A stretch of 64,000 nucleotides of DNA. Source: Verrucomicrobiota bacterium (GTDB taxonomy: Bacteria > Verrucomicrobiota > Verrucomicrobiia > Limisphaerales > UBA11358). Under the pieces are notes generated by a model. The model saw only the letters and a list, made by a program, of their open reading frames with translations. It was not told the origin of the DNA and did not search any database. The DNA is taken from the NCBI GenBank assembly GCA_028872915.1, contig JAGWNY010000004.1, positions 13,137-77,136 of the forward strand, read 5' to 3'. Positions 1 through 64,000 of this stretch are shown here, piece after piece. The number at the start of each line of letters is the position of its first letter. Within the stretch, counting starts at the first letter, position 1. The position numbers and the translations under genes are program-made.

Positions 1-2823
1 GTGGTCGGCGAGGAATGCGCCCCCGAATTCCCAGTTGCCCAGGTGTGGCGTGACCAAAAGAACGCCCTTGCCGCGATCGTGCGCCGCATGAAAGTGCTCC
101 CAGCCTTGCCAACCGGTAAACCACTTTTTTTGCGTCGCTCCGGCCTCAAATCGTAGAAGATCGGCCATTTTGATGGCGAACTGGCTGAACAGCAGCCGGG
201 CGCGGCGGCGGGCGGCGCGATGGTCACCGTCCACGATGGGCAGGAGATTTTGGAGGACTATCTGGCGCCGGCGGCGGGCCAAACGCCAGCTTGCGGCTGC
301 GGCGAACGTGGCGAGCATGCGCGACAAACCAGCCGGAACCATGCTGGCCAACAACAGCGCCAGACGCCAGACCCAGCCGCTGTAAATCCGGGGTGGATTG
401 GGCGGGCCGTTGGGTCGGGGGGACAAATCCCGCCGAGTGGAGCGAGGAGGCGGGTTTGGATTGAACGTTTTCCACCAAAATGGGAGCAGAAGGACGGCGA
501 TGACCATATTCCCGCCAATGCCGACGGCACAAACCCGGCCCAGGCTGGACATGCCCATGTTGGTGGAAAATCCCAGGGACGTAAACCCGGCCATGGCCGT
601 GCCGCCGCACAACAAGAGCGCGCGCCCGACGGAGCGGTAAGCATCGCGCAAATCGCCGCCATGCCGGCGAAGGGCCAGTTGCATGAAGATGCCGTAATCC
701 ACGCCCGTTCCAAGAACCAGTGGCAATGCCATGAGATTGAGCAAATTCCAGCGCCAATCGAAAATGCGCATGACGGCCAGGAGACAAAGGCCGCCCAGGA
801 AAAGAGCGCAAAGGCTTAAGGCAATTTCGGTAAACCGGCGGAAAGCGAACCACAACGAAAGCAACACCAGCACGACCATGGGGACCAGGAGCTTCCAGAG
901 ATTGGATTTTACGGCCTTCAGAACGGTTTGGCCGAGCAACGCCCAACTGGAGAGCCAGACGCCATCGCGCGGCAATTGGGACTTGAGTTGGCGGATGGAT
1001 ACGTCGGTTGCGGACGCGGAAGGGTAAAGGTAGGCCGCCGCAAAAACCTGGTTTGCGCCGCGCGCGGCTACTTTTTGAAAAATCCAGTTGCAGAGGGAAT
1101 TGGACGGGACAAAGACATTGGTCGCGGCGGCGGCGCGTTGCCAGGTATCAAAAACTTTTTCCGTGAGTCCGAGGGAATCCCTTGAAAACCCGTTGGCCAG
1201 AACCGCGGCGGCGATTGCCTTGCGTCGCGCAAGAATTTGGAGGGCGACCCGGCGATTGGTCTGTTCGAAGGATGGGCGCGGCCAGATGGAATCCGGCGAG
1301 TTGAAACCGGCCAGCACGCGGTTGGAAACGGCGGTTTCGAGGACGGGCTGGATGGCATCGAGTTTTCGCGCGACGGCGGCGTCATCCGGACCGGCGATGA
1401 CAAGCTGGAGCGGCTGGGCTGGTTGATTGAGGTTGGTCTGGATGGAGTCGAGGCTTGCGGTGGCCGGGCTATTGCGCAGTTGCAGCGCGTTGGCGGTGGG
1501 ATCAAGTTTCGGCAGGCCGGCGCATAAAATGGCGGCGCAGGAAAAAAGAAGGGCGGCTGTGGCGGCAACGGCAATTTTCCGGCGAGTGCGAAAAGGAGGT
1601 TCGGAAGAAATATCGGCGGGCGCCATTGGCGGCGCATCGGCTGGCCGCGCCATGCGATGGGGAAAAAGCGGGGGCAGATAGGCAAAGATCATGACCAGGG
1701 CGGCGAGGCCCACGCCGACGGCGACCAGCGATCCAAGCTGGCCCAGACCCGGCAGCCCGCCAAAGTTCAGGACCAGAAAGGCGGACATGGTGGTGATGGC
1801 CGCCCAGAAAATGGCCGGGGCGATGTCGCGGCGGATTTCAGGGATGGTCCAATCCGGATGGGCGAGCGCCTCCTGATAATGCACGACGGCGTAATCCACG
1901 GCCAGTCCCAGGAGGATGGCTGCAAAACCCATGCTGATAACGTTCACGGCTCCGAAGAGAAGGCCGCCCAGGGCCAAAGTTGTCGCCAGGATCAATGCGA
2001 GCAACGTCAGGAGCCAGAGCATTGGTTTGACCCGCCGATGGGCCAGCCAGAACAGGACCGCGATGATTCCGGACGTGGCCACGATGGAAAATGTAATGTC
2101 ATGTTTCATGGCGCCGGACATCTCGTCCACAAACGCCGGACGGCCCGTGAAATGAATTTCCGCTCCGCGCGGCGCGGCCGTGGCGGCAATCTTTTCCACG
2201 GCGCGCAGCCAGTCCGTGGCAACGCGATAATTTTCGAGACTGGACCGGGAGCGCACGAACAAAACCCGGAACGTGCCGTTGGACGAGGCAAACAACTCCC
2301 GGTCGCTGGAAAAATCGGGCAGACCCGATTGTCGCGGCAATTGCGTCAAGCCCAGAGGATCGTAGCTCAATCGCGCGATTTGGTTCGGTGAAAGGGAGGT
2401 AGCCAGTTGGTCGCGTGTGCCGGCCAGCAGGTTTGGCAGGTTTGTCTCCGAAAGTTTTTGCGCCAGTTGCGTGAATGTGGAGGGCGGTTGATTGAGCCAG
2501 AGATAGGCGACCAGGGCCGCGGTTTGCCGCGGGTATTCCTCCCAGGGCGGCTGCCAGGTCACGGACGAAACGAGGTTTGTTTGAAGGCGCAATTGGCCGG
2601 CAATCGAGCGCGCCGCATTTTCGGCGGCGGCCGCGTCCGGCGCCTGGACGGTGATGATCAATTCGCGGGCGCTGGAGAAATGGCTTTGGTAAATCTTCAG
2701 TCCTTGAACGGCGCTTACGTCAGCCGGCAGCAAGTCCAGGACTTCGGTGTCAAAATGGAGCCGCAGAAGGCCGGCGGCGACGGGAATGAGGAATAAAAAC
2801 CACCACCAGCGAATCCATTTCAT
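1..2823 (-). CDS. MMPL/RND-superfamily exporter fused in frame to a C-terminal LpxL/HtrB-type (lysophospholipid) acyltransferase domain; 3' end lies beyond the window
   Basis: Absent from the ORF track because no stop lies inside the window. The reverse frame from ATG at 2823 reads MKWIRWWWFLFLIPVAAGLLRLHFDTEVLDLLPAD... I saw no in-frame stop down to nt 1. Two TM-rich blocks alternate with soluble regions, the MMPL layout. The last ~130 codons (nt ~390-1) read ...RRRRQIVLQNLLPIV...GKGVLLVTPHLGNWEFGG, an acyltransferase signature. ATGA overlap with the stop of 2820..3323. Confidence 0.7.
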   Translation of the reverse strand, partial: MKWIRWWWFLFLIPVAAGLLRLHFDTEVLDLLPADVSAVQGLKIYQSHFSSARELIITVQAPDAAAAENAARSIAGQLRLQTNLVSSVTWQPPWEEYPRQTAALVAYLWLNQPPSTFTQLAQKLSETNLPNLLAGTRDQLATSLSPNQIARLSYDPLGLTQLPRQSGLPDFSSDRELFASSNGTFRVLFVRSRSSLENYRVATDWLRAVEKIAATAAPRGAEIHFTGRPAFVDEMSGAMKHDITFSIVATSGIIAVLFWLAHRRVKPMLWLLTLLALILATTLALGGLLFGAVNVISMGFAAILLGLAVDYAVVHYQEALAHPDWTIPEIRRDIAPAIFWAAITTMSAFLVLNFGGLPGLGQLGSLVAVGVGLAALVMIFAYLPPLFPHRMARPADAPPMAPADISSEPPFRTRRKIAVAATAALLFSCAAILCAGLPKLDPTANALQLRNSPATASLDSIQTNLNQPAQPLQLVIAGPDDAAVARKLDAIQPVLETAVSNRVLAGFNSPDSIWPRPSFEQTNRRVALQILARRKAIAAAVLANGFSRDSLGLTEKVFDTWQRAAAATNVFVPSNSLCNWIFQKVAARGANQVFAAAYLYPSASATDVSIRQLKSQLPRDGVWLSSWALLGQTVLKAVKSNLWKLLVPMVVLVLLSLWFAFRRFTEIALSLCALFLGGLCLLAVMRIFDWRWNLLNLMALPLVLGTGVDYGIFMQLALRRHGGDLRDAYRSVGRALLLCGGTAMAGFTSLGFSTNMGMSSLGRVCAVGIGGNMVIAVLLLPFWWKTFNPNPPPRSTRRDLSPRPNGPPNPPRIYSGWVWRLALLLASMVPAGLSRMLATFAAAASWRLARRRRQIVLQNLLPIVDGDHRAARRRARLLFSQFAIKMADLLRFEAGATQKKWFTGWQGWEHFHAAHDRGKGVLLVTPHLGNWEFGGAFLADH

Positions 2824-3323
2824 GGAAAGAACTCGCCCTGCAACGTTTCGCCTGTTCGTGGATTTTTCAAGCGCCACATATTGTCAATGCCGCGCTCAAA
2901 TTGCCAGTCATCAGGCAGTGCCGCTCCGCCCAAGGCCGGGGGCAATTGGAACCAGAGGAACCGGTCTGAAGGCCGGCCGCTGCCGCGCCAGGCGAATTTG
3001 CCCGCGCCGAATTGGATTTCCCACTGTCCGTTCTCCACTTCCGCCGTTGCCAGCACGAAGGGCGTTTTGGAGAACTGGATGAAAAAATTGCCATTGTCAT
3101 TCGTTGCCAGCACAAGGTCTCCGACCAATTCCGGCCGATGATCGGGCGGCGTCCAGACCGCCTGCCCATGCAGGACGCGCCAGCCCGGCGCGGCCAAATC
3201 CGCCGGCGGAAGCGGTTGAACGGTCCGGCAGGAAACGCAAATCATTGCCGACAACGCGGCGAGAGGGAGAACACTGTTCCAAAACGCCGTGTCCCAAATT
3301 TTCAGCCGCCATTTGCCTGCCAT
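2820..3323 (-). CDS. hypothetical exported/membrane-anchored protein, co-transcribed with the MMPL gene
   Basis: 167-aa ORF with an N-terminal hydrophobic segment (VLPLAALSAMICVSC) and ordinary amino-acid composition. Its stop overlaps the downstream ATG (ATGA). No family recognised. Confidence 0.5.
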   Translation of the reverse strand: MAGKWRLKIWDTAFWNSVLPLAALSAMICVSCRTVQPLPPADLAAPGWRVLHGQAVWTPPDHRPELVGDLVLATNDNGNFFIQFSKTPFVLATAEVENGQWEIQFGAGKFAWRGSGRPSDRFLWFQLPPALGGAALPDDWQFERGIDNMWRLKNPRTGETLQGEFFP

Positions 3324-3338
3324 CGGACCCTCGTGAGT

Positions 3339-4682
3339 TTAAGACTTCACCGTTTGAGCCATTGTGTCCTGCCGGGGAAGCTCCGTGTCATTGGCCCGCC
3401 GGCGCGGTTGCGGCGCAAAGGAGATTCGAGGAACGAGCGGCCAGCGTTTTTGCAATTTGACCAACAGCCAGAAATAACGCAGCCGCCAGCGCAATTGCCA
3501 GCCGCCTTCGATTTGCCCGGCGAGCACCGCGTTGACAGCCGAGGGCAGGTCATAATGGTCGCGCGGTTGCAAAAACAGTTCCATGAACGGCGTGGTGTAA
3601 TAATTGTCCACCACCCGCCAGTAAAACAGGAACGCCTTGCGGAGGCGCTTTTCGTATCCGGCGAAGAGCCGCGGCAGCGGGCGCCCGCGCAGGAGCGATT
3701 TTTCGATCACGCCGGCGGCCAGACGGCCGGACCACATGGCCAGATAAACGCCGGACGAAAAAATCGGGTCCAGGAATCCCGCCGCGTCCCCCACGCGCAG
3801 GAGACGTTCACCGATGAACGAGCGGTTGTAGTAACTGAAATCCGTGGTGGTCTGGAGACTCCCGACGAGCCGGGCGCCAGCCATCATTTCCTTCAACCGC
3901 GGACTGGCATCCACCCATTTCTGGAAAATCTCCGCCGGGTCATCCGTGGCGGCCGAAAATTCGGCCTTGTCCATCACCAAACCGGCGCTGGTCTTGTTTT
4001 CTCCAATCGGGATGAGCCAGAACCATTTGTTTTCGAGGCGTACAATGACGGTGTCGGAGCCTGCTTCGCCGGGCGCGCGGGCGACGTTTTCAAAATGGCC
4101 GAAGATGGACATTTTTTTCCATTGCGGATGCATTTCACGCAGGTTCTCCTGGTTGCCCGTCAAGTTGGTTCGGCCGCTGGCGTCAATGAGGTAGGCGCAC
4201 TGGAACGCATGGATTTGTCCGTCCGGCCCGCGCGCTTCCACGGTCACGCCTTCCGGACTGGAAACGGTTTTCATGGCTGTCCAACCTTCGCGGATTTCCG
4301 CGCCACAATCGCGGGCGTGCCGCATGAGCAAATGGTCAAAAGCGGCGCGCTCCACCTGGATGGCTTCCGGCTCGCAATTGAACCGGCCGTGGCGGAAAAC
4401 GAACCGGGTGCGCAGGGAACCGTTGCCCAACTCGAATTGCGCGCCGAATTTCCTGACGAAAGGCCCCTGCTGCAACTTCGGCAGCACTCCCATTTCCCGG
4501 AAAATGGGCGTGTTATACGGCAGCAGCGATTCGCCAATGTGAAAACGGGGAAAAAAGCCTTTTTCCAGCACCAACACCCGTTTGCCGGTCCGCGCCAAAA
4601 AAGTCGCCGCGCTGCTGCCGCCCGGGCCGCAGCCGATCACCACAACGTCATACTCTCCGTTCATGCGAAAGCGTTGAAGCAT
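3339..4682 (-). CDS. FAD-dependent oxidoreductase of the flavin-halogenase / geranylgeranyl-reductase type
   Basis: 447 aa. N-terminal dinucleotide fold DVVVIGCGPGGSSAATFLARTGKRVLVLEK followed by HIGESLLP, which is typical of flavin-dependent halogenase-like enzymes. Alternative start at 4664. Confidence 0.65.
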   Translation of the reverse strand: MLQRFRMNGEYDVVVIGCGPGGSSAATFLARTGKRVLVLEKGFFPRFHIGESLLPYNTPIFREMGVLPKLQQGPFVRKFGAQFELGNGSLRTRFVFRHGRFNCEPEAIQVERAAFDHLLMRHARDCGAEIREGWTAMKTVSSPEGVTVEARGPDGQIHAFQCAYLIDASGRTNLTGNQENLREMHPQWKKMSIFGHFENVARAPGEAGSDTVIVRLENKWFWLIPIGENKTSAGLVMDKAEFSAATDDPAEIFQKWVDASPRLKEMMAGARLVGSLQTTTDFSYYNRSFIGERLLRVGDAAGFLDPIFSSGVYLAMWSGRLAAGVIEKSLLRGRPLPRLFAGYEKRLRKAFLFYWRVVDNYYTTPFMELFLQPRDHYDLPSAVNAVLAGQIEGGWQLRWRLRYFWLLVKLQKRWPLVPRISFAPQPRRRANDTELPRQDTMAQTVKS

Positions 4683-4701
4683 TCCATAAGGCGGGATTTT
4701 G

Positions 4702-5328
4702 TCAATCCGCTCTCAGCGCCAGTTCCACGAAATTGCCGAGGATTTTGAGGCCGACTTCCTGGCTTTTTTCCGGATGAAACTGCGTGGCGAAAACGTTGCG
4801 ATGCCAGATGGAAGAGGCGAAGGGCCGGCCGTATTCCGTGCGCGTGGCCACAATCGAGGCGTCCTGCGGTTCTGGAAAGAAGCTGTGGACGAAGTACACG
4901 TAGCTGCCGCATTTTATTCCGCGATAGAGCGGGCAATTGTTTTGGATGATTTCAATGCTGTTCCAGCCGATTTGCGGAACTTTCAGCCCGGCATGTTCCG
5001 GAAAACGAATGACGCTGCCCTTGAAAACGCCCAGGCCTGCCGCGCATGAATTGAATTCCTCGCTGCGCTCAAACAAAGCCTGATAGCCGACGCAAATCCC
5101 CAAAAATGGCCGCCCGGATGCAATAAAATCCCGCGCCGCTTCCAGCAATTCCTGACGGCGTAGCGCTGCAATGCAATCGTCAAACGCGCCCACGCCGGGC
5201 AAAACCATGGCCCGCGCGCCGCCAATTTCAGCCGGCTTTTGGACAATGCGCGCATCCGCGCCGGTTTTCAGCAGGGCTTTGTAAACGCTCCGTAGATTGC
5301 CGGAGCCATAATCGAGCAGGGCTATCAT
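4702..5328 (-). CDS. hisH: imidazole glycerol-phosphate synthase glutamine amidotransferase subunit
   Basis: 208 aa. MIALLDYGSGNLRSV..., LPGVGAF, GICVGYQALF (catalytic Cys), ...FHPEKS. Classic HisH class-I amidotransferase motifs. Confidence 0.85.
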   Translation of the reverse strand: MIALLDYGSGNLRSVYKALLKTGADARIVQKPAEIGGARAMVLPGVGAFDDCIAALRRQELLEAARDFIASGRPFLGICVGYQALFERSEEFNSCAAGLGVFKGSVIRFPEHAGLKVPQIGWNSIEIIQNNCPLYRGIKCGSYVYFVHSFFPEPQDASIVATRTEYGRPFASSIWHRNVFATQFHPEKSQEVGLKILGNFVELALRAD

Positions 5329-5403
5329 GACAGTTTTCCAGCCGGCGGCGGAAAGTTGAACTTCCGTTTCATCCGCGCAGGATACCAGGCAGCCGGCCCG
5401 TGT

Positions 5404-6537
5404 TCACGCATTGTTTTGCGCCGCCGGCGCGGCGGCCAGGTTGCCCGCCTTTAAACGTAATTGTCCGCAGGCGGCATCAATATCATGGCCTTTTTCACGT
5501 CGCAGCGTGGCCACCACGCCGTGCTTTTCAAGGGCATGAAGAAATGTCTCACAGACGCTTTCCGCCGGTCGTTTCCATCGCAGGCCTTCCACGGTGTTAT
5601 AGGGAATCAAATTGACCTTCGCCCCCAGCCGCCGCGCCAGCGTCGCCAAAGGCCGGACCTGGCTGATGTCGTCATTCACTCCTTCAATCAGAATATATTC
5701 AAATGTAATGCGCCGCCCGCCTTTGTTCCGGTATTCTTCGCAGGCCGCCATCAAATCGCGGAGCGGATATTTGCGATTGACGGGCATCAGCCGGTTGCGG
5801 ACATCATCCGTGGCGCCATGCAACGAGATGGCCAGGCGAAACTGGAGTGGTTCGGCGGCGAGCCGGCGGATTTGCGGGGCCAGGCCGCTGGTGGAGACGG
5901 TGATTTTCCTCGCGCCAATGCCCAGTCCCCAGGGCGCGTTGAGAATTTTAAGGGCCTGCAGCAGACGATCGTAATTCGCAAGCGGCTCGCCCATGCCCAT
6001 GACCACCACGTTATCCACGATGCGCCGGGCCTGGCGTTCGGATGCGCCGCTTTCCCCGTCCGAAATTTCATTCGCCACCACCCGTTCGACGGCAAGGACC
6101 TGGCCGACGATTTCATCCGGTTCGAGATTTCGCTTCCAGCCTTCCAAACCGCTGGCGCAGAAGCGGCAGCCATAGGCGCAGCCAACCTGCGTGGAAATGC
6201 AAAGCGTGTGCCGGTCGCTCGCCTCGCCGTAGAGGGCGCGGTTGGCGGGAATCAAAACGCTTTCAATGAGCGATTGGTCGGCAAGCCGCCACAGAAATTT
6301 TTGCGTGGAATCGCGCGAACCCCGCCGGCGAACCAATTCCGGCGCGTGCAGCGAGAATTGCTCCTGCAACAGCCCGCGCAACGCCCGCGGCAGATTCGTC
6401 ATGGCATCCCACGTCGTGACGCGCCGAACATAGAGCCAGTCGAGGGTCTGGGCGGCCCGATAGGCCGGCTGGCCCAAGGCCGTCAACCGGCCCTCCAGTT
6501 CCCCGCGCGTCAACGATTGAATGTCTTTCACAAACAT
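5404..6537 (-). CDS. rlmN: 23S rRNA/tRNA (adenine-C2)-methyltransferase, radical SAM
   Basis: 377 aa. CISTQVGCAYGCRFCASG (CxxxCxxC radical-SAM cluster), RNL.PDEIVGQV, SLHGATDDVRNRLMPVN. Length and order match RlmN. Confidence 0.85.
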   Translation of the reverse strand: MFVKDIQSLTRGELEGRLTALGQPAYRAAQTLDWLYVRRVTTWDAMTNLPRALRGLLQEQFSLHAPELVRRRGSRDSTQKFLWRLADQSLIESVLIPANRALYGEASDRHTLCISTQVGCAYGCRFCASGLEGWKRNLEPDEIVGQVLAVERVVANEISDGESGASERQARRIVDNVVVMGMGEPLANYDRLLQALKILNAPWGLGIGARKITVSTSGLAPQIRRLAAEPLQFRLAISLHGATDDVRNRLMPVNRKYPLRDLMAACEEYRNKGGRRITFEYILIEGVNDDISQVRPLATLARRLGAKVNLIPYNTVEGLRWKRPAESVCETFLHALEKHGVVATLRREKGHDIDAACGQLRLKAGNLAAAPAAQNNA

Positions 6538-6618
6538 ACCGTATCAGAACCGGTTGCAATTCCAAGCCGGAGCGCTTTGCGGCTCGACATGGGCGGCATT
6601 CCGCCATACTGTTAAGAT

Positions 6619-7635
6619 GTGATTGACCTTGCGGAAATCCGTCCCCGTCACGCCACGCCCCCCTCCGGGTTCGAGGCGTTGGCCGCCGAAATTTTTGCGC
6701 TAAAAAAACAGCTCAATGCGTTGATTTTGGCCCATAATTATCAAGTCCCTGAAATTCAGGACGTGGCTGATTACGTTGGGGATTCACTGGGTCTTTCGCG
6801 GCAGGCGGCCGGGACGAATGCCGACGTCATTGTTTTCTGCGGGGTTCATTTCATGGCCGAAACGGCGAAGATTTTGAATCCGGACAAGATTGTGGTTCTC
6901 CCGGACAAGGATGCCGGCTGTTCGCTCGAAGAAAGTTGTCCCGCCGATTCATTGGCCCGCATGCAGGCCACCAATCCCAATTTCTGGACCGTGGCCTACA
7001 TCAATTGCAGCGCGGCGGTCAAGGCGTTGTCGGATGTCATTTGCACCAGCGGCAACGCGGAACGCATCGTCCGCGCCGCGCCGGCCGGACGGGATTTGCT
7101 GTTCGTGCCGGATGAAAATCTTGGCGAATGGGTGATGGAACAAACCGGGCGGCCCATGACATTGTGGCGGGGAAATTGTTACGCACACGTTGAATTCCGG
7201 CGGGACGCGGTGCTGGAATTGAAACGCCGGTTTCCCGATGCCAAAGTGGTTGTCCATCCCGAAAGCCTGCGCGAAGTTCGTGATCTGGCCGATGCCGTGG
7301 CCTCCACGGAGAAAATGGTCGCCTACTGCAAAAGCAGTCCGGCCCGGCGGTTCATCGTCGTCACCGAATCGGGCATCATTCATCGAATGCAAAAGGAATG
7401 CCTGGACAAGGAATTTCTTTGCGCGCCGGCCTTCGACGTGACGCGGATGCCGGCGGACCATTGCCGGTGCAGTGAATGCCGGTATATGAAGCTCAATACT
7501 CTGGAAAAGGTGCGCGATTGCATGAAGCGCCTGGGGCCGCGCATTGAATTGCCTGACGATGTTTTAAAGCGCGCGCGCCTGCCCATCGAGCGGATGCTTG
7601 AGATTTCAGCGCAACCCGTCGAGAACGCGGAATAG
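6619..7635 (+). CDS. nadA: quinolinate synthase
   Basis: 338 aa, GTG start in the track. ILAHNYQVPEIQDVADYVGDSLGLSRQA, VFCGVHFMAETAKILNP, VVHPE motifs typical of NadA. Confidence 0.85.
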   Translation: MIDLAEIRPRHATPPSGFEALAAEIFALKKQLNALILAHNYQVPEIQDVADYVGDSLGLSRQAAGTNADVIVFCGVHFMAETAKILNPDKIVVLPDKDAGCSLEESCPADSLARMQATNPNFWTVAYINCSAAVKALSDVICTSGNAERIVRAAPAGRDLLFVPDENLGEWVMEQTGRPMTLWRGNCYAHVEFRRDAVLELKRRFPDAKVVVHPESLREVRDLADAVASTEKMVAYCKSSPARRFIVVTESGIIHRMQKECLDKEFLCAPAFDVTRMPADHCRCSECRYMKLNTLEKVRDCMKRLGPRIELPDDVLKRARLPIERMLEISAQPVENAE

Positions 7636-7673
7636 GGCGCTCCGGCCTACAGTGCTTTTGCGGGCAATCGTCT

Positions 7674-8552
7674 TCAAATAGCGGCGACGGCCGTCCAGCC
7701 GTTGGCGCCGAATTGTCCTTTGAACTTTTCCGCCAGCGCCTCCGCCGCCGGGACACTTTTTGCGAGGGCAAACGTAGTCGAGCCGCTGCCGGACATCAGC
7801 GCCGCCTCCGCCCCGTTGGCCAGCAGAAACTGCTGATACAATTGAAGGACTGGAAATTTTTCAAACGCCGGCGATTCCAATGAATTGTAAAATTCCTTCC
7901 TTGCCGCCTTCATTCCGCCGGTCCGCAGCAGGCGCCCCAGCCTTTCCGCGCGCCCGGCCGTTCCACGAAACGCTTTCGGAAACCGTCCAAGATTCTGGTA
8001 AGCCCAGGCCGTGGAAATGCCGAACCCGGGATGAATCAGCAAAAATGCCGCGCCTTTGAGCGCGGCGAAATTTTCCAGCGGGCTTACCTTTTCACCGCGG
8101 CCGGTGGCCAGCGCCGGCGCGTCCTGCAAAAAAAACGGGACGTCCGAGCCTAAAGCCGCCGCGATGTCCGCCAGCCTAGCCGGGGGCAGCGGCCTGCCAA
8201 ACAACTCGTTGAGCGCCAGCAATGTGATCGCTGCATTGCTGCTGCCCCCGCCCAGGCCGGCGGCCAGGGGAATCCGTTTTTCCAGGTGAATTTTTACGCC
8301 ATCCGAAATGGTTGCGGCATCGAGAAATTTTGTCGCGGCGCGAAATACCAGATTGTCCGGCCCGCTGAGTCGCGGTTCATTGCAGGAAAATTGGACGCCA
8401 GGACGGCGCGCGCCGGCTGTCTTTTGAAACGAGAGGTCATCGCAGACGTCCACGGGGTGAAGGAGGGTTTCCAGTTCGTGGAAGCCGTCGTCGCGCCGGC
8501 CGAGAATGTTCAGGAGCAGGTTGACTTTACAGCGCGACTTTTTTTGCAGCAC
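7674..8552 (-). CDS. ispE: 4-diphosphocytidyl-2-C-methyl-D-erythritol kinase
   Basis: 292 aa. KVNLLLNILGRRDDGFHELETL, IPLAAGLGGGSSNAA (GHMP kinase motif), GSGSTTFAL. Confidence 0.8.
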   Translation of the reverse strand: MLQKKSRCKVNLLLNILGRRDDGFHELETLLHPVDVCDDLSFQKTAGARRPGVQFSCNEPRLSGPDNLVFRAATKFLDAATISDGVKIHLEKRIPLAAGLGGGSSNAAITLLALNELFGRPLPPARLADIAAALGSDVPFFLQDAPALATGRGEKVSPLENFAALKGAAFLLIHPGFGISTAWAYQNLGRFPKAFRGTAGRAERLGRLLRTGGMKAARKEFYNSLESPAFEKFPVLQLYQQFLLANGAEAALMSGSGSTTFALAKSVPAAEALAEKFKGQFGANGWTAVAAI

Positions 8553-8675
8553 AACAAAAAGGACCTTTGGCGCGCCCTTGCAGGGCGCGTGTTCTTAACC
8601 GGCTGCGATGGGCCGGGCCTTCGGCCTGAACCGCCTTTGCGGCGCGCCAATCAGACGCAATGGCGCATTTTCAAA

Positions 8676-9116
8676 TTAATTTGAAAAGATGCTGAAGCGG
8701 CAGCCGGGAATAAATGGAGCCACGTCGCCGCCGCTGAATCCCACGTACGTATCGGTATCAAACATGCTGTCGGAAATCCGCTGCGGACGGTAATTGTCAG
8801 GCTCGGATGGTTCGGCGGGAATATACCGCGTTGCCACGGCGTGGTACGGCGGAATGGGAAATGTGACCAACTCATAAACACCCACCCCTGTGCGCAACAG
8901 CGACCGGTTCAGGCCGCGAATGAAGCCGGTCGTATAACCGACGTCCGGCGAGTCGATTACCGTGGTCTGTTCCACGGACCGGCGCATTTCACCCATTCGG
9001 ACCACTTCCCAGGTGTTGCGCATCCCGCGTCCGAATTTTTCCTCGGGACCGGCGCATCCGGATGTGGCAACGGCGGCCAGAACAGTCAAAGCGAGCAGGG
9101 AGATCACGTTTCGCAT
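8676..9116 (-). CDS. small lipoprotein, TIGR04073-like (exosortase-system-associated family)
   Basis: 146 aa. Lipobox ATSGC. The pattern KFGRGMRN...G..RGL.R...RTGVGVYELVTFPIP resembles my recollection of that family. Confidence 0.55.
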   Translation of the reverse strand: MRNVISLLALTVLAAVATSGCAGPEEKFGRGMRNTWEVVRMGEMRRSVEQTTVIDSPDVGYTTGFIRGLNRSLLRTGVGVYELVTFPIPPYHAVATRYIPAEPSEPDNYRPQRISDSMFDTDTYVGFSGGDVAPFIPGCRFSIFSN

Positions 9117-9197
9117 ACGATATTTGGTTTTGGTTCGAGCCTACGCCGAAACCGGGATTTGTAAAGCCAATTCGGCGTGGCAAAGAATGATTCCGGC

Positions 9198-10196
9198 TCA
9201 AGCGGCCCTGGCTTTTGCGCCTTCGGTGCATTTTTTGAAGCATTCCGGGCAAATGCCGTGGGTCCATACGGCTTCGGAATGTTCGCTGATGTAGCTTTCC
9301 AATTGCTGCCAGTAGCCTCGATCATCCCGGATGCGTTTGCAGGAAGCGCAAATGGGAAGCAAGCCGGAGAGCTTTTTGACCTGTTTGAGCGCGTCGGTCA
9401 ATTCACGGATCAACTCGGTGCGCTCACGCTCCTCGCGTTTGCGCCGGGTAATGTCCCGGACAACCGCTGACGCTCCGATGACCGTGCCGTCGGCATTTTT
9501 GACCGGCGACACGGTAATGGAAACGGGGATAAACCGTCCATCCTTGCGCATTCGCAGCGTTTCGCGGGGGCCGGCGGCTTTTCCGTATTTGATGTTTTCC
9601 ATGTGGACGATGAGTTCATCCTGCCGATCCGGTGGAAAAAGTTGGGCCTCGGAACGGCCGATGATTTCGACGGCCTGATGGCCAAAAATGCGGGCTGCCG
9701 CCTTGTTCCAACTGGCAATCGTCCCGTCGAGGCTTACGCCATACACGGCATCATCGGTGGATTCGACAATGGCGGCCAGAAACTGCATGGCTGATTCGGC
9801 CCGGGCGCGGGCGTGCCGGGCCGCGGCGGCTTCGATTTCACGCTCTATGGCGGGAGCCAGCCGTGAAAGATTGTTTTTGACGACATAATCGCTGGCGCCG
9901 GCTTTCATCATTCCCACCGCAGCTTCCTCGCCGTAAGTTCCTGAAACCACGATGAATGGAACGTCCATCTTCCGGGCGCGAAGGAGGCGCAGGGCGTCAG
10001 GTCCGCTGAAATCCGGCATTGCGTAATCCGAAATGATCGCGTCCCACGCGCGCCGGTCCAGCGCCGCCGCAAACGATTTCGCGTCCTGGACACGCTCGTG
10101 AACGGCCGTCAATCCAGTCCGTTTCAACTCCTCCAACAACAACGTCGTGTCGTTTTCCGAATCTTCCACAATCAACACATGTAACGAACCCATCAT
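9198..10196 (-). CDS. response regulator receiver + PAS domain protein with a Cys-rich C-terminal motif
   Basis: Receiver: VLIVEDSENDTTLL...ISDYAMPDFSG...K. PAS-like middle region. C-terminus LPICASCKRIRDDRGYWQQLESYISEHSEAVWTHGICPECFKK. The track start at 10205 is TTG; ATG candidates lie at 10196 and 10193. Confidence 0.75.
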   Translation of the reverse strand: MMGSLHVLIVEDSENDTTLLLEELKRTGLTAVHERVQDAKSFAAALDRRAWDAIISDYAMPDFSGPDALRLLRARKMDVPFIVVSGTYGEEAAVGMMKAGASDYVVKNNLSRLAPAIEREIEAAAARHARARAESAMQFLAAIVESTDDAVYGVSLDGTIASWNKAAARIFGHQAVEIIGRSEAQLFPPDRQDELIVHMENIKYGKAAGPRETLRMRKDGRFIPVSITVSPVKNADGTVIGASAVVRDITRRKREERERTELIRELTDALKQVKKLSGLLPICASCKRIRDDRGYWQQLESYISEHSEAVWTHGICPECFKKCTEGAKARAA

Positions 10197-10541
10197 GCAC
10201 CTCAATGTCCTTGTTTAAGCAATCTTCGCGCCCGCCAACCGGCCAATCTGAAAAATGAGGGTTTTACCCCATCCGAAATTTTTCGCTGAAAATTTTCCGC
10301 GGGCGGAATTATTTCAGACGGAACAGCTTGGCAATTTTTGTCCGATCCGATGCCATGGAAGAAAAAAGCCGGGCGAAAATCTTTTGCAAATTGCGCGAGG
10401 GCATGGATGCCTTTTTTGTGGACAATCGTTCATGGAAACCGTGTACAACAAAGACAGCGGGCCGGCTGCCAAGGCAATGGAGCGCGATTGGATAAAAACC
10501 AAAGCTTGGACAGAGTCGCGGATTTAGGGCAGACTCATTTC

Positions 10542-10850
10542 ATGCACGACGTTGCAGGAAAAGTTCTGTGGATTTATATCATTCTTCTGCTGGTTGGCGG
10601 ACTGATTGGTTTCGTGAAGGGGAGCAGGATTTCGCTCATCACGTCGGCGGTGTTCGCGGCATTGCTGGCGCTGACAACGTTGCATGGCATCTTTCAACCG
10701 GTATTCGCCGCCAATCTGGCAAACATTCTCCTGGCTGCCTTGCTGGTCGTGTTTGCCGTGCGCTGGGCGGCGAAGAAAAAGTTCGTGCCGGGGGGATTGA
10801 TGTTCCTGGCCACTATTGCCGCGTTGGTATTGCGGAACATCAAGTTCTAA
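10542..10850 (+). CDS. small 4-TM membrane protein (TMEM14/UPF0136-like)
   Basis: The plausible part of ORF 10338..10850 begins at ATG 10542: MHDVAGKVLWIYIILLLVGGLIGFVKGSRISL... It has four hydrophobic helices. The upstream extension looks non-coding in composition. Confidence 0.5.
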   Translation: MHDVAGKVLWIYIILLLVGGLIGFVKGSRISLITSAVFAALLALTTLHGIFQPVFAANLANILLAALLVVFAVRWAAKKKFVPGGLMFLATIAALVLRNIKF

Positions 10851-10904
10851 TGTGCCGTTGTCCCGCCCGGACGGTTGGCGGCGGCGCAAGATTTTGCGCC
10901 GGGG

Positions 10905-12731
10905 CTAAAAGGACGCCGGATCGGGCATGTCACGCGGCTCGGCCTTTCCCGCGCGCCGTTCCTTGACCGTTTCCAAAGCGCTCCAAAGGCCCGAACGCGT
11001 AATTAATCCGATTGGAACGTCGGGATTTTCAGGCGTGACGACCGGAAGATGGCCGACGTCCTTGGCGGCGAACCGCTTGAGAATTGTAAACAAATCTTCG
11101 TGTGGAAACGCCCGATGAACTTCGCCGGACATGATTTCTCCCACTTTCACCTCGCGCCGCCGGGCTTCGGGCACCCGATGCGCCGCCAGCAGCGTCACCC
11201 GCCCGCATAATTTGTGCCCGGCCGCAACCGGCAAACCAGCCAGGCCGTAGTCGCCCATCAAACTCATGGCGTCGGCAACGGTCGCATCCTTGTTGGTGAA
11301 CACGGGCAGGTGGACCATTACGTCGCTAGTCTTGATGTGCCGCAGCACAATCGGCTCAAATTCATCTCCGTGAAAGGGAGAATCCAGGCGCGAGGGCACC
11401 TGTGCCGGAAAAATCGTTTTCCGCCCCGACAGAATAAAAGCCGCCACCACCGCAAACATGGCCGGCGCCAGCAAACTGTATCCGCCGGTCATTTCAGAAA
11501 TCATGACAATCGTCGAGATGGGAGCTTTGGCGGCGGCCCCGAAAAATGCGACCATGCCCACAATGGCGAAATCGCCCGGATGTGGCGCCAGAGACGGCAT
11601 CAAATGGTTGGCGGCAACGCCAAAAATCCCGCCAAACAAGCCCCCCGTGACGACGCTCGGTCCAAAAATACCGCCCGAATTGCCCGAACCCAGCGTCAGC
11701 GATGCTCCCACAATCTCCGCAAAGGCCGCCGCCATAAGGAGGGACGGATGCGCCTCCCAAGACGCCATGTTGCCGCCGGTGATGGCAAATTGCGCCCAAC
11801 CATACCCGGTGCCCAGCACCGCCGGGACCGCCAGACCGAGCAGGCCCGTGCAGCATCCCCCGATCGTTGTGGCGAGCCAGAGCGGATAGCGCTGGAAGAA
11901 CCGCTCCACGCGAAAATAGATTCCGAACATCACGCGGGCCAGCAGGCCGCAACTGATTCCCAAAAAGGCATAGAGGAACAGCGATAGAGGGCTGCCGAAG
12001 CCATTGGATTCGGGAGGCGGCGTGAAAATGGGCTGAAAACCGATGACGGAGCCTACAATGGTGTAACCGATGACGGAGGCAATCAGGCCGGGCACCAGCG
12101 CTTCGACTTCGAAGTCCTCGGTATAAAAAATTTCAGCCCCGATAATGGCGCCGGCGAGCGGCGCCTTGAAAATGGCGGCGATACCCGCTCCCAGGCCGGC
12201 GGCCAGAGCCACGTTCCGTTCCTTTGCCGGAAGCTTTAAAAGCCGGGCGATGCTGGCTCCGGTTGCCGCGCCAATTTGCGCCACAGGCCCTTCGCGTCCC
12301 GACGTCAGGCCGCCGCCGATGGTGATGGCGGAGGTCACCAGTTTGATGAGAGAGGTCCGGAAGCCGATTTTTTCTCCGTTGTGGAAGGCGCGGATGGCGG
12401 CATTGGTGCCGATCCCGGCGGTTTCCGGGGCCAGTTTCCAGACAATCAAGCCTCCGATGAGGCCGGCGGCGCCCGTGACGCAAGGCAGCAGCCAGGGTCG
12501 CGCCATCTGATAGATGTAATGGCCGCCGCCGCCCTCGCCGCCCGGCATCGGCGGCGTGTAGCCCACGGCCATGCCAAGGGCATAGTGGTTGACGAATGTA
12601 ATGGACCACAGCAGCGCCAGCGACCCCAACCCCGCGCCGACGCCTATTAGGACCCCTACCAACCCCCATTTCCGCAGAAAAGTCGCGCCTTGTTCAATTT
12701 CACTGAGTTGCTTCGTTAATCGTTTATACAT
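10905..12731 (-). CDS. ClC-family chloride channel/antiporter with a C-terminal CBS pair
   Basis: 608 aa. GSGREGP-like SGREGPVAQIG, GIFGPS (GxFxP), multiple TM helices, then a soluble CBS-like tail (DVMVHLPVF...GLPVAA...VGHLPVV). Confidence 0.8.
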   Translation of the reverse strand: MYKRLTKQLSEIEQGATFLRKWGLVGVLIGVGAGLGSLALLWSITFVNHYALGMAVGYTPPMPGGEGGGGHYIYQMARPWLLPCVTGAAGLIGGLIVWKLAPETAGIGTNAAIRAFHNGEKIGFRTSLIKLVTSAITIGGGLTSGREGPVAQIGAATGASIARLLKLPAKERNVALAAGLGAGIAAIFKAPLAGAIIGAEIFYTEDFEVEALVPGLIASVIGYTIVGSVIGFQPIFTPPPESNGFGSPLSLFLYAFLGISCGLLARVMFGIYFRVERFFQRYPLWLATTIGGCCTGLLGLAVPAVLGTGYGWAQFAITGGNMASWEAHPSLLMAAAFAEIVGASLTLGSGNSGGIFGPSVVTGGLFGGIFGVAANHLMPSLAPHPGDFAIVGMVAFFGAAAKAPISTIVMISEMTGGYSLLAPAMFAVVAAFILSGRKTIFPAQVPSRLDSPFHGDEFEPIVLRHIKTSDVMVHLPVFTNKDATVADAMSLMGDYGLAGLPVAAGHKLCGRVTLLAAHRVPEARRREVKVGEIMSGEVHRAFPHEDLFTILKRFAAKDVGHLPVVTPENPDVPIGLITRSGLWSALETVKERRAGKAEPRDMPDPASF

Positions 12732-12941
12732 GACCGGCGTCTAAACTAAAAATCCTTGCCCAAAAAATCCGCCGCGCAATCACTGTACCCCCAATGGCAA
12801 CGCGGCTTGGGAAGCTTAAGGTTAAAGCGGATCGGCGCTGATGGCCATCTTTTTTGGAGCGGAAGATAATCCAGGGGCGCGCCAGCCGGGTTTTTCCTTT
12901 CGTTTCGGACAAAATTTGTATTCAATCCGGCCATTTGAATC

Positions 12942-14456
12942 ATGCCCAGGCGCACTGACATCCACAGCGTTCTCATCATTGGCGCGGGTCCCATCATCAT
13001 CGGCCAGGCTTGTGAGTTCGATTATTCGGGCACGCAGGCGTGCAAGGCGCTCAAAGAGGAGGGTTACCGTGTTTTGCTCGTAAATTCCAACCCGGCCACG
13101 ATCATGACGGACCCGGAATTTGCCGACCGCACCTATATCGAGCCGATTACCCCCGAATGCGTCGAAAAAATAATTATTCGCGAACAAGAGGCGTTGAAAC
13201 GGAGCCGGAAAAACGCGGAGGCGAAACTGGTGTTGCTGCCCACGTTGGGCGGGCAGACCGCCTTGAACACGGCGATGGCGTTGCACCGGTCCGGCGTTCT
13301 GGAGAAGCTGGGCGTGGAAATGATTGGCGCGAAGCCGGAGGCGATACATAAGGGCGAAGACCGTGAAGCGTTCAAACAATTGATGATAAGCATCGGACTG
13401 GACGTTCCAGTTTCGGGCACGGCGCATGACATGGCGGAGGCCCGGTCCGTTGCCGAAAGGATAGGGCGGTTTCCCCTGATCATCCGTCCGGCATTCACGC
13501 TGGGCGGCACCGGCGGGGGCATTGCCTATAACCGCGATGAGTTTGAAGAAATCGCCAGGCGCGGCATGGATTTGTCGCCGGTCTCGGAAATTTTGATCGA
13601 AGAATCGCTGCTGGGCTGGAAGGAATTTGAGATGGAGGTGATGCGCGACAAGGCGGACAACTGTGTCATTATTTGTTCCATCGAAAATTTCGATCCCATG
13701 GGCGTGCACACGGGAGACAGCATCACCGTCGCGCCGACTCAAACGCTGACCGATAAGGAATATCAAATCATGCGGGACGCGAGTTTTGCCGTGATCCGGG
13801 CCGTTGGCGTTGAAACGGGGGGGTCAAATATCCAGTTCGCCGTGAACCCGGACAATGGGCGGATGGTGGTGATAGAAATGAATCCGCGCGTGAGCCGCAG
13901 TTCGGCGCTGGCGTCCAAGGCGACGGGATTCCCCATCGCCAAAATCGCGGCCAAACTGGCCGTCGGCTATCTGCTGGACGAAATCAAAAACGACATCACC
14001 CGCGAAACCCCCGCCAGTTTCGAGCCGACGATTGATTACGTGGTCACGAAAATTCCCCGGTTCGCGTTTGAAAAGTTTCCGCAGGCGGACCCGACGCTCA
14101 CCACGCAAATGAAGAGTGTTGGCGAGGCGATGGCCATTGGACGCACGTTCAAGGAAAGCCTGCAAAAATGCCTGCGCTCGCTGGAGATTGGCCGCGCCGG
14201 GCTGGGCGGCGACGGAAAACCCTGGCGCATCGGCGCGGAGGTTTATGGCGACCGGGACCTTCTGCCGCGGGACTTGATTTCCCGTAAATTATCCGTGCCG
14301 AACGCGGAGAGGATTTTTTTCATTCGCCACGCCTTGCGCGCGGGTTTTGGCATTGAGGAGATTTTCAACCTGACAAAAATTGACCGCTGGTTTTTGGCGC
14401 AGATCAAGGAAATCGTGGATTGCGAGGAGGAACTGTTCGCAAGCCGGGAAAACTGA
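12942..14456 (+). CDS. carB: carbamoyl-phosphate synthase large subunit, N-terminal half only (504 aa)
   Basis: [59 protein letters not shown]... through the first ATP-grasp and the start of the oligomerisation region. Ends at TGA 14454-14456. No continuation in any forward frame; a convergent gene follows. Confidence 0.8.
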
Positions 14457-14525
14457 TCCAGGGAACCCCGGCCATTCGCCGGCGCCGGCGCAAAACCATA
14501 TCCGGGTGGCAAGCGGACGCATCGG

Positions 14526-15479
14526 TCAAAAAAAATTATACTTCACGATGCACCACAGGGCGTGAACGCCGTCGCGCCAGCCAACTTTTTTCCCTTCGGC
14601 GTAGGTGCGGCCATGATAAGAAATGGCTACCTCATAAACCCGCGCCCGCAGCCGCGCCATTTTGGCCACAATTTCCGGCTCGAAGCCAAAACGATTCTCC
14701 TCAATGCGAATTTTCTCGAGAATTTCCCGCCGGAACATTTTGTAGCAGGCTTCCATGTCGGTCATGTTCAAATTCGCCGCCATGTTGGAAAGGGTCGTCA
14801 GCAGATTGTTGCCAACGTAATGCCAGTAATACAAGACGCGATGCGCGCCGGCGCCCAAAAAGCGCGATCCAAACACCACATCCGCCTTTCCCGACAAAAT
14901 CGGCGTAAGCAGGCGGAAATATTCGGCGGGATCGTATTCGAGGTCCGCATCCTGAATCATCACGATGGGCGCATTGGTGTGGGCAAAACCGGTCCGTAGC
15001 GCGGCCCCCTTGCCCTCGTTGAATTCGTGGCGGATGAGCTGGATGCGCGGCTCGTTTCGGGCAAGGCGTTGCAATTTTTCCCAGGTGCCATCCGTGGAGG
15101 CGTCATCTACAATCACAAGTTGCCGCACGGGCCGTTGCGCCAGCACCACGCCAATGACGCTCTCGACCGTGGCCGCCTCATTGAAAACGGGCATAACGCA
15201 GGCAAGGCAGGGCGGAACGTCCGCGTTGGAGGCGGGCAGCGCCGCTAAAATGGAAAGGCCGCCTGAAATCCCCGCGCGCGGTTCATCCCCGCGCGCCTGG
15301 CTGTCGGGGCCGCGAACGGCCGCCATGTTGCCTGTCTGATTTTCCAGCGTGGACACAAAAATAGTATGGCCATCGCCCATGGAAAATTCAACGCGCAAAA
15401 GCCGGGGCGGGGAGTATGCGTCCTGATGCTTCCCCGCGCGATTTCTCCTTCTACCCGCGGGGGAAACGAGCGGGACCAT
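14526..15479 (-). CDS. family 2 glycosyltransferase (dolichyl/polyprenyl-phosphate sugar synthase-like)
   Basis: VMPVFNEAATV...VIVDDASTDGT...GKGAALRTGF...IQDADLEYDP...EPE. Typical GT2 DxD organisation. The true start is probably internal to the 317-aa ORF. Confidence 0.75.
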   Translation of the reverse strand: MVPLVSPAGRRRNRAGKHQDAYSPPRLLRVEFSMGDGHTIFVSTLENQTGNMAAVRGPDSQARGDEPRAGISGGLSILAALPASNADVPPCLACVMPVFNEAATVESVIGVVLAQRPVRQLVIVDDASTDGTWEKLQRLARNEPRIQLIRHEFNEGKGAALRTGFAHTNAPIVMIQDADLEYDPAEYFRLLTPILSGKADVVFGSRFLGAGAHRVLYYWHYVGNNLLTTLSNMAANLNMTDMEACYKMFRREILEKIRIEENRFGFEPEIVAKMARLRARVYEVAISYHGRTYAEGKKVGWRDGVHALWCIVKYNFF

Positions 15480-15539
15480 TCACCAGCAAAGCCCATACTT
15501 GGCTCTTGCAATGGATCGCGTGACATTCTTTAATCCGGC

Positions 15540-16643
15540 ATGGATTCGCGCGAGGCGCTCGTGGCGCTGAATATGATCGAGCACGTCGGGCCGGTGCGCG
15601 CCCGCCTGCTGCTTGAACATTTCGGCGATGCCGCGAAAATTCTGGCCGCGTCCCATTCCGAACTGCTTCGCGTGCATGCCATCGGCGCTGAAACCGCCGG
15701 GGCGATTGTCCGCTGGAAAAAAGATATTGACCTGGCCGGGGAACTGAAACGCATTTCGGATTTCGGCTGCCACGTGCTGGTCGCCGCGGACGAACGGTAT
15801 CCGCCTCTGTTGCGCGAGATTTACGATCCGCCGCTCGTGCTCTACGTCAAAGGAAGCCTGACGGCGAAGGACAAAAATGCCGTGGCCATGGTCGGTTCGC
15901 GCCAGACCACCCATTATGGCATGGAGTCGGCCCGCAAGCTGGCGTATCAACTGGCTTACGTGGGCGTGACAGTGGTCAGTGGTGGCGCCCGCGGCATTGA
16001 CACGGCGGCACATCAGGGGGCGTTGAGCGCCAAAGGCCGCACCATTGCGGTTCTGGGGACGGGCATCAATCTCGTTACCCCGCCTGAAAACGCGGAACTT
16101 TTTGAGCGCATCGCGCAACAGGGGGCGATTGTCACTCAATTTCCGTTCAACCGCCCGGCTGACCGGCAAAGTTTCCCCATTCGCAACCGTATCGTGGCGG
16201 GAATGACGTTGGGCACGGTGGTTGTGGAAGCCGACTTGCACAGCGGCGCCTTGATCACCTCCAATTTCGCCACCGATTACGGCCGTCAGGTCTTTGCCCT
16301 CCCGGGCCGCATTGATTCGCCACGAAGCAAGGGCTGCCATGACTTGATAAAAAAGGGCGCCAAGCTATGCGAAGACGCCGCGGACATTCTGAGCGAATTT
16401 GAATATCTGTTTCCCCAGTCGAACCGTCCCTCCGCGGCGCAGACGGGTGCCCTGCCGGCGCTGGAACTTTCGGAAAGCGAGCAGAAGGTTTTTGACGCGC
16501 TGAACGGAGACGAACGCGCCATTGACGAGATCATCCGCCACAGTGGTTTGCCGGCGTCGGCCGTTTCCGTGGCGCTGTTGAGCCTGGAGATGAAGCGCGT
16601 GGTCAAACAACTGCCGGGCAAGGTGTTTGTCCGCAACCGATGA
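15540..16643 (+). CDS. dprA: DNA processing/protecting protein DprA
   Basis: 367 aa. LNMIEHVGPVRARLLLEHFG, YPPLLREIYDPPLVLYVKG, GGARGIDTAAHQGAL, plus a C-terminal winged-helix-like tail. Confidence 0.85.
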   Translation: MDSREALVALNMIEHVGPVRARLLLEHFGDAAKILAASHSELLRVHAIGAETAGAIVRWKKDIDLAGELKRISDFGCHVLVAADERYPPLLREIYDPPLVLYVKGSLTAKDKNAVAMVGSRQTTHYGMESARKLAYQLAYVGVTVVSGGARGIDTAAHQGALSAKGRTIAVLGTGINLVTPPENAELFERIAQQGAIVTQFPFNRPADRQSFPIRNRIVAGMTLGTVVVEADLHSGALITSNFATDYGRQVFALPGRIDSPRSKGCHDLIKKGAKLCEDAADILSEFEYLFPQSNRPSAAQTGALPALELSESEQKVFDALNGDERAIDEIIRHSGLPASAVSVALLSLEMKRVVKQLPGKVFVRNR

Positions 16644-16665
16644 CGACAGCGGACCGCCGCCGACA

Positions 16666-17472
16666 ATGATCCATCCCACCGCCATCATTCATCCGCAGGC
16701 AAAACTGGACTCCACCGTGCGCGTGGGGCCGGGCGCGGTCATTGACGAAGGGGTTCAACTGGGGCCGGATTGCGTGGTGGGGCCGCACGTTTATTTGACG
16801 GGACGCATCCAGGCGGGCATGGGCAACCGGTTCCACGCGGGATGCGTGATCGGGGACGCGCCGCAGGACCTCAAATATGATGGCGCGCCCACGGGACTTC
16901 GCATTGGCGATCACAATGTTTTTCGTGAACACGTCACCGTGCATCGCTCCAACAAGATGACGGAGGAGACTGTGATCGGCTCGCGTAATTTTCTCATGCA
17001 GCATTCGCACGTGGCGCATAATTGCATCATTGGCAGTCATGTGATTCTGGTGAGCGGCGCGTTGCTGGCCGGGCACGTGGTTGTGGAAGACCGCGCCTTC
17101 ATTTCCGGAAACTGCATGGTGCATCAATTCACCCGGATTGGGACACTGGCCTTGATGCAGGGCGGCGCGGGCGTCAGCAAGGATTTGCCGCCCTTTTGCA
17201 TTGCGTCGCGGATTAATCTGATTTGCGGACTGAATTCGGTGGGGCTGCGCCGCGCCAATTTTTCGGCCGAAGACCGCCTTGAACTCAAGCGCGTTTACCA
17301 TTATCTCTTTCGCAGCGGAAAAAATTTGCGCGACGCCCTTGCGGAGGCCAAAAAAATATTTTCCAGCGAGCCGTCGAAGGTTCTGCTGGAGTTTGTGGCG
17401 GGCGCCAAACGCGGCGTTTGTGCCGACGCGGGAAGCATCCCCGCCGACGTGCGGGAACAAGACGCCGTCTAA
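16666..17472 (+). CDS. lpxA: acyl-ACP--UDP-N-acetylglucosamine O-acyltransferase
   Basis: MIHPTAIIHPQAKLDSTVRVGPGAVIDEGVQLG... hexapeptide repeats, then QDLKY, VHRS and a helical C-terminus. ATG at 16666 sits just after the dprA stop (16641-16643). Confidence 0.8.
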   Translation: MIHPTAIIHPQAKLDSTVRVGPGAVIDEGVQLGPDCVVGPHVYLTGRIQAGMGNRFHAGCVIGDAPQDLKYDGAPTGLRIGDHNVFREHVTVHRSNKMTEETVIGSRNFLMQHSHVAHNCIIGSHVILVSGALLAGHVVVEDRAFISGNCMVHQFTRIGTLALMQGGAGVSKDLPPFCIASRINLICGLNSVGLRRANFSAEDRLELKRVYHYLFRSGKNLRDALAEAKKIFSSEPSKVLLEFVAGAKRGVCADAGSIPADVREQDAV

Positions 17473-17520
17473 ACGATGGACTTGAACGGCGCGGTTTCCC
17501 GCCGCTGTCCCAACATTGAC

Positions 17521-18009
17521 ATGTATAAGATCATAGGAACCGATGGACGCGAATACGGCCCGGCGACGGCCGAACAATTGCGTCAATGGGTGGCCCAGGG
17601 CCGCGCCGCCGCGCAAACCAGGACGCTGGCCGAGGGAGCCACAGACTGGCGCCCCCTGGCCATGCTGCCGGAATTTGCCAGCCTTTTTCCCGCGGGTCCT
17701 CCCACAATCTCGCCGCCACGGTTTCCACGGCGGAACAGCGCCTTGGCCACGGCGGGGCTGGTTTTTGGCGCGCTCTCGTGGATCGTTTGTTGCTGTTACG
17801 GCTTTCCGTGCAATTTGGTCGGGCTGGTCCTTTCCATCATTGCCCTGGTGGAAATCAACAGCCATCCGGATGTCTATGAGGGACGGAGCCAGGCCATTGC
17901 GGGGCTGATCCTTGCCGCAACCAGCATTCTTTTTTACGGCATCCTCTTCACCATTGCCCTGGCCACGGGTGGCTTCCGCGCGCAGTTCGGCCATTTCACA
18001 ATGCCATGA
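17521..18009 (+). CDS. GYF_2 (DUF4339)-like N-terminal domain + DUF4190-like membrane domain protein
   Basis: MYKIIGTDGREYGPATAEQLRQWVAQGR...WRPL, then two TM helices with CCCYG. ATG at 17521 is preferred over the track start at 17476. Confidence 0.5.
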   Translation: MYKIIGTDGREYGPATAEQLRQWVAQGRAAAQTRTLAEGATDWRPLAMLPEFASLFPAGPPTISPPRFPRRNSALATAGLVFGALSWIVCCCYGFPCNLVGLVLSIIALVEINSHPDVYEGRSQAIAGLILAATSILFYGILFTIALATGGFRAQFGHFTMP

Positions 18010-18437
18010 CTGCGCCATCGCCAATGCCCCTTCCCCCAAAAATCCGGCCTGCGCCGTCCCTGGCCTTTTTCAGCGTCACCCTTGTGGCCGCGACCACGTT
18101 CGCCGCTTGCGCCCTGGTGTTTTTTTTCAATCCCAGCAAGCACGCCTTTTATCCGGTGTGCCTGTTCCATCGTCTCACCAGGCTGAATTGCCCCGGCTGC
18201 GGTGGCACGCGGGCCGTTTATGCTCTTTTGCACGGGCGTTTCGAAACCGCGTTGCGGGACAATGCCTTGTTCATTGGCTTGCTTCCGGCGCTCGCCCTGC
18301 GCGGCGCGTGGATTGCCATAAGAAAGCCCCCGGCGACTCCATTTTTTCCACCCGGAATTTTGTGGGGTTTGCTCGTCGTTGCCATTCTATTTGCGGTGCT
18401 GCGGAATCTGCCGCAGTTTTCGTTTCTGTCTCCATGA
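18006..18437 (+). CDS. DUF2752-like membrane protein
   Basis: 143 aa. CLFHRLTRLNCPGCGGTRA motif followed by TM helices. ATGA overlap with the previous ORF. Confidence 0.55.
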   Translation: MTAPSPMPLPPKIRPAPSLAFFSVTLVAATTFAACALVFFFNPSKHAFYPVCLFHRLTRLNCPGCGGTRAVYALLHGRFETALRDNALFIGLLPALALRGAWIAIRKPPATPFFPPGILWGLLVVAILFAVLRNLPQFSFLSP

Positions 18438-18541
18438 ATCCGGAGCGCGGCTGGTCCCCGACCAGCCGCGGCACAATAAAAACCAGGCCATCCTGAAGAG
18501 TTTGACCGCAAGGCGCGGATGCGGTCATCATCCGTCCATCA

Positions 18542-19771
18542 ATGAATTCCGCCGGCGCCATCACCGCCATCTTTGCCATCACCTATTTTTGCATTGCCCT
18601 CGGCCACGTGCCCGGACTGAAGCTCAACCGCCCCGGCATCGCGTTGCTCGGCGCCATCGGCATGATGATTGCCGCCGGCGTGACAACCGCGCGCGCGATT
18701 TCGTTCGTCAACTGGCCCACGATCTTTTTGTTGTTCGGCTTTTTCGTCGTGTCGGCGCAACTCCGCCTGTCCGGCTTTTACGACAAGGTCGCCGGCGCCA
18801 TTGCCGCGCGCCTCGGCCATCCCGCGCGCTTTTTGCTCGTTTTGATGGCCGTCACCGCCGGACTCTCGGCGTTTTTGAATCATGACATCGTGTGTTTCGT
18901 TTTCACGCCGATTGTCGGCGCCGCTCTGCTGAGCAAACGCATCCACCCGGTCCCGTTTCTGGTGGCGCTGGCCATCGCGAGCAACATCGGCGCGGCGGCC
19001 ACCCTGATCGGCAACCCCCAAAACATGATGATCAGCCAGGTCGCGCGGCTCGATTTTGGCCGTTACATCCTCTGGAGCATCGTCCCGGTTCTCTTTGCGC
19101 TGGCAGCGGCCTATGGAATCTTTTGGCTGATGGCGCGGAACCATCTGGAAGCCGCCGGCCTGGCGCCCGACCAGGCGCCGCGGCAGCCCTATCCCTTCAA
19201 CCGCCTGCACACCATCAAAGGCATCGTGATCCTTGTGGTGGCGGTGGCTTTGTTCTTCACGTCCCTGCCCAAGGAAGTAATTGCGCTGGCGGCGGCGGGC
19301 ATTCATCTGGCCAGCCCTAAATTTCGCACGGACGATTTGCTGGGGCTGGTGGATTGGCCCATCCTCGTGCTTTTCATGGGCCTCTTTGTGGTCACGGGAG
19401 CGTTTGAATCCACGGGCTGGGGGCAGCAAGGCGTTCACTGGCTGGCGGCAAACGGGTTCAACCTCAACGCGCCGGCCAATCTGGCGCTGGTGACGGCGGC
19501 GCTGTCCAACTTGATCGGCAATTCGGCGGCGGTGATGCTGCTGCTCAAGGTCGTGCATGTCGGCCAGCCGGCGGCGGCCTGCGTGCTGGCCTTGGCCAAC
19601 AGCTTCGGCGGCAGCCTCATCATCGTGGGCAGCGTCTCCAATATCATCGTCGTGCAGCAGGCGCGTGAGTTGGGCGTCAAAATTTCATTCATGGACTTCG
19701 CGCGCCTCGGCGTTCCCACCACCGCGGCGGCCCTGGCGGGACTCCTCGCCTGGGTGGCGGTGATGGGATGA
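18542..19771 (+). CDS. ArsB/NhaD-superfamily anion permease
   Basis: 409 aa with ~10-12 TM helices. IGNPQNMMI motif and an internally duplicated topology, typical of citrate/arsenite-type permeases. Confidence 0.6.
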   Translation: MNSAGAITAIFAITYFCIALGHVPGLKLNRPGIALLGAIGMMIAAGVTTARAISFVNWPTIFLLFGFFVVSAQLRLSGFYDKVAGAIAARLGHPARFLLVLMAVTAGLSAFLNHDIVCFVFTPIVGAALLSKRIHPVPFLVALAIASNIGAAATLIGNPQNMMISQVARLDFGRYILWSIVPVLFALAAAYGIFWLMARNHLEAAGLAPDQAPRQPYPFNRLHTIKGIVILVVAVALFFTSLPKEVIALAAAGIHLASPKFRTDDLLGLVDWPILVLFMGLFVVTGAFESTGWGQQGVHWLAANGFNLNAPANLALVTAALSNLIGNSAAVMLLLKVVHVGQPAAACVLALANSFGGSLIIVGSVSNIIVVQQARELGVKISFMDFARLGVPTTAAALAGLLAWVAVMG

Positions 19772-19872
19772 CAATGGCCCCGGAGCGCCGCCAAATCGCA
19801 TGGCTGCGGTTAACATCGGCCCTGTTGCCCGTGTAAAATTCGCCCGGTCGCGTCGCTTCAGCGCCCAAATCC

Positions 19873-19901
19873 TTGACGTTTCCGGAAATTCCAGCGACAC
19901 T
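19873..19901 (+). promoter_or_regulatory. possible sigma70-type promoter of tRNA-Ala
   Basis: TTGACG (19873-19878), a 17-nt spacer, then GACACT (19896-19901), ending ~15 nt before the tRNA 5' end. The -10 element is weak. Confidence 0.25.
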
Positions 19902-19915
19902 CCCGCGCGGTGGAC

Positions 19916-19991
19916 GGGGTCGTAGCTCAGTTGGTAGAGCGTCTCGTTCGCAATGAGAAGGTCAGGGGTTCGAATCCCCTCGGCTCCACCA
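19916..19991 (+). tRNA. tRNA-Ala (anticodon CGC)
   Basis: Folded by hand. Acceptor GGGGTCG/CGGCTCC with G3:U70. D-arm GCTC-AGTTGGTA-GAGC. Anticodon stem TCTCG/TGAGA with loop TTCGCAA. T-arm AGGGG-TTCGAAT-CCCCT. Encoded CCA. Confidence 0.9.
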
Positions 19992-19992
19992 G

Positions 19993-20268
19993 CCTTCGCC
20001 CGTAGCGAAGCGAGGACGAAGGCTGCCGCGCCGTAGCGCGCAGCGCGCAGGCGGGCTGGTACGACTATGGAACAGCGGGCTACGGCTTGGCACGCCAACC
20101 TTCGCCCGTAGCGAAGCGAGGACGAAGGCTGCCGCGCCGGAGCGCGCAGCGCGCAGGCGGGCTGGTACGACTATGGAACAGCGGGCTACGGCTTGGCACG
20201 CCAGCCTTCGCCCGTAGCGAAGCGAGGACGAAGGCTGCCGCGCCGTAGCGCGCAGCGCGCAGGCGGGC
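19993..20268. repeat. 106-bp tandem repeat, ~2.6 copies, abutting the tRNA-Ala 3' end
   Basis: The unit CCTTCGCCCGTAGCGAAGCGAGGACGAAGGCTGCCGCGCC(G/T)(T/G)AGCGCGCAGCGCGCAGGCGGGCTGGTACGACTATGGAACAGCGGGCTACGGCTTGGCACGCCA(A/G) starts at 19993, 20099 and 20205. The third copy is truncated at 20268. Each unit has an internal inverted repeat GCCTTCG...CGAAGGC. Confidence 0.9.
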
Positions 20269-20326
20269 CGCCCATTCGCGGTTCTCATCCCGTTTTTCCG
20301 ATTAAACTCGCCACGCGCCCCCTCCA

Positions 20327-22672
20327 ATGGCAGCATTGGCAATGGTTTTTATGCGAAGCCGATTTGCTCTCTCGATGCTGGCGCTTGCCCTGGCTTGGCC
20401 GGCATGGGCGCAGTCCACCACCAATGTGCCCTACTTTGCGCCGCCTGAAATTTATCCCATTGACCAGAATATCGCGCTTCTCCACGCGGCGGACTTGAAT
20501 GGCGACGGCTTGAACGACCTGATCATTGCCAATAATCTACGCTCCAAAATCAACCTCCTCTACAACCGCACCGGCAAGACGAATTCGCCCGCCACGCCCT
20601 GGACGCCTTCGGGCGTCAATTCGCTGCCGCCCGGTGCGCGGTTTCGAATTGATTCGCTCCCGGTGGATGAGGGGATCGCGGCGATGTCGGTGGCGGATTT
20701 GAACGGCGACGGGCGCCCGGACATTGTGTTTTACGGAGACGGGAAGAACCTTGAGATCATTTACAATGAAGGGACCAACGGCTGGAGCGATCCCAAACGC
20801 TGGAACATCCCGGATGGCAGCATGGACCCGAACGCGTTGGCGGTGGGCGATCTCAACGGCGATGGGCGCCCCGACATTCTGTTGCTGGGTGACAATGGCT
20901 CCATGTATTTCTGGCCGCAATTGCCGGATCGAACGTTTGGCGAGCCGCAAAAAATTCCGTACTCAGGCTCCCCGAAGGCGGTGCAAATCACCGACATCAA
21001 CGGGGACGGGAGGAAGGACCTGCTGCTGGTTGACTGGGACAGCCAGACGCCATTTCGTTTCCGGCTGCAAAATTCGGCCGGGCAGCTTGGGCCTGAGATT
21101 TATTTCAAAACGCAGCCGCTCCACGCCTATACCGCCAGCCATCTGAACGGCGACTCGAATTTGTTCGTGGTCACGATTTCGGAGAGTTCAGACCGGGCCG
21201 CGATTTCGCAATTTACCCAAAAGCCGGCCGAACCCCTGGCGGGCCTCTCAGGACCCGGTAATGAAGCGCTGCGGCGCGGCCAATTCCAAGTGTTGCCGCT
21301 CAAGAAGACCGACGCCGCCAAACGGGGCGAGGCGTGGGCGGACGTCAACGGCGACGGACGGCCGGATTTATTAATCGCCGATCCGGAGAGCGGACAAATC
21401 TCAATCTATTTCCAGCGGCCGGACGGATCCCTGGCCCCGCCGGAAACGTTTCCCTCCCTGGCGGGGGTGAGCCAAATCGTGGTTTCCGATTGGAACGGCG
21501 ACGGCCGTCCCGAAATTTTCCTGCTAAGCCGGGACGAAAGCGCCGTGGGCGTGACGCAGTTTGACAGGAAAGGGCGGCTGCCGTTTCCCACGCTTGTCCC
21601 GATCGAAGGCAAACCCCTGGTCATGGCCGTGGGCCGGCTTAAACCGCGCGCAAAGCCGACGTTGTGTGTGATTGTGGACAACAACGGAAAACGGTCGTTG
21701 GTAATGGACAACGCGGACGGTAAAATCCGCTCGCAGAAATTGAGCGACAGTTTTCAAGGAGACCCCGTGGACATGGCAATGGATGACGTGAACCAGGACG
21801 GCCGCCCGGACCTGGTCATCCTCATCCCTTATGAAAAAATCAAGGTGCTGCTGCAAAAGCCGGACGGATTCTTTGACGAGCAAGACGTGGAGCCGCCGGG
21901 CGGAGCCATCGCCCAGCCGTGGCTGGCCGCGGCGGACATCGAGGGAAACGGAAAACCCGAATTGCTCCTGCCCCAGCAGAATTTCATTCGCGCCGTGGTG
22001 CTCGAACGGCAAAAAATGCCCGGACTGACCAATCGAATGCAATGGGTCTTCCGGGTCACGGACCAGATCAACGGCGCAAGCGACGACTCCCAAATCGCAG
22101 GCGCGACGGCCATTCGGATTGCCAGGGGCCGCATCCCAGCGCTTTTCCTTTTGGACGCGCAATATCATCAGTTGACGTTGTGCGGGCGCGACACAAACGG
22201 CGTGTGGCGTGTCGCCCAAAACATAGTCCTGCCGGTCTCGGATTTTACCGGCCTCCAACCGGTTGCGCTCGGGCCGGGCCTGAATCAAAGCGTCGCTTTT
22301 TCCGGCCGCAACGCCGTGGCCTGGATGCCCTTGGGCGGGAAGGTATGGCAATTTACCACCTACGATGAATACGATACTCCCATCCAGAACGGCTACTTGA
22401 ACGACGTGGCGACGGCCAATTTCACGGGACGCCGCAAGGACCTGGTTTTCATGGAAACAGGGCAGCATTATCTCGACATTGTCGGGGTCAACGCGCGCCA
22501 CAAATTTGTGCCGCTCACCCGATGGCAGGTCTTTGAGTCGCATACCTTCCGCGGCGCCATGAGCGCCGTTCCCGAACCCCGCGAGGTGCTCGCGGCCAAC
22601 GTGACCGGCCACCGCGGGAAGGACCTGCTGGTGGTCGTGCATGACCGGATTTTGGTTTATCCGCGGGAATGA
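20327..22672 (+). CDS. secreted FG-GAP/VCBS repeat protein
   Basis: 781 aa. Signal peptide MRSRFALSMLALALAWPAWAQ. Reiterated ADLNGDG(L/R)(N/P)D(L/I) calcium-binding FG-GAP motifs, at least 8 copies. Confidence 0.8.
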   Translation: MAALAMVFMRSRFALSMLALALAWPAWAQSTTNVPYFAPPEIYPIDQNIALLHAADLNGDGLNDLIIANNLRSKINLLYNRTGKTNSPATPWTPSGVNSLPPGARFRIDSLPVDEGIAAMSVADLNGDGRPDIVFYGDGKNLEIIYNEGTNGWSDPKRWNIPDGSMDPNALAVGDLNGDGRPDILLLGDNGSMYFWPQLPDRTFGEPQKIPYSGSPKAVQITDINGDGRKDLLLVDWDSQTPFRFRLQNSAGQLGPEIYFKTQPLHAYTASHLNGDSNLFVVTISESSDRAAISQFTQKPAEPLAGLSGPGNEALRRGQFQVLPLKKTDAAKRGEAWADVNGDGRPDLLIADPESGQISIYFQRPDGSLAPPETFPSLAGVSQIVVSDWNGDGRPEIFLLSRDESAVGVTQFDRKGRLPFPTLVPIEGKPLVMAVGRLKPRAKPTLCVIVDNNGKRSLVMDNADGKIRSQKLSDSFQGDPVDMAMDDVNQDGRPDLVILIPYEKIKVLLQKPDGFFDEQDVEPPGGAIAQPWLAAADIEGNGKPELLLPQQNFIRAVVLERQKMPGLTNRMQWVFRVTDQINGASDDSQIAGATAIRIARGRIPALFLLDAQYHQLTLCGRDTNGVWRVAQNIVLPVSDFTGLQPVALGPGLNQSVAFSGRNAVAWMPLGGKVWQFTTYDEYDTPIQNGYLNDVATANFTGRRKDLVFMETGQHYLDIVGVNARHKFVPLTRWQVFESHTFRGAMSAVPEPREVLAANVTGHRGKDLLVVVHDRILVYPRE

Positions 22673-22693
22673 CGCCCCTTCATAGAATATATC

Positions 22694-25234
22694 TTGACAA
22701 AACCTGATTCCATACCGTCTTTGCCGCCGGGCGTGACGTTGACGACGCTGGACAACGGGCTGGTCGTGATCGTGCGGGAGGACCACGGCGCGCCGGTGGT
22801 GTCGGCGCAGGCATGGTGCGCCGCGGGCAGCATCCACGAGGGGCGCTGGCTCGGCGCAGGCCTCTCGCATGTGCTCGAACACATGCTCTTCAAGGGCACA
22901 ACCTCCCGGCCAGGCAGCCGCATTGACCAGGAAGTCCAGGAAGCAGGCGGTTACATGAACGCTTACACCTCGTTTGACCGAACGGTCTATCACATTGACG
23001 TTCCCAACACGGGCGCGCGGACGGCCATTGACATCCTCTGCGACATCATGCAGCACGCCACCCTGCCCCCGGGGGAACTGGCCAGGGAAATGGACGTGAT
23101 CCGCCGCGAAATGGACATGGGCCAGGATGATCCGGGCCGCCGCGCCAGCCGCCGCCTTTTTGAGGTGGCCTACACCCGCAGTCCCTGCCGTTTCACCATT
23201 ATCGGCTATCCCGACATCTTCAACGACCTAAAGCCCGAAGACGTGCGCGATTATTACCATCGGAATTACGCGCCCAATAACTGCTTTTTTGTGGTGGCCG
23301 GGGACGTCCGGCGCGAGGATGTGCTGGCCCAAATTCGAGAGGCTTACACCAGGTCGAAATCCCGCCCCATCCCGCCGCTGGCGTTGCCCTCTGAACCGCG
23401 CCAAACCGCGCCACGCGAGGTTGTCGAAGAAGCGCCGGTTGAACTCGGCCACATTCACTTCGCGTGGCACATTCCCGATTTGCGGCATCCCGACGTGCCC
23501 GCGCTGGACGTTCTCTCCGCCCTGCTGGGCGCCGGGCGCAGCTCGCGGCTCTTCCAGGAAGTCCGCGAAAAGTCCGCCCTCGCGCATCACGTGGACGCCT
23601 GGACCTACAGCCCAGGCCTGCCAGGCATTTTTGGCGTCAGCGCGATTGTGGACGGGGAAAAATACGAGGCGGCCCGCGACGCGGTCCTGGCGCAAATCGA
23701 AAATGTCAAGGTTAATTCAATTTCAACGGGTGAACTCCAAAAGGCGGTCAAACAATTCATCGCCGCCACGCTCTCAACCCGAAAAACCATGGAGGGCCAG
23801 GCCCAAAACCTGGGCGCCAATTGGATCGCCGCCAACGACCTCAACTTCTCCGAACGCTACCTTGACGCCGTCAAGCGGCTCTCCCTGGCCGACCTTCAAC
23901 GGGTGGCCGCGCGATATCTGACCGCTGAAAATCGGACCGTTTATGCGCTGCTCCCGGACGGCGCATCGCCCAAACCCGCGGCAAGTATCGAAACGACGGT
24001 CGAGCATCCAATCCAAAAAATCGCCTTGCCCAATGGCCTGGCCCTGCTCGTCAAGGAAGATGCCCGCCTGCCCTTCGTGGAAATGCGCGCCGTGTTTCGA
24101 GGCGGCGTCCTTGCCGAATCCGCCGAAAACAACGGCCTGACCCTCCTGCTCGCCAAAATGCTCCTCAAAGGCACGGCCAGCCGCGGCGCCGAACGGATTG
24201 CCACCGAAATAGAGTCCGTCGGCGGCCACATTGACAGTTACGCCGGCAACCAAAGCGTGGGCGTGTCGGTGGAAGTCCTCAATGGCGATTTTCCCGCCGG
24301 CATGAACCTGCTCGCCGATGTGATCCTTCATTCCACCTTTCCGCCCAATGAATTGGAGCGCGAACGCCAAATCCAAATCGCCGGCATCGAGGCCCGCAAG
24401 GATGACCTCCTCAAAAGCGCCAGTTTGGCCATGCGGCGCGCCCTCTTTGGCCCGGCAGGCTACGGCCTCGACTCGCTGGGTTCGCTGGAAAGCGTGCGCA
24501 AGGTTTCGGCGGGGCACCTCCAGGCGTTCCGCCAAAAGCTTCTCATCCCCAACAACTGCGTCCTGGCCGTGTACGGCGCCGTCCAGCGGGCGCAAGTGGA
24601 GGCGGCGGCGCGCAACGCCTTCGCCGACTGGCAGCCGGGTCCCGCGCTCCCACCCGCGCTCGCGACCCCTCCGCGTCGGTCCTCCGATCGCGTCACCGAA
24701 ACGCGGGACAAAAAGCAGGCCGTTCTGGTCATTGGCTTTCCAGGCGCCACGCTTCGGGACAACGACCGCTATGCCCTCGAACTCATCCAGGAATCGTGCA
24801 GCGACCTCGGCTCGCGTCTCTTCCTGCGCGTCCGCGATCAAATGGGTCTGGCCTATTACGTCGGCGCCCAAAACTTTTGCGGCCTCGCGCCGGGCTATTT
24901 CGCCCTCTACTGCGGCACCGAACCCGGCAAGGCCGACCTCGTTGAACAGGAACTCCTCAAGGAGGCCGCGTTGCTCCGGGCCGACGGCCTGGCCCCCGGG
25001 GAACTGAAACGCTCCAAGGCAAAAATCATCGGCCAGAAAAAAATCGCGCGCCAGGACCTCGGAAGCCTCGCCTCGCTGACCGCCCTCGACGAGCTTTACG
25101 GGTTGGGTTTCGAGCGCCATCATCTGGACGACCCGAGTTATGAAGCCGTGACTCTCGAGGAAATCAAAGCCGTTGCCCAAAAATATCTCAAGCCGGACGC
25201 CTGCGTGGTTTCCGTCGTAAGCCCGCGAAAGTAG
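22694..25234 (+). CDS. double-length M16 (pitrilysin/insulinase) family zinc peptidase
   Basis: 846 aa, TTG start in the track. Inverted zinc motif HVLEHMLFKGT near the N-terminus. The second half repeats the M16 fold without the motif. Confidence 0.8.
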   Translation: MTKPDSIPSLPPGVTLTTLDNGLVVIVREDHGAPVVSAQAWCAAGSIHEGRWLGAGLSHVLEHMLFKGTTSRPGSRIDQEVQEAGGYMNAYTSFDRTVYHIDVPNTGARTAIDILCDIMQHATLPPGELAREMDVIRREMDMGQDDPGRRASRRLFEVAYTRSPCRFTIIGYPDIFNDLKPEDVRDYYHRNYAPNNCFFVVAGDVRREDVLAQIREAYTRSKSRPIPPLALPSEPRQTAPREVVEEAPVELGHIHFAWHIPDLRHPDVPALDVLSALLGAGRSSRLFQEVREKSALAHHVDAWTYSPGLPGIFGVSAIVDGEKYEAARDAVLAQIENVKVNSISTGELQKAVKQFIAATLSTRKTMEGQAQNLGANWIAANDLNFSERYLDAVKRLSLADLQRVAARYLTAENRTVYALLPDGASPKPAASIETTVEHPIQKIALPNGLALLVKEDARLPFVEMRAVFRGGVLAESAENNGLTLLLAKMLLKGTASRGAERIATEIESVGGHIDSYAGNQSVGVSVEVLNGDFPAGMNLLADVILHSTFPPNELERERQIQIAGIEARKDDLLKSASLAMRRALFGPAGYGLDSLGSLESVRKVSAGHLQAFRQKLLIPNNCVLAVYGAVQRAQVEAAARNAFADWQPGPALPPALATPPRRSSDRVTETRDKKQAVLVIGFPGATLRDNDRYALELIQESCSDLGSRLFLRVRDQMGLAYYVGAQNFCGLAPGYFALYCGTEPGKADLVEQELLKEAALLRADGLAPGELKRSKAKIIGQKKIARQDLGSLASLTALDELYGLGFERHHLDDPSYEAVTLEEIKAVAQKYLKPDACVVSVVSPRK

Positions 25235-25292
25235 ATTCTGGAAAGCGGCAATCGCCGCTTGGCAACGTTGCCCCCCCATGCTACGATGAGCG

Positions 25293-25322
25293 CGCTCTTG
25301 ACAGTGAAACAAGAGCGTTTTT
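25293..25322 (+). terminator. rho-independent terminator-like hairpin after the M16 gene
   Basis: CGCTCTTG (25293-25300), loop ACAGTGAAA, CAAGAGCG (25310-25317), then TTTTT (25318-25322). The T-tract runs directly into the ATG at 25323. Confidence 0.55.
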
Positions 25323-25598
25323 ATGCCTAAAAATGTCCGAATCCCGACTCCGCTGCGCAAGCTGACCAACAACGAGGAAACCGTGGCCGTGGATGCCGTC
25401 ACCGTTGCCGAAGCCATCGCCGAACTCCAATCCCGCTTTCCCGGCATTCAGGAACGTCTCGTGGACGACCAGGGCCAGGTCCGCCGCTTTGTCAACGTCT
25501 ATGTCAATGAGGAAGACATCCGTTTCCTCCAAAACCAAAACACCCCGCTCAAGGATGGCGACGAAATCAGCATCATTCCAGCCATTGCCGGCGGTTGA
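25323..25598 (+). CDS. MoaD/ThiS/CysO-type ubiquitin-like sulfur-carrier protein
   Basis: 91 aa ending ...DGDEISIIPAIAGG (C-terminal Gly-Gly). Size and beta-grasp-like pattern fit. Confidence 0.7.
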   Translation: MPKNVRIPTPLRKLTNNEETVAVDAVTVAEAIAELQSRFPGIQERLVDDQGQVRRFVNVYVNEEDIRFLQNQNTPLKDGDEISIIPAIAGG

Positions 25599-25909
25599 CG
25601 CTCGCCCTGAAAAAATATCCTTCCATGTCACGCGCATCCAAACGCCGCTCCACGCGCTCCACCACGCCAACCCGGCAACGGCTGTGGCTCATGTATCCGC
25701 CGCGGCTCATCAAAAAGCCCTTCATCTGGGAAGTCGGGCACAAGTTCAAGGTCGTCACCAACATCCGCCAGGCCAGCGTCACCGACGAAATCGGCATCGT
25801 TTGCCTTGAGTTGAATGGACCCCGCGCTGAGGTCAAGGCGGCCATCACGTGGCTTGAAAAAAATGGCGTCAACGTCGAGCCGGTGGAAATCAACGTGATT
25901 GAGAGTTGA
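25595..25909 (+). CDS. NIL (ferredoxin-fold) domain protein
   Basis: The C-terminal 75 aa, LWLMYPPRLIKKPFIWEVGHKFKVVTNIRQASVTDEIGIVCLELNGPRAEVKAAITWLEKNGVNVEPVE, matches the NIL domain pattern. The track start is TTG; ATG at 25625 is an alternative. Confidence 0.55.
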   Translation: MTLALKKYPSMSRASKRRSTRSTTPTRQRLWLMYPPRLIKKPFIWEVGHKFKVVTNIRQASVTDEIGIVCLELNGPRAEVKAAITWLEKNGVNVEPVEINVIES

Positions 25910-26423
25910 CGCCGCCGCCGGACCGGCCACCCTGCCTCCCGTTCGATTTCCGAATGAGCCGGTACTCCCGCCAGATCAACGCCACGATGATGATGTCAAC
26001 GCCCGCCGCGGCGAATAGCGGAATGGAAAAATGAAAAGCCGCGCGCACAATCTCAAGGAGCGCCAGCATTCCCATGAGGGCGATGGCCGTGGGATAGCAC
26101 CATAATTTGCCGCGCAAGATGCCGGCGGCCAAAAAGACCTTCAACGCGCCGTGGGCCAGCAGGTAGGCGGCGCCAATGAGTTTTGAGCCTGAAGAAAGGT
26201 GATCGCTGGCATGGCGCAGGGCATTGGCAACCAGGTCGTCAGGATCTTCCTGCAACTCGTGCTGCGTCAGAAACGCCACGATCCGATTCAGCGCCGAAGG
26301 GCGGATAATGAGAAAAAGGCAGCCTCCAATCAATTCCAACGCGCCGTCAATGCCTTTGAGCCAGATGCCGGTTTCAAATGCCCAGTGAAGCCAGTTCGTC
26401 CTCTTCGCCGCGGTCCGTTTCAT
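25890..26423 (-). CDS. DUF2127-like membrane protein
   Basis: 177 aa with 4 TM helices. WLKGIDGALELIGG...H.L.EDPDD pattern. Confidence 0.45.
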   Translation of the reverse strand: MKRTAAKRTNWLHWAFETGIWLKGIDGALELIGGCLFLIIRPSALNRIVAFLTQHELQEDPDDLVANALRHASDHLSSGSKLIGAAYLLAHGALKVFLAAGILRGKLWCYPTAIALMGMLALLEIVRAAFHFSIPLFAAAGVDIIIVALIWREYRLIRKSNGRQGGRSGGGVNSQSR

Positions 26424-26435
26424 CGTGGCGTTCCA

Positions 26436-27497
26436 TCATGCCGCGCGGCCTGGTCGAAGAACGATTTCCCCAACGATTTCCCCGGCGTTCCGATTCGATT
26501 GCGCCCCGTCGCCGCGGACAATCAGCCGGTGTGGCAAAATAAACGCCGCCAGATCCCCGATCAACGCCGCTGAAACGCGATCCTCCCCGCGGATCGCCGC
26601 CATGGCCTGCCCGGCGCGGTAAAGGCCCAGGGAAGCCCGCGGACTGGCGCCCAGAACCAGCGCGGGATGGCTGCGCGTGGCCCGGACAATGTGCAGGATG
26701 AATTCGTTCACCTCGTCCGCCACCGGCACGCCGCGCGTGGCTTCCTGGCACTTGAGCACCAGATCGGGAGTGGCCACGGGTTGAAGCGCTTCAATCGGAT
26801 GGCCCCGACGAAAACGCTCCACCATCCGCTTTTCATCCGCCGCCGATGGATAGCCGATGCTCATGCGCGCCAGGAACCGGTCCTTCTGGGCTTCCGGCAG
26901 GCGAAAGGTTCCTTCCTGCTCGACGGGGTTTTGGGTGGCCATCACCATGAACGGCTTTTGCAGCCGATACGAAACGTTCCCCGCCGTCACCATGCCCTCG
27001 CCCATCGCTTCGAGCAGCGCGGATTGCGTGCGCGGGCTGGCGCGGTTGATTTCATCCACCAGCACAAACTGCGAGAAAAGCGGCCCGAAACGAAATTCCG
27101 TCCGCCCCGTTTGCGCGTCAAACGAGGCTTCCCCCAGCACGTCCTGCGGCTGCAGGTCCGGCGTGCATTGAATGCGCTTGAAGCTGCATCCCGCGCTCGC
27201 GGCAATGGCGCGGGCGAGCATCGTCTTGGCCACGCCCGGAACGTCCTCCACCAATAGATGCCCTTCCGCCAAAAGCACCGCAAGCGCAAGGGTGATTTGC
27301 TCCCGCTTGCCCACAATCACGGTTTCCACGTTTTCAATCACCCGTTGCGCCAGGACGCGAACGTCCCCCGCCGCCGGCGGCGCGGCGGGCAAAATGGGTG
27401 GCAGGCTGATTCTCGCCCTCTTTTGCGGCTCCGGCGACGGTGGGGGTGGCAGCGGAACGGTCACCGCGGCATTTTTTCCGAAAGCAAGCGCCCGCAC
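26436..27497 (-). CDS. MoxR-family AAA+ ATPase
   Basis: VIVGKREQITLALAVLLAEGHLLVEDVPGVAKTMLARAIA (Walker A), LVDEINRASPRTQSALLEAM (Walker B / sensor), ATQNPVEQEGT. Confidence 0.85.
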   Translation of the reverse strand: MRALAFGKNAAVTVPLPPPPSPEPQKRARISLPPILPAAPPAAGDVRVLAQRVIENVETVIVGKREQITLALAVLLAEGHLLVEDVPGVAKTMLARAIAASAGCSFKRIQCTPDLQPQDVLGEASFDAQTGRTEFRFGPLFSQFVLVDEINRASPRTQSALLEAMGEGMVTAGNVSYRLQKPFMVMATQNPVEQEGTFRLPEAQKDRFLARMSIGYPSAADEKRMVERFRRGHPIEALQPVATPDLVLKCQEATRGVPVADEVNEFILHIVRATRSHPALVLGASPRASLGLYRAGQAMAAIRGEDRVSAALIGDLAAFILPHRLIVRGDGAQSNRNAGEIVGEIVLRPGRAA

Positions 27498-27540
27498 AAC
27501 GACAATCCAGCCGCTTGGCAGCCGTCCCTCGTTGCAGTTC

Positions 27541-27615
27541 TGGCGACCCTACCGGGAATCGAACCCGGGCTACCACCGTGAAAGGGTGGTGTCCTAACCG
27601 CTAGACCATAGGGTC
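27541..27615 (-). tRNA. tRNA-Glu (anticodon UUC)
   Basis: The reverse complement reads GACCCTA-TG-GTCT-AGCGGTT-AGGAC-A-CCACC-CTTTCAC-GGTGG-TAGC-CCGGG-TTCGATT-CCCGG-TAGGGTC-G-CCA. The cloverleaf was folded by hand and is close in layout to E. coli tRNA-Glu. Confidence 0.9.
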
Positions 27616-27626
27616 GCGAGCGCGCC

Positions 27627-27654
27627 AATATAACGCCGCCACGCTCCCTGTCAC
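27627..27654 (-). promoter_or_regulatory. sigma70-like promoter of tRNA-Glu
   Basis: On the minus strand: GTGACA (27654-27649), a 16-nt spacer, TATATT (27632-27627). The -10 element ends 11 nt upstream of the tRNA 5' end. Confidence 0.45.
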
Positions 27655-27722
27655 GCAAATTTACGGCTTGCGGCGCGTCGAAATTTTCCGGCAAGTTACT
27701 GGAATAAATCGGGGAATAAGCG

Positions 27723-28514
27723 ATGTTAAGCTGCCGCTCTCGCTGCGGCGCGCGGGAAATGGAGTGTGTCATGATCGGTCCACTGAATGGAAAAAAAATA
27801 AATGGAGTCTCCCAAAACGGAGCGCTAATCAACGGAAACGCGGGCGCGGCCATCCATCCGGGCGCGGATTTGCTCATCCGCCGCTATCAGCCGCGCGACC
27901 GCGACGCCATCCGGCGGCTTTGCTGCGATACCGGTTTCCTGGGCAATCCCATTGAAGCCATTTTTACGGACAGGGACGTGTTTGCGGACTTGTTTACCAG
28001 GCCGTACCTCGATTTTGAATCGCGTTGGGCCTGGGTGGCGGAATCGCCCGAGGGCGTCGCCGGCTACCTCCTCGGCTCGGTCTCTCCCTTGTTTCATTAC
28101 ACCCTCCTTTTTGCCGGGTTTCAGACCACCCTCAAAATGTTGCGGCGCGCCGCCTTGGGCCGTTACAAAACGCGCCCGCGCGATGCCCGCTTCGTCCGCT
28201 GGGTCTTCACGAGCGGTTACCGCGAGCAGCCGCGCCATCCGGACCGCGCCGCCCATCTCCACCTCAACGTTGACAAGGCCCACCGCGGCCTTGGCCTGGC
28301 TCGCCGCCTCTGGCATGCGTTCGAAACCGAACTGCGAACCGCGGACGTTCAACGCTGTTACGGCGCCTTCTTTTCATTTCCCCGCCGCAGGCCCGAACAG
28401 GTCTATTCCAGATTTGGCTTTTCCGTTTTTGACCGCAAACCTACCACTCTCTTTCAGCCCGAAATCTCCGAACCGGTCGAAATCGTATGCGTTGAGAAAC
28501 AGATCGGGCGATGA
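27723..28514 (+). CDS. GNAT-family N-acetyltransferase
   Basis: LLIRRYQPRDRDAIRRL..., AHLHLNVDKAHRGLGLARRLW (acetyl-CoA binding R/Q-x-x-G-x-G/A), ...SRFGF. The start is uncertain. Confidence 0.5.
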   Translation: MLSCRSRCGAREMECVMIGPLNGKKINGVSQNGALINGNAGAAIHPGADLLIRRYQPRDRDAIRRLCCDTGFLGNPIEAIFTDRDVFADLFTRPYLDFESRWAWVAESPEGVAGYLLGSVSPLFHYTLLFAGFQTTLKMLRRAALGRYKTRPRDARFVRWVFTSGYREQPRHPDRAAHLHLNVDKAHRGLGLARRLWHAFETELRTADVQRCYGAFFSFPRRRPEQVYSRFGFSVFDRKPTTLFQPEISEPVEIVCVEKQIGR

Positions 28515-29386
28515 AAAAAACCATCTTCACGCTCACCGAGGCGCGTACGGCAACGCTTTACCTGCGCAACCTCTTCGCCCTCAATGCCAGGGATTGCGCC
28601 TGCCGCCATGAAACGTTTTTTGATTGGGGAAATCCCGCCATGTTTGGCCCCGCAATCTATGACGCCTTCGCCGGCCGCAACGGGAGAATCCGCCGCCGGC
28701 TCGAGCGCAAACGCCGTTATATCGAGAAACTTCCGGAAGCGGCCTATCTGGAATCCAGCCACGCTTTTCTGAAATCCTCTTACCTGGCGGCACTCGACGT
28801 CTTCCCAAATTTGCGCCTGATCCATCTCGTGCGCGATCCACTTAAAGTGGCCGCCAGCGCCGCTTGGCGCGAATTATGGCGCCGCCGCCTCCGCGTCCCT
28901 TTTCATTTTTACGCCGGCGACGACGGCAAACGCCATTTTGTCTGGGCGCTTACCGGCAACGAGGATATTTTCAGGCTCTTCGACGGCGCGCCCCTCACCT
29001 TGTTCCAATGGTACCTCCTTCAGTGGATCGAAATCGAAAACCGCGCGATGGCCTTTTTGAATGATTTTCAGCTCCATGGCCGGTGCTTCACCCTGCGCGT
29101 CCCCGAGGACCTCGACAACGCCGATATCCTCCGCCGGATGTTCGGCTTTTTCGGCCTGCCCGTCCGCCGCCCGCAAATCCTCCTCGCGCGCCGCAAAAAC
29201 CGCAGTTTCGGTTATATTTCCGCACCGCCCATCGGTCTGGAGCGGCAGCGCGGGCATATTCTCGAGCGTTTGCCGTCGCCGTACCTGCAAATTTTCCGGC
29301 GCGAACCTTACGCCTCTCTGCCGTGGAGCCGGCCCCTCCGGGAATCAGCCGCGCCCCCAATCCCCGCTGCAAAAGCAGGCGATTGA
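28511..29386 (+). CDS. sulfotransferase-like protein
   Basis: 291 aa. LRLIHLVRDPLKVAAS resembles the 3'-phosphate-binding motif of sulfotransferases. ATGA overlap with the GNAT gene. Confidence 0.4.
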   Translation: MKKTIFTLTEARTATLYLRNLFALNARDCACRHETFFDWGNPAMFGPAIYDAFAGRNGRIRRRLERKRRYIEKLPEAAYLESSHAFLKSSYLAALDVFPNLRLIHLVRDPLKVAASAAWRELWRRRLRVPFHFYAGDDGKRHFVWALTGNEDIFRLFDGAPLTLFQWYLLQWIEIENRAMAFLNDFQLHGRCFTLRVPEDLDNADILRRMFGFFGLPVRRPQILLARRKNRSFGYISAPPIGLERQRGHILERLPSPYLQIFRREPYASLPWSRPLRESAAPPIPAAKAGD

Positions 29387-29431
29387 ATTGCCTTTTCCCA
29401 CGCCTTTTTCTTCGATAGCCTCAATCCTTTC

Positions 29432-30298
29432 ATGAAGATTTTTATTGATGGAAAATATCATGCCGGGCGCGACGCCAAAATTTCCGTGTTCGACCATGGA
29501 TTCCTCTATGGCGACGGCGTGTTCGAGGGCATCCGCGCTTACAATGGGCGCTTGTTCAAACTCCGGGAGCACTTGGACAGGCTGTTTTGCTCCGCAAAAG
29601 CCATTTTATTGACCATTCCAATGACCGCGCCGGACCTCTTGAAGGCCACCGTCGGCGCCTGCCGCGCCAATAAAATTCGCGACGGTTATGTGCGGCTCAT
29701 CGTCACACGCGGCCTCGGCACCCTCGGCCTGGACCCCAGGCGCTGCAAGCGCCCCTCCATCATCATCATCGCCGACCACATCCAGCTTTATCCGGCGGAG
29801 TTGTATCAGCGCGGCATGGACATCGTCACCGTTCCGACGATCCGCAACCTCCCCGGCGCCGTGAATCCCGCCATCAAATCGCTCAATTACCTGAACAATA
29901 TCCTCGCAAAAATCGAGGCCAACAATGCCGGCGTCGAGGAAGCCGTCATGCTCAACGCCGCCGGGTTTGTCGCCGAATGCACCGGCGACAATCTCTTCAT
30001 CGTGAAAGATCGGCGCTTGATCACCCCGCCGCTCTCCGCGGGCGCGCTTTACGGCATTACACGGCGCTCCGTCATCGAATTGGCGGAGGCGGCGGGCGTC
30101 AAAACCCTCGAGGCAAACCTCACGCGCTACGATCTCTTCAATGCCGACGAATGTTTCATCACCGGCACGGCCGCTGAAATCGTTCCCGTCGTTAAAATTG
30201 ACGGGCGGGTCATTGGAACCGGCGCTCCAGGCTTGCTGACCAGGCGCCTCGTCGCCGATTATCACGCCCTCACCCGCTCCACCGGTGAACCAATTTGA
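29432..30298 (+). CDS. ilvE: branched-chain amino-acid aminotransferase (fold type IV)
   Basis: 288 aa. VFDHGFLYGDGVFEGIRAYNGRLFKLREHLDRL, IKSLNYLNNILAK, ECTGDNLF, GITR. Confidence 0.7.
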   Translation: MKIFIDGKYHAGRDAKISVFDHGFLYGDGVFEGIRAYNGRLFKLREHLDRLFCSAKAILLTIPMTAPDLLKATVGACRANKIRDGYVRLIVTRGLGTLGLDPRRCKRPSIIIIADHIQLYPAELYQRGMDIVTVPTIRNLPGAVNPAIKSLNYLNNILAKIEANNAGVEEAVMLNAAGFVAECTGDNLFIVKDRRLITPPLSAGALYGITRRSVIELAEAAGVKTLEANLTRYDLFNADECFITGTAAEIVPVVKIDGRVIGTGAPGLLTRRLVADYHALTRSTGEPI

Positions 30299-30301
30299 TT
30301 A

Positions 30302-30985
30302 TCAGGCGCCCGGGCCGGCCAACCCCCCGCCATTCGCCCGCGCGATTTTTCGCATTCTTTTGACCGCGGCCTTCAGGCTGCGCGCGCCAAACAACGACGT
30401 GCCCGCCACAAACGTGTCAGCCCCGGCCCGCGCGCATTCCGCCGCCGTTTGGAAGTTGATCCCACCGTCCACGCTGATGTGATAGCTGCCCTGCCTTTCC
30501 CGGCGCCATTCCGCCGCCTGCTGGACCTTGGGAAGCGTTTCATGGATGAATTCCTGCCCGCCGAATCCAGGATTCACCGTCATGATCAGCAGCGCGTCAA
30601 TCTTGTCCAGGAAAGGCCGCGCGAGCGAGATCGGCGTTGGCGGATTGATCGCCAGGCCCGCCTTCTTCCCAAGCTTTCGTACCTGCCAGATCAGCGAGTC
30701 CACCTGCCCCTCCAGTTCCACGTGTACGATGATTTCATCCGCCCCGGCCTCGGCAAACGGTTCCAGCAAAATTTCAGGCCGCGAACACATCAAATGCACG
30801 TCGAAAAATAACCGGCTCAGCGGCCGAATCGCTTTGACCACCTGCGGGCCGAACGAAATGTTGGACACAAAATGGCCGTCCATGATGTCCAGGTGCAGCC
30901 AGTCCGCGCCCGAACGGTCGGCCCGCGCCGCCGCCCTCCCAAATTCCGCGTGGTTGCCGGCAAGCAACGACGGTGCGATAATCAT
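30302..30985 (-). CDS. rpe: ribulose-phosphate 3-epimerase
   Basis: MIIAPSLLAGNHAEFG...DWLHLDIMDGHFVSNISFGP...DVHLM...VNPGFGGQ.F...VDGGI. Convergent with ilvE, separated by a 3-nt gap. Confidence 0.85.
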   Translation of the reverse strand: MIIAPSLLAGNHAEFGRAAARADRSGADWLHLDIMDGHFVSNISFGPQVVKAIRPLSRLFFDVHLMCSRPEILLEPFAEAGADEIIVHVELEGQVDSLIWQVRKLGKKAGLAINPPTPISLARPFLDKIDALLIMTVNPGFGGQEFIHETLPKVQQAAEWRRERQGSYHISVDGGINFQTAAECARAGADTFVAGTSLFGARSLKAAVKRMRKIARANGGGLAGPGA

Positions 30986-31029
30986 CCCTCCAGAATACCC
31001 CATCCGGTTTCCAAGACGAGAAAAACCGC

Positions 31030-31270
31030 GCCAGCCCCTCCCTGTCCTCCATGCCTCCGTGGTGAAATCATCCCGTCCATCCTGTCATCCTGTCCAAAAT
31101 CCCCCTCCGTGATCCCCCGGTACCGCGCCCGCCCCCGGGCGCCGTTGCTGGCGCCCCGTCAGCAACACCGCCTTCCCCCTCCAAATCCGCGGCTGAATTA
31201 TTCCGCCAATGTCTTTCATCCTGTCCAAAACCCCCCTCTGCCTCCCCCGTGCCGAAAATCCCGTTTCCCG
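31030..31270. repeat. twin-hairpin modular intergenic repeat, 1 copy (reverse orientation)
   Basis: The core GGTACCGCGCCCGCCCCCGGGCGCCGTTGCTGGCGCCCCGTCAGCAACACC lies at 31119-31169. It is flanked by CATCCTGTCC(A)AAAT-type units and the GCGGCTGAATTATTCCGCC module. Same family as the copies at 33.2, 39.6, 39.9, 52.1 and 55.1-55.4 kb. Confidence 0.85.
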
Positions 31271-31277
31271 CCCACCA

Positions 31278-31964
31278 TTACCTCTCCCGGGGGCGCAGGA
31301 CGTCCACCGCGATTTCCGCCTTGTTCTTGGCGATCGAACGGGCGGGTAGCGTCCCGCGCCAGAAAACGTTCGGATAAATCACCGCCCCCCGCCCCACCAC
31401 GCTGCCCGGATTCAGAACCGCGTTGCACCCGATTTCCGCGCCGTCGCCGATCAGCGCGCCGAATTTCCGCAGCCCCGTGTCCAGCGGCGCGCCTTCCACC
31501 TCCACCGTGATGTTGCCCGCAAAAAGCTTGTAATTGGAAAGTTTCACCCCGGCCCCCAGGTGCGCGCCGCTGCCCAGGATCGAATCGCCAACGTAATTGA
31601 AGTGCGGAACCTGCGCGCCGTTGAATAACATCGAGTTCTTCAATTCGCACGAGTTGCCAATCACGCAGTCGTTTCCCACAATCACGTTTTCGCGGATATA
31701 CGCGTTGTGGCGAATGCGGCAGTTCTCCCCTATCCACGCCGGTCCCTTGATCATCGCTCCGTCTTCCACCATCGTTCCCTTGCCAATGAAGACCTTCGCC
31801 CCGATGTACGCCACCCCTTCGCACTGGTTGTGAAGCCCCGGTTTCAGATGGGCCGCCAGCCACGTCTCGATCCGCGGCAGCGCTTCCCATCCAAACCGGC
31901 ATTCCGCAAATAGCGAGGCCTGCGCCGTTTGCGCCAGGTCAAATAAATCGGCCGGTTTGAACAT
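31278..31964 (-). CDS. left-handed beta-helix (hexapeptide) acyl/acetyltransferase, GlmU C-terminal-like
   Basis: 228 aa. Reiterated hexapeptide pattern (IGENCRIRHNAYIRENVIVGNDCVIGNSCELKNSMLFNGAQV..., GDGAEIGCNAVLNPGSVVG). Confidence 0.65.
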   Translation of the reverse strand: MFKPADLFDLAQTAQASLFAECRFGWEALPRIETWLAAHLKPGLHNQCEGVAYIGAKVFIGKGTMVEDGAMIKGPAWIGENCRIRHNAYIRENVIVGNDCVIGNSCELKNSMLFNGAQVPHFNYVGDSILGSGAHLGAGVKLSNYKLFAGNITVEVEGAPLDTGLRKFGALIGDGAEIGCNAVLNPGSVVGRGAVIYPNVFWRGTLPARSIAKNKAEIAVDVLRPRER

Positions 31965-32128
31965 GCCTGGGAGCCTAGTCGAGCCTTCCCCGAATAACGA
32001 TCCGAATTTTCAACCGCCAATGCGCGCAATCCCCAACCCCCTCCCCCCCAAACCGCGAAATGAATGTTTGAATTTCGCATTCGCCCTTTCATTCGTATCG
32101 TTCCCCACAACGTTTATCCCCATACCTT

Positions 32129-33124
32129 ATGGCAAACAAAAAAGAATCAACGTCAGGCCCCGTCTCCCAATTCATTCGCCGCCATTTCCGCCATTTCAAC
32201 GCCGCCTCCCTCCTGGATGCGGCCCGCGCTTACACCGCCCACCTCCACAACGGCGGACGCATGATGGTCTGCCTCGCCGGCGCCATGAGCACCGCCGAAT
32301 TGGGCCTTTCCCTTGCCGAAATGATCCGCCGCGACAAGGTCCATTTGATCACCTGCACCGGCGCCAACCTCGAGGAAGACGTTTTCAACCTCGTCGCCCA
32401 CGATCATTACCAGCGCGTCCCGCATTACCGCCATCTCTCGCCCGCCGGGGAGCGGAACTTGTTGAAACGGCATCTCAACCGCGTCACCGATACCTGCATC
32501 CCCGAAGACGAAGCCATGCGCCGCATCGAAAAGGCGATGCTCGAGGTGTGGACGGCCGCCGACAGGAACGGTGAACGGTTTTTTCCGCATGAATTTTTTT
32601 ACAACGTCCTGCGCTCCGGCAAATACGAAAAATTTTATCAAATTGATCCAAAGGACTCCTGGATGCTTGCCGCCGCCGAAAAAAACCTGCCCATCGTCGT
32701 CCCCGGCTGGGAGGATTCCACCCTCGGCAACATGTTCGCCGCCGCCGTCATTCGCCGCGATATCCGCAACGTCCACACCGTGCGCACCGGCATCGAATAC
32801 ATGACCTGGCTCGCCGATTTTTACGGGCGCACGGCCCCTAAGAGTTCCCTCGGCATGTTCCAGATCGGCGGCGGCATTGCCGGCGATTTTCCCATTTGCG
32901 TCGTCCCCATGCTGCACCAGGACCTCGATCGCGCGAACGTCCCGCTCTGGGGTTATTTCTGCCAGATCAGCGATTCCACCACCAGCTACGGCAGCTATTC
33001 CGGCGCCGTGCCCAACGAAAAAATTACCTGGGGCAAACTCGGTGTGGACACACCCCGGTTCATCATCGAATCCGACGCCACCATCGTCGCGCCCCTCATC
33101 TTCGCGCACGTGCTCGAATGGTAA
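32129..33124 (+). CDS. deoxyhypusine synthase-family protein
   Basis: 331 aa. MVCLAGAMSTAELG...ITCTGANLEEDVFNL...GGGIAGDFP...KITWGK. This pattern matches DHS-like enzymes. Confidence 0.7.
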   Translation: MANKKESTSGPVSQFIRRHFRHFNAASLLDAARAYTAHLHNGGRMMVCLAGAMSTAELGLSLAEMIRRDKVHLITCTGANLEEDVFNLVAHDHYQRVPHYRHLSPAGERNLLKRHLNRVTDTCIPEDEAMRRIEKAMLEVWTAADRNGERFFPHEFFYNVLRSGKYEKFYQIDPKDSWMLAAAEKNLPIVVPGWEDSTLGNMFAAAVIRRDIRNVHTVRTGIEYMTWLADFYGRTAPKSSLGMFQIGGGIAGDFPICVVPMLHQDLDRANVPLWGYFCQISDSTTSYGSYSGAVPNEKITWGKLGVDTPRFIIESDATIVAPLIFAHVLEW

Positions 33125-33149
33125 ATCGCAAAAGTCTGCAAAACCTAAA

Positions 33150-33495
33150 AATCCCCGCCCCATCCCGCCCCTCCCTGTCCCCCGTGCCCTCCGTGGTGAA
33201 ATCATCCTGTCCATCCCGTCATCCTGTCCAAAATCCCCCTCCGTGATCCCCCGGTACCGCGCCCGCCCCGGGCGCCGTTGCTGACGCCCCGTCAGCAACA
33301 CCGCTTTGCCAAAAAGACCCGTGGCCGAACTGTTCCGCCATTGTTTTTCATCCTGTCCATCCTGTCATCCTGTCAAAAAATCTCTGTTCAATTCGCGGCC
33401 AAACCTTTGCGCCCGCTGCGGCCTTTGCGTGAGGCTTTTTCCCCTCATTCCGCAATCTGACAATCTGATAATTTGATAACTTGATAATTTCATAA
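33150..33495. repeat. twin-hairpin modular repeat (reverse orientation) plus an AT-rich TGATAAxT microsatellite tail
   Basis: Core at 33253-33302. CATCCTGTCC units on both sides. The tail is GCAATCTGACAATCTGATAATTTGATAACTTGATAATTTCATAATT (33452-33497). Confidence 0.85.
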
Positions 33496-33498
33496 TTG

Positions 33499-34941
33499 CT
33501 ATTCCATCACCCTCAAACCGCGCTCAAAGACCCCCATCGAACCGGCCGTCTCGGGGTCATCGCCATCCTCCGGCCCCTCAAACGGCGCCGCGGCGCAGCC
33601 GGCCGCCTGCAGCGTTTCGGGCAGGAATCCCGTGTTGCCCCAGGGCAAGTCCGCGAAACCCAGATCATACACCTTGTTGATCTCATTGAACGGCACACCC
33701 ATCCCAAACATCCTGGACGCCGCATCGGCCCGCGTCCGCCGCGCCTCCTGCATCACCGGCAGCGATTCCACGTCAAACCAGCCCACCAGATCGTCGCCAA
33801 ACGCGCGCACTATCGGCTGCACCGCCGCTTCCAGGCGATGACAGATGGGCGTGATGGTGTTTTCGATGAAACCGAACCGTTCCTGTTCCTCCCCCTGCCC
33901 CGTGCCCAGCGATCGCGTCACCACAAAACCCATCATGATTTGCGGCACGCCGAATATCGCGCAGATTTCCTGCCGCAGCAGGTTGCGCGTTTCCAGAAAC
34001 TGCATGTCCACGTTTGAAATTTTCGGTTTCTCTATCTTCACGCCGCTGGAAAGAAACAGCGGTCGGTCCGGCGTCCCGGCCTTGCGCTTGCGCTCGCGCA
34101 ACGCCGCCATGAATTGTTCCCGCTGCTCCTGCGTCAAATTCTGGTCCGTGGTGGCGATGATCCCCGTGTCGGCGTTGTTCATCAGCAATCCCTTTTGGAA
34201 CATGGAAGCCGCGTAGTCCGCCGCCGCCGGCAACATCGCCACCAGCAGCGGCGACATTCCCCGCCAATACAAATAGGGATTCGGCGCGCGGCTGTGGATC
34301 ACTTCCGAGGGCAGCAGCATTTCGGAAGGCAGCGGAGTCAGCAGCGGCGAGCCCGTGTATCGCCACGCCTCGAGGGTGTAGCCCGTGACGACGTGCCAGA
34401 ATAATTCCGGCGGCAGCGTAATCATGCGCTCGATCCCCGGACGGCGCGCCGCCAAATCCACCGGGCGGTCCTCGTCGTCCAGGCCCAGGATGAAGAACTC
34501 GCCCCGCAACGCCAGCCACGTGACCGCCATTTCCCAAAACAACTCCCGCGGCATCGTGGGATGCGGGTGCCCGAACAATTCCACGCACGGCCCCGAATCG
34601 AGAACGCCCCCGCCCAGCGCCCGCCGGCACAGCGCCTTGTCCCGTCCGTCCCCCGATTGCCGCAACGCCCGGATGCGCGCCGCGCGCCCGCCCGGCACGC
34701 GCGAGACGCGGAAGGGCACGTTCGCCGCGTTCTTCGCCAAAATGCACACCGCCGTGTAAACCCACGAGCTTTGCATGTAGGGCGAAACCAGCGTGGCGCC
34801 CTGGTCGTTGTCCGGCACGTCCATCCCCTGCGTCCAGGCCTGGAGATCGGGGGAAAGCGTTTTGGTCCGCGCGTTGTTGCCCCCGCCCCCGCCCAGCGAG
34901 AGGGCAAACTCCCTTTTGCCAATTGTCAAGGATAATTTCAT
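33499..34941 (-). CDS. phage portal protein (HK97-type)
   Basis: MKLSLTIGKREF... Conserved portal features: WVYTAV..IA.N.A.VPF, HPHPTM, EVIHSR.PNP, RGMSPL, FLETR...EICAIFGVP. ATG at 34941 overlaps the terminase stop (ATGA), so the track start at 35004 looks over-extended. Confidence 0.8.
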   Translation of the reverse strand: MKLSLTIGKREFALSLGGGGGNNARTKTLSPDLQAWTQGMDVPDNDQGATLVSPYMQSSWVYTAVCILAKNAANVPFRVSRVPGGRAARIRALRQSGDGRDKALCRRALGGGVLDSGPCVELFGHPHPTMPRELFWEMAVTWLALRGEFFILGLDDEDRPVDLAARRPGIERMITLPPELFWHVVTGYTLEAWRYTGSPLLTPLPSEMLLPSEVIHSRAPNPYLYWRGMSPLLVAMLPAAADYAASMFQKGLLMNNADTGIIATTDQNLTQEQREQFMAALRERKRKAGTPDRPLFLSSGVKIEKPKISNVDMQFLETRNLLRQEICAIFGVPQIMMGFVVTRSLGTGQGEEQERFGFIENTITPICHRLEAAVQPIVRAFGDDLVGWFDVESLPVMQEARRTRADAASRMFGMGVPFNEINKVYDLGFADLPWGNTGFLPETLQAAGCAAAPFEGPEDGDDPETAGSMGVFERGLRVME

Positions 34942-36296
34942 GCCACCAGCGCCCAGATTTCCTGTTTCGTTTCCGCCGCGTGCAACGCCAGCGCCAACGC
35001 CCAAAACCGGTCGCTATGGCCCCCAGGCCCCCGGTCGGCCTGGAAGCGCACGTTGCCGGCCGCCGTCGTTTCCTTCCGGATCGCGCGCAAGTCGGAGCGG
35101 ACTTTTTCGTCGTTGGGTACGCGGACGGCGCGGTCCTCAAACGCGCCGCGCGCCAGGAAGGCCAATTCCTCCTTGACGGCCGCGGTAAAGCTCACGCCTT
35201 CCACCCTCCCGGCGCCAAACCGCTGCCGCGCCCGCTCGGCGAATTGCCGTCCAATCCCCGTTTCATCAATGCAGCACCGCCGCGCCCGGGGCAGCGCGAG
35301 GATTTCGTAAAGCGCGCTCTCCTGGGCGTCGAAGCCCGCCTGCTTGAGGCAGATGACGCGCCGCGTGTAACTCACGTCGCCCAGCCGCTCGACCACCCAG
35401 ATGACCGTCCAATCATGCTCCCGGCCCACGTCCACGCCGGTGTACAGCGGGCCTTTGGCGTCCTCCAAATCCGCCTGCCAGGCCTCGTCCCGGCGATACT
35501 CGCAGCCGGCAATGCTTTCCCAGGAAAGAAACGCCGCGTTGTCATCGCCCGGCACGCACATGTACTCCTGGAGAAACGTCTCCTCGTCCGGACAACCATT
35601 TTTGATGAAATTGAAATAATCGGCCTCGTCCATGCCCAGCCGCGCGTCGTCTTCCGGCAGGCGGCTTTGCAGGCGCGAAAGAAAACCCTGGGCCAGGGCG
35701 TCCTCCAGCGTGACCCGATGGACGGAAAACCCCTTGGGATTGCCCTTGTGCCGCGCTTCTTCGATCAGTTCGTTGAAATAGTTGGCCGAGCCGCGATGCG
35801 TCGAAAAAATCTCCAGGCTCCCGCCCCAGGTGATGCCCGGATACGCAATCGCGTAGAGGCGGCGCGGGTCGGGATGGAGGGCAAACTCGTCGAGGACGCG
35901 GTCGCCGCGTTTGCCGGCCTGGGCGTCGGGATTGGAGGAGATGGAATGGAGGCGCAATCCGTTTGCAAAGGCGAGCACGAAGGCGGTGCTGCCCTTGCCA
36001 TCGAGGACGATCTCTCCCAGGTCGCGCGCCGCCAAATTCAGGATGCGGGCAAAATGACTGCAATCCACTACAAATAGCCGGGCTTGGATTTCGTCCCGCG
36101 AGGAAATCCAGGCGTCCAGGCGCGCTTTCTTCAGCGATTTTCTGGCCGCCAGCGAATAGGCGGTCGCCCACGTCCAGCCGATCTGGCGGGATTTCTCGGC
36201 GATTTTCAGCCGCGCCCTGTCCTTGATCCACGCCGCCTGGTACGGCAGGAACCGGGCCGAGCCGTCCGCGACTTTTGCGTTGCCTCTTGTTTTCAC
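34938..36296 (-). CDS. phage terminase large subunit
   Basis: 452 aa. LPYQAAWIKD.ARLKIAEKSRQIGWTWA (ATPase N-domain), VLDEFALH (Walker B-like), FLQEYMCVPGDD and a C-terminal nuclease-like GVDVGREHDWTV...IDETGIG. Confidence 0.8.
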   Translation of the reverse strand: MKTRGNAKVADGSARFLPYQAAWIKDRARLKIAEKSRQIGWTWATAYSLAARKSLKKARLDAWISSRDEIQARLFVVDCSHFARILNLAARDLGEIVLDGKGSTAFVLAFANGLRLHSISSNPDAQAGKRGDRVLDEFALHPDPRRLYAIAYPGITWGGSLEIFSTHRGSANYFNELIEEARHKGNPKGFSVHRVTLEDALAQGFLSRLQSRLPEDDARLGMDEADYFNFIKNGCPDEETFLQEYMCVPGDDNAAFLSWESIAGCEYRRDEAWQADLEDAKGPLYTGVDVGREHDWTVIWVVERLGDVSYTRRVICLKQAGFDAQESALYEILALPRARRCCIDETGIGRQFAERARQRFGAGRVEGVSFTAAVKEELAFLARGAFEDRAVRVPNDEKVRSDLRAIRKETTAAGNVRFQADRGPGGHSDRFWALALALHAAETKQEIWALVA

Positions 36297-36323
36297 GGGA
36301 AAGTCACCCGGGTTGGGACGGTT

Positions 36324-36911
36324 TCATAACAATTTCGTGGCCTCCTCGATTTGCGCGAGGGTTTCGGGCGTGAGGCCGCCGCCGGCTTTGTCGGCGAGGC
36401 CCTGGGCGGCGGCGCTTTTGGCCTCGCGCAGCCTTTGTTGTTCGGCTGCTCCCGCGGCGAGCCGCGCCAGCGCGTTGACGATGGCCCCATAGCGTTCGGG
36501 CTTTTCTTCCAGCAGCGCCTTGAGCCGGGCCGGATTGAAATCTGCCAGCACCTCGTAAATCTGGGAAGCGGCGATATGAAACGTCGCCTCCGAAATTTGC
36601 GAACCCTGGCATTGCTTCACGATTTCGAGGGCGAGGTCGCGGCGCCGGGCCATCATGCCCAGCCGCTCCTCTTCCGCCAGCCGCTCCCGTTCCGCCAGCC
36701 AGTCCAGGTAGCCGCCGTGGCGCCAGATGGTAATACTGCAATCTGACACGTCCTTGATTCCCTGCGCCTCCAGATATTCGATGACTTGCCTGGCCGTCGC
36801 GCCGTCCCGGAGCATTTCATTGACGCGCGTTCGCACCGCGTAGGGCGCGCGCGCAACCTTTCCGTTTCGGGCGGCGCCCAGGCCGAAATAGGCTGCTCGG
36901 GTCCGGCTCAT
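36324..36911 (-). CDS. terminase small-subunit-like DNA-binding protein (Mu gp27/DUF3486-like), full-length copy
   Basis: 195 aa. Located directly upstream of TerL. N-terminal HTH-like VARAPYAVRTRVNEMLRDGATARQVIEYLEAQG and a coiled-coil C-terminus. The assignment is positional plus a loose pattern match. Confidence 0.45.
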   Translation of the reverse strand: MSRTRAAYFGLGAARNGKVARAPYAVRTRVNEMLRDGATARQVIEYLEAQGIKDVSDCSITIWRHGGYLDWLAERERLAEEERLGMMARRRDLALEIVKQCQGSQISEATFHIAASQIYEVLADFNPARLKALLEEKPERYGAIVNALARLAAGAAEQQRLREAKSAAAQGLADKAGGGLTPETLAQIEEATKLL

Positions 36912-37201
36912 GACGATATTGCCCGTTCGTAATGGCGCACACCCGCGGCGTGAATGCGGTAGAGGCGGCCGGTGGTTCCCGGCTCGTCCACGCGGGCAAT
37001 CAAGCCTTCATCGGCCAGAAATTCGGCCTCGCGGCGCACCTCGACCGGGGTGAAATCGTACCGTTCCCGCGCGGCGTCGCGGCCGATGCGCCCGGCGGAC
37101 AGGGCGATGGGGCGGACGGCGTAAAGCTGGAACAGAATTTCCTTCCGGATTTGGTCTTCTCTTGTCATCTGTCTCTTGATTCGTGTTTCATCCATATTCA
37201 T
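36908..37201 (-). CDS. small winged-helix-like protein, copy A
   Basis: 97 aa. ATGA overlap with the downstream gene. ~90% identical to copy B (37876..38139). Confidence 0.5.
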   Translation of the reverse strand: MNMDETRIKRQMTREDQIRKEILFQLYAVRPIALSAGRIGRDAARERYDFTPVEVRREAEFLADEGLIARVDEPGTTGRLYRIHAAGVRHYERAISS

Positions 37202-37207
37202 TCGCGG

Positions 37208-37879
37208 CTAATCATCCGCCTCATCGCTCGTTGGGATAGTCTTGACGCCGAGGCGGCCGGCGATCAAATAGAGGTTGCGGGAAATGCCGTTGATTTTGCG
37301 GTGCAGTTTCCCGCTGTTTCTGGACTGGTCGAACCGCAGGTCCTCGATTTTTTGGCGGACGGCGTCCAGGTCCGCCTTCACTTCGGCCGTGGTGGCGGAT
37401 TGCTCCACGGTCTGAATATCGAGCGGGGGCCGGGCGGTCACGCGGGTGTGCGCCGGACGCCGAAAGAACGCGGCGGCCAGCAGCGCCTTGAGGCGGGCCG
37501 GATTGAAATGCCCCAGCACCTCGTAAACCTGGGAAGCGGCGATATGAAACGCGGCTTCGGAAATCCGGGAGCCCTGGCATTGCTTCACGATTTCGAGGGC
37601 GAGGTCGCGTCGCCGGGCCATCATGGCCAGGCGCTCCTGTTCCGCCGGTGGCTGCTGTTCCGCCAGCCAGTCCTGGTAGCCGCCGTGGCGCCAAACCGAA
37701 ATGTTGCAATCTGACACGTCCTTGATTCCCTGCGCCTCCAGATATTCGATCACTTGCCTGGCGGCCGCGCCGTCCCGGAGCATTTCGTTGACGCGCGTTC
37801 GCACGGCGTAGGGCGCGCGCGCAACCTTTCCGATTCGGGCGCGCCTTGTGCCGCAACAGGCTGTTGGAGTCTCGCTCAT
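37208..37879 (-). CDS. chimeric ORF: N-terminal ~145 aa of the TerS-like protein fused to the C-terminal ~75 aa of the small coiled-coil protein
   Basis: Residues 15-145 are near-identical to 36324..36911. From ...KALLAAAFFRRPAHTRVTARPPLDIQ... onward the sequence parallels the C-terminus of 38155..38478. Confidence 0.6.
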   Translation of the reverse strand: MSETPTACCGTRRARIGKVARAPYAVRTRVNEMLRDGAAARQVIEYLEAQGIKDVSDCNISVWRHGGYQDWLAEQQPPAEQERLAMMARRRDLALEIVKQCQGSRISEAAFHIAASQVYEVLGHFNPARLKALLAAAFFRRPAHTRVTARPPLDIQTVEQSATTAEVKADLDAVRQKIEDLRFDQSRNSGKLHRKINGISRNLYLIAGRLGVKTIPTSDEADD

Positions 37880-38139
37880 GATATTGCCTGTTCGTAATGG
37901 CGCACACCCGGGGCGTGAATGCGGTAGAGGCGGCCGGTGGTTCCCGGCTCGTCCACGCGGGCAATCAAGCCTTCATCGGCCAGAAATTCGGCCTCGCGGC
38001 GCACCTCGGCCGGGGTGAAATCGTACCGTTCCCGCGCGGCGTCGCGGCCGATGCGCCCGGCGGACAGGGCGATGGGGCGGACGGCGTAAAGCTGGAACAA
38101 AATTTCCTTCCGGATTTGGTTCTCTCTGCTCATAAACAA
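37876..38139 (-). CDS. small winged-helix-like protein, copy B
   Basis: 87 aa: ...QIRKEILFQLYAVRPIALSAGRIGRDAARERYDFTPAEVRREAEFLADEGLIARVDEPGTTGRLYRIH... A paralogue of 36908..37201. Confidence 0.5.
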   Translation of the reverse strand: MFMSRENQIRKEILFQLYAVRPIALSAGRIGRDAARERYDFTPAEVRREAEFLADEGLIARVDEPGTTGRLYRIHAPGVRHYEQAIS

Positions 38140-38154
38140 GGTTCGCGGGTTGTG

Positions 38155-38478
38155 CTATTGCTCCTCATCGGCCGTAGAGATGGTCTTGACGCCGAGGCGG
38201 CCGGCGATCAAATAGAGGTTGCGGGAAATGCCGTTCATTTTTTGGTGCAGCTTTTCCCCGCGCCGGGCGGATTCCACCCGCAGGTCCTCGATCTTGCGGT
38301 CCAGCGCGCCGACGCGGGACTCCATTTCGGCCTTGGTGGCAAATTGCTCCACGATTTGGATATCCAGCGGGGGCCGGGCGGTCACGCGGGTTGGCGCCGG
38401 ACGCCGAAAGAACGCGGCGGCGGCGAGCAGCAGGATGCCGGCGTTGATGCAGGTTGAAATGATATAAACCGCCCTCAT
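38155..38478 (-). CDS. small membrane-anchored coiled-coil protein (phage-associated, unknown function)
   Basis: ATG at 38478 gives MRAVYIISTCINAGILLLAAAAFFRR... (a TM anchor) followed by a coiled coil. The upstream part of track ORF 38155..38757 is Arg/Pro-rich and implausible. Confidence 0.45.
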   Translation of the reverse strand: MRAVYIISTCINAGILLLAAAAFFRRPAPTRVTARPPLDIQIVEQFATKAEMESRVGALDRKIEDLRVESARRGEKLHQKMNGISRNLYLIAGRLGVKTISTADEEQ

Positions 38479-38785
38479 AAGAACTGGAGGTTGTGGCGGC
38501 CGGCGCGGCCCCCGCCGGCCCGCCGCAAGGTTCGGGATAAAACGGCGGGCGCGCCGCAGGGTGAATGGCCGGTCAAGGAGATTGGCCCGGCCGGCGGCGC
38601 GCCCATGACGGCCTTTGTAACAGGCACACAACGGCCGTCGAAGCGGGCAAAGGATGGCGCGCGGGCGGCGTCCTGGCCGCGGTCGGCGGGGCGGGCGCGC
38701 AGCGCATGGGGAATCGGCGAATTGAGATTTGTGTTCATCTGCTATTGGGTTCGGCAAAGATGGCGTCCCGGCGGGGAAATTCGCG

Positions 38786-39328
38786 TCAGAAGGCGAACCC
38801 GGTGCCGAGCATCAAGCCCGGATAGCTGGGTTGACCGCCGCGCAGCATAAAATCGTAGGTGAGTCCAAGCTCGGCGAAGGCGCCATGCGCCAACTGCTTG
38901 CGCATCAACACTTCCGGCTCGACGTAGGCGGCGCGGGAAGGGCGGTCGTATCCGGCGTCCAGGAGGGCGTCGGCCACGAGATCGCCGCGCTGGAGGAGGC
39001 GATAGCCCGCGCCGGCCTGGGCGCGGAGGATGGTTCCGGCGACGCCGGCGTTGTCCATGCGCGCGTTGAGGGCGAGGCGGCCGAAATTTTTTTGGGCGCC
39101 GATGTAATTGGCCCAATTGACGTTGTTTTGCCAGAGGCCGCCCACGGCGACGTCCGTTTCGTTGGAGGGCCAGGATTTGGCGTAATCAATGGTGGAGAGC
39201 CATTGGCCGGCGGTGGAGATGAAGTCCGGTTGGGCGGTTTGGTTGGTGGCATCCGCAAGGGCGGGAAGCGGAAGGCTGAAGGCGGAAAGGAGGGCGAGCG
39301 CCCCCGGCAAACAGAGTATCTTTTTCAT
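38786..39328 (-). CDS. small outer-membrane beta-barrel-like protein
   Basis: 180 aa. Signal peptide MKKILCLPGALALLSAFSLPLPALADA, alternating-hydrophobicity strands, and a C-terminal ...GLMLGTGFAF (aromatic terminus). Confidence 0.55.
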   Translation of the reverse strand: MKKILCLPGALALLSAFSLPLPALADATNQTAQPDFISTAGQWLSTIDYAKSWPSNETDVAVGGLWQNNVNWANYIGAQKNFGRLALNARMDNAGVAGTILRAQAGAGYRLLQRGDLVADALLDAGYDRPSRAAYVEPEVLMRKQLAHGAFAELGLTYDFMLRGGQPSYPGLMLGTGFAF

Positions 39329-39436
39329 ACTGCGATGGAGCCGTTTTTAAGCGGCCCCGGTTGTTTCGGGTTGTTGCGGGGGGCAGACCGCGTTTAACAG
39401 TTCATACTACAACACAGTCCGTGAAATAATTCCACT

Positions 39437-39456
39437 AAAAGTTATGTAACTGATTT
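39437..39456 (+). promoter_or_regulatory. operator-like repeat 1 (AAAAGTTATGTAACTGATTT)
   Basis: Contains the palindrome AGTTA-TG-TAACT. Repeated 54 bp downstream. Lies ~110 bp upstream of the OMP gene start. Confidence 0.3.
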
Positions 39457-39490
39457 TTGCGCGGAAGGTTCTGGGGTGGAACGGGTTCCA

Positions 39491-39510
39491 AAAAGTTATT
39501 TAACTGATTT
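39491..39510 (+). promoter_or_regulatory. operator-like repeat 2 (AAAAGTTATTTAACTGATTT)
   Basis: 19 of 20 positions are identical to repeat 1. An inverted partial third copy (TTGAATAACTTTTT) lies at 39519-39532. Confidence 0.3.
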
Positions 39511-39539
39511 GGCCCGAGTTGAATAACTTTTTCGGAATT

Positions 39540-40040
39540 TCGGCGGGAACGGACGCCAATTTCAGCACGGATGGGGGGATTTTGGACAGGATGGACGGGA
39601 TGACGGGATGGTTTCACCACGGAGGCACGGGGGACAGGGAGAGAGGCGGTGTTGCTGGCGAGGCGCCAGCAACGGCGCCCGGGGCGGGCGCGGTACCGGG
39701 GGATCACGGAGGGGGATTTTGGACAGGATGATTTCACCACGGAGACACGGAGAACGGAAGAATCACCACAGAGGCACGGAGAACACAGAAAAATTATCAG
39801 ATTGTCAGATTGTCAGATTATCAGATTGTCGGATTAGCAAAGGATGCGAAAATTACCACGGAGGTGCGGACGGAGATTTTGGACAGGATGGCGGGATGGA
39901 CAGGATGATTTCACCACGGAGGGGCGGAGGGACGCGGTGTTGCTGACGGGGCGCCAGCAACGGCGCCCGGGGCGGGCGCGGTACCGGGGGATCACGGAGG
40001 GGGATTTTTGACAGGATGACGGGATGAACAGGATGGAAGA
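39540..40040. repeat. twin-hairpin modular repeat, 2 copies (forward orientation) separated by an ATCAGATTGTCAGATT microsatellite
   Basis: Cores at 39648-39697 and 39936-39985. GGACAGGATG units. Microsatellite at 39792-39832. CACGGAG(G/A)CACGGAG units. Confidence 0.85.
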
Positions 40041-40190
40041 CGATTCGCTTGGCGGCGGAAGCCAGCCGGCCTTGCGCATTGTGAAAAGGGTTTTGGGAAT
40101 CTGATTACGCTGGCGGAGTTGCAGGAGGTTCGTCGCCGGCTGAAAACAGAATTGCCCGCCGCACCCACGGCAGAAACGAGGATTTTCTGT

Positions 40191-40225
40191 GTTTCTTTTA
40201 ATGCATTTGAATTGCATGAAGAAAC
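40191..40225 (+). promoter_or_regulatory. imperfect palindrome upstream of the helicase operon (possible operator)
   Basis: GTTTCTT-tta-ATGCA-tttgaat-TGCAT-g-AAGAAAC, ending 40 bp before ATG 40265. A second hairpin, CAGAAA-n7-TTTCTG, lies at 40171-40189. Confidence 0.3.
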
Positions 40226-40264
40226 ATTGCAACATAACGGCGCTCGCATCAAAACAGGCAAACG

Positions 40265-43200
40265 ATGTCCACTCGCTTTTTTACAAATTACAGCGAACAC
40301 ACGCTGTTCAAAAAATTTCGCGGCGTTTTCGAGAGCAATCCGGACATCGAATGGTTCGATGCCCTTGTCGGCTATCTGCGTTCATCCGGTTATTTTGCGC
40401 TCCGGCCATATCTGGAAAAAGTCCCGCGCATCCGCATCCTCGTCGGCATCAACGTGGATGCCATCATGGCCGACTACCATCGCCGCGGCCTTCTGTTTCT
40501 CGCCGATCCCACCAAGGCGCTGGAGGAATTTCGCGACTGGCTCCGCAAGGACATTCAGGGCGCCGAATACAAGCGCGATGTTGAAACCGGCATCCTCCAA
40601 TTTATTGAAGACGTCATTTCCAAGAAAATCGAATTGCGCGCCCATCCCACCAAGCGCCTCCATGCCAAACTCTACATTTTCCGTCCAAAGGGATTCAACG
40701 AGCACAAGCCGGGCGCCGTCATCACCGGTTCATCCAACCTCACGGCCGCAGGAATCGGCGTGGAGGAACAGGTCAGCAACTACGAATTCAACGTTCTCCT
40801 CCATGATTTTGACGACGTTCAGTTCGCCACCGGCGAATTTGAAAATCTGTGGAAAGATTCCGTTGAAATCCTGCCAAAATTCCTGGAGGAGGTCCGGGAC
40901 GGCACGTATTTGGCGGCGGCTGTCTCGCCGCACGAGCTATATCAGAAGCTCTTGCTCGAATACTTTGGCCAGAGCATCGAATACGACCCGAACGCCATCA
41001 CCGACATGCCGGAGGGTTACAAGCGTTTGAGCTACCAGATGGACGCCGTGACGAGCGGCTTCCGATTGCTGGAAAAGCACGGCGGTTTTTTTCTCGCGGA
41101 TGTCGTCGGCCTGGGCAAGACGATGATCGCCACGCTCATCGCCAAAAAATTCTTTTTCCACAACGGTTTCCCCGAACACCGTTCGCACACCCTCATTGTC
41201 GTGCCGCCGGCCATTGAGGACAGTTGGCGCGAAACGGCCAAGGACCAGTTCCGCCTTGATAATTGCGACATCATCACCAACGGCAGTTTGCACAAGGTCA
41301 AGCGCCCGGAAAAATACGACCTCATCATCGTGGACGAGGCGCACAAATTCCGCAACGACACCGCCGAGGCGTTCGACGAATTGCAGCGCATTTGCAAATC
41401 GCCCACGCAGCACTATCTGCCGGACGGCTCGCGTGCGTCCAAGCGCGTCATTCTTGTCAGCGCCACACCGCTCAACAACCGCCCTGACGACATCCGCAAT
41501 CTGATTTCCCTGTTTCAGGATTTGAAGGATTCCACGTTAAGCGTCGCGAACCTTCAGCGGTTCTTTGCCCAGCGGCAGAAGGAATACCAGGAAGCCCACC
41601 GCCAGTCCGACCCGGAAGAAGCCCGGCGGCGTGTGAAGGATATTTACGAACTCATCCGCACCAAGATCATTTCCGAGGTCACCGTGCGCCGCACCCGCAA
41701 TGACCTCATGGAGCATGACGACTACAAGCAGGATTTGGCGACGCAGGGTGTCATTTTTCCCAAAATAGAACCGCCCCGCAAAATTCTGTATCAACTGCCT
41801 CCACCGCTGGAAGACCTCTATGACCGCACCATGCTCCTGCTGTCGCGGACGGACGGCAAAGGGCTGACCTATAATCGCTACCGGGCCATCGGGTTCTTAA
41901 AGCCGGAGAAGAAGCAAAAGTACCAGAACGCCGACCGCATTTCCTCGCAGCTTGCCACGATCATGCGCACGCTGCTCGTGAAACGCCTCGACAGCAGTTT
42001 TCACGCATTCAAGGAATCTCTCCGTCGTTTCCGCGATGCTACCGGCGTCATGCGGGATATGTTTGCGCGCGGCACGATTTACATCGCTCCAAATCTCAAT
42101 GTGACCGAATTTTTGATGGAAGGCCGCGAGGAAGAACTAATCGCCAAAATCGCCGGGCGGCAGCCCACCGACCCCACCATTGAAATCTGTTCGCCGTCGG
42201 ATTTTCAGCCGGGTCTCACGGAAGGGTTGGAATCCGACTGGCAACGGCTCGATGAGCTTTACACCGAATGGAAGAAAGTCGAGGCCGATCCCAAGCTCGA
42301 CGAATTCCTGGCCCGGCTGGAAGACGGCTTGTTCGACCCGAAAATCAATCGGCAACATAAGCTCGTGGTTTTTTCCGAATCCGAGGAAACCACTTCGTAT
42401 CTCCTGGGCAGGCTGACGAAGGCCGGATACAAGCGCGTGTTCACCGTCAGTTCCAAAAATCGCGCGGAACGGATGCCGGTCGTGCGCGCGAATTTCGACG
42501 CCAATTTCAAGGATCAGGCCAACGACTATGACATCCTGATTTCCACGGAAGTCTTGGCCGAAGGCGTGAATCTGCACCGCGCAAACGTCATCGTGAACTA
42601 CGATACCCCCTGGAATTCCACGCGCCTCATGCAGCGCGTCGGGCGTGTGAACCGCATCGGCTCGATGGCGCCCCATATCTATATTTACAACTTTTATCCC
42701 ACGGCCAAGGTGGACGATGACATTGAACTGAAAAAGAAAGCCATCATGAAGTTGCAGGCGTTCCACACCGCCCTGGGCGAGGACAGCCAGATTTATTCCG
42801 AAACGGAGGAAGTGGACAATTTCGGCCTGTTTGAGCGTTCACTGGAGGAGGAAGAACGCGACCAGCGTTTGGCTTTGCTCATGGAATTGCGCCGGTTCCG
42901 CCAGCAAAACCCGGAAGAATTTCGCCGTATCAAGGGCCTGCCGCTCCGCGCGCGCGTGGGCCGGGCGCATGAGCCGCGCGCCGGCAGCACTGTCACTTTC
43001 ATTCGCAGCAACCGGCGCGATGCCTTTTATCGGATGAAGCCGGACGGCGCGTTGGAAGAAATCAGCCTGCTGGAAGCCGCCGATGAATTTCGCGCGCCCA
43101 ATCCCAGGGAAGAGGCCATCCCGCTCCATGCCGCCCATTACGACCACATCAATTCCGCGCTCGCCAAGTTCAAAGAATCGGTTGTTGCCGAGGCGTTGCA

Positions 43201-43549
43201 GGCCGAGACGGTGGACGCCACACAGGGGCCAAATGAACAGCGGGCGCTACGCTACCTCGATGGATTTTCCAGCCTTCCGTTCGTTAACGAGCAGGAACGC
43301 GCGCTGATTCAGGCTGCCAAAGCTGCCATCCGCCGCGCCCGTTTCCAGAATTTGCAGCGGCAAATTAACCAGCTTCAGCGCTCAACCAAAACCGTGAAGC
43401 TGACGCCGGCCGCGCTTGCGGACAAACTCATGCAAATTCTGCGCACCTATCCATTGTTGCAGGAAGATGACAAACCGGTTGCCGCCGCGCCGCGCGCCTT
43501 TGATACCACGCCGGACATCATTTTGTCGGAATCGTTTGATCAGCCATGA
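40265..43549 (+). CDS. PLD-family (HKD) nuclease domain fused to an SNF2/SF2 helicase-translocase
   Basis: 1094 aa. HAKLYIF (nt 40661-40681) and GSSNLT. ADVVGLGKT (GLGKT at 41108-41122). DEAH (41333-41344). SATPLNN. Helicase-C: STEVLAEGVNLHRANVIVNYDTPWNSTRLMQRVGRVNR. The ~290-aa C-terminal tail is unassigned. Confidence 0.85.
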   Translation: MSTRFFTNYSEHTLFKKFRGVFESNPDIEWFDALVGYLRSSGYFALRPYLEKVPRIRILVGINVDAIMADYHRRGLLFLADPTKALEEFRDWLRKDIQGAEYKRDVETGILQFIEDVISKKIELRAHPTKRLHAKLYIFRPKGFNEHKPGAVITGSSNLTAAGIGVEEQVSNYEFNVLLHDFDDVQFATGEFENLWKDSVEILPKFLEEVRDGTYLAAAVSPHELYQKLLLEYFGQSIEYDPNAITDMPEGYKRLSYQMDAVTSGFRLLEKHGGFFLADVVGLGKTMIATLIAKKFFFHNGFPEHRSHTLIVVPPAIEDSWRETAKDQFRLDNCDIITNGSLHKVKRPEKYDLIIVDEAHKFRNDTAEAFDELQRICKSPTQHYLPDGSRASKRVILVSATPLNNRPDDIRNLISLFQDLKDSTLSVANLQRFFAQRQKEYQEAHRQSDPEEARRRVKDIYELIRTKIISEVTVRRTRNDLMEHDDYKQDLATQGVIFPKIEPPRKILYQLPPPLEDLYDRTMLLLSRTDGKGLTYNRYRAIGFLKPEKKQKYQNADRISSQLATIMRTLLVKRLDSSFHAFKESLRRFRDATGVMRDMFARGTIYIAPNLNVTEFLMEGREEELIAKIAGRQPTDPTIEICSPSDFQPGLTEGLESDWQRLDELYTEWKKVEADPKLDEFLARLEDGLFDPKINRQHKLVVFSESEETTSYLLGRLTKAGYKRVFTVSSKNRAERMPVVRANFDANFKDQANDYDILISTEVLAEGVNLHRANVIVNYDTPWNSTRLMQRVGRVNRIGSMAPHIYIYNFYPTAKVDDDIELKKKAIMKLQAFHTALGEDSQIYSETEEVDNFGLFERSLEEEERDQRLALLMELRRFRQQNPEEFRRIKGLPLRARVGRAHEPRAGSTVTFIRSNRRDAFYRMKPDGALEEISLLEAADEFRAPNPREEAIPLHAAHYDHINSALAKFKESVVAEALQAETVDATQGPNEQRALRYLDGFSSLPFVNEQERALIQAAKAAIRRARFQNLQRQINQLQRSTKTVKLTPAALADKLMQILRTYPLLQEDDKPVAAAPRAFDTTPDIILSESFDQP

Positions 43550-46500
43550 CGCGCGACCAAATCCAGTCCACGCTCCGGCAGGAATACAACCAGCAACGCT
43601 GGGTCAGCTTGCTTCGGGAAATCCTGCCGGGCACGGACGTTTTTGCCAGCCCGCAGCCCGTCCCTTCAACCGCGACAAACGTGCCGGAGGCGGTTCAGCT
43701 TGCCCGCGTCCGGCTCGGCGACCGCAAACAACTCGCCGTGTTGCAGGTTCGCGTGGGCGACCGGATTGACTTGCTTCGCAATCGCGTCGGCTTGCGCAAC
43801 CTCGTCGCCCGTTTCATTGACCAGGCCGAATACCACGGCGTGCTGGCGGTGTTCCTCGCGCCACAGTCCGATTTCCGCTTCACTTTCGCCGCGCGCATGG
43901 CGGAATTTGACGACGAAGGCAACCTCATCCGCCGCGAAACCGCGCCGCGCCGCTATACCTATGTTCTTGGCCCCAATGAAGCCTGCCGCACCGCCGCCGA
44001 ACGATTCCTGAAATTGTCGGAAAAGGGATTGGCCGCCACGATGGATGATGTCATTGAGGCGTTTTCCGTCGAAAAATTGAATCAGGAATTTTTCGCCGAT
44101 TTTTCGCGCGCGTTCGAGCGTGTCAAATCCGAAATCCAAAAGCGGAACAGGTGGAAGGAAAAAGTCGCAAAGGAGGAATCGCAGACGCTTCTCAATCGCC
44201 TCCTGTTTTTGTATTTCGTCCAGCGCAAAGGCTGGCTCAACCGGCAGCGCGATTATCTTTTTCGCAATTTCGTCCGTTTCGATAAGGACACGCCGGCCAA
44301 AACCACGTTCCTCGACGGTTTTCTGCGCCCCCTGTTCATCAAATTGAGCACCGAAGGTTCGCAGGCTGATATTCCCGGCCACGATTTGCCGTTTCTCAAC
44401 GGCGGCTTGTTCGCGGATGAATACGGCGACGAACAGCACGACGAAGCCGTTCGCCGCCATTTCGATCTTCAAGTCGGCAACGAAGTTTTCCGCTCCGTGT
44501 TTGAGGATTTGCTTGAACGCTACAATTTCACCATCCAGGAAGATTCACCCACCAATTACGAGGTCGCCATTGACCCCGAAATGCTCGGCCAGATTTTTGA
44601 GGAACTCATCCTTACCAGCGAGGAAAGCGAAACGGCGGGCAAATCCAAGCGGCATGACACCGGCGGCCACTATACGCCCCGGCCAATCGTTCACTATCTC
44701 TGCCGCGACAGTCTGGCCGCGTGGTTGGAAAGCCAGCCGCCATTCATCGGCAAACCGGATGCGGCCGGCCGCGTGCGCAAATTGCTTGCCCTCGACGCCA
44801 CTGAAGGCATTGACGACGACACACGCAATGCGTTGAAAGACATTCTCAAGCCGGAGGAAGCCGCCGTGTTGCTGGACCGCCTGTTTGAACTCCGCGCTTG
44901 TGATCCGGCTGTCGGTTCGGGCGCATTCCCAATGGGTTTGCTGCACGAATTAGTGAATCTTGCCCGGCTGTGCGCCACCCGCGCCGCCGGCAAAGACCCG
45001 GTCCTGGGCGACCGCTCCTGGCTCTACACCACCAAGAAGCGGATTATTGAGCGCGTCATCTATGGCGTGGACATTCAGCCGCAGGCCGTGGACATCTGCA
45101 AACTCCGCCTCTGGTTGAGCCTCATGGTGGATTACGAATTGAGCGCCGACCCGGAAAATTGCGAAGCCACGTCATTCCGCAAGGCATTGAAGGAAATTGA
45201 GCCGCTGCCCAACCTCGATTTCAAAATCCGCCGCGCAAACTCGCTGGTGGATTATATCCACGGCGAGCCGGTGGAATTGAAAAAACTGTCGTCCGAAACC
45301 GGCGCGGGTCTCGCGCTGTCCAAATTGAGCGCGGCCAAGCGCGACTTTTTCAACGCCCGCACCGCCGCCGCCAAGCGCAAACTCCGCCTCGACATCTACG
45401 ACAACATCACTGAACTCGCGAAGATTGAGCTTACCCGCGCCCGCACGGATGCCGCCGGCCTGGGATTTGCGTTGCATGAACGCGACGCCGAGCGCGTCGC
45501 CGAAATTGAAAAATGCCTGCGGGAAATAGCCCGCACTGCCGCGTTGGTCCGCGATGCGCGAAAAATGCGCGCGCAGGCCCAGGAGGACGCGCTGGAGCGC
45601 ATCCGCACAGAATTCGACGACCCGGACAAGCCCACGTTCGTCTGGCAATTCGATTTTGCCGAGGTGTTCCACCGCGAGGAAACGCCGCGCGGTGATTCCT
45701 TGCTCCCTGCCGGGAAACCGGAAAAGCCCGTCGCAAACGGCACGCGCAATGGTTTCGACATGCTCATTGGAAATCCACCATTTATTCGTATTCAAGTTCT
45801 TAAAAAAACTGCCCCAAACTTGGTTAACTACTATAAGACGCGTTACAACAATTCTGCCGGAAAGGGAAATTACGACCTCTATGTCGTCTTCGTAGAAAGA
45901 GGTATCGAACTGTTGCAGCAGAATGGCCAATTGGCTTTCATCGTTCCTCATTCATTTTTGAATACAGAATACGGTGAACCTATTCGCACATTTATCTCCG
46001 GAAATAAGCACGTTAGGCACATTGTTCACTTTGGCCAACACCAGATTTTCCCGAAAGCAACAAATTACGTTTGTCTCTTGTTCTTATCAAAGGCTGGAGA
46101 ATCGCATTTTGATTTCGACAGAGTTGATAATTTCAAGGCGTGGTTAGACACGCACGAAGGAACAAGTGCGAAATTTACTGCCGCACAGATCGGTGCCGGT
46201 GAATGGAATATTACCGTAGGGCACGATGCCGGTTTCTTTGAGCGATTGAAGGCGCTTCCCATAAAACTCGGCAATGTAGCTGAAATGTTTGTTGGACTGC
46301 AAACGAGTGCCGATACTGTTTTTCTTTTTAAGGACACGAAAAAGTCAGACAAGATGCTTACGCGCGTCCTCTCAAAGGAACTAAATCGGGAGGTAGAACT
46401 AGAATCCGCTTTACTCAAACCCGTTGTTCGCAGCGGCGAGATTGGTCGTTATTGGGCAAAGGCAAGCGCACTGGTCCTATTTCCATACAAACTGGTCGGT

Positions 46501-47292
46501 GGAAAGCATTCGCTAATCCCGGAAAAGGAGTTTCGAGACAAATACAGCAAAGCATGGAAATATCTATGCGACAACAAAGACCTTCTCGCATCGCGCGAAC
46601 ACGGCAAATTTGCGGAGTCGGGTTGGTATCAGCTCTATCCCAAAAATTTGGACGTATGGGAACAGTCGAAATTGATGTTGCCGTATATGATTACTGAGTT
46701 GTCAGCATGGTATGATGAAGGTGGTAGCTACTTCGTCAATGTGACAACGGGTGGTTTTGGTCTCACGCTCTCTGATAAGCGTTTCAGTGCCAAATTTGTA
46801 ACCGCGTTGCTAAACTCGACGCTGGAGGATTGGTTCCTTAAAAAAGTTAGCCGCAGATTTCGAGGGGGCTATTTCGGGGCGAACAAGCAGTTCTTGGTTC
46901 AACTCCCAATACCAGAAGTTCGGGGAGAGCAGTGTGAAATCATCGAATCGGTTGTCACGCTCCTGTTATGGCTTCACGCCCGCAAAGCAGCGCGGGAAGA
47001 TTCACGCGAGACGACCGGCGCGCCACTGATTGCCGCCTTCATGGAGCAATGGGTGAACGCGCTGGTTTACGAATTATTTTTCTCGAAGGAAATTCATGAT
47101 GCCGGCCTTCAGTTCTTCGATTTGATTCAGTCGCTCAATCTGTCGCCACTGGAATCGTTCGCCGAGTCCGAACGGTTGCCGGAGTTGCAGAAGATTTTCA
47201 AAACCACCTACGCTTCCGACCACAAACTGCGCCAGGCGTTGTATCGTCTCGGCTCGTTGGATTTAGTCCGCACCATTGAGGGCAAAGCATGA
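43546..47292 (+). CDS. large Eco57I/type IIG-like N6-adenine DNA methyltransferase with a specificity (TRD) region
   Basis: 1248 aa. Motif I CDPAVGSGAFP (44899-44931). Motif IV GNPPF (45769-45783). Long helical region before the MTase fold and a TRD-like C-terminal half. The N-terminal ~165 aa are unassigned. ATGA overlap with the helicase stop. Confidence 0.85.
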   Translation: MTRDQIQSTLRQEYNQQRWVSLLREILPGTDVFASPQPVPSTATNVPEAVQLARVRLGDRKQLAVLQVRVGDRIDLLRNRVGLRNLVARFIDQAEYHGVLAVFLAPQSDFRFTFAARMAEFDDEGNLIRRETAPRRYTYVLGPNEACRTAAERFLKLSEKGLAATMDDVIEAFSVEKLNQEFFADFSRAFERVKSEIQKRNRWKEKVAKEESQTLLNRLLFLYFVQRKGWLNRQRDYLFRNFVRFDKDTPAKTTFLDGFLRPLFIKLSTEGSQADIPGHDLPFLNGGLFADEYGDEQHDEAVRRHFDLQVGNEVFRSVFEDLLERYNFTIQEDSPTNYEVAIDPEMLGQIFEELILTSEESETAGKSKRHDTGGHYTPRPIVHYLCRDSLAAWLESQPPFIGKPDAAGRVRKLLALDATEGIDDDTRNALKDILKPEEAAVLLDRLFELRACDPAVGSGAFPMGLLHELVNLARLCATRAAGKDPVLGDRSWLYTTKKRIIERVIYGVDIQPQAVDICKLRLWLSLMVDYELSADPENCEATSFRKALKEIEPLPNLDFKIRRANSLVDYIHGEPVELKKLSSETGAGLALSKLSAAKRDFFNARTAAAKRKLRLDIYDNITELAKIELTRARTDAAGLGFALHERDAERVAEIEKCLREIARTAALVRDARKMRAQAQEDALERIRTEFDDPDKPTFVWQFDFAEVFHREETPRGDSLLPAGKPEKPVANGTRNGFDMLIGNPPFIRIQVLKKTAPNLVNYYKTRYNNSAGKGNYDLYVVFVERGIELLQQNGQLAFIVPHSFLNTEYGEPIRTFISGNKHVRHIVHFGQHQIFPKATNYVCLLFLSKAGESHFDFDRVDNFKAWLDTHEGTSAKFTAAQIGAGEWNITVGHDAGFFERLKALPIKLGNVAEMFVGLQTSADTVFLFKDTKKSDKMLTRVLSKELNREVELESALLKPVVRSGEIGRYWAKASALVLFPYKLVGGKHSLIPEKEFRDKYSKAWKYLCDNKDLLASREHGKFAESGWYQLYPKNLDVWEQSKLMLPYMITELSAWYDEGGSYFVNVTTGGFGLTLSDKRFSAKFVTALLNSTLEDWFLKKVSRRFRGGYFGANKQFLVQLPIPEVRGEQCEIIESVVTLLLWLHARKAAREDSRETTGAPLIAAFMEQWVNALVYELFFSKEIHDAGLQFFDLIQSLNLSPLESFAESERLPELQKIFKTTYASDHKLRQALYRLGSLDLVRTIEGKA

Positions 47293-49145
47293 GAATCACC
47301 GGCATCGAAATCGCGAACTATCGCGGCTTCGCCGGCGACTCATTCAAGTTGTCTCTTGAAAAGGGCGAAAACCTGCTGGTCTATGGCGAGAACGGCGCCG
47401 GCAAATCGTCGTTTTTCAACTCGCTTAAAGATTTTCTCCACGCCGCGACCAGCAAAAACGTCAACATTGAACAACGGCGCAACCGTGACAATCCAACTGC
47501 CGCGCCGGCCATTCGCATCTCCACGGTTAGTAATCCAGCAACCGAGTGGACAGCCGTTGCGCGTGGCCAGGACGCAGATAACTGGCGCGCGTTGGACGAC
47601 GGCAAAGGCTTTCTCGATTACCGGCAGTTGCTGCGTTTTTACAATGCACCCCAAGACAGTTCGGGACGCATCGAGTTGTTTGATCTCCTGCTAAAGGGAA
47701 TGTTGGCGAATCATCGGATGGAGGTTTCTGGCACTCCGACCTTTCTATCCGAATGGCGGGCTATCAAACATCGAAGGGATTACTACTTTTACGGGGACAG
47801 TGAACGGCAGGAGTTAAAACAGCGAGTCGCACGATTCAACACCGCATTCAAAGACGCCGCAGTTAAGCTGGCAACCCGTGCGTCGGAGTTGCTCCATGAG
47901 TTTGATCCGAACATCGGGATTGCCTTCATACCGGAGAAGGATGCTGATTTTACCTGGTATCCCAAACACGTCAGCGACCCGGAGTATTTTGCTGAAATTA
48001 CGCGCCCCCAAATGGCATCCGTGACAAACTATCACGAGATGTTCAACGAAGCGCGCCTTTCGGCGATGGCTGTATGCCTCTTTTTCGCCGCCCTGGAAAC
48101 CTGTCCGATTACTGGCCCGCGCCTGATGATGTTGGACGACGTGCTCATCGGCTTGGATATGGGCAACCGCCGCATTGTGATGAACCTCGTGCAGCGATTG
48201 TTCCGCGACTGGCAGATCATTATTCTGACCTACCATAAGGCGTGGTTTGAAATCCTAAAAGCTCGTGTCAAGGTTGGCGCATGGGGCGGCCATTGGCGTA
48301 GCGTCGTCCTACGGCCGGAGAAATGCAATAAAACCGGACTTGTCGCCATCGCGTATGCAGATAGCGGCACCGCGTTGGAAACCGCCGATCTCTGCCTTGC
48401 ACGGCGCGACCACAAAGCCGCCGCCGTCTATGCCCGCACCGCGCTGGAATCCGTTCTCCACAAACACGCCGACCGGCTGCATCTGTCTGTCCAGTTCAAA
48501 AAGAATCGCCTCGACCTCGACACCGATGATTTTTTGAATCCATTCGAGAAGCGGTTCGAGCATCTGACCGACCCGCTAAAACGCACGCAGGCCGAGGGGT
48601 TGGTAGCCGAGTTGCGCTTTGTGCGGCGCGCCGTCTTAAATGCGTTCGCCCACGCCGATGAAATCAGCGAGGACGAAATCGCTGGCGAAGTGGATCACGG
48701 CATAAAAGTGGTTCGCGATTTTGAGGCATTCCTTGCGCCGCTGCAAAAAGCAGACTTTTCCAAGATCATATCGGATGCCAAGCCCGCCGTGCCGCAATTG
48801 CTTGCGCAGGCTCGCCAGCACGCCGCCGCCGGCAATCACAAGGCCGCCGGCGTGTCGCTGGCGCACGCGACCGCACTCTTCGTCACGGAATATGCGGAAG
48901 CAATCGGTCTCATGCTTCCATTCAAACGCAATCCTTCAATCGGCGACCTGTTCAAGATCGTTTTTCCTGAAGATGCGATGGACGCCGCCGAACAGCGCGC
49001 CTTTCGCCGTTTGATTCCTTACTTTTTGGGCAGCTACAAGCCAAAAAAGTTCGATCCGGCGTTGATGGATGAAACCATCCGCCTGATTTTGCACACCTGT
49101 TATGGACAACTGCTACATGCGTTGGCAAAACGGGCGTTGCCGTAA
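47289..49145 (+). CDS. ABC/SMC-type (RecF/PrrC-like) ATPase with an alpha-helical, HEPN/DUF4145-like C-terminal region
   Basis: 618 aa. MRITGIEIANYRGF..., Walker A GENGAGKSS (47385-47411), Walker B LMMLDDVLIGLD (48123-48158). The C-terminal 260 aa are helical and include LRFVRRAVLNAFAH (48612-48653). ATGA overlap with the methylase stop. Confidence 0.8.
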   Translation: MRITGIEIANYRGFAGDSFKLSLEKGENLLVYGENGAGKSSFFNSLKDFLHAATSKNVNIEQRRNRDNPTAAPAIRISTVSNPATEWTAVARGQDADNWRALDDGKGFLDYRQLLRFYNAPQDSSGRIELFDLLLKGMLANHRMEVSGTPTFLSEWRAIKHRRDYYFYGDSERQELKQRVARFNTAFKDAAVKLATRASELLHEFDPNIGIAFIPEKDADFTWYPKHVSDPEYFAEITRPQMASVTNYHEMFNEARLSAMAVCLFFAALETCPITGPRLMMLDDVLIGLDMGNRRIVMNLVQRLFRDWQIIILTYHKAWFEILKARVKVGAWGGHWRSVVLRPEKCNKTGLVAIAYADSGTALETADLCLARRDHKAAAVYARTALESVLHKHADRLHLSVQFKKNRLDLDTDDFLNPFEKRFEHLTDPLKRTQAEGLVAELRFVRRAVLNAFAHADEISEDEIAGEVDHGIKVVRDFEAFLAPLQKADFSKIISDAKPAVPQLLAQARQHAAAGNHKAAGVSLAHATALFVTEYAEAIGLMLPFKRNPSIGDLFKIVFPEDAMDAAEQRAFRRLIPYFLGSYKPKKFDPALMDETIRLILHTCYGQLLHALAKRALP

Positions 49146-49358
49146 ATGAAACCGGAATCCCACTGCTTCCCCATGCTCGCCGTGTCGCCGGAAAAGCAGA
49201 GGCCGGTGGAGCGATTGGTTGACCGCATTCTCGCGGCGAAGGCGAAAGACGCGGGCGCGGACGCCAGCGGGTTGGAGCGGGAGATAGACGAGTTGGTGTA
49301 TGCGCTGTACGGGCTGACGCCGGAGGAAATCAAGATTGTGGAGGGAGGGGCGAAATGA
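49146..49358 (+). pseudogene. 70-codon ORF equal to the C-terminal tail of a type IIG / specificity-type methylase (probable gene remnant)
   Basis: ...FPMLAVSPEKQRPVERLVDRILAAKAKDAGADASGLEREIDELVYALYGLTPEEIKIVEG. This is the characteristic last ~60 aa of many RM methylase/TRD proteins. The ATG follows the ATPase TAA directly (TAAATG). Confidence 0.45.
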
Positions 49359-49615
49359 AACCCGAACTCTCAAAACACGTTCAGGAAGAAATGGGGCGGC
49401 GTGGCATCCCGCTGGCCGTGGTGGAATCGGTGCTGGCCGCACCCGCGCAAAAAGTGCCTGAACACGGCGAAGTGGTATGTTATCAATCGAAAGTCTAGAT
49501 CAACCGGAAGCCGTATCTGGTGCGGGTGATGGTGAACGAGACGGCGACACCGCCAAAAGCGGTGACGGTTTATCGCACGAGTAAAATCAAGAAATACTGG
49601 AAAGCGACAACATGA
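49355..49615 (+). pseudogene. DUF4258-type toxin gene interrupted by an in-frame TAG
   Basis: MKPELSKHVQEEMGRRGIPLAVVESVLAAPAQKVPEHGEVVCYQSKV-TAG(49496-49498)-INRKPYLVRVMVNETATPPKAVTVYRTSKIKKYWKATT. Both halves match the DUF4258 pattern. Not in the ORF track because both pieces are under 60 aa. Confidence 0.7.
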
Positions 49616-49809
49616 AAGTGACCTACGATCCCGAAGTGGACGTGCTGCGGATTCTGTTCCGCGACGTGCCGGTTGAGGAAAGCGACGAGGACAAGCCCGG
49701 CGTGATTCTCGATTATGACAAGGACGGCAATGTCGTGGGAATGGAGGTCCTCAACGCGTCGAAGCGTATCGAGAACCCGCGTGGCGTGGATTATGCCGTG
49801 ACCGCGTGA
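49612..49809 (+). CDS. DUF2283-type antitoxin-like protein
   Basis: 65 aa: MKVTYDPEVDVLRILFRDVPVEESDEDKPGVILDYDKDGNVVGMEVLNASKRI. ATGA overlap with the DUF4258 reading frame. Confidence 0.75.
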   Translation: MKVTYDPEVDVLRILFRDVPVEESDEDKPGVILDYDKDGNVVGMEVLNASKRIENPRGVDYAVTA

Positions 49810-49811
49810 CG

Positions 49812-49870
49812 CGCGTGGTTGACCTCATCCTGGCGGCGAAGCAGCGCGATGCGGCGGCGGACGCCAGCCT
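49812..49870 (+). pseudogene. second, diverged copy of the methylase-tail fragment
   Basis: RVVDLILAAKQRDAAADAS, compared with RLVDRILAAKAKDAGADAS at 49209-49270. About 80% nucleotide identity over ~60 bp, judged by eye. Confidence 0.35.
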
Positions 49871-49895
49871 TCGCGAGGCTACGGCCTGGCAAAAG

Positions 49896-49919
49896 GGCGA
49901 TTATGTGGGGCGGATGGCG
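49896..49919 (+). repeat. direct repeat, left copy (GGCGATTATGTGGGGCGGATGGCG)
   Basis: A perfect 24-bp match to 50885-50908. The similarity extends 5-6 bp upstream (CAAAAg/cGGCG...). Confidence 0.85.
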
Positions 49920-50004
49920 TTTCTGCTTTTCCTGAAGATGGCGGAGGGGTTGGACAGCCTTTGTCCAGCCGCTGCCGGTATATTTGTGCAGACTGAGCAA
50001 GAAA

Positions 50005-50754
50005 ATGAGCGACAAGTCAAAGATTGAGTGGACGGATGCCACGTGGAATCCGGTGCGGGGCTGCTCCAAAATCAGCCCCGGCTGCGTGCATTGCTACGCC
50101 GAGACGTTTGCGGAGAGGTTTCGCGGCGTCCCCGGCCACCCATTTGAGTTCGGATTTGACTTGCGGCTCGTGCCGGAAAAGCTGGGCGACCCCATCCGGT
50201 GGTCGAAACCAAAGAAGGTCTTCGTCAATTCGATGAGCGATCTTTTTCACGAAGGCGTGCCGGACGAATACATCGAAAAGGTCTGCCGGGTGATGTTGGC
50301 GGCGAACTGGCACACCTACCAGATTCTGACCAAGCGGGCGGACCGCATGGCGGCGTTGTTGCAAGGCAAGCTCCGTGGCGCCGCGAAAGCGCCGCACATC
50401 TGGTGGGGCGTGAGCGTGGAGAACCGCAAGCATGGATTGCCGCGCATCTTGAAATTGCGGAGCGCCCGTCCGACGGTGGCATTCCTTTCGATTGAGCCGC
50501 TACTGGAAGATCTCGGAAATTTCAGCTTGAGCGGCATTCATTGGGTCATTGTCGGCGGCGAGAGCGGGCCAGGCGCTCGTCCGATGCCGCGTGAATGGGT
50601 TTGCGACGTCCGCGACCAGTGCCGTCAGGCGGGTGTGCCGTTCTTTTTCAAGCAGTGGGGTGGCGTGCGCAAGAGGGAGACGGGGCGAAGGCTGGATGGG
50701 CGGACGTATGATGAATTTCCTGACGTTATTTGCCGCAAATACACATACGCATGA
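50005..50754 (+). CDS. phage Gp37/Gp68-family protein (DUF5131)
   Basis: MSDKSKIEWTDATWNPVRGCSKISPGCVHCYAE...VFVNSMSDLFHE...YQILTKR...WWGVSVE...FLSIEPLLE...WVIVGGESGP...FFFKQWGG. A very characteristic family pattern. Confidence 0.8.
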   Translation: MSDKSKIEWTDATWNPVRGCSKISPGCVHCYAETFAERFRGVPGHPFEFGFDLRLVPEKLGDPIRWSKPKKVFVNSMSDLFHEGVPDEYIEKVCRVMLAANWHTYQILTKRADRMAALLQGKLRGAAKAPHIWWGVSVENRKHGLPRILKLRSARPTVAFLSIEPLLEDLGNFSLSGIHWVIVGGESGPGARPMPREWVCDVRDQCRQAGVPFFFKQWGGVRKRETGRRLDGRTYDEFPDVICRKYTYA

Positions 50755-50884
50755 GCACACCGAGCGCACTCGGCCAAAAGCTTTGGAATTATCCGCCGGC
50801 GCGAGGCTATGGCGAGACGGGTTGCAACATTTTAGCGATGACGGTTTGTCCTCCCGCGTTCGCATTGCCGCGGCGCGACAAAAC

Positions 50885-50908
50885 GGCGATTATGTGGGGC
50901 GGATGGCG
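50885..50908 (+). repeat. direct repeat, right copy (GGCGATTATGTGGGGCGGATGGCG)
   Basis: See 49896-49919. The two copies bracket the DUF5131 gene and lie 989 bp apart. Confidence 0.85.
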
Positions 50909-51135
50909 AGCGTGGTGGAGGAGTTGGATTTCATTATCAATTACGACATCAAATACCGCCTCGGCCGCGAGACGGAAATTGAGGAAGATGAGCGATCCCC
51001 ATCAAAACCAGGCGTTTTTTGATGTTGCAAAGCGCGGCAAAAGCGGTATGCTTTGTGCAGAGATAAACCTACGCCGAACTGGTTCGTCCAGGCGGCAAAT
51101 CCTGTGGCCATCGCGCGCAAGCGTGGTGGCCGCAG

Positions 51136-52002
51136 TTGTTTTCTGGAGCGCCCATGCACGTGTTCTATGTAGATGAAGCCGGTTGCACCGGGACTTTGGC
51201 GGACAAAGCGCAGCGATGCGGGTTCACGCTCATTGAATTGCTGGTGGTCATTGGCATCATCGGGATTTTGGCGGCGCTGCTGCTGCCGGTTTTGGCGTCG
51301 GCAAGACGGCGCGCGCAGGAAATTAACTGTTTGAGCAACGTCAAGCAGTTGACGCTCGCCAGTTACGCCTACGCCACGGACTACGGCGCGCACGCGGCGT
51401 ACAGCGTCGCCTCGAACGCGCACGAGCTTTGGATGGGCATGGGTTATTATGGGAACCAAAGGAAGCTTTTGGTGTGCCCGTCCACGCATGAGCCGTCGCC
51501 GGTTCCGCAAGAAAGCACCGGGGGCGCGGCGGACCTGACCTGGGTCTGGGATTACGCGGGGACCGTCGGCGGAACGGCGGGCACAAACGTGTATCTGGGC
51601 AGTTACGCGGTGAATGGCTGGCTGTACGACCGGCCGGAGTTTGGGGCGGGGGCCAACATCCAATTCATGATGAGCAAGCAATCGGTGATCCAGAAGCCTT
51701 CGCAAACGCCGGTGTTTTGCGATTCGATGTGGGTGGATTTGTGGCCTTACGAAAGCGACCCGCCCTGCACGGATCTTTACCGGGGCACACGCGCTGAAAC
51801 GGGGATGGAACGCTGCACCATTTCGCGGCACGGCGGGGTGAATGCCGCCCAGGCGCCGCGGGATTTTGACATCAGCCAGCGGCTGCCGGGCGCCATCGTC
51901 ATCGGGTTTGCCGACGGGCACGCGGGATTGGTCAGGTTGGAGAATCTCTGGGGACTTTACTGGCATCGGGACTGGCAGGCGCCGGCGCAGCGGCCGCGAT
52001 AG
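51136..52002 (+). CDS. prepilin-type N-terminal cleavage/methylation domain protein with a C-terminal H-X9-DG motif
   Basis: ...GFTLIELLVVIGIIGILAALLLPVLASARRRAQ... and C-terminal ISRHGGVN...GFADGHAGLV. The real start is probably downstream of 51136. Confidence 0.75.
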   Translation: MFSGAPMHVFYVDEAGCTGTLADKAQRCGFTLIELLVVIGIIGILAALLLPVLASARRRAQEINCLSNVKQLTLASYAYATDYGAHAAYSVASNAHELWMGMGYYGNQRKLLVCPSTHEPSPVPQESTGGAADLTWVWDYAGTVGGTAGTNVYLGSYAVNGWLYDRPEFGAGANIQFMMSKQSVIQKPSQTPVFCDSMWVDLWPYESDPPCTDLYRGTRAETGMERCTISRHGGVNAAQAPRDFDISQRLPGAIVIGFADGHAGLVRLENLWGLYWHRDWQAPAQRPR

Positions 52003-52009
52003 TCCGGGG

Positions 52010-52330
52010 TGAGGACGAGGACGGGGGGATTTTGGACAGGATGGACGGGATGACGGGATGAAAGACAAAGGCGGAACAATTCAGCCGCGGATTTTTTGAT
52101 GAAAGCGGTGTTGCTGACGGGGCGTCAGCAACGGCGCCCGTGGGCGGGCGCGGTACCGGGGGATCACGGAGGGGGATTTTGGACGGGATGACGGGATGGA
52201 CAGGATGAAAAACAATGGCGGAATAATTCAGCCGCGGATTTGGAGGGGGAAGGCGGTGTTGCTGACGGGGCGTCAGCAACGGACGATGCGATCTGGCACA
52301 GCGCGGAGCGTTCTGGAGGGCGGAGCCGGC
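52010..52330. repeat. twin-hairpin modular repeat, 1 full + 1 truncated copy (forward)
   Basis: Cores at 52107-52156 (full) and 52255-52281 (first hairpin only). GGACAGGATG units and GGCGGAA(C/T)AATTCAGCCGCGGATTT modules. Confidence 0.85.
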
Positions 52331-52340
52331 TGCGGCGCGG

Positions 52341-52850
52341 CTACATTGTTTTTTCAACCGCTCCAGCCTCGTGGTTCGTGCCGGCCGATTTTTCGGGTGG
52401 CTTCCAGTTTGCATTTCTGCCATCCGCCGTAATCAGATGGCAACGCTGAATCTCTCTCAATGCTTCATCTTCGGGCACGACTTTTGGCAAGACATGATAT
52501 ACCCATACTCCAGGCAGCATCGAAAGGCGGACATAATCGGCGCGATTCTCGACGACTGTCAAATGGGCCTGGTCCGCCCATTCAGTGGTGCATTGGATCT
52601 CGTATGCGCCCGGCGGCCTGTCAGCATAAAAAAAGCAGCCGGGCTGGGCCTTGCCGACAGGCGTGCCGTTGAGGAAAACCGTCGGCTGAACGGCAAAGCC
52701 AATCACTTTGCTGGGGCGATAGAACCAGATTCGGGACTCGCCATTCTTTGGCTGGCTCAATGTGCTGCTGTAGGTTTTGAAATTCGGGCCGGTGGCGCAG
52801 CCCGCGAGCGCGATGCAGGCGAGGGCGGCAAAAAGGACTGATTTGTTCAT
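52341..52850 (-). CDS. DUF2846-like lipoprotein
   Basis: ATG at 52850 gives MNKSVLFAALACIALAGC (lipobox), then ...RIWFYRP...FLNGTPVG...FFYADRPPGAYEI... The longer track ORF start at 52961 is implausible. Confidence 0.5.
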   Translation of the reverse strand: MNKSVLFAALACIALAGCATGPNFKTYSSTLSQPKNGESRIWFYRPSKVIGFAVQPTVFLNGTPVGKAQPGCFFYADRPPGAYEIQCTTEWADQAHLTVVENRADYVRLSMLPGVWVYHVLPKVVPEDEALREIQRCHLITADGRNANWKPPEKSAGTNHEAGAVEKTM

Positions 52851-52990
52851 AGTGTTTACATTTTCCTGGCTGCTCCGGCGTGTGTCAAGCGGCGGCACGC
52901 TTCGCAGACGGGCAGATATTTTTGTCTTTGATGCTTTTCCAGTTCTCGAAGTATTTGCCACAAACAGTCAAATCCACCAAGCTGGTTGCA

Positions 52991-53851
52991 ATGACGCGCG
53001 AACAATTTCTTCAGAAGCTTCAGGCGCACGCGGCAACATTCGGAAAGGCAGTGGCCACGAATGAAGGCGACTGGATTATCAAAGGGTTCATTGACGTCTA
53101 TCGCCGTATTTACACGATTTCAGTGGACACCAAAATCGTCTCGAAGGTGCTCGAATTGCTGCTGTTTCCGATGTTTGTCGAGTTTGCAAAAGCGAACCAC
53201 CTGAAAATTGATTTGTGTCCGCAGCAGAATTTTTATCCCGACCTGACGTTCACGCATGAGCCGACGGGCCTTAAATTTGCCGTGGACATCAAGAGCACGT
53301 ATCGCACCGGCGACACCGAGGCAAACGGCATGACCCTCGGCGCGTTCACCGGCTATTTCAGAAAACGCGACAGCAGCAAGAACACGCTTTTCCCTTACAG
53401 CCAGTATGCCGGGCATTTTGTGCCCGGCGTTATTTACTCCAAGTGCGATGACGCCGCCGACGAGCGCAAGCAGTTCACCCTCGACGACCTGCCCAAGATT
53501 CCATCCGTCATCAAAAACTTCCAATTCTTCGCACAGCCGAAATATCGCATCGGCTCGTCGCGGCCGGGCAGCGGAAACACGAAGAACATCGGTTCCGTGA
53601 CGAAAATCGAGCAACTGGTCAACGGGACCGGGCCGTTCACGGCCCTGGGCGAGGAAATTTACGACGATTATTGGATGTTTTATTTGACACGCGACATGGC
53701 CAGGGAATTGTCCATCGAAAGGCCATATACCGATTTGAAAAGCTATCTCGAGTACAAAAAGCGCGGCGTGGACAAACTGCGCGCCCACGAAAGGGAAATC
53801 GCCCGGCTCGCCGAAGATGAGGCCGGCCCGGCCGAGGAGGAAAGTGAATGA
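52991..53851 (+). CDS. EcoRV-family type II restriction endonuclease
   Basis: Colinear with my recollection of R.EcoRV: FYPDLTF (PD at 53237-53242), FAVDIKSTY (D-I-K at 53285-53293), LFPYSQYAGHF, GSGNTKNIGS, DDYWMFY. ATG at 52991 is preferred to the track start at 52880. Confidence 0.8.
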   Translation: MTREQFLQKLQAHAATFGKAVATNEGDWIIKGFIDVYRRIYTISVDTKIVSKVLELLLFPMFVEFAKANHLKIDLCPQQNFYPDLTFTHEPTGLKFAVDIKSTYRTGDTEANGMTLGAFTGYFRKRDSSKNTLFPYSQYAGHFVPGVIYSKCDDAADERKQFTLDDLPKIPSVIKNFQFFAQPKYRIGSSRPGSGNTKNIGSVTKIEQLVNGTGPFTALGEEIYDDYWMFYLTRDMARELSIERPYTDLKSYLEYKKRGVDKLRAHEREIARLAEDEAGPAEEESE

Positions 53852-54783
53852 ATCCGCCTCCGCTCATCCCTCCGCTCAAATGCCAGGGCATCAAGACGAG
53901 GCTAACGGGTGAAATCCAGCGGCTGGCCCAAGCGCGGGAATTTGACCGTTGGGTGGAACCGTTTTGCGGTTCATGCGTTGTCGCGCTCAACGTCCAGCCT
54001 AAACGCGCGCTACTGGCCGATTCCAATGTCCACATCATCCGGCTCTACCAGGAAATTCAGCGTGGCGAACTGACGCCCGCGCTTGCCAAAGCGTTCCTCG
54101 TGGAGGAAGGCGAAAGATTGCGAATCGGTGGCGAGTCGCACTATTACGGGGTGCGCGAGCGATTTAACATCCGGCCCAGTTCGCTTGATTTCCTTTTTCT
54201 TAACCGCTCCTGTTTCAACGGCGTGATGCGGTTTAATCGTCGCGGAAAATTTAATGTTCCATACGGCCACAAGCCGGAGCGATTCGCTCAAGCTTACATC
54301 ACCAAGATCACAAATCAAATCCGTCGCATATCTGAAGCCATTTCCGCCTGCGACTGGACGTTCGTCGCCGCCGATTTTCGGCAGACATTGGCATCCGCTC
54401 AATCGGGCGATTTGGTCTATGCAGACCCACCTTACGCGGGTCGTCACGTGGACTATTTCAATTCGTGGTCTGAAACCGACGAAGCGGAACTCGGGGACCT
54501 CCTCAAACAGCTTCCCGGCCGCTTCATCCTTTCGACATGGCACAGCAACGAATTCAGAACGAACGCCACGATTGAGCGCCATTGGAACGACCCGCGTTTC
54601 CACCTGCTGACCCGGGAACATTTTTACCACGTCGGTTCCACGGAAGATTTACGTCATCCGATGGTTGAAGCTCTCATCACCAATTTTCCAGTCGGTCCGC
54701 AAGCGGAGGAGGTTGAAGCGAAGGAACAAATGGCTTTCTTTGAAACCACCGCCCCTCATGACAGCGCTCCTGCCCCTCGATAG
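53848..54783 (+). CDS. Dam/M.EcoRV-type N6-adenine DNA methyltransferase
   Basis: 311 aa. KCQGIKTRL, EPFCGSCVV (FxGxG-like), NRSCFNGVMRFN, ADPPY (DPPY at 54424-54435). ATGA overlap with the endonuclease stop. Confidence 0.8.
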   Translation: MNPPPLIPPLKCQGIKTRLTGEIQRLAQAREFDRWVEPFCGSCVVALNVQPKRALLADSNVHIIRLYQEIQRGELTPALAKAFLVEEGERLRIGGESHYYGVRERFNIRPSSLDFLFLNRSCFNGVMRFNRRGKFNVPYGHKPERFAQAYITKITNQIRRISEAISACDWTFVAADFRQTLASAQSGDLVYADPPYAGRHVDYFNSWSETDEAELGDLLKQLPGRFILSTWHSNEFRTNATIERHWNDPRFHLLTREHFYHVGSTEDLRHPMVEALITNFPVGPQAEEVEAKEQMAFFETTAPHDSAPAPR

Positions 54784-54974
54784 CACGACAGAAATGTCGG
54801 GACAAGTTATTTGTTCTCCGCCCCCCTGATTTCTTCAAGCCACATAAGGCTGTCCGGCACCTTTGCCCAGGAATAGGTTCCTTTGGCGATGGCCGCTTCC
54901 ACGTGAGTGGCCCGGCAATGGCGTTGACCTGTGGTTTCAAAGCCGGATTTTATCCGCAGATTGGGGCAGATTTT

Positions 54975-55420
54975 TTCGGGGCGTGAAGAGGAGGACGAGG
55001 GGATTTTGGACAGGATGGACAGGATGGACAGGATGATTTCACCGCAGAGGCACGGAGGACAGGGAGAGAGGCGGTGTTGCTGACGGGGCGTCAGCAACGG
55101 CGCCCGTGGGTGGGCGCGGTACCGGGGGATCACGGAGGGGGGTTTTAGACAGGATTAACAGGATGGACGGGATGAAGAACAAAGGCGGAACAATTCAGCC
55201 GCGGATTTTTTGATGAAAGCGGTGTTGCTGACGGGGCGCCAGCAACGGCGCCCGTGGGCGGGCGCGGTACCGGGGGATCACGGAGGGGGATTTTGGACAG
55301 GATGACGGGATGGACAGGATGAAAGACAATGGCGGAATAATTCAGCCGCGGATTTGGAGGGGGAAGGCGGTGTTGCTGACGGGGCGTCAGCAACGGCGCC
55401 CGTGGGCGGGCGCGATACCG
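54975..55420. repeat. twin-hairpin modular repeat, 3 copies (forward)
   Basis: Cores at 55073-55123, 55221-55271 and 55369-55419, interleaved with GGACAGGATG units and GGCGGAA(C/T)AATTCAGCCGCGGATTT modules. Confidence 0.9.
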
Positions 55421-55425
55421 ATGGT

Positions 55426-56103
55426 TCAATTCAGGGAGAGGTCTTCCGGCATTTCGGCGAGCAATTTGTTTTTCCAGCCGCCCTTGCCGGACAAAATTTT
55501 GCGCCAAAGCTGACGGGGAGGAACATCAAAGACGAGTTCGAGGGAGGCGGGGAATGAAAGCCAGGACTTGTGCTTGATTTCCTCTTCAAGCTGGCCGGGA
55601 CTCCAGCCGGCGTAGCCGGCGAACATACGGACTTTTTTGGCGGGGGAAAAGGATTCGCCGACATCCACGAGTTCATCGAGGGAATGGCCCAGGGCGAGGT
55701 TGGGCATGACTTCGGCGTCGGGAAGGAAGGCGTCGGTGTGCAAGAAGCTCAGGGCGGCGGGTTGGACGGGGCCGCCGAGGAACAGGGGGGCTTCCTTGAG
55801 GGCGTCGGGGAGGTCGGCGACGATCATTTCGCCGACGGTTTTGCCGATCTCGCGGTTGAGGACGAGGCCAAAGGCGCCCTCGGAATTGTGCTGGCAGACG
55901 AGGATGACGGTGTGCTGGAAAAAAGAGCCGGTCAATTTGCCGCTGTCCAGCAGCAAGCGGCCTTTGAGAATTTTTCCGATTGCGCTCACCGGACATAATG
56001 TGCCCCAGGTCGGGGCCGTTGGCAAATGGCAAGGGAATGGGCGCATCGGCAAGAAATTACAAGGATTTGACTTTTTTGACGATGGCGGCGGCGTCAATGC
56101 CAA
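55426..56103 (-). CDS. YqgE/AlgH-family (UPF0301) protein
   Basis: LLLDSGKLTGSFFQHTVILVCQHNSEGAFGLVLNR...FLGGPV...GYAGWSPGQLEEEI. The track start overlaps tkt by 47 nt; ATG at 56046 is more likely. Confidence 0.75.
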   Translation of the reverse strand: MALTPPPSSKKSNPCNFLPMRPFPCHLPTAPTWGTLCPVSAIGKILKGRLLLDSGKLTGSFFQHTVILVCQHNSEGAFGLVLNREIGKTVGEMIVADLPDALKEAPLFLGGPVQPAALSFLHTDAFLPDAEVMPNLALGHSLDELVDVGESFSPAKKVRMFAGYAGWSPGQLEEEIKHKSWLSFPASLELVFDVPPRQLWRKILSGKGGWKNKLLAEMPEDLSLN

Positions 56104-57892
56104 AATGGGCGAGCAATTCCACGGCCTTGCCGGAGCGCGGGAGGGAGGCGACGGCCAGTTTATGGACTTTGACGCCTTCGACGCTCAATTCGCCGGCGAC
56201 GGCGTCGCCCAAGCCGCCTTCGGGATAATGGTCTTCGACAGTGATGACGGTGTGGTTTGTTTTTTTGGCGGCAGCCAGGATGTCGGCCCTGGCGAGGGGT
56301 TTGATGCTGTAGGCGTCAATGACGGTAATGCCGATGCCTTCATTTTTGAGGGCGTCGGCGGCCTTGAGAGCCTCGCAGAGAGTGACGCCGGCGGCGACGA
56401 CGGTGGCCTTGTCGCCGGGGTTCTGGCGCAGGGTCTTGGCGCCGCCGACGGGAAATTTTTCATCGTTTTGATAGATGACGGGCGTTTTGGGGCGGGAGGT
56501 GCGGAGGAAATAGATGCCGCGGCCGAGGGCCATTTGCTCGACGAGTTTTTCGGCGGCGACGGCGTCGGCGGGATATAAAACGGTGCTGCCGGCAATGGCG
56601 CGCATGAGGGCGAGGTCTTCGAGGCCCATCTGGGAGGGGCCGTCCTCGCCAATGCTGACGCCGACGTGGGAGCCGGCGAGCTTGAGATTGGCGCGGGAGA
56701 TGCCGGCAACGCGCAATTGGTCGCCGGCGCGGGTGAAGAAGGCGGCGAAGGCGGAGGCGAAGGGGACTTTGCCGCGGGTTCCAAAGCCGGTGGCGACGCC
56801 GATGAGGTTTTGCTCGGCGATGAAACACTCGGTGAAGCGGTTGGGAAATTTTTTGAGGAATTTGTCGGAGAAAGTGGAATTTTTTGTGTCGCCGTCCATG
56901 GCGACGACGCGATGGTCCACCTCGCCGACGCGGGCGAGGGCGTTGCCGTAGGCTTCGCGGGTGGCAACGGAATCGCCGATATTGTAATTGAGGGGCGGGT
57001 AGCTTTCCGGCGGGGTGTTTTTGGGTTCGGGCAATTGCGCAGGGGGCGCGATGGGAACGCCGACGCCGGAACGGGAGGTGGGCTGAAGCTCGGCGACGGC
57101 CCTGGCGGCTTCGTCCTTGTTGAGGGGTTTGCCGTGCCAGCCGTCCTTGTCCTGAAGGAAGGAGACGCCGGCGCCTTTGTAGGTTTTGGCAATAATGGCG
57201 AGGGGCTTGTCGTCGAGGCGGACGCCGTTCAGGACCTCGACGATTTCCTCGATATCGTGACCATCAATGACTTCGACGCGCCAGCCGAAGGCGTCAAAGC
57301 GTTTGGCATAGACGGCGGTATCGTGGCCGAAGGCGGTGGCCTGGCTTTGGCCGAGGCGGTTGTCATCAACGATGGCGATGAGGTTGTTGAGTTTGTAAAT
57401 GCCTGCGAAGGAAGCGGCCTCCCAGACGGAGCCTTCGGCGATTTCGCCGTCGCCAAGGAGGACGTAGGTATTGTAATCCAATTGATCGAGGCGGGCGGCC
57501 AAGGCCATGCCCGCGCCGACGCTGAGACCCTGGCCGAGGGAGCCGGTGGCGACGTCAACGAAGGGCAGGCGTGGAGTGGGATGGCCTTCGAGGTCGCTGT
57601 CAAAGGCGCGGAGTTTGGCCAAATCGCCGGCGGGGATCAGGCCGGTTTCGGCCCAGGCGGCGTAAAGGAGCGGGGCGGCGTGGCCCTTGGAGAGGATGAA
57701 ACGGTCATTGTTATAGTAATGGGGGTCCTTGGGATTGAATTTCATGTGGCCGAAGAAGAGGGTGGCCACGAGGTCGGCAGCGGAACAACAGGAGGTGGGA
57801 TGGCCGCTGCCGGCGGCGGTGGTGGCATTGATGGAATGAATGCGCAGTTGGTTGGCGACGCCCTTTAAAAGTTCAATATCAATCTCGATCAT
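56057..57892 (-). CDS. tkt: transketolase (short, ~610-aa form)
   Basis: SGHPTSCCSAADL, ILSKGHAAPLLYA, LGQGLSVGAGMA, LGDGEIAEGSVWEA, FIAEQN, and the C-terminal domain ...VTVEDH. Confidence 0.9.
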   Translation of the reverse strand: MIEIDIELLKGVANQLRIHSINATTAAGSGHPTSCCSAADLVATLFFGHMKFNPKDPHYYNNDRFILSKGHAAPLLYAAWAETGLIPAGDLAKLRAFDSDLEGHPTPRLPFVDVATGSLGQGLSVGAGMALAARLDQLDYNTYVLLGDGEIAEGSVWEAASFAGIYKLNNLIAIVDDNRLGQSQATAFGHDTAVYAKRFDAFGWRVEVIDGHDIEEIVEVLNGVRLDDKPLAIIAKTYKGAGVSFLQDKDGWHGKPLNKDEAARAVAELQPTSRSGVGVPIAPPAQLPEPKNTPPESYPPLNYNIGDSVATREAYGNALARVGEVDHRVVAMDGDTKNSTFSDKFLKKFPNRFTECFIAEQNLIGVATGFGTRGKVPFASAFAAFFTRAGDQLRVAGISRANLKLAGSHVGVSIGEDGPSQMGLEDLALMRAIAGSTVLYPADAVAAEKLVEQMALGRGIYFLRTSRPKTPVIYQNDEKFPVGGAKTLRQNPGDKATVVAAGVTLCEALKAADALKNEGIGITVIDAYSIKPLARADILAAAKKTNHTVITVEDHYPEGGLGDAVAGELSVEGVKVHKLAVASLPRSGKAVELLAHFGIDAAAIVKKVKSL

Positions 57893-57936
57893 GGAGCGGC
57901 CAGTTTACGGTAGAAACGGCGGAAGCCAAGATGAAA

Positions 57937-58548
57937 TTATTGGGACTGGGGCAGGACGTGGCCCGGAATGGAACAAGCGGGGGGATCGCCGACGGCGCCG
58001 ACGGCGTAGGAGCCGCCGGCCGGACAGGCGGGGAAGACGCCGTTGGGGAGGTAGGGGAGCAAATCGTCCTCGGTGGGCACGTCGGCGAGGTTTTTATGAT
58101 TTTGAAGGGCCCAAGCGGCCTTGGCGATTTGAATTTCGCGGAGATTGGCGATGCAGGCGGCCTGTTCCTGCAAGGCCAATTTGTCGGAGCCCTGCTGGAA
58201 TTGATCGAGTTGCTGTTGTTGCTGGTCCAACATGTCGCGGGCGGCGGCGGCGTAGCGGGCGAGGGCATGGTTGGTCTGGCGCAATTGCTCGTTCTGGGAT
58301 TCCAGGGCGGCGAGTTTTTGGGCAAGGTTCTTGTAATCGGCGCGCAAGGTGGAGTTGCCTTCGAGCTGGGCGGCGGAATTGGCGGCTTTGAGGGTGTTCA
58401 AGGCGGCGCTGGCCTGCTGGGCGTCGTGCTGGGCCTGGCTCATGCGCGCCAGGGCGGCCTGCTTTTGCTGGTTGGCGAGAAACAAGAGCACTTCGCTGAC
58501 CAGCAACGCGAGGAGGCAGACGGCCAGGAAGGCATCTTTGAGTTTCAC
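57937..58548 (-). CDS. membrane-anchored coiled-coil protein, unknown function
   Basis: 203 aa. N-terminal TM helix, a Q/A-rich coiled coil, and a Cys-containing C-terminal module (ACIANLREIQIAKAAWAL...CPAGGSY...PPACSIPGH). Confidence 0.5.
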   Translation of the reverse strand: MKLKDAFLAVCLLALLVSEVLLFLANQQKQAALARMSQAQHDAQQASAALNTLKAANSAAQLEGNSTLRADYKNLAQKLAALESQNEQLRQTNHALARYAAAARDMLDQQQQQLDQFQQGSDKLALQEQAACIANLREIQIAKAAWALQNHKNLADVPTEDDLLPYLPNGVFPACPAGGSYAVGAVGDPPACSIPGHVLPQSQ

Positions 58549-58646
58549 GGCAAGGTTTTTTCTCTTTTTTCCGGCCCGGCGTCAACCCGAAATGTTTCGT
58601 GAAATTCTTGATTCGGGGGTGGAATGAGGGAATCCTGCGGTGACCT

Positions 58647-60233
58647 ATGGAACTGCACGGGAAAAGCATTTTGGGCGGGAAAACGGCCGCGTCACGCGGT
58701 TCGAGGGTTTTTTTCGGCGTTGCGGCGGCCACGGGGGAGAAGCTGGGGCCGGAGTTTCACGAGGCGACGGCGGCGGAGGCGGACGAGGCAATGACTTTGG
58801 CTGAGAACGCGTTCCACGAGTACGCCGCCCTGGGGCCGGAGCGGCGGGCGGAATTTTTGGAACGGGCGGCGGCGGAAATCGCGGGACTGGGGGGCGCGCT
58901 GCTGGAGCGCGCGCAGGCGGAAACGGCGCTGCCGGAAGCGCGGCTGGCTGGCGAACGCGCGCGGACGGTGAACCAGTTGAACATGTTCGCGCAGATGATC
59001 CGGGAGGGTTCGTGGGTGGAAGCGACGATTGACCGGGGCGCACCGGAGCGGAAGCCCGTTGCGAAGCCGGATTTGCGGCGGATGCTTTTTCCGCTGGGGC
59101 CGGTGGTGGTTTTTGGGGCGAGCAATTTTCCGCTGGCGTATTCGGTGGCGGGGGGAGACACGGCCTCGGCGCTGGCAGCGGGTTGTCCGGTGGTGGTGAA
59201 GGGGCATTGGGGGCATCCGGGGACATCGGAAATGGTGGCGCGGGCAATCGTGGCAGCGGCGGAAGCCACAAAGATGCCGGCGGGAATTTTTTCGATGGCG
59301 CAGGGGGCGAGCAATGAGATTGGAGAACGACTGGTGCTGCATCCGGCGGCCAAAGCGGCGGGTTTTACGGGGTCTTTGCAAGGGGGACGGGCGCTTTATA
59401 ACGCGGCGGCGACGCGCCCGGAGCCCATTCCGGTATTCGCGGAGATGGGAAGCACGAACCCGGTTTTTTTTCTGCCGGGGGCGCTGAAAAAGAACTGGGC
59501 GGCGCTTGCGGAAGCGTTTGTGCAATCGTTTACGGCGGGGGTGGGACAATTTTGCACGAATCCGGGCATCGCCATCGGCCGCGAGGGGGAGGAATGGCGG
59601 GCGTTTATCGAGCAGACGGCGCGGCTGGCGGGGGCGGTGGCGCCGGGGGTGATGCTGCATCGGGGCATTTACGAAAAATTCCGAAGCGGCACCGGACGGT
59701 TTCGACAAACGCGCGGCGTGGGCGTGGCTGGAAAATGGGGAGGCGAGGCGGAGGGCCGGGCGGCGGCGGCGGTCTTTACGACGGACGCAAAAACGTTCGC
59801 CGGCGAGGGAACGCTGAGCGAGGAATTATTCGGGCCTTCGACGCTGGCGGTCAGTTGCGGCACGGCGGCGGAGCTTGAGGCCGTGGCGCGGTCTCTGCAC
59901 GGACAATTGACGGCGAGCATTCACGGGACGGAGGAGGACCTGGACCGGCACAAGAAGCTGGCGGGCATCCTGCGCGAAAAAGCGGGCCGCCTGATTTTCA
60001 ACGGATTTCCGACGGGAGTGGAAGTTTGCGCCGCCATGCAGCACGGGGGGCCGTATCCGGCCACGACGGATACGCGGACGACGTCCGTGGGCTATTACGC
60101 GATCAAACGGTTTGCGCGCCCGGTGTGTTTCCAGAATTTTCCCGAAGGGGCGCTGCCGGCGGAATTGCGAAACAGGAATTCGCGGAACATCTGGCGGGTG
60201 GTGGACAACGAAATGACGAAGGCGGATATTTGA
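58647..60233 (+). CDS. aldehyde dehydrogenase, alpha-ketoglutaric semialdehyde (2,5-dioxovalerate) dehydrogenase-like
   Basis: 528 aa. ...GASNFPLAYSVAGGDTASALAAGCPVVVKGH..., FAEMGSTNP, GQFCTNPG (catalytic Cys). The pattern matches KGSADH-type NADP-dependent ALDHs. Confidence 0.7.
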   Translation: MELHGKSILGGKTAASRGSRVFFGVAAATGEKLGPEFHEATAAEADEAMTLAENAFHEYAALGPERRAEFLERAAAEIAGLGGALLERAQAETALPEARLAGERARTVNQLNMFAQMIREGSWVEATIDRGAPERKPVAKPDLRRMLFPLGPVVVFGASNFPLAYSVAGGDTASALAAGCPVVVKGHWGHPGTSEMVARAIVAAAEATKMPAGIFSMAQGASNEIGERLVLHPAAKAAGFTGSLQGGRALYNAAATRPEPIPVFAEMGSTNPVFFLPGALKKNWAALAEAFVQSFTAGVGQFCTNPGIAIGREGEEWRAFIEQTARLAGAVAPGVMLHRGIYEKFRSGTGRFRQTRGVGVAGKWGGEAEGRAAAAVFTTDAKTFAGEGTLSEELFGPSTLAVSCGTAAELEAVARSLHGQLTASIHGTEEDLDRHKKLAGILREKAGRLIFNGFPTGVEVCAAMQHGGPYPATTDTRTTSVGYYAIKRFARPVCFQNFPEGALPAELRNRNSRNIWRVVDNEMTKADI

Positions 60234-60241
60234 GGGCCGGT

Positions 60242-61549
60242 ATGCTGAAAAGCCACGTCCGGTATTTCATTGTTTCGATGCTGTTTTTCGCGAGCAGCAT
60301 CAATTACGCGGATCGCGCGACGCTATCCATCACGAAGAACAGTTTATCGCGGGACCTGGGGCTGGATTCGGTGGGGATGGGATATTTATTTTCGGCGTGG
60401 GCATGGTCGTACGTGGCGGCGCAGATTCCATGCGGTTGGCTTTTGGATCGGTTTGGGTCGAAGCGGGTGTATGGGATTTCGTTTTTTTTGTGGTCCTTTT
60501 TCGTGTTTCTGATGGGGTTTGCGGGATATTTGAGGCCGCACGCGGCGTACGCGGCGCTGTTCATGCTGATGTTTCTGACGGGTTTTTCTTTTGCGCCGAC
60601 GTTTCCGGGCAACGGGCGATTTGTGGCGGCGTGGTTTCCGGCGAGGGAACGGGGGACGGCGTCGGCAATCTTCAACTCATCGCAGTACTTCTCGCTGGTG
60701 TTGTTCGCGCCGTTGATGGGATGGATTGTACACGCCTGGGGGTGGGAGTACGTTTTCTGGCTGATGGGCGCGCTGGGGATGGCGCTGACGCCGGCGTGGT
60801 TTATTTTGGCGCACAGCCCGCGCGGCCATCCGCGGGTGAGCGAAAGCGAGTTGAAGTACGTTGAACAAGGGGGCGGGTTGGTGAACATGGATTTTGGGGC
60901 GAAGAGCGGAACGCATTTTGGGTTGAAATGGGGGCACGTGCGGCAACTGCTGGGCAGCCGGATGCTGATCGGCGTTTACCTGGGGCAGTTCTGCATCACG
61001 ACGCTGACATATTTTTTTGTCCAATGGTTTCCGGGATACCTGTCGCGCGGGGGGATGTCCATGATGAAGGCTGGTTTGATAGTGGCGCTGTCGGCGTTGT
61101 GCGGATGCGTGGGAGGGATTTTGGGGGGTGTTTTTTCGGATTGGCTGCTGCGGCGGGGCCGGACGCTGACGTTCGCGAGGAAACTGCCGATTGTGTTGGG
61201 GATGTTGCTATCGTGTTCGATGATACTGTGCAATTACGCGCCCCGGGGGGCGGAATGGCTGGTGGCGGGCATCATGTGCGCGGCGTTTTTTGGCAAGGGA
61301 TTTGGCGCGCTGGGCTGGACGGTGGTTTCGGACACGTCGCCGAGGGAGATCACGGGCTTGAGCGGGGGATTGTTCAATACGTTTGGGAATACGGCGGCCA
61401 TCACCACGGGGATTGTGATTGGTTACCTGATCAAATGGACGGGCAGTTTTTCGGCGGCGCTGGTGTACGTGGGCGCGTGCGCGGCGGGGGCCATATTCTT
61501 CTATTTGTTCGTCGTGGGCGAAATCAAAAGGCTGGAGTTGACATCTTGA
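60242..61549 (+). CDS. MFS transporter, ACS (hexuronate/aldarate) family
   Basis: ATG at 60242: MLKSHVRYFIVSMLFFASSINYADRATLSI... 12 TM helices. WFPARERGTASAIFNS is reminiscent of ExuT/GudP-type carriers. Confidence 0.7.
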   Translation: MLKSHVRYFIVSMLFFASSINYADRATLSITKNSLSRDLGLDSVGMGYLFSAWAWSYVAAQIPCGWLLDRFGSKRVYGISFFLWSFFVFLMGFAGYLRPHAAYAALFMLMFLTGFSFAPTFPGNGRFVAAWFPARERGTASAIFNSSQYFSLVLFAPLMGWIVHAWGWEYVFWLMGALGMALTPAWFILAHSPRGHPRVSESELKYVEQGGGLVNMDFGAKSGTHFGLKWGHVRQLLGSRMLIGVYLGQFCITTLTYFFVQWFPGYLSRGGMSMMKAGLIVALSALCGCVGGILGGVFSDWLLRRGRTLTFARKLPIVLGMLLSCSMILCNYAPRGAEWLVAGIMCAAFFGKGFGALGWTVVSDTSPREITGLSGGLFNTFGNTAAITTGIVIGYLIKWTGSFSAALVYVGACAAGAIFFYLFVVGEIKRLELTS

Positions 61550-61595
61550 CGCCCGGGCCGCGAGCAGGCACGCTTTCGACGAACCAAAGGCATCC

Positions 61596-62759
61596 ATGAA
61601 AAAATTATTTATTGCCGCGCTGGCCATTGCATTGCCGGCGCTCTGTCCCGCCGCCAGCCTCACCGTGACGGCAGTGAACCCGCTGGCCTTCGCGCGTCCC
61701 AGCCAGACCATCGAACTGACCCGGCAACAACTGGCGCCGCTTGATGAGAAGGATTTGACGAAAATCCACGTCAAGGATTCGACGGGAAAGGAATTGATCG
61801 TGCAGGCCGTGGACGTGGATTACGACGCGTATGAAACGCCGGACATTGTCATTTTTCAGAGCGACTTCGGCCCCAATGAAACCAAGAGCTTCACGGTGAG
61901 GGCCGGCAAGCGGCAGAAGTACAAGCCCTCGGATTACAAGGCCTACGGACGGTTCGTGCGGGAACGGTTCGACGATTTTGCGTGGGAAAACGACTTGATC
62001 GCGCACCGGACGTTTGGGAAGGCGCTGGAAACGTGGAAAGGCGAGCCGCTCACGAGCAGCGCCATTGACATCTGGTCCAAGCTCACGCCCAGGCTGATCA
62101 TCAACGAATGGTATATGATGGGCGACGCGTTTTATCACACGATGACGGACAATGGCGGGGACGATTACACGTCCGGCCCGTCGCGCGGGGACGGCGGCAA
62201 CGGGCTTTGGGCGGGGGACAAGCTATGGCTCTCAAAGAACTTCGTGATGTCGCGGGAACTGGCGAACGGGCCGATCCGGGTGATGTTCGAGTTGGATTAC
62301 GATCCGTTCGACGTGAACGGGAACACCATGGCGGAGACGATGCGGGTGACGCTGGACGCCGGCAGCCAGATGGACCATTACCACGTGACGTTCAAACCGC
62401 AAGGCGCGGCGGGAGGGCTGACGGCGGCGGTGGGACTCAAAAAAGTGAAAGGGGATGAGCCGGACTTTGACGTGGCCGCGGGCGCGCTGGCGATTTGGGA
62501 ACCGATGGAAAAGAAGCGCGGGATGCAGGGCGTGGCTGTAATCGTGGACCCAAAAACGTTTGTCAAAGAGGCGCAGGACAAGCTCAATCATCTTCTGGTC
62601 ATCAAGGCCAGCCCGGACGATTCGGCCGATTATTGGGCGGGGTTCGCGTGGGACAAAGCCGGAAAAATCACCAGCGCCGAGGCCTGGAAGCAGTACGTGC
62701 ATCGGTTTGCGCAAGGCGTGGAATCGCCGATTGAAACGAGTGTTTCCACAAATCCGTAA
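61596..62759 (+). CDS. DUF4861-like secreted protein
   Basis: 387 aa with a signal peptide. Sits next to a GH105-like gene, which is the usual genomic context for this family. The family call is from memory only. Confidence 0.45.
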   Translation: MKKLFIAALAIALPALCPAASLTVTAVNPLAFARPSQTIELTRQQLAPLDEKDLTKIHVKDSTGKELIVQAVDVDYDAYETPDIVIFQSDFGPNETKSFTVRAGKRQKYKPSDYKAYGRFVRERFDDFAWENDLIAHRTFGKALETWKGEPLTSSAIDIWSKLTPRLIINEWYMMGDAFYHTMTDNGGDDYTSGPSRGDGGNGLWAGDKLWLSKNFVMSRELANGPIRVMFELDYDPFDVNGNTMAETMRVTLDAGSQMDHYHVTFKPQGAAGGLTAAVGLKKVKGDEPDFDVAAGALAIWEPMEKKRGMQGVAVIVDPKTFVKEAQDKLNHLLVIKASPDDSADYWAGFAWDKAGKITSAEAWKQYVHRFAQGVESPIETSVSTNP

Positions 62760-62798
62760 CCGCCGGTTCCTGGGAAATCCGGTCAAAGAATGGAATGA

Positions 62799-64000
62799 AT
62801 GAATAGAAATCTCCCGCCCCTTTATCGCGCGATGACGAAGGCCGCGGCATGGCCCTTGGCGTTGGCCCTCCTTTTTGTGATGAGCAGCCGGCAGGCGGCC
62901 AAGGCCGATCCGGCGCCAACGGCGGGGGCGATTCAGGGCCAAAGGGATGCTTCCGGCGGCATGAGCGACGCGGAAATCCGGGACGTGATAGAGCGCGTCG
63001 CGCGCGCGCAGATGCGTCCGCTGGCCGACGGCGAGTATCCGGCGGTGACGAATCTCGACGAGGCGAGGTCCGCGAAACGACCCGAAGGCATCGCCTGGAA
63101 CTATCCGCAAGGCGTCATGCTGTATGGAATGGAACGGTCCACTGACGCGACCGGCGACACGAACGCGGATGATTTTGTGCTGCGGCACACGGCGATTTGC
63201 GCGGGGTATTATCACTGGCTGGCGGGGTTGGAACGGCAGTTTGGAGGGGCGGGCAAAAACTTCGCGCGGCGGACGAAAATTCGCGGGTTGATCGGGTTGG
63301 GGAACCTGGACAGTTGCGGCGCGATGGGCACGGCGATGATTGTGTGCATGACGCGGCATCCGGAGGCGGTGACGGCGGATGAACGGGAAGCGGTTGCGCG
63401 GATCGCCGATTGGGTGGCGCACCGGCAGGCGCGCCTGCCGGATGGCACGCTTTGGCGGGCGAAGGAATATGGCGGAACGGTGTGGCCAGACGATCTTTAC
63501 ATGGGCGCGGTTTTTTTGGCGCATTATGGCCTTTACACCGGCGATTCGGAATACATTGACGACGCCGCCAGCAACATCATCCACCAGGCGGCCCTGGAAC
63601 AGGACAGGGATGGATTGTGGTTTCACGGCTGGTTCGAGACAAATAGGACGCACGGTTCCTTCAAATGGGGCCGGGGCAACGGCTGGGTGACGGTGGCGCT
63701 GGTGGAAACGCTGTCGGCCATGTCGAAGAACGATCCGTTGCGGCCGCGGTTGCTGGATATTTTGCGCAAACAGATTAACGGCCTGAAAAAAGTCCAGGCG
63801 CCGGATGGGATGTGGCGTCAGGTATTGGACAAGCCGCAGTTGTGGGAGGAGACGTCCTGCACGGCGATGTTTGCCTATGGGATAGCGCGGGCGGCAAACC
63901 GGGGCTGGATTGACGGCGCGAATATGGCCGCGGCCCGCCGGGCATTCGCGGGCATCGCCAAACGGGTGAGCGCCGACGGGGCGGTGCGCGGCACCTGCTC
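62799..64000 (+). CDS. GH105/GH88-family unsaturated (rhamno)galacturonyl hydrolase, 3' end beyond the window
   Basis: Not in the ORF track because it has no stop in the window. ATG at 62799: MNRNLPPLYRAMTKAAAWPLALALLFVMSS... (signal peptide), WNYPQGVML, DDLYMG, WGRGNGW, and PDGMWRQVLD...EETSCTAMFAY. Confidence 0.7.
   Translation, partial: MNRNLPPLYRAMTKAAAWPLALALLFVMSSRQAAKADPAPTAGAIQGQRDASGGMSDAEIRDVIERVARAQMRPLADGEYPAVTNLDEARSAKRPEGIAWNYPQGVMLYGMERSTDATGDTNADDFVLRHTAICAGYYHWLAGLERQFGGAGKNFARRTKIRGLIGLGNLDSCGAMGTAMIVCMTRHPEAVTADEREAVARIADWVAHRQARLPDGTLWRAKEYGGTVWPDDLYMGAVFLAHYGLYTGDSEYIDDAASNIIHQAALEQDRDGLWFHGWFETNRTHGSFKWGRGNGWVTVALVETLSAMSKNDPLRPRLLDILRKQINGLKKVQAPDGMWRQVLDKPQLWEETSCTAMFAYGIARAANRGWIDGANMAAARRAFAGIAKRVSADGAVRGTC

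Follow-up and report, generated by a model that had tools for sequence, protein, structure and literature searches.

A gene trio related to restriction-modification systems: a PLD-SNF2 protein, a Type IIG-like methylase and an ABC ATPase with a HEPN-like domain

Three adjacent genes in the window, by which we mean the whole stretch of 64,000 nucleotides analysed, encode a PLD-SNF2 protein, a Type IIG-like adenine methyltransferase (MTase) with a TRD, and an ABC ATPase with a HEPN-like domain (Table 1). Judged by its sequence, the trio is an unnamed relative of restriction-modification (R-M) systems that is found in many bacterial phyla. A search for synteny showed it to be a conserved neighbourhood with unrelated flanks in eight or more phyla, and none of the profile libraries assigns all three genes to a defined system.

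Gene organization and genomic context

All three open reading frames are intact. They lie on one strand with ATGA overlaps, as an earlier note on this DNA had described, and the motifs it had placed in the three proteins (HAKLYIF, GLGKT, DEAH, CDPAVGSGAFP, GNPPF, Walker A and LMMLDD) agree with the translations. The 4-nt overlap of genes 1 and 2 is likewise found in the related loci L001, L005 and L007, and that of genes 2 and 3 is kept in L001, L003, L005 and L007. A Shine-Dalgarno-like GAGGG (47278-47282) precedes the start of gene 3, within gene 2 codons. The genes had been called obligately co-expressed; the overlaps are there, but co-expression is read from them, and scans for sigma-70 promoters and terminators around the trio gave matches at chance level.

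The GC content of the trio in 1-kb intervals is 0.47-0.61, as against 0.58-0.66 across the 6 kb upstream, and the minimum in the window (0.469 at 46001-47000) coincides with the TRD of gene 2. The trio sits between prophage packaging genes and the host transketolase gene, and this position, together with the low GC, points to a foreign origin of the cassette. While the low-GC island proposed earlier stands, the repeat arrays said to bound it do not: their 34-nt hairpin core occurs at 8 sites in the window, 2 of them within the neighbouring prophage, and the repeats are a genome-wide REP-like element, not borders of the island. The neighbouring genes include an EcoRV-type R-M pair at 52880-54783 and a DUF2283 gene at 49612-49809. 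Remains of another methylase gene are present directly downstream of the trio.

Table 1. Features of the trio and its leader (positions in the window)
Feature	Position	Strand	Basis or details
Leader and probable promoter region	40031-40264	+	5' of gene 1; sequence inspected
Gene 1, PLD(HKD)-SNF2, 1094 aa, proposed ATP-dependent restriction subunit	40265-43549	+	ORF, Pfam, PADLOC, syntenic homologues
PLD nuclease domain, aa 1-210, single HKD	40265-40894	+	HAKLYIF 40661-40681 (from H133); GSSN aa 155-158
SNF2/SF2 motor, aa 256-860	41030-42844	+	GLGKT 41108-41122; DEAH 41333-41344; QRVGRVNR motif VI
ATGA stop/start overlap, gene 1/gene 2	43546-43549	+	Sequence inspected, gccATGAcg
Gene 2, Type IIG-like N6-adenine MTase and TRD, 1248 aa, proposed modification/specificity subunit	43546-47292	+	Pfam, PADLOC, PDB
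Nuclease-like N-terminal domain, aa 1-165, degenerate D...(D/E)xK	43546-44040	+	A3 alignment
MTase core, aa 431-860	44836-46125	+	Motif I CDPAVGSGAFP 44899-44931; motif IV GNPPF 45769-45783
TRD, aa 861-1140, hypervariable swapped segment	46126-46965	+	Identity contrasts, TaqI_C match
Family-specific tail, aa 1141-1248, ends ...VRTIEGKA	46966-47289	+	Proposed docking module for gene 3
ATGA overlap, gene 2/gene 3	47289-47292	+	Sequence inspected, gcATGAga
Gene 3, ABC ATPase, HEPN-like domain and C-terminal helical extension, 618 aa	47289-49145	+	AlphaFold2, family alignments
SMC/Rad50-type ABC head, aa 1-350, without long coiled coil	47289-48338	+	Foldseek, motifs
Walker A GENGAGKSS, aa 33-41	47385-47411	+	
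Signature-like NEARLSA, aa 253-259	48045-48065	+	
Walker B LMMLDD, aa 279-284	48123-48140	+	
H-loop TYH, aa 314-316		+	Motif
HEPN-like (DUF4145-type) helical domain, aa 351-490	48339-48758	+	Invariant residues, weak Pfam matches
Invariant R383, E387, H455, E467	48435-48437, 48447-48449, 48651-48653, 48687-48689	+	
C-terminal helical extension, aa 491-618, long form only, fast-evolving	48759-49142	+	Comparison with relatives

Distribution and synteny

The survey covered 80 loci of species-representative genomes that were found via gene 3, with the gene 2 tail scored by a tblastn criterion. In 73 of the 80, the tail is encoded upstream of the ATPase and on its strand, and in most of the 80 loci 0-30 nt separate the gene 2 match from the start of the ATPase. 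A gene 1-like PLD-SNF2 reading frame is additionally present in 45, and about one third of the ATPase loci are without any gene 1 homologue; in these, the ATPase has other partners. The gene 2/gene 3 junction is the tightest link in the trio. However, 1.3-4.7 kb of other genes separate the two at several loci, indicating that strict coupling is not universal.

The carriers include members of Verrucomicrobiota, Acidobacteriota, Bacteroidota, Cyanobacteriota, Chlorobiaceae, Desulfobacterota, Binatota and Planctomycetota (Phycisphaerales, Sedimentisphaerales), one of them being the cultured strain Prevotella sp. oral taxon 299 F0039. The trio adjoins Bil and GmrSD genes in L001, SIR2 and HerA-like DUF87 genes in L003, conjugation genes (TrwB) in L005 and L007, and an integrase in L009. 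In other phyla the pair of TRD-tail and ATPase is found fused to TIR-TPR, which replaces the N-terminal part.

Gene 1 carries the predicted nuclease

The domain calls that the earlier note had made for genes 1 and 2 are upheld by Pfam. Gene 1 matches PLDc_2, SNF2-rel_dom and Helicase_C; its top PADLOC match is 'HKD+Snf2' C3a139 (2e-42), and PDB sequences matching its motor are the helicase lobes of Chd1, DDM1, INO80 and RapA. H133, K135 and G155-N158, as well as GLGKT, DEAH and motif VI, are invariant in alignment A4 (6 sequences), so that all the catalytic motifs (HKD, Walker A, DEAH, motif VI) are retained among relatives about 35% identical. There is one HKD per chain, which implies, as for BfiI, SauUSI and MtsD, that two chains together make up a single active site. 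Since HKD/GSSN is invariant and gene 2 shows no conservation at its D...ExK position, the predicted nuclease of the trio resides on gene 1, not on gene 2.

Gene 2 is a predicted methylase with an apparently exchangeable TRD

Gene 2 matches Eco57I (1e-39), N6_Mtase and TaqI_C in Pfam, REase_MTase_IIG in PADLOC (4e-83), and BseCI, CamA-type and TaqI methylases among PDB sequences. The PADLOC match is colinear across the N-terminal, MTase and TRD parts, the order of Type IIG enzymes (Eco57I MTase followed by a TaqI_C TRD), and partial matches to PglX and DrmMI models were also seen. DPAxGSGAF and NPP are invariant in the A3 alignment. The protein is Type IIG-derived, keeping gamma-class N6-adenine MTase motifs and a TaqI_C/MmeI-type TRD. 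It differs from Type IIG enzymes in its N-terminal domain, which has no conserved acidic or lysine catalytic column in A3: at the D...(D/E)xK position the window protein has QVR, its closest relative, L001, has EIK, and L003, L005, L007 and L009 have VIH or VIY. The PD-(D/E)xK catalytic residues are lost, in line with the earlier view that gene 2 has no nuclease of its own.

Against L001, the TRD is only 38% identical when the remaining protein is 81-88% identical; against L009, the relation is reversed, with 45% in the TRD and 26-33% elsewhere. The TRD, which lies in the GC trough, is a mosaic with a distant relative, and to judge from these contrasts it acts like an R-M specificity module that is exchanged between relatives, so that specificity varies. 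Programmed inversions of such TRDs beside PLD-SNF genes have been described (PMC9881135). The tail that follows is conserved (33-64% identity) with an invariant terminal RxIEGK, and occurs on TIR-TPR-TRD proteins too.

Gene 3 joins an ABC head to a HEPN-like domain

Gene 3 matches SMC_N/AAA_15 in Pfam, and its AlphaFold2 model has a pLDDT of 89.8. The best Foldseek matches of the ABC head are the heads of SMC, Rad50, cohesin and condensin and Septu/retron PtuA (E 5e-10 to 1e-7), and its motifs are invariant among 100 sequences. Walker B ends in DD, not DE, for which reason hydrolysis may be slow. The earlier note was right about the ABC ATPase, but what it took for a mere helical tail begins with a HEPN-like domain with invariant polar residues. 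R383, E387, H455 and E467 are invariant in the 100 sequences and in alignment A5, down to about 30% identity and including the TIR-linked short form. Pfam DUF4145 is matched by 11 of 24 family members, at sub-threshold level (best 6e-4); the window protein matches HEPN_Swt1 (0.0093) and other members match HEPN and RiboL-PSP-HEPN. The assignment to HEPN rests on these weak but repeated matches within the clan. In Foldseek against the PDB the domain gave nothing significant (best local match 2q00, probability 0.85; Csx1 entries E>1), and PDB sequences searched with a profile gave no match. The arginine of the canonical Rx4-6H is mobile: the window protein has Rx7H, the short form has Rx6H, and some members lack the arginine. 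We consider the domain a probable RNase. The C-terminal extension is missing in the form of about 470-520 aa, with matches stopping near residue 480, and is 17-68% identical among relatives, below the ABC core in nearly all.

Relation to known systems

No model of PADLOC v2 or NCBIfam r20 attains its family cut-off for the trio, and we found no paper that names it as a system. DISARM and BREX were rejected because their defining components are absent; MANTIS/Gao_RL, Hma, Pbe and MADS each fail on defining components. As the earlier note had it for this locus, neither PglZ, BrxC and DrmA/DrmB nor partner genes of Type I/III systems accompany the cassette; at five other loci, too, PglZ, BrxC and DrmA/DrmB are found neither in nor beside it.

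That note called the trio a candidate undescribed defence system. The trio is indeed unnamed, but its distance from known systems was overstated: combining an HKD-nuclease/SF2-helicase effector, an adenine methylase and an ATPase is an established logic, shared with MANTIS/Gao_RL, CxC-ABC/Pbe and DISARM class 1, and a PLD-SNF CDS beside a Cj0031-like Type IIG CDS has been mentioned in passing (PMC9881135). In MANTIS, a second ATPase is needed for methylation and for the HKD-helicase effector (bioRxiv 10.64898/2026.09.23.753747). The comparison with a split Type ISP enzyme is fair as a functional analogy but does not extend to a family relationship. Gene 3, with its ABC head and HEPN-like domain, is built like PrrC and RloC, which are anticodon nucleases. 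These are ABC-HEPN fusions tied to R-M, and the architecture was predicted in 2013 as a companion of R-M systems; some HEPN families are non-catalytic (PMC3710099).

Proposed mechanism

We favour, with some reserve, the reading that the trio is a self-contained, horizontally mobile, three-component R-M-like defence cassette that would be ATP-dependent and methylation-based. The TRD of gene 2 would read a short, probably asymmetric sequence, and m6A on host copies would mark self. Where incoming DNA has unmodified sites, gene 2 would recruit gene 1 to them, whose dimer would complete the single PLD active site; ATP-driven SNF2 translocation would reach or process the DNA before cleavage, broadly as in Type ISP, Type III, SauUSI and MANTIS MtsD. 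Gene 3 would dock on the gene 2 tail, tie ATP binding and hydrolysis to the condition of the complex, and serve as a regulator, a second-line RNase or both.

What gene 3 does there can be read in more than one way. Possibly it is no suicide RNase but an indispensable loader or activator, which clamps DNA, loads gene 2 onto its site and is required for methylation and restriction, like MtsA of MANTIS or BrxC of BREX; the HEPN-like domain would then be a non-catalytic module for dimerization or nucleic-acid binding. We hold this role tentatively, as nearly as likely as a PrrC-like one, and both may coexist. A loader fits the ABC head, which belongs to the SMC/Rad50 type that clamps DNA, the close coupling of gene 3 to the TRD-bearing tail and not to the nuclease gene, the ATPase-dependent methylation of MANTIS, the unfixed HEPN arginine and the existence of non-catalytic HEPN families. 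However, the invariance of R383, E387, H455 and E467 is as expected for an active site, and the same ATPase accompanies TIR-TPR-TRD proteins, which offer no methylase to load.

It is unlikely that genes 1 and 2 are a complete two-gene ATP-dependent R-M system and gene 3 an independent abortive-infection gene at a 3' hotspot, with no physical or regulatory link, comparable to the embedded genes that Hma, BREX and Type I loci contain. The junction does tolerate insertions (a PIN toxin pair in L009; the gaps noted above, in about a dozen loci), Prevotella F0039 has an embedded reading frame, which there separates gene 1 from gene 2, defence genes are often embedded (bioRxiv 10.1101/2024.01.29.577857), and the PLD-SNF and Type IIG pair was described without mention of an ATPase (PMC9881135). 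But the ATPase tracks one specific tail, mostly overlapping or within 30 nt, and travels with it even where TIR-TPR replaces the N-terminal part, which is not expected of an unlinked hitch-hiker; moreover, the Shine-Dalgarno site of gene 3 lies in invariant gene 2 codons. Non-degradative BREX-like exclusion, a module with an epigenetic or regulatory function, or a remnant in decay, none with active restriction, would suit the lost nuclease motif of gene 2, its partial PglX and DrmMI matches and the methylase debris downstream, but is very improbable given the three intact genes, the invariant catalytic motifs of gene 1, the missing BREX and DISARM components, and the TRD swapping, which indicates selection on specificity.

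In the PrrC-like role that we prefer for gene 3, the HEPN RNase would be kept silent by the intact methylase-nuclease complex. A phage anti-restriction factor that disables the complex would free the RNase, and the resulting shutdown of translation would provide a second line of defence.

Organization of the Cassette

Judged from its sequence, the cassette appears to be a widespread, unnamed three-gene variant of ATP-dependent restriction-modification (R-M), with a third component that is probably PrrC-like. Gene 1 encodes a PLD-SNF2 protein, gene 2 a Type IIG-like methylase and gene 3 an ABC ATPase with a HEPN-like domain. The three ORFs proposed in an earlier note on this DNA are matched by ORF calls and translations, and the ATGA overlaps claimed at both gene junctions are both read in the sequence. 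GAGGG at 47278-82 lies upstream of the gene 2/gene 3 overlap, which places the ribosome-binding site of gene 3 within the last codons of gene 2. The motif positions listed earlier also agree with the translations, namely, HAKLYIF (H133) at 40661, GLGKT at 41108 and DEAH at 41333 in gene 1, CDPAVGSGAFP at 44899 and GNPPF at 45769 in gene 2, and Walker A and LMMLDD in gene 3. The lower GC content claimed for the region is borne out as well (0.47-0.61 across the trio in 1-kb windows vs. 0.58-0.66 in the 6 kb upstream). Promoter and terminator scanning of the locus gave chance-level results, and Rfam has no match over 39.3-55.6 kb. Near-identical DNA was not found in the plasmid collection searched, nor a relative of gene 3 in the phage records searched.

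Features of the window and of the loci with a TIR variant (window coordinates unless a contig is named)
Feature	Location	Strand	Remarks
Gene 1	40265-43549	+	1094 aa; ORF and translation
Gene 2	43546-47292	+	1248 aa; ORF and translation
Gene 3	47289-49145	+	618 aa; ORF and translation
Prophage packaging module	33499-38757	-	left of trio
Portal	33499-35004	-	prophage packaging
Large terminase	34938-36296	-	prophage packaging
Small-terminase-like gene	36324-36911	-	prophage packaging
EcoRV-type R-M pair	52880-54783		REase (Pfam 1.6e-102) and D12-class adenine methylase, 4-nt overlap
34-nt GC-rich hairpin core GGTGTTGCTGRCGRGGCGYCAGCAACGGCGCCCG	31136, 33269	-
34-nt GC-rich hairpin core GGTGTTGCTGRCGRGGCGYCAGCAACGGCGCCCG	39648, 39936, 52107, 55073, 55221, 55369	+
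TIR-TPR-TRD ORF and short ATPase	L010 6576-10004, 10001-11419		Poribacteria/Latescibacterota set
TIR-TPR-TRD ORF and short ATPase	L019 6582-10004, 9998-11419		Poribacteria/Latescibacterota set
TIR-TPR-TRD ORF and short ATPase	L022 7380-10004, 9998-11407		Poribacteria/Latescibacterota set

The Three Proteins

Gene 1 has PLDc_2, SNF2-rel_dom and Helicase_C domains (Pfam). In gene 1 and five syntenic homologues (~35-89% identity), a single HKD (H133, K135), GSSN (155-158), GLGKT, DExH and QRVGRVNR are invariant. As each chain has a single HKD, a dimer would be needed to build one PLD active site, an arrangement described for BfiI, SauUSI and MtsD, the HKD-helicase effector of MANTIS. A PADLOC match to 'C3a139 HKD+Snf2' was rejected as a named system, the source being a Type III CRISPR accessory-gene cluster (Shah 2018).

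Gene 2 has Eco57I (1e-39), N6_Mtase and TaqI_C (4.9e-08, above the Pfam cut-off) domains. Motifs I (xDPxxGSGxF) and IV (NPPY/F/W) of the gamma-class N6-adenine methylases are found as CDPAVGSGAFP and GNPPF, and DPAxGSGAF and NPP are invariant in an alignment of gene 2 with its homologues from five contigs. The PADLOC Type IIG models are colinear with the N-terminal, methylase and TRD parts of the protein (REase_MTase_IIG 4e-83; 3e-65). The position of the PD-(D/E)xK nuclease reads QVR in the window, EIK in a 72%-identical relative and VIH or VIY in distant relatives, and the same alignment has no conserved catalytic column for an N-terminal nuclease. Gene 2 is thus expected to provide methylation and recognition without a nuclease of its own, as the earlier note had suspected. 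The TRD (aa 861-1140) is a hypervariable region, and the lowest GC content of the window falls there. Against the closest relative, identity is 38% in the TRD and 81-88% in the remainder of the protein; against another relative, it is 45% in the TRD and 26-33% elsewhere. Such a mosaic is the pattern of specificity domains in R-M systems. For TRDs of this sort next to a PLD-SNF CDS, programmed inversions have been reported (PMC9881135).

In gene 3, sequence searches detect the P-loop region only, as does Pfam AAA_13 (E 0.0013). In a structural model built from 100 homologues (pLDDT 89.8), the first ~350 residues resemble the heads of SMC, Rad50 and cohesin as well as PtuA of Septu and retrons (Foldseek). 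Walker A, a signature-like motif, Walker B and the H-loop are invariant in the family (100 sequences). The model has no long coiled coil; the insert from Walker A to the signature is ~185 aa, with aa 170-202 as the longest helix. A helical domain of ~140 residues follows the ABC head, and R383, E387, L450, H455 and E467 in this domain are invariant in 100/100 sequences. When 24 family members were scanned one by one, 11 matched Pfam DUF4145 (best 6e-4), which the 2013 HEPN survey assigned to the HEPN superfamily (PMC3710099). The window protein matches HEPN_Swt1 at 0.0093, other members among the 24 match HEPN and RiboL-PSP-HEPN, and two relatives carry a precomputed Abi_C match. Foldseek with the isolated C-terminal domain found nothing significant in the PDB, the best local match being 2q00 (probability 0.85), with Csx1 HEPN entries at E>1. 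Profile searches with this domain returned nothing relevant from PDB sequences and only its own family from a large protein database, and the arginine of the catalytic Rx4-6H motif has no fixed position in the family. On this evidence, HEPN-like is a designation that we give the domain at moderate confidence. The description of gene 3 in the earlier note as an ABC ATPase with a helical tail therefore falls short, although its reading of gene 2 as lacking a nuclease stands. The last ~130 residues are found in the long form of the protein only and evolve fast.

Conservation of the Trio

The trio is a conserved neighborhood elsewhere, a prospect that the earlier note had raised. The order PLD-SNF2, Eco57I/TaqI_C and ATPase is kept on five contigs whose gene 3 homologues are 72%, 42%, 37%, 33% (P0104) and 33% (P0112) identical to that of the window. 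The flanks are unrelated: a SIR2 gene and a HerA-like DUF87 gene in one case (L003), conjugation genes in two (L005, L007) and an integrase in another (L009). On the contig of the closest relative (L001), a Bil (ubiquitin-like conjugation) operon at 1-2417 lies upstream of the trio and a GmrSD-family Type IV gene at 11900-13609 directly downstream; these surroundings are those of a typical defense island.

The family was also surveyed with the gene 3 alignment in one genome per GTDB species, and at least 320 relatives were confirmed among the 600 pattern matches listed. In the neighborhoods of the best 80 of these, the family-specific C-terminal tail of gene 2 (aa 1141-1248) is found upstream on the same strand in 73 (tblastn), usually 0-30 nt from the start of the ATPase, and a gene 1-like ORF at 45. 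Hosts belong to Verrucomicrobiota, Acidobacteriota, Bacteroidota, Cyanobacteriota, Chlorobiaceae, Desulfobacterota, Planctomycetota and Binatota, among others. An exhaustive HMMER search (E <= 1e-30) gives 178 clusters at 50% identity for the gene 3 family, in at least eight phyla. A cultured human oral strain, Prevotella sp. oral taxon 299 F0039 (locus at about 943.3-953.4 kb of NC_022111.1), has gene 1 at 53%, gene 2 at 26% (colinear) and gene 3 at 22% identity. The trio is a unit.

Hma and BREX are reported to be hotspots where other genes become embedded, and the cassette seems to be one as well. In the Prevotella strain, a 464-aa ORF lies between genes 1 and 2 (L094 12274-13668), and in L009 a PIN toxin pair is inserted between genes 2 and 3 (9277-9938). 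About a dozen of the 80 surveyed loci have gaps of 1.3-4.7 kb between components.

A TIR Variant

The partner of the TRD and tail differs among loci. In the window they are fused to the methylase and accompanied by the PLD-SNF2 protein. In Poribacteria and Latescibacterota, a TIR-TPR ORF overlaps the gene 3 ATPase, there in its short form. The TIR-TPR protein ends in ~340 aa made up of a TaqI_C TRD and a gene 2-type tail, and it has no methylase; a specificity domain of the restriction type is thus fused to a TIR effector. In a Nostoc plasmid, the TRD is a separate ORF, again with the ATPase. The TIR-TPR fusions and the stand-alone TRD suggest that the TRD-tail/ABC-HEPN pair is a module serving different effectors. 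A tentative and rather doubtful extension is that the pair constitutes a portable sensor or switch that reads DNA sequence and has been plugged by evolution into varied effectors.

Genomic Setting in the Window

With prophage packaging genes to the left of the trio, and to the right a DUF2283 gene, DUF5131, the EcoRV-type R-M pair and then a host transketolase gene, the cassette is placed in a defense island at the edge of a prophage. The small-terminase-like gene is followed by two further tandem copies with ~965 bp spacing, as 78-97% identical segments (37208-37879 and 38155-38757; minus strand).

The repeats of the region had been taken as bounding the island. Hairpin repeat arrays do lie on either side of the EcoRV R-M pair (52024-52310 and 55000-55420). 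Their core, contained within ~148-nt units, occurs eight times in the window vs. none expected by chance, and it is oriented with the strand of the genes nearby. Copies flank both the trio block and the R-M pair. Because copies are also found inside the prophage, island borders or att sites were rejected. The element is dispersed and REP/MITE-like, with no Rfam match.

A 70-aa ORF (49146-49358) begins immediately past the gene 3 stop codon and codes for nothing but the C-terminal tail typical of a further TaqI_C-type methylase (...VERLVDRILAAK...LVYALYGLTPEEIKIVEG). Part of that tail recurs 600 nt downstream (49806-49868) at 76% identity, and a short ORF and the DUF2283 gene (49612-49809) lie between the two copies. 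The copies look like what is left of a displaced methylase gene that was split when a small gene pair inserted.

Comparison with Known Systems

That the trio belongs to no recognized system, as first supposed, is upheld by PADLOC v2 and NCBIfam r20, in which no model reaches its family cut-off for the three proteins. No paper naming or testing the trio was found in the literature searched; an earlier description may exist in Krishnan et al. (2020; ABC ATPase classification), which lies outside that search. The nearest functional relatives are MANTIS in system logic, PrrC/RloC for gene 3, Type ISP enzymes in the order of functions and Type IIG enzymes in the ancestry of gene 2.

MANTIS (formerly Gao_RL or BREX-related type 2; MtsA-MtsB-MtsC-MtsD; bioRxiv 10.64898/2026.09.23.753747) shares with the trio an effector in which a single-HKD PLD domain is N-terminal to an SF2 helicase-like ATPase, the likeness of gene 1 to MtsD being one of architecture by description. 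Both also have a separate second ATPase. However, the MANTIS ATPase, MtsA, is an AAA+ protein of the ORC/Cdc6 clade (DUF499), whereas gene 3 is ABC by Pfam and fold. MANTIS requires a small co-regulator, MtsB, for which the trio has no counterpart or fourth gene, and it has no HEPN-like domain. Its methylase is of another family (DUF1156-type), not Eco57I/TaqI_C as in gene 2. Identity with MANTIS was rejected, the MtsA DUF499 ATPase, MtsB and MtsC being absent and gene 2 being of the Eco57I type.

PrrC, which accompanies the Type Ic R-M system EcoprrI, and RloC are anticodon nucleases, which cleave the tRNA anticodon loop and are kept latent by the partner R-M complex. They have an N-terminal Rad50/SbcC-like ABC NTPase and a C-terminal HEPN RNase, for which the HEPN-like domain of gene 3 is a candidate counterpart, and their genes too lie within an R-M operon (PMC3710099). 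Their partner is HsdMSR, unlike the PLD-SNF2 protein and Type IIG-like methylase here, and gene 3 has an additional 130-aa extension. Its HEPN-like domain is closest to DUF4145 and not to the PrrC family, and sequence orthology with PrrC/RloC is not detectable. The catalytic triad of PrrC is R320/E324/H356; R383/E387/H455 of gene 3 form a similar, invariant R-x3-E ... H pattern.

In the Type ISP enzymes (LlaGI, LlaBIII), the order is also nuclease, ATP motor, gamma-class adenine methylase and TRD. Their site is asymmetric, one strand is methylated and cleavage is coupled to translocation, and by analogy all three features are likely in the trio. The enzymes are single polypeptides in which the nuclease is an Mrr-type PD-(D/E)xK domain and the motor is Type I-like. 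Membership was rejected, the trio having two stop-separated ORFs, a PLD nuclease, an SNF2 motor and an extra ABC-HEPN protein. With the Type IIG enzymes (Eco57I, MmeI, BpuSI, Cj0031), gene 2 shares the N-terminal domain, helical linker, Eco57I-type methylase and TaqI_C/MmeI-type TRD. Unlike them, it has the family-specific tail before the ATPase gene in place of the usual '...LYGLTEEEI' C-terminus, and it is predicted to lack an active PD-(D/E)xK in the same chain and to rely on a separate nuclease-motor protein.

Several defense systems with overlapping parts were rejected. DISARM class 1 (DrmD, DrmMI, DrmA, DrmB, DrmC) also combines an SNF2 helicase, an N6-adenine methylase and a PLD nuclease, and the trio has partial HMM matches to DrmD and DrmMI. 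However, gene 1 is below the cut-off of the DrmD model (NF038317, 152 vs. 610 bits), and the core components, the helicase DrmA and DrmB (DUF1998), are absent: none was called within ~10 kb of the trio on the five relative contigs, or in a general Pfam scan of the 20 window ORFs around it. DISARM also differs in that PLD and SNF2 are not fused as in gene 1 and that it has no ABC-HEPN protein. For BREX, PglZ and BrxC were not found at the five relative loci or in the window flanks, and gene 2 is below the PglX-type cut-off (BREX_1_MTaseX, 70 vs. 500 bits). CxC-ABC or PbeABCD has an HKD nuclease-SF2 helicase fusion beside an ABC ATPase, at times with a methylase (PMC10853773), and genes 1 and 3 partially match PbeA and PbeC in PADLOC. 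Its ABC ATPase has a long coiled coil with a CxC zinc hook, and it has a DndE partner and cytosine methylases (PMC10853773), whereas the trio lacks the long coiled coil, and no DndE-like gene was found at the five relative loci or in the window flank. [quoted passage not shown] MADS has mandatory mad6, mad7 and mad8, as against a three-gene cassette; the mad3 match covers the P-loop region only (9e-12), and the MAD2 model gives 25 bits vs. a cut-off of 720.

Proposed Mechanism

The mechanism we propose starts from the observed domains, conserved catalytic residues, synteny, coupling of gene 2 with gene 3 and swapping of TRDs. Gene 2 protein would methylate host sites and recognize unmodified ones. 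Gene 1 protein would be recruited to the unmodified sites, dimerize, translocate with ATP and cleave. Gene 3 protein would dock onto the gene 2 tail, and its role is preferably PrrC-like: the HEPN RNase would stay latent in the intact complex and be freed when a phage disables restriction. An R-M complex that holds an RNase latent is the principle of PrrC/RloC (PMC3710099). The main rival, itself compatible with a PrrC-like role, is that gene 3 protein is a loader or activator like MtsA in MANTIS. Less probable is an embedded gene 3 with no link to the other two: insertions are tolerated at the gene 2/gene 3 junction, but tail and ATPase travel together even where the remainder of gene 2 is replaced.

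Implications

With current defense finders, the locus would be annotated as a 'Type IIG R-M' gene standing alone, and a methylase that is predicted to lack a nuclease and to rely on two partners would be missed. Given this annotation, methylome and defense-system censuses probably mislabel the gene 2 family. The cassette offers a second, independent test of the idea, recently shown for MANTIS, of a dedicated ATPase as the gate for both methylation and an HKD-helicase effector. It may also be a new case of the PrrC principle, that of a restriction complex with an RNase as its guard when phages deploy anti-restriction proteins; PrrC/EcoprrI is the characterized case in the literature covered. 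If the portable module is real, the trio would be a single complex joining restriction, directed at DNA, with abortive infection, directed at RNA, and the module would be a new coupling of a restriction-type specificity domain to suicide effectors. The wiring of one TRD-tail/ATPase pair to TIR in other phyla provides a natural experiment, and swapped TRDs would give new m6A specificities.
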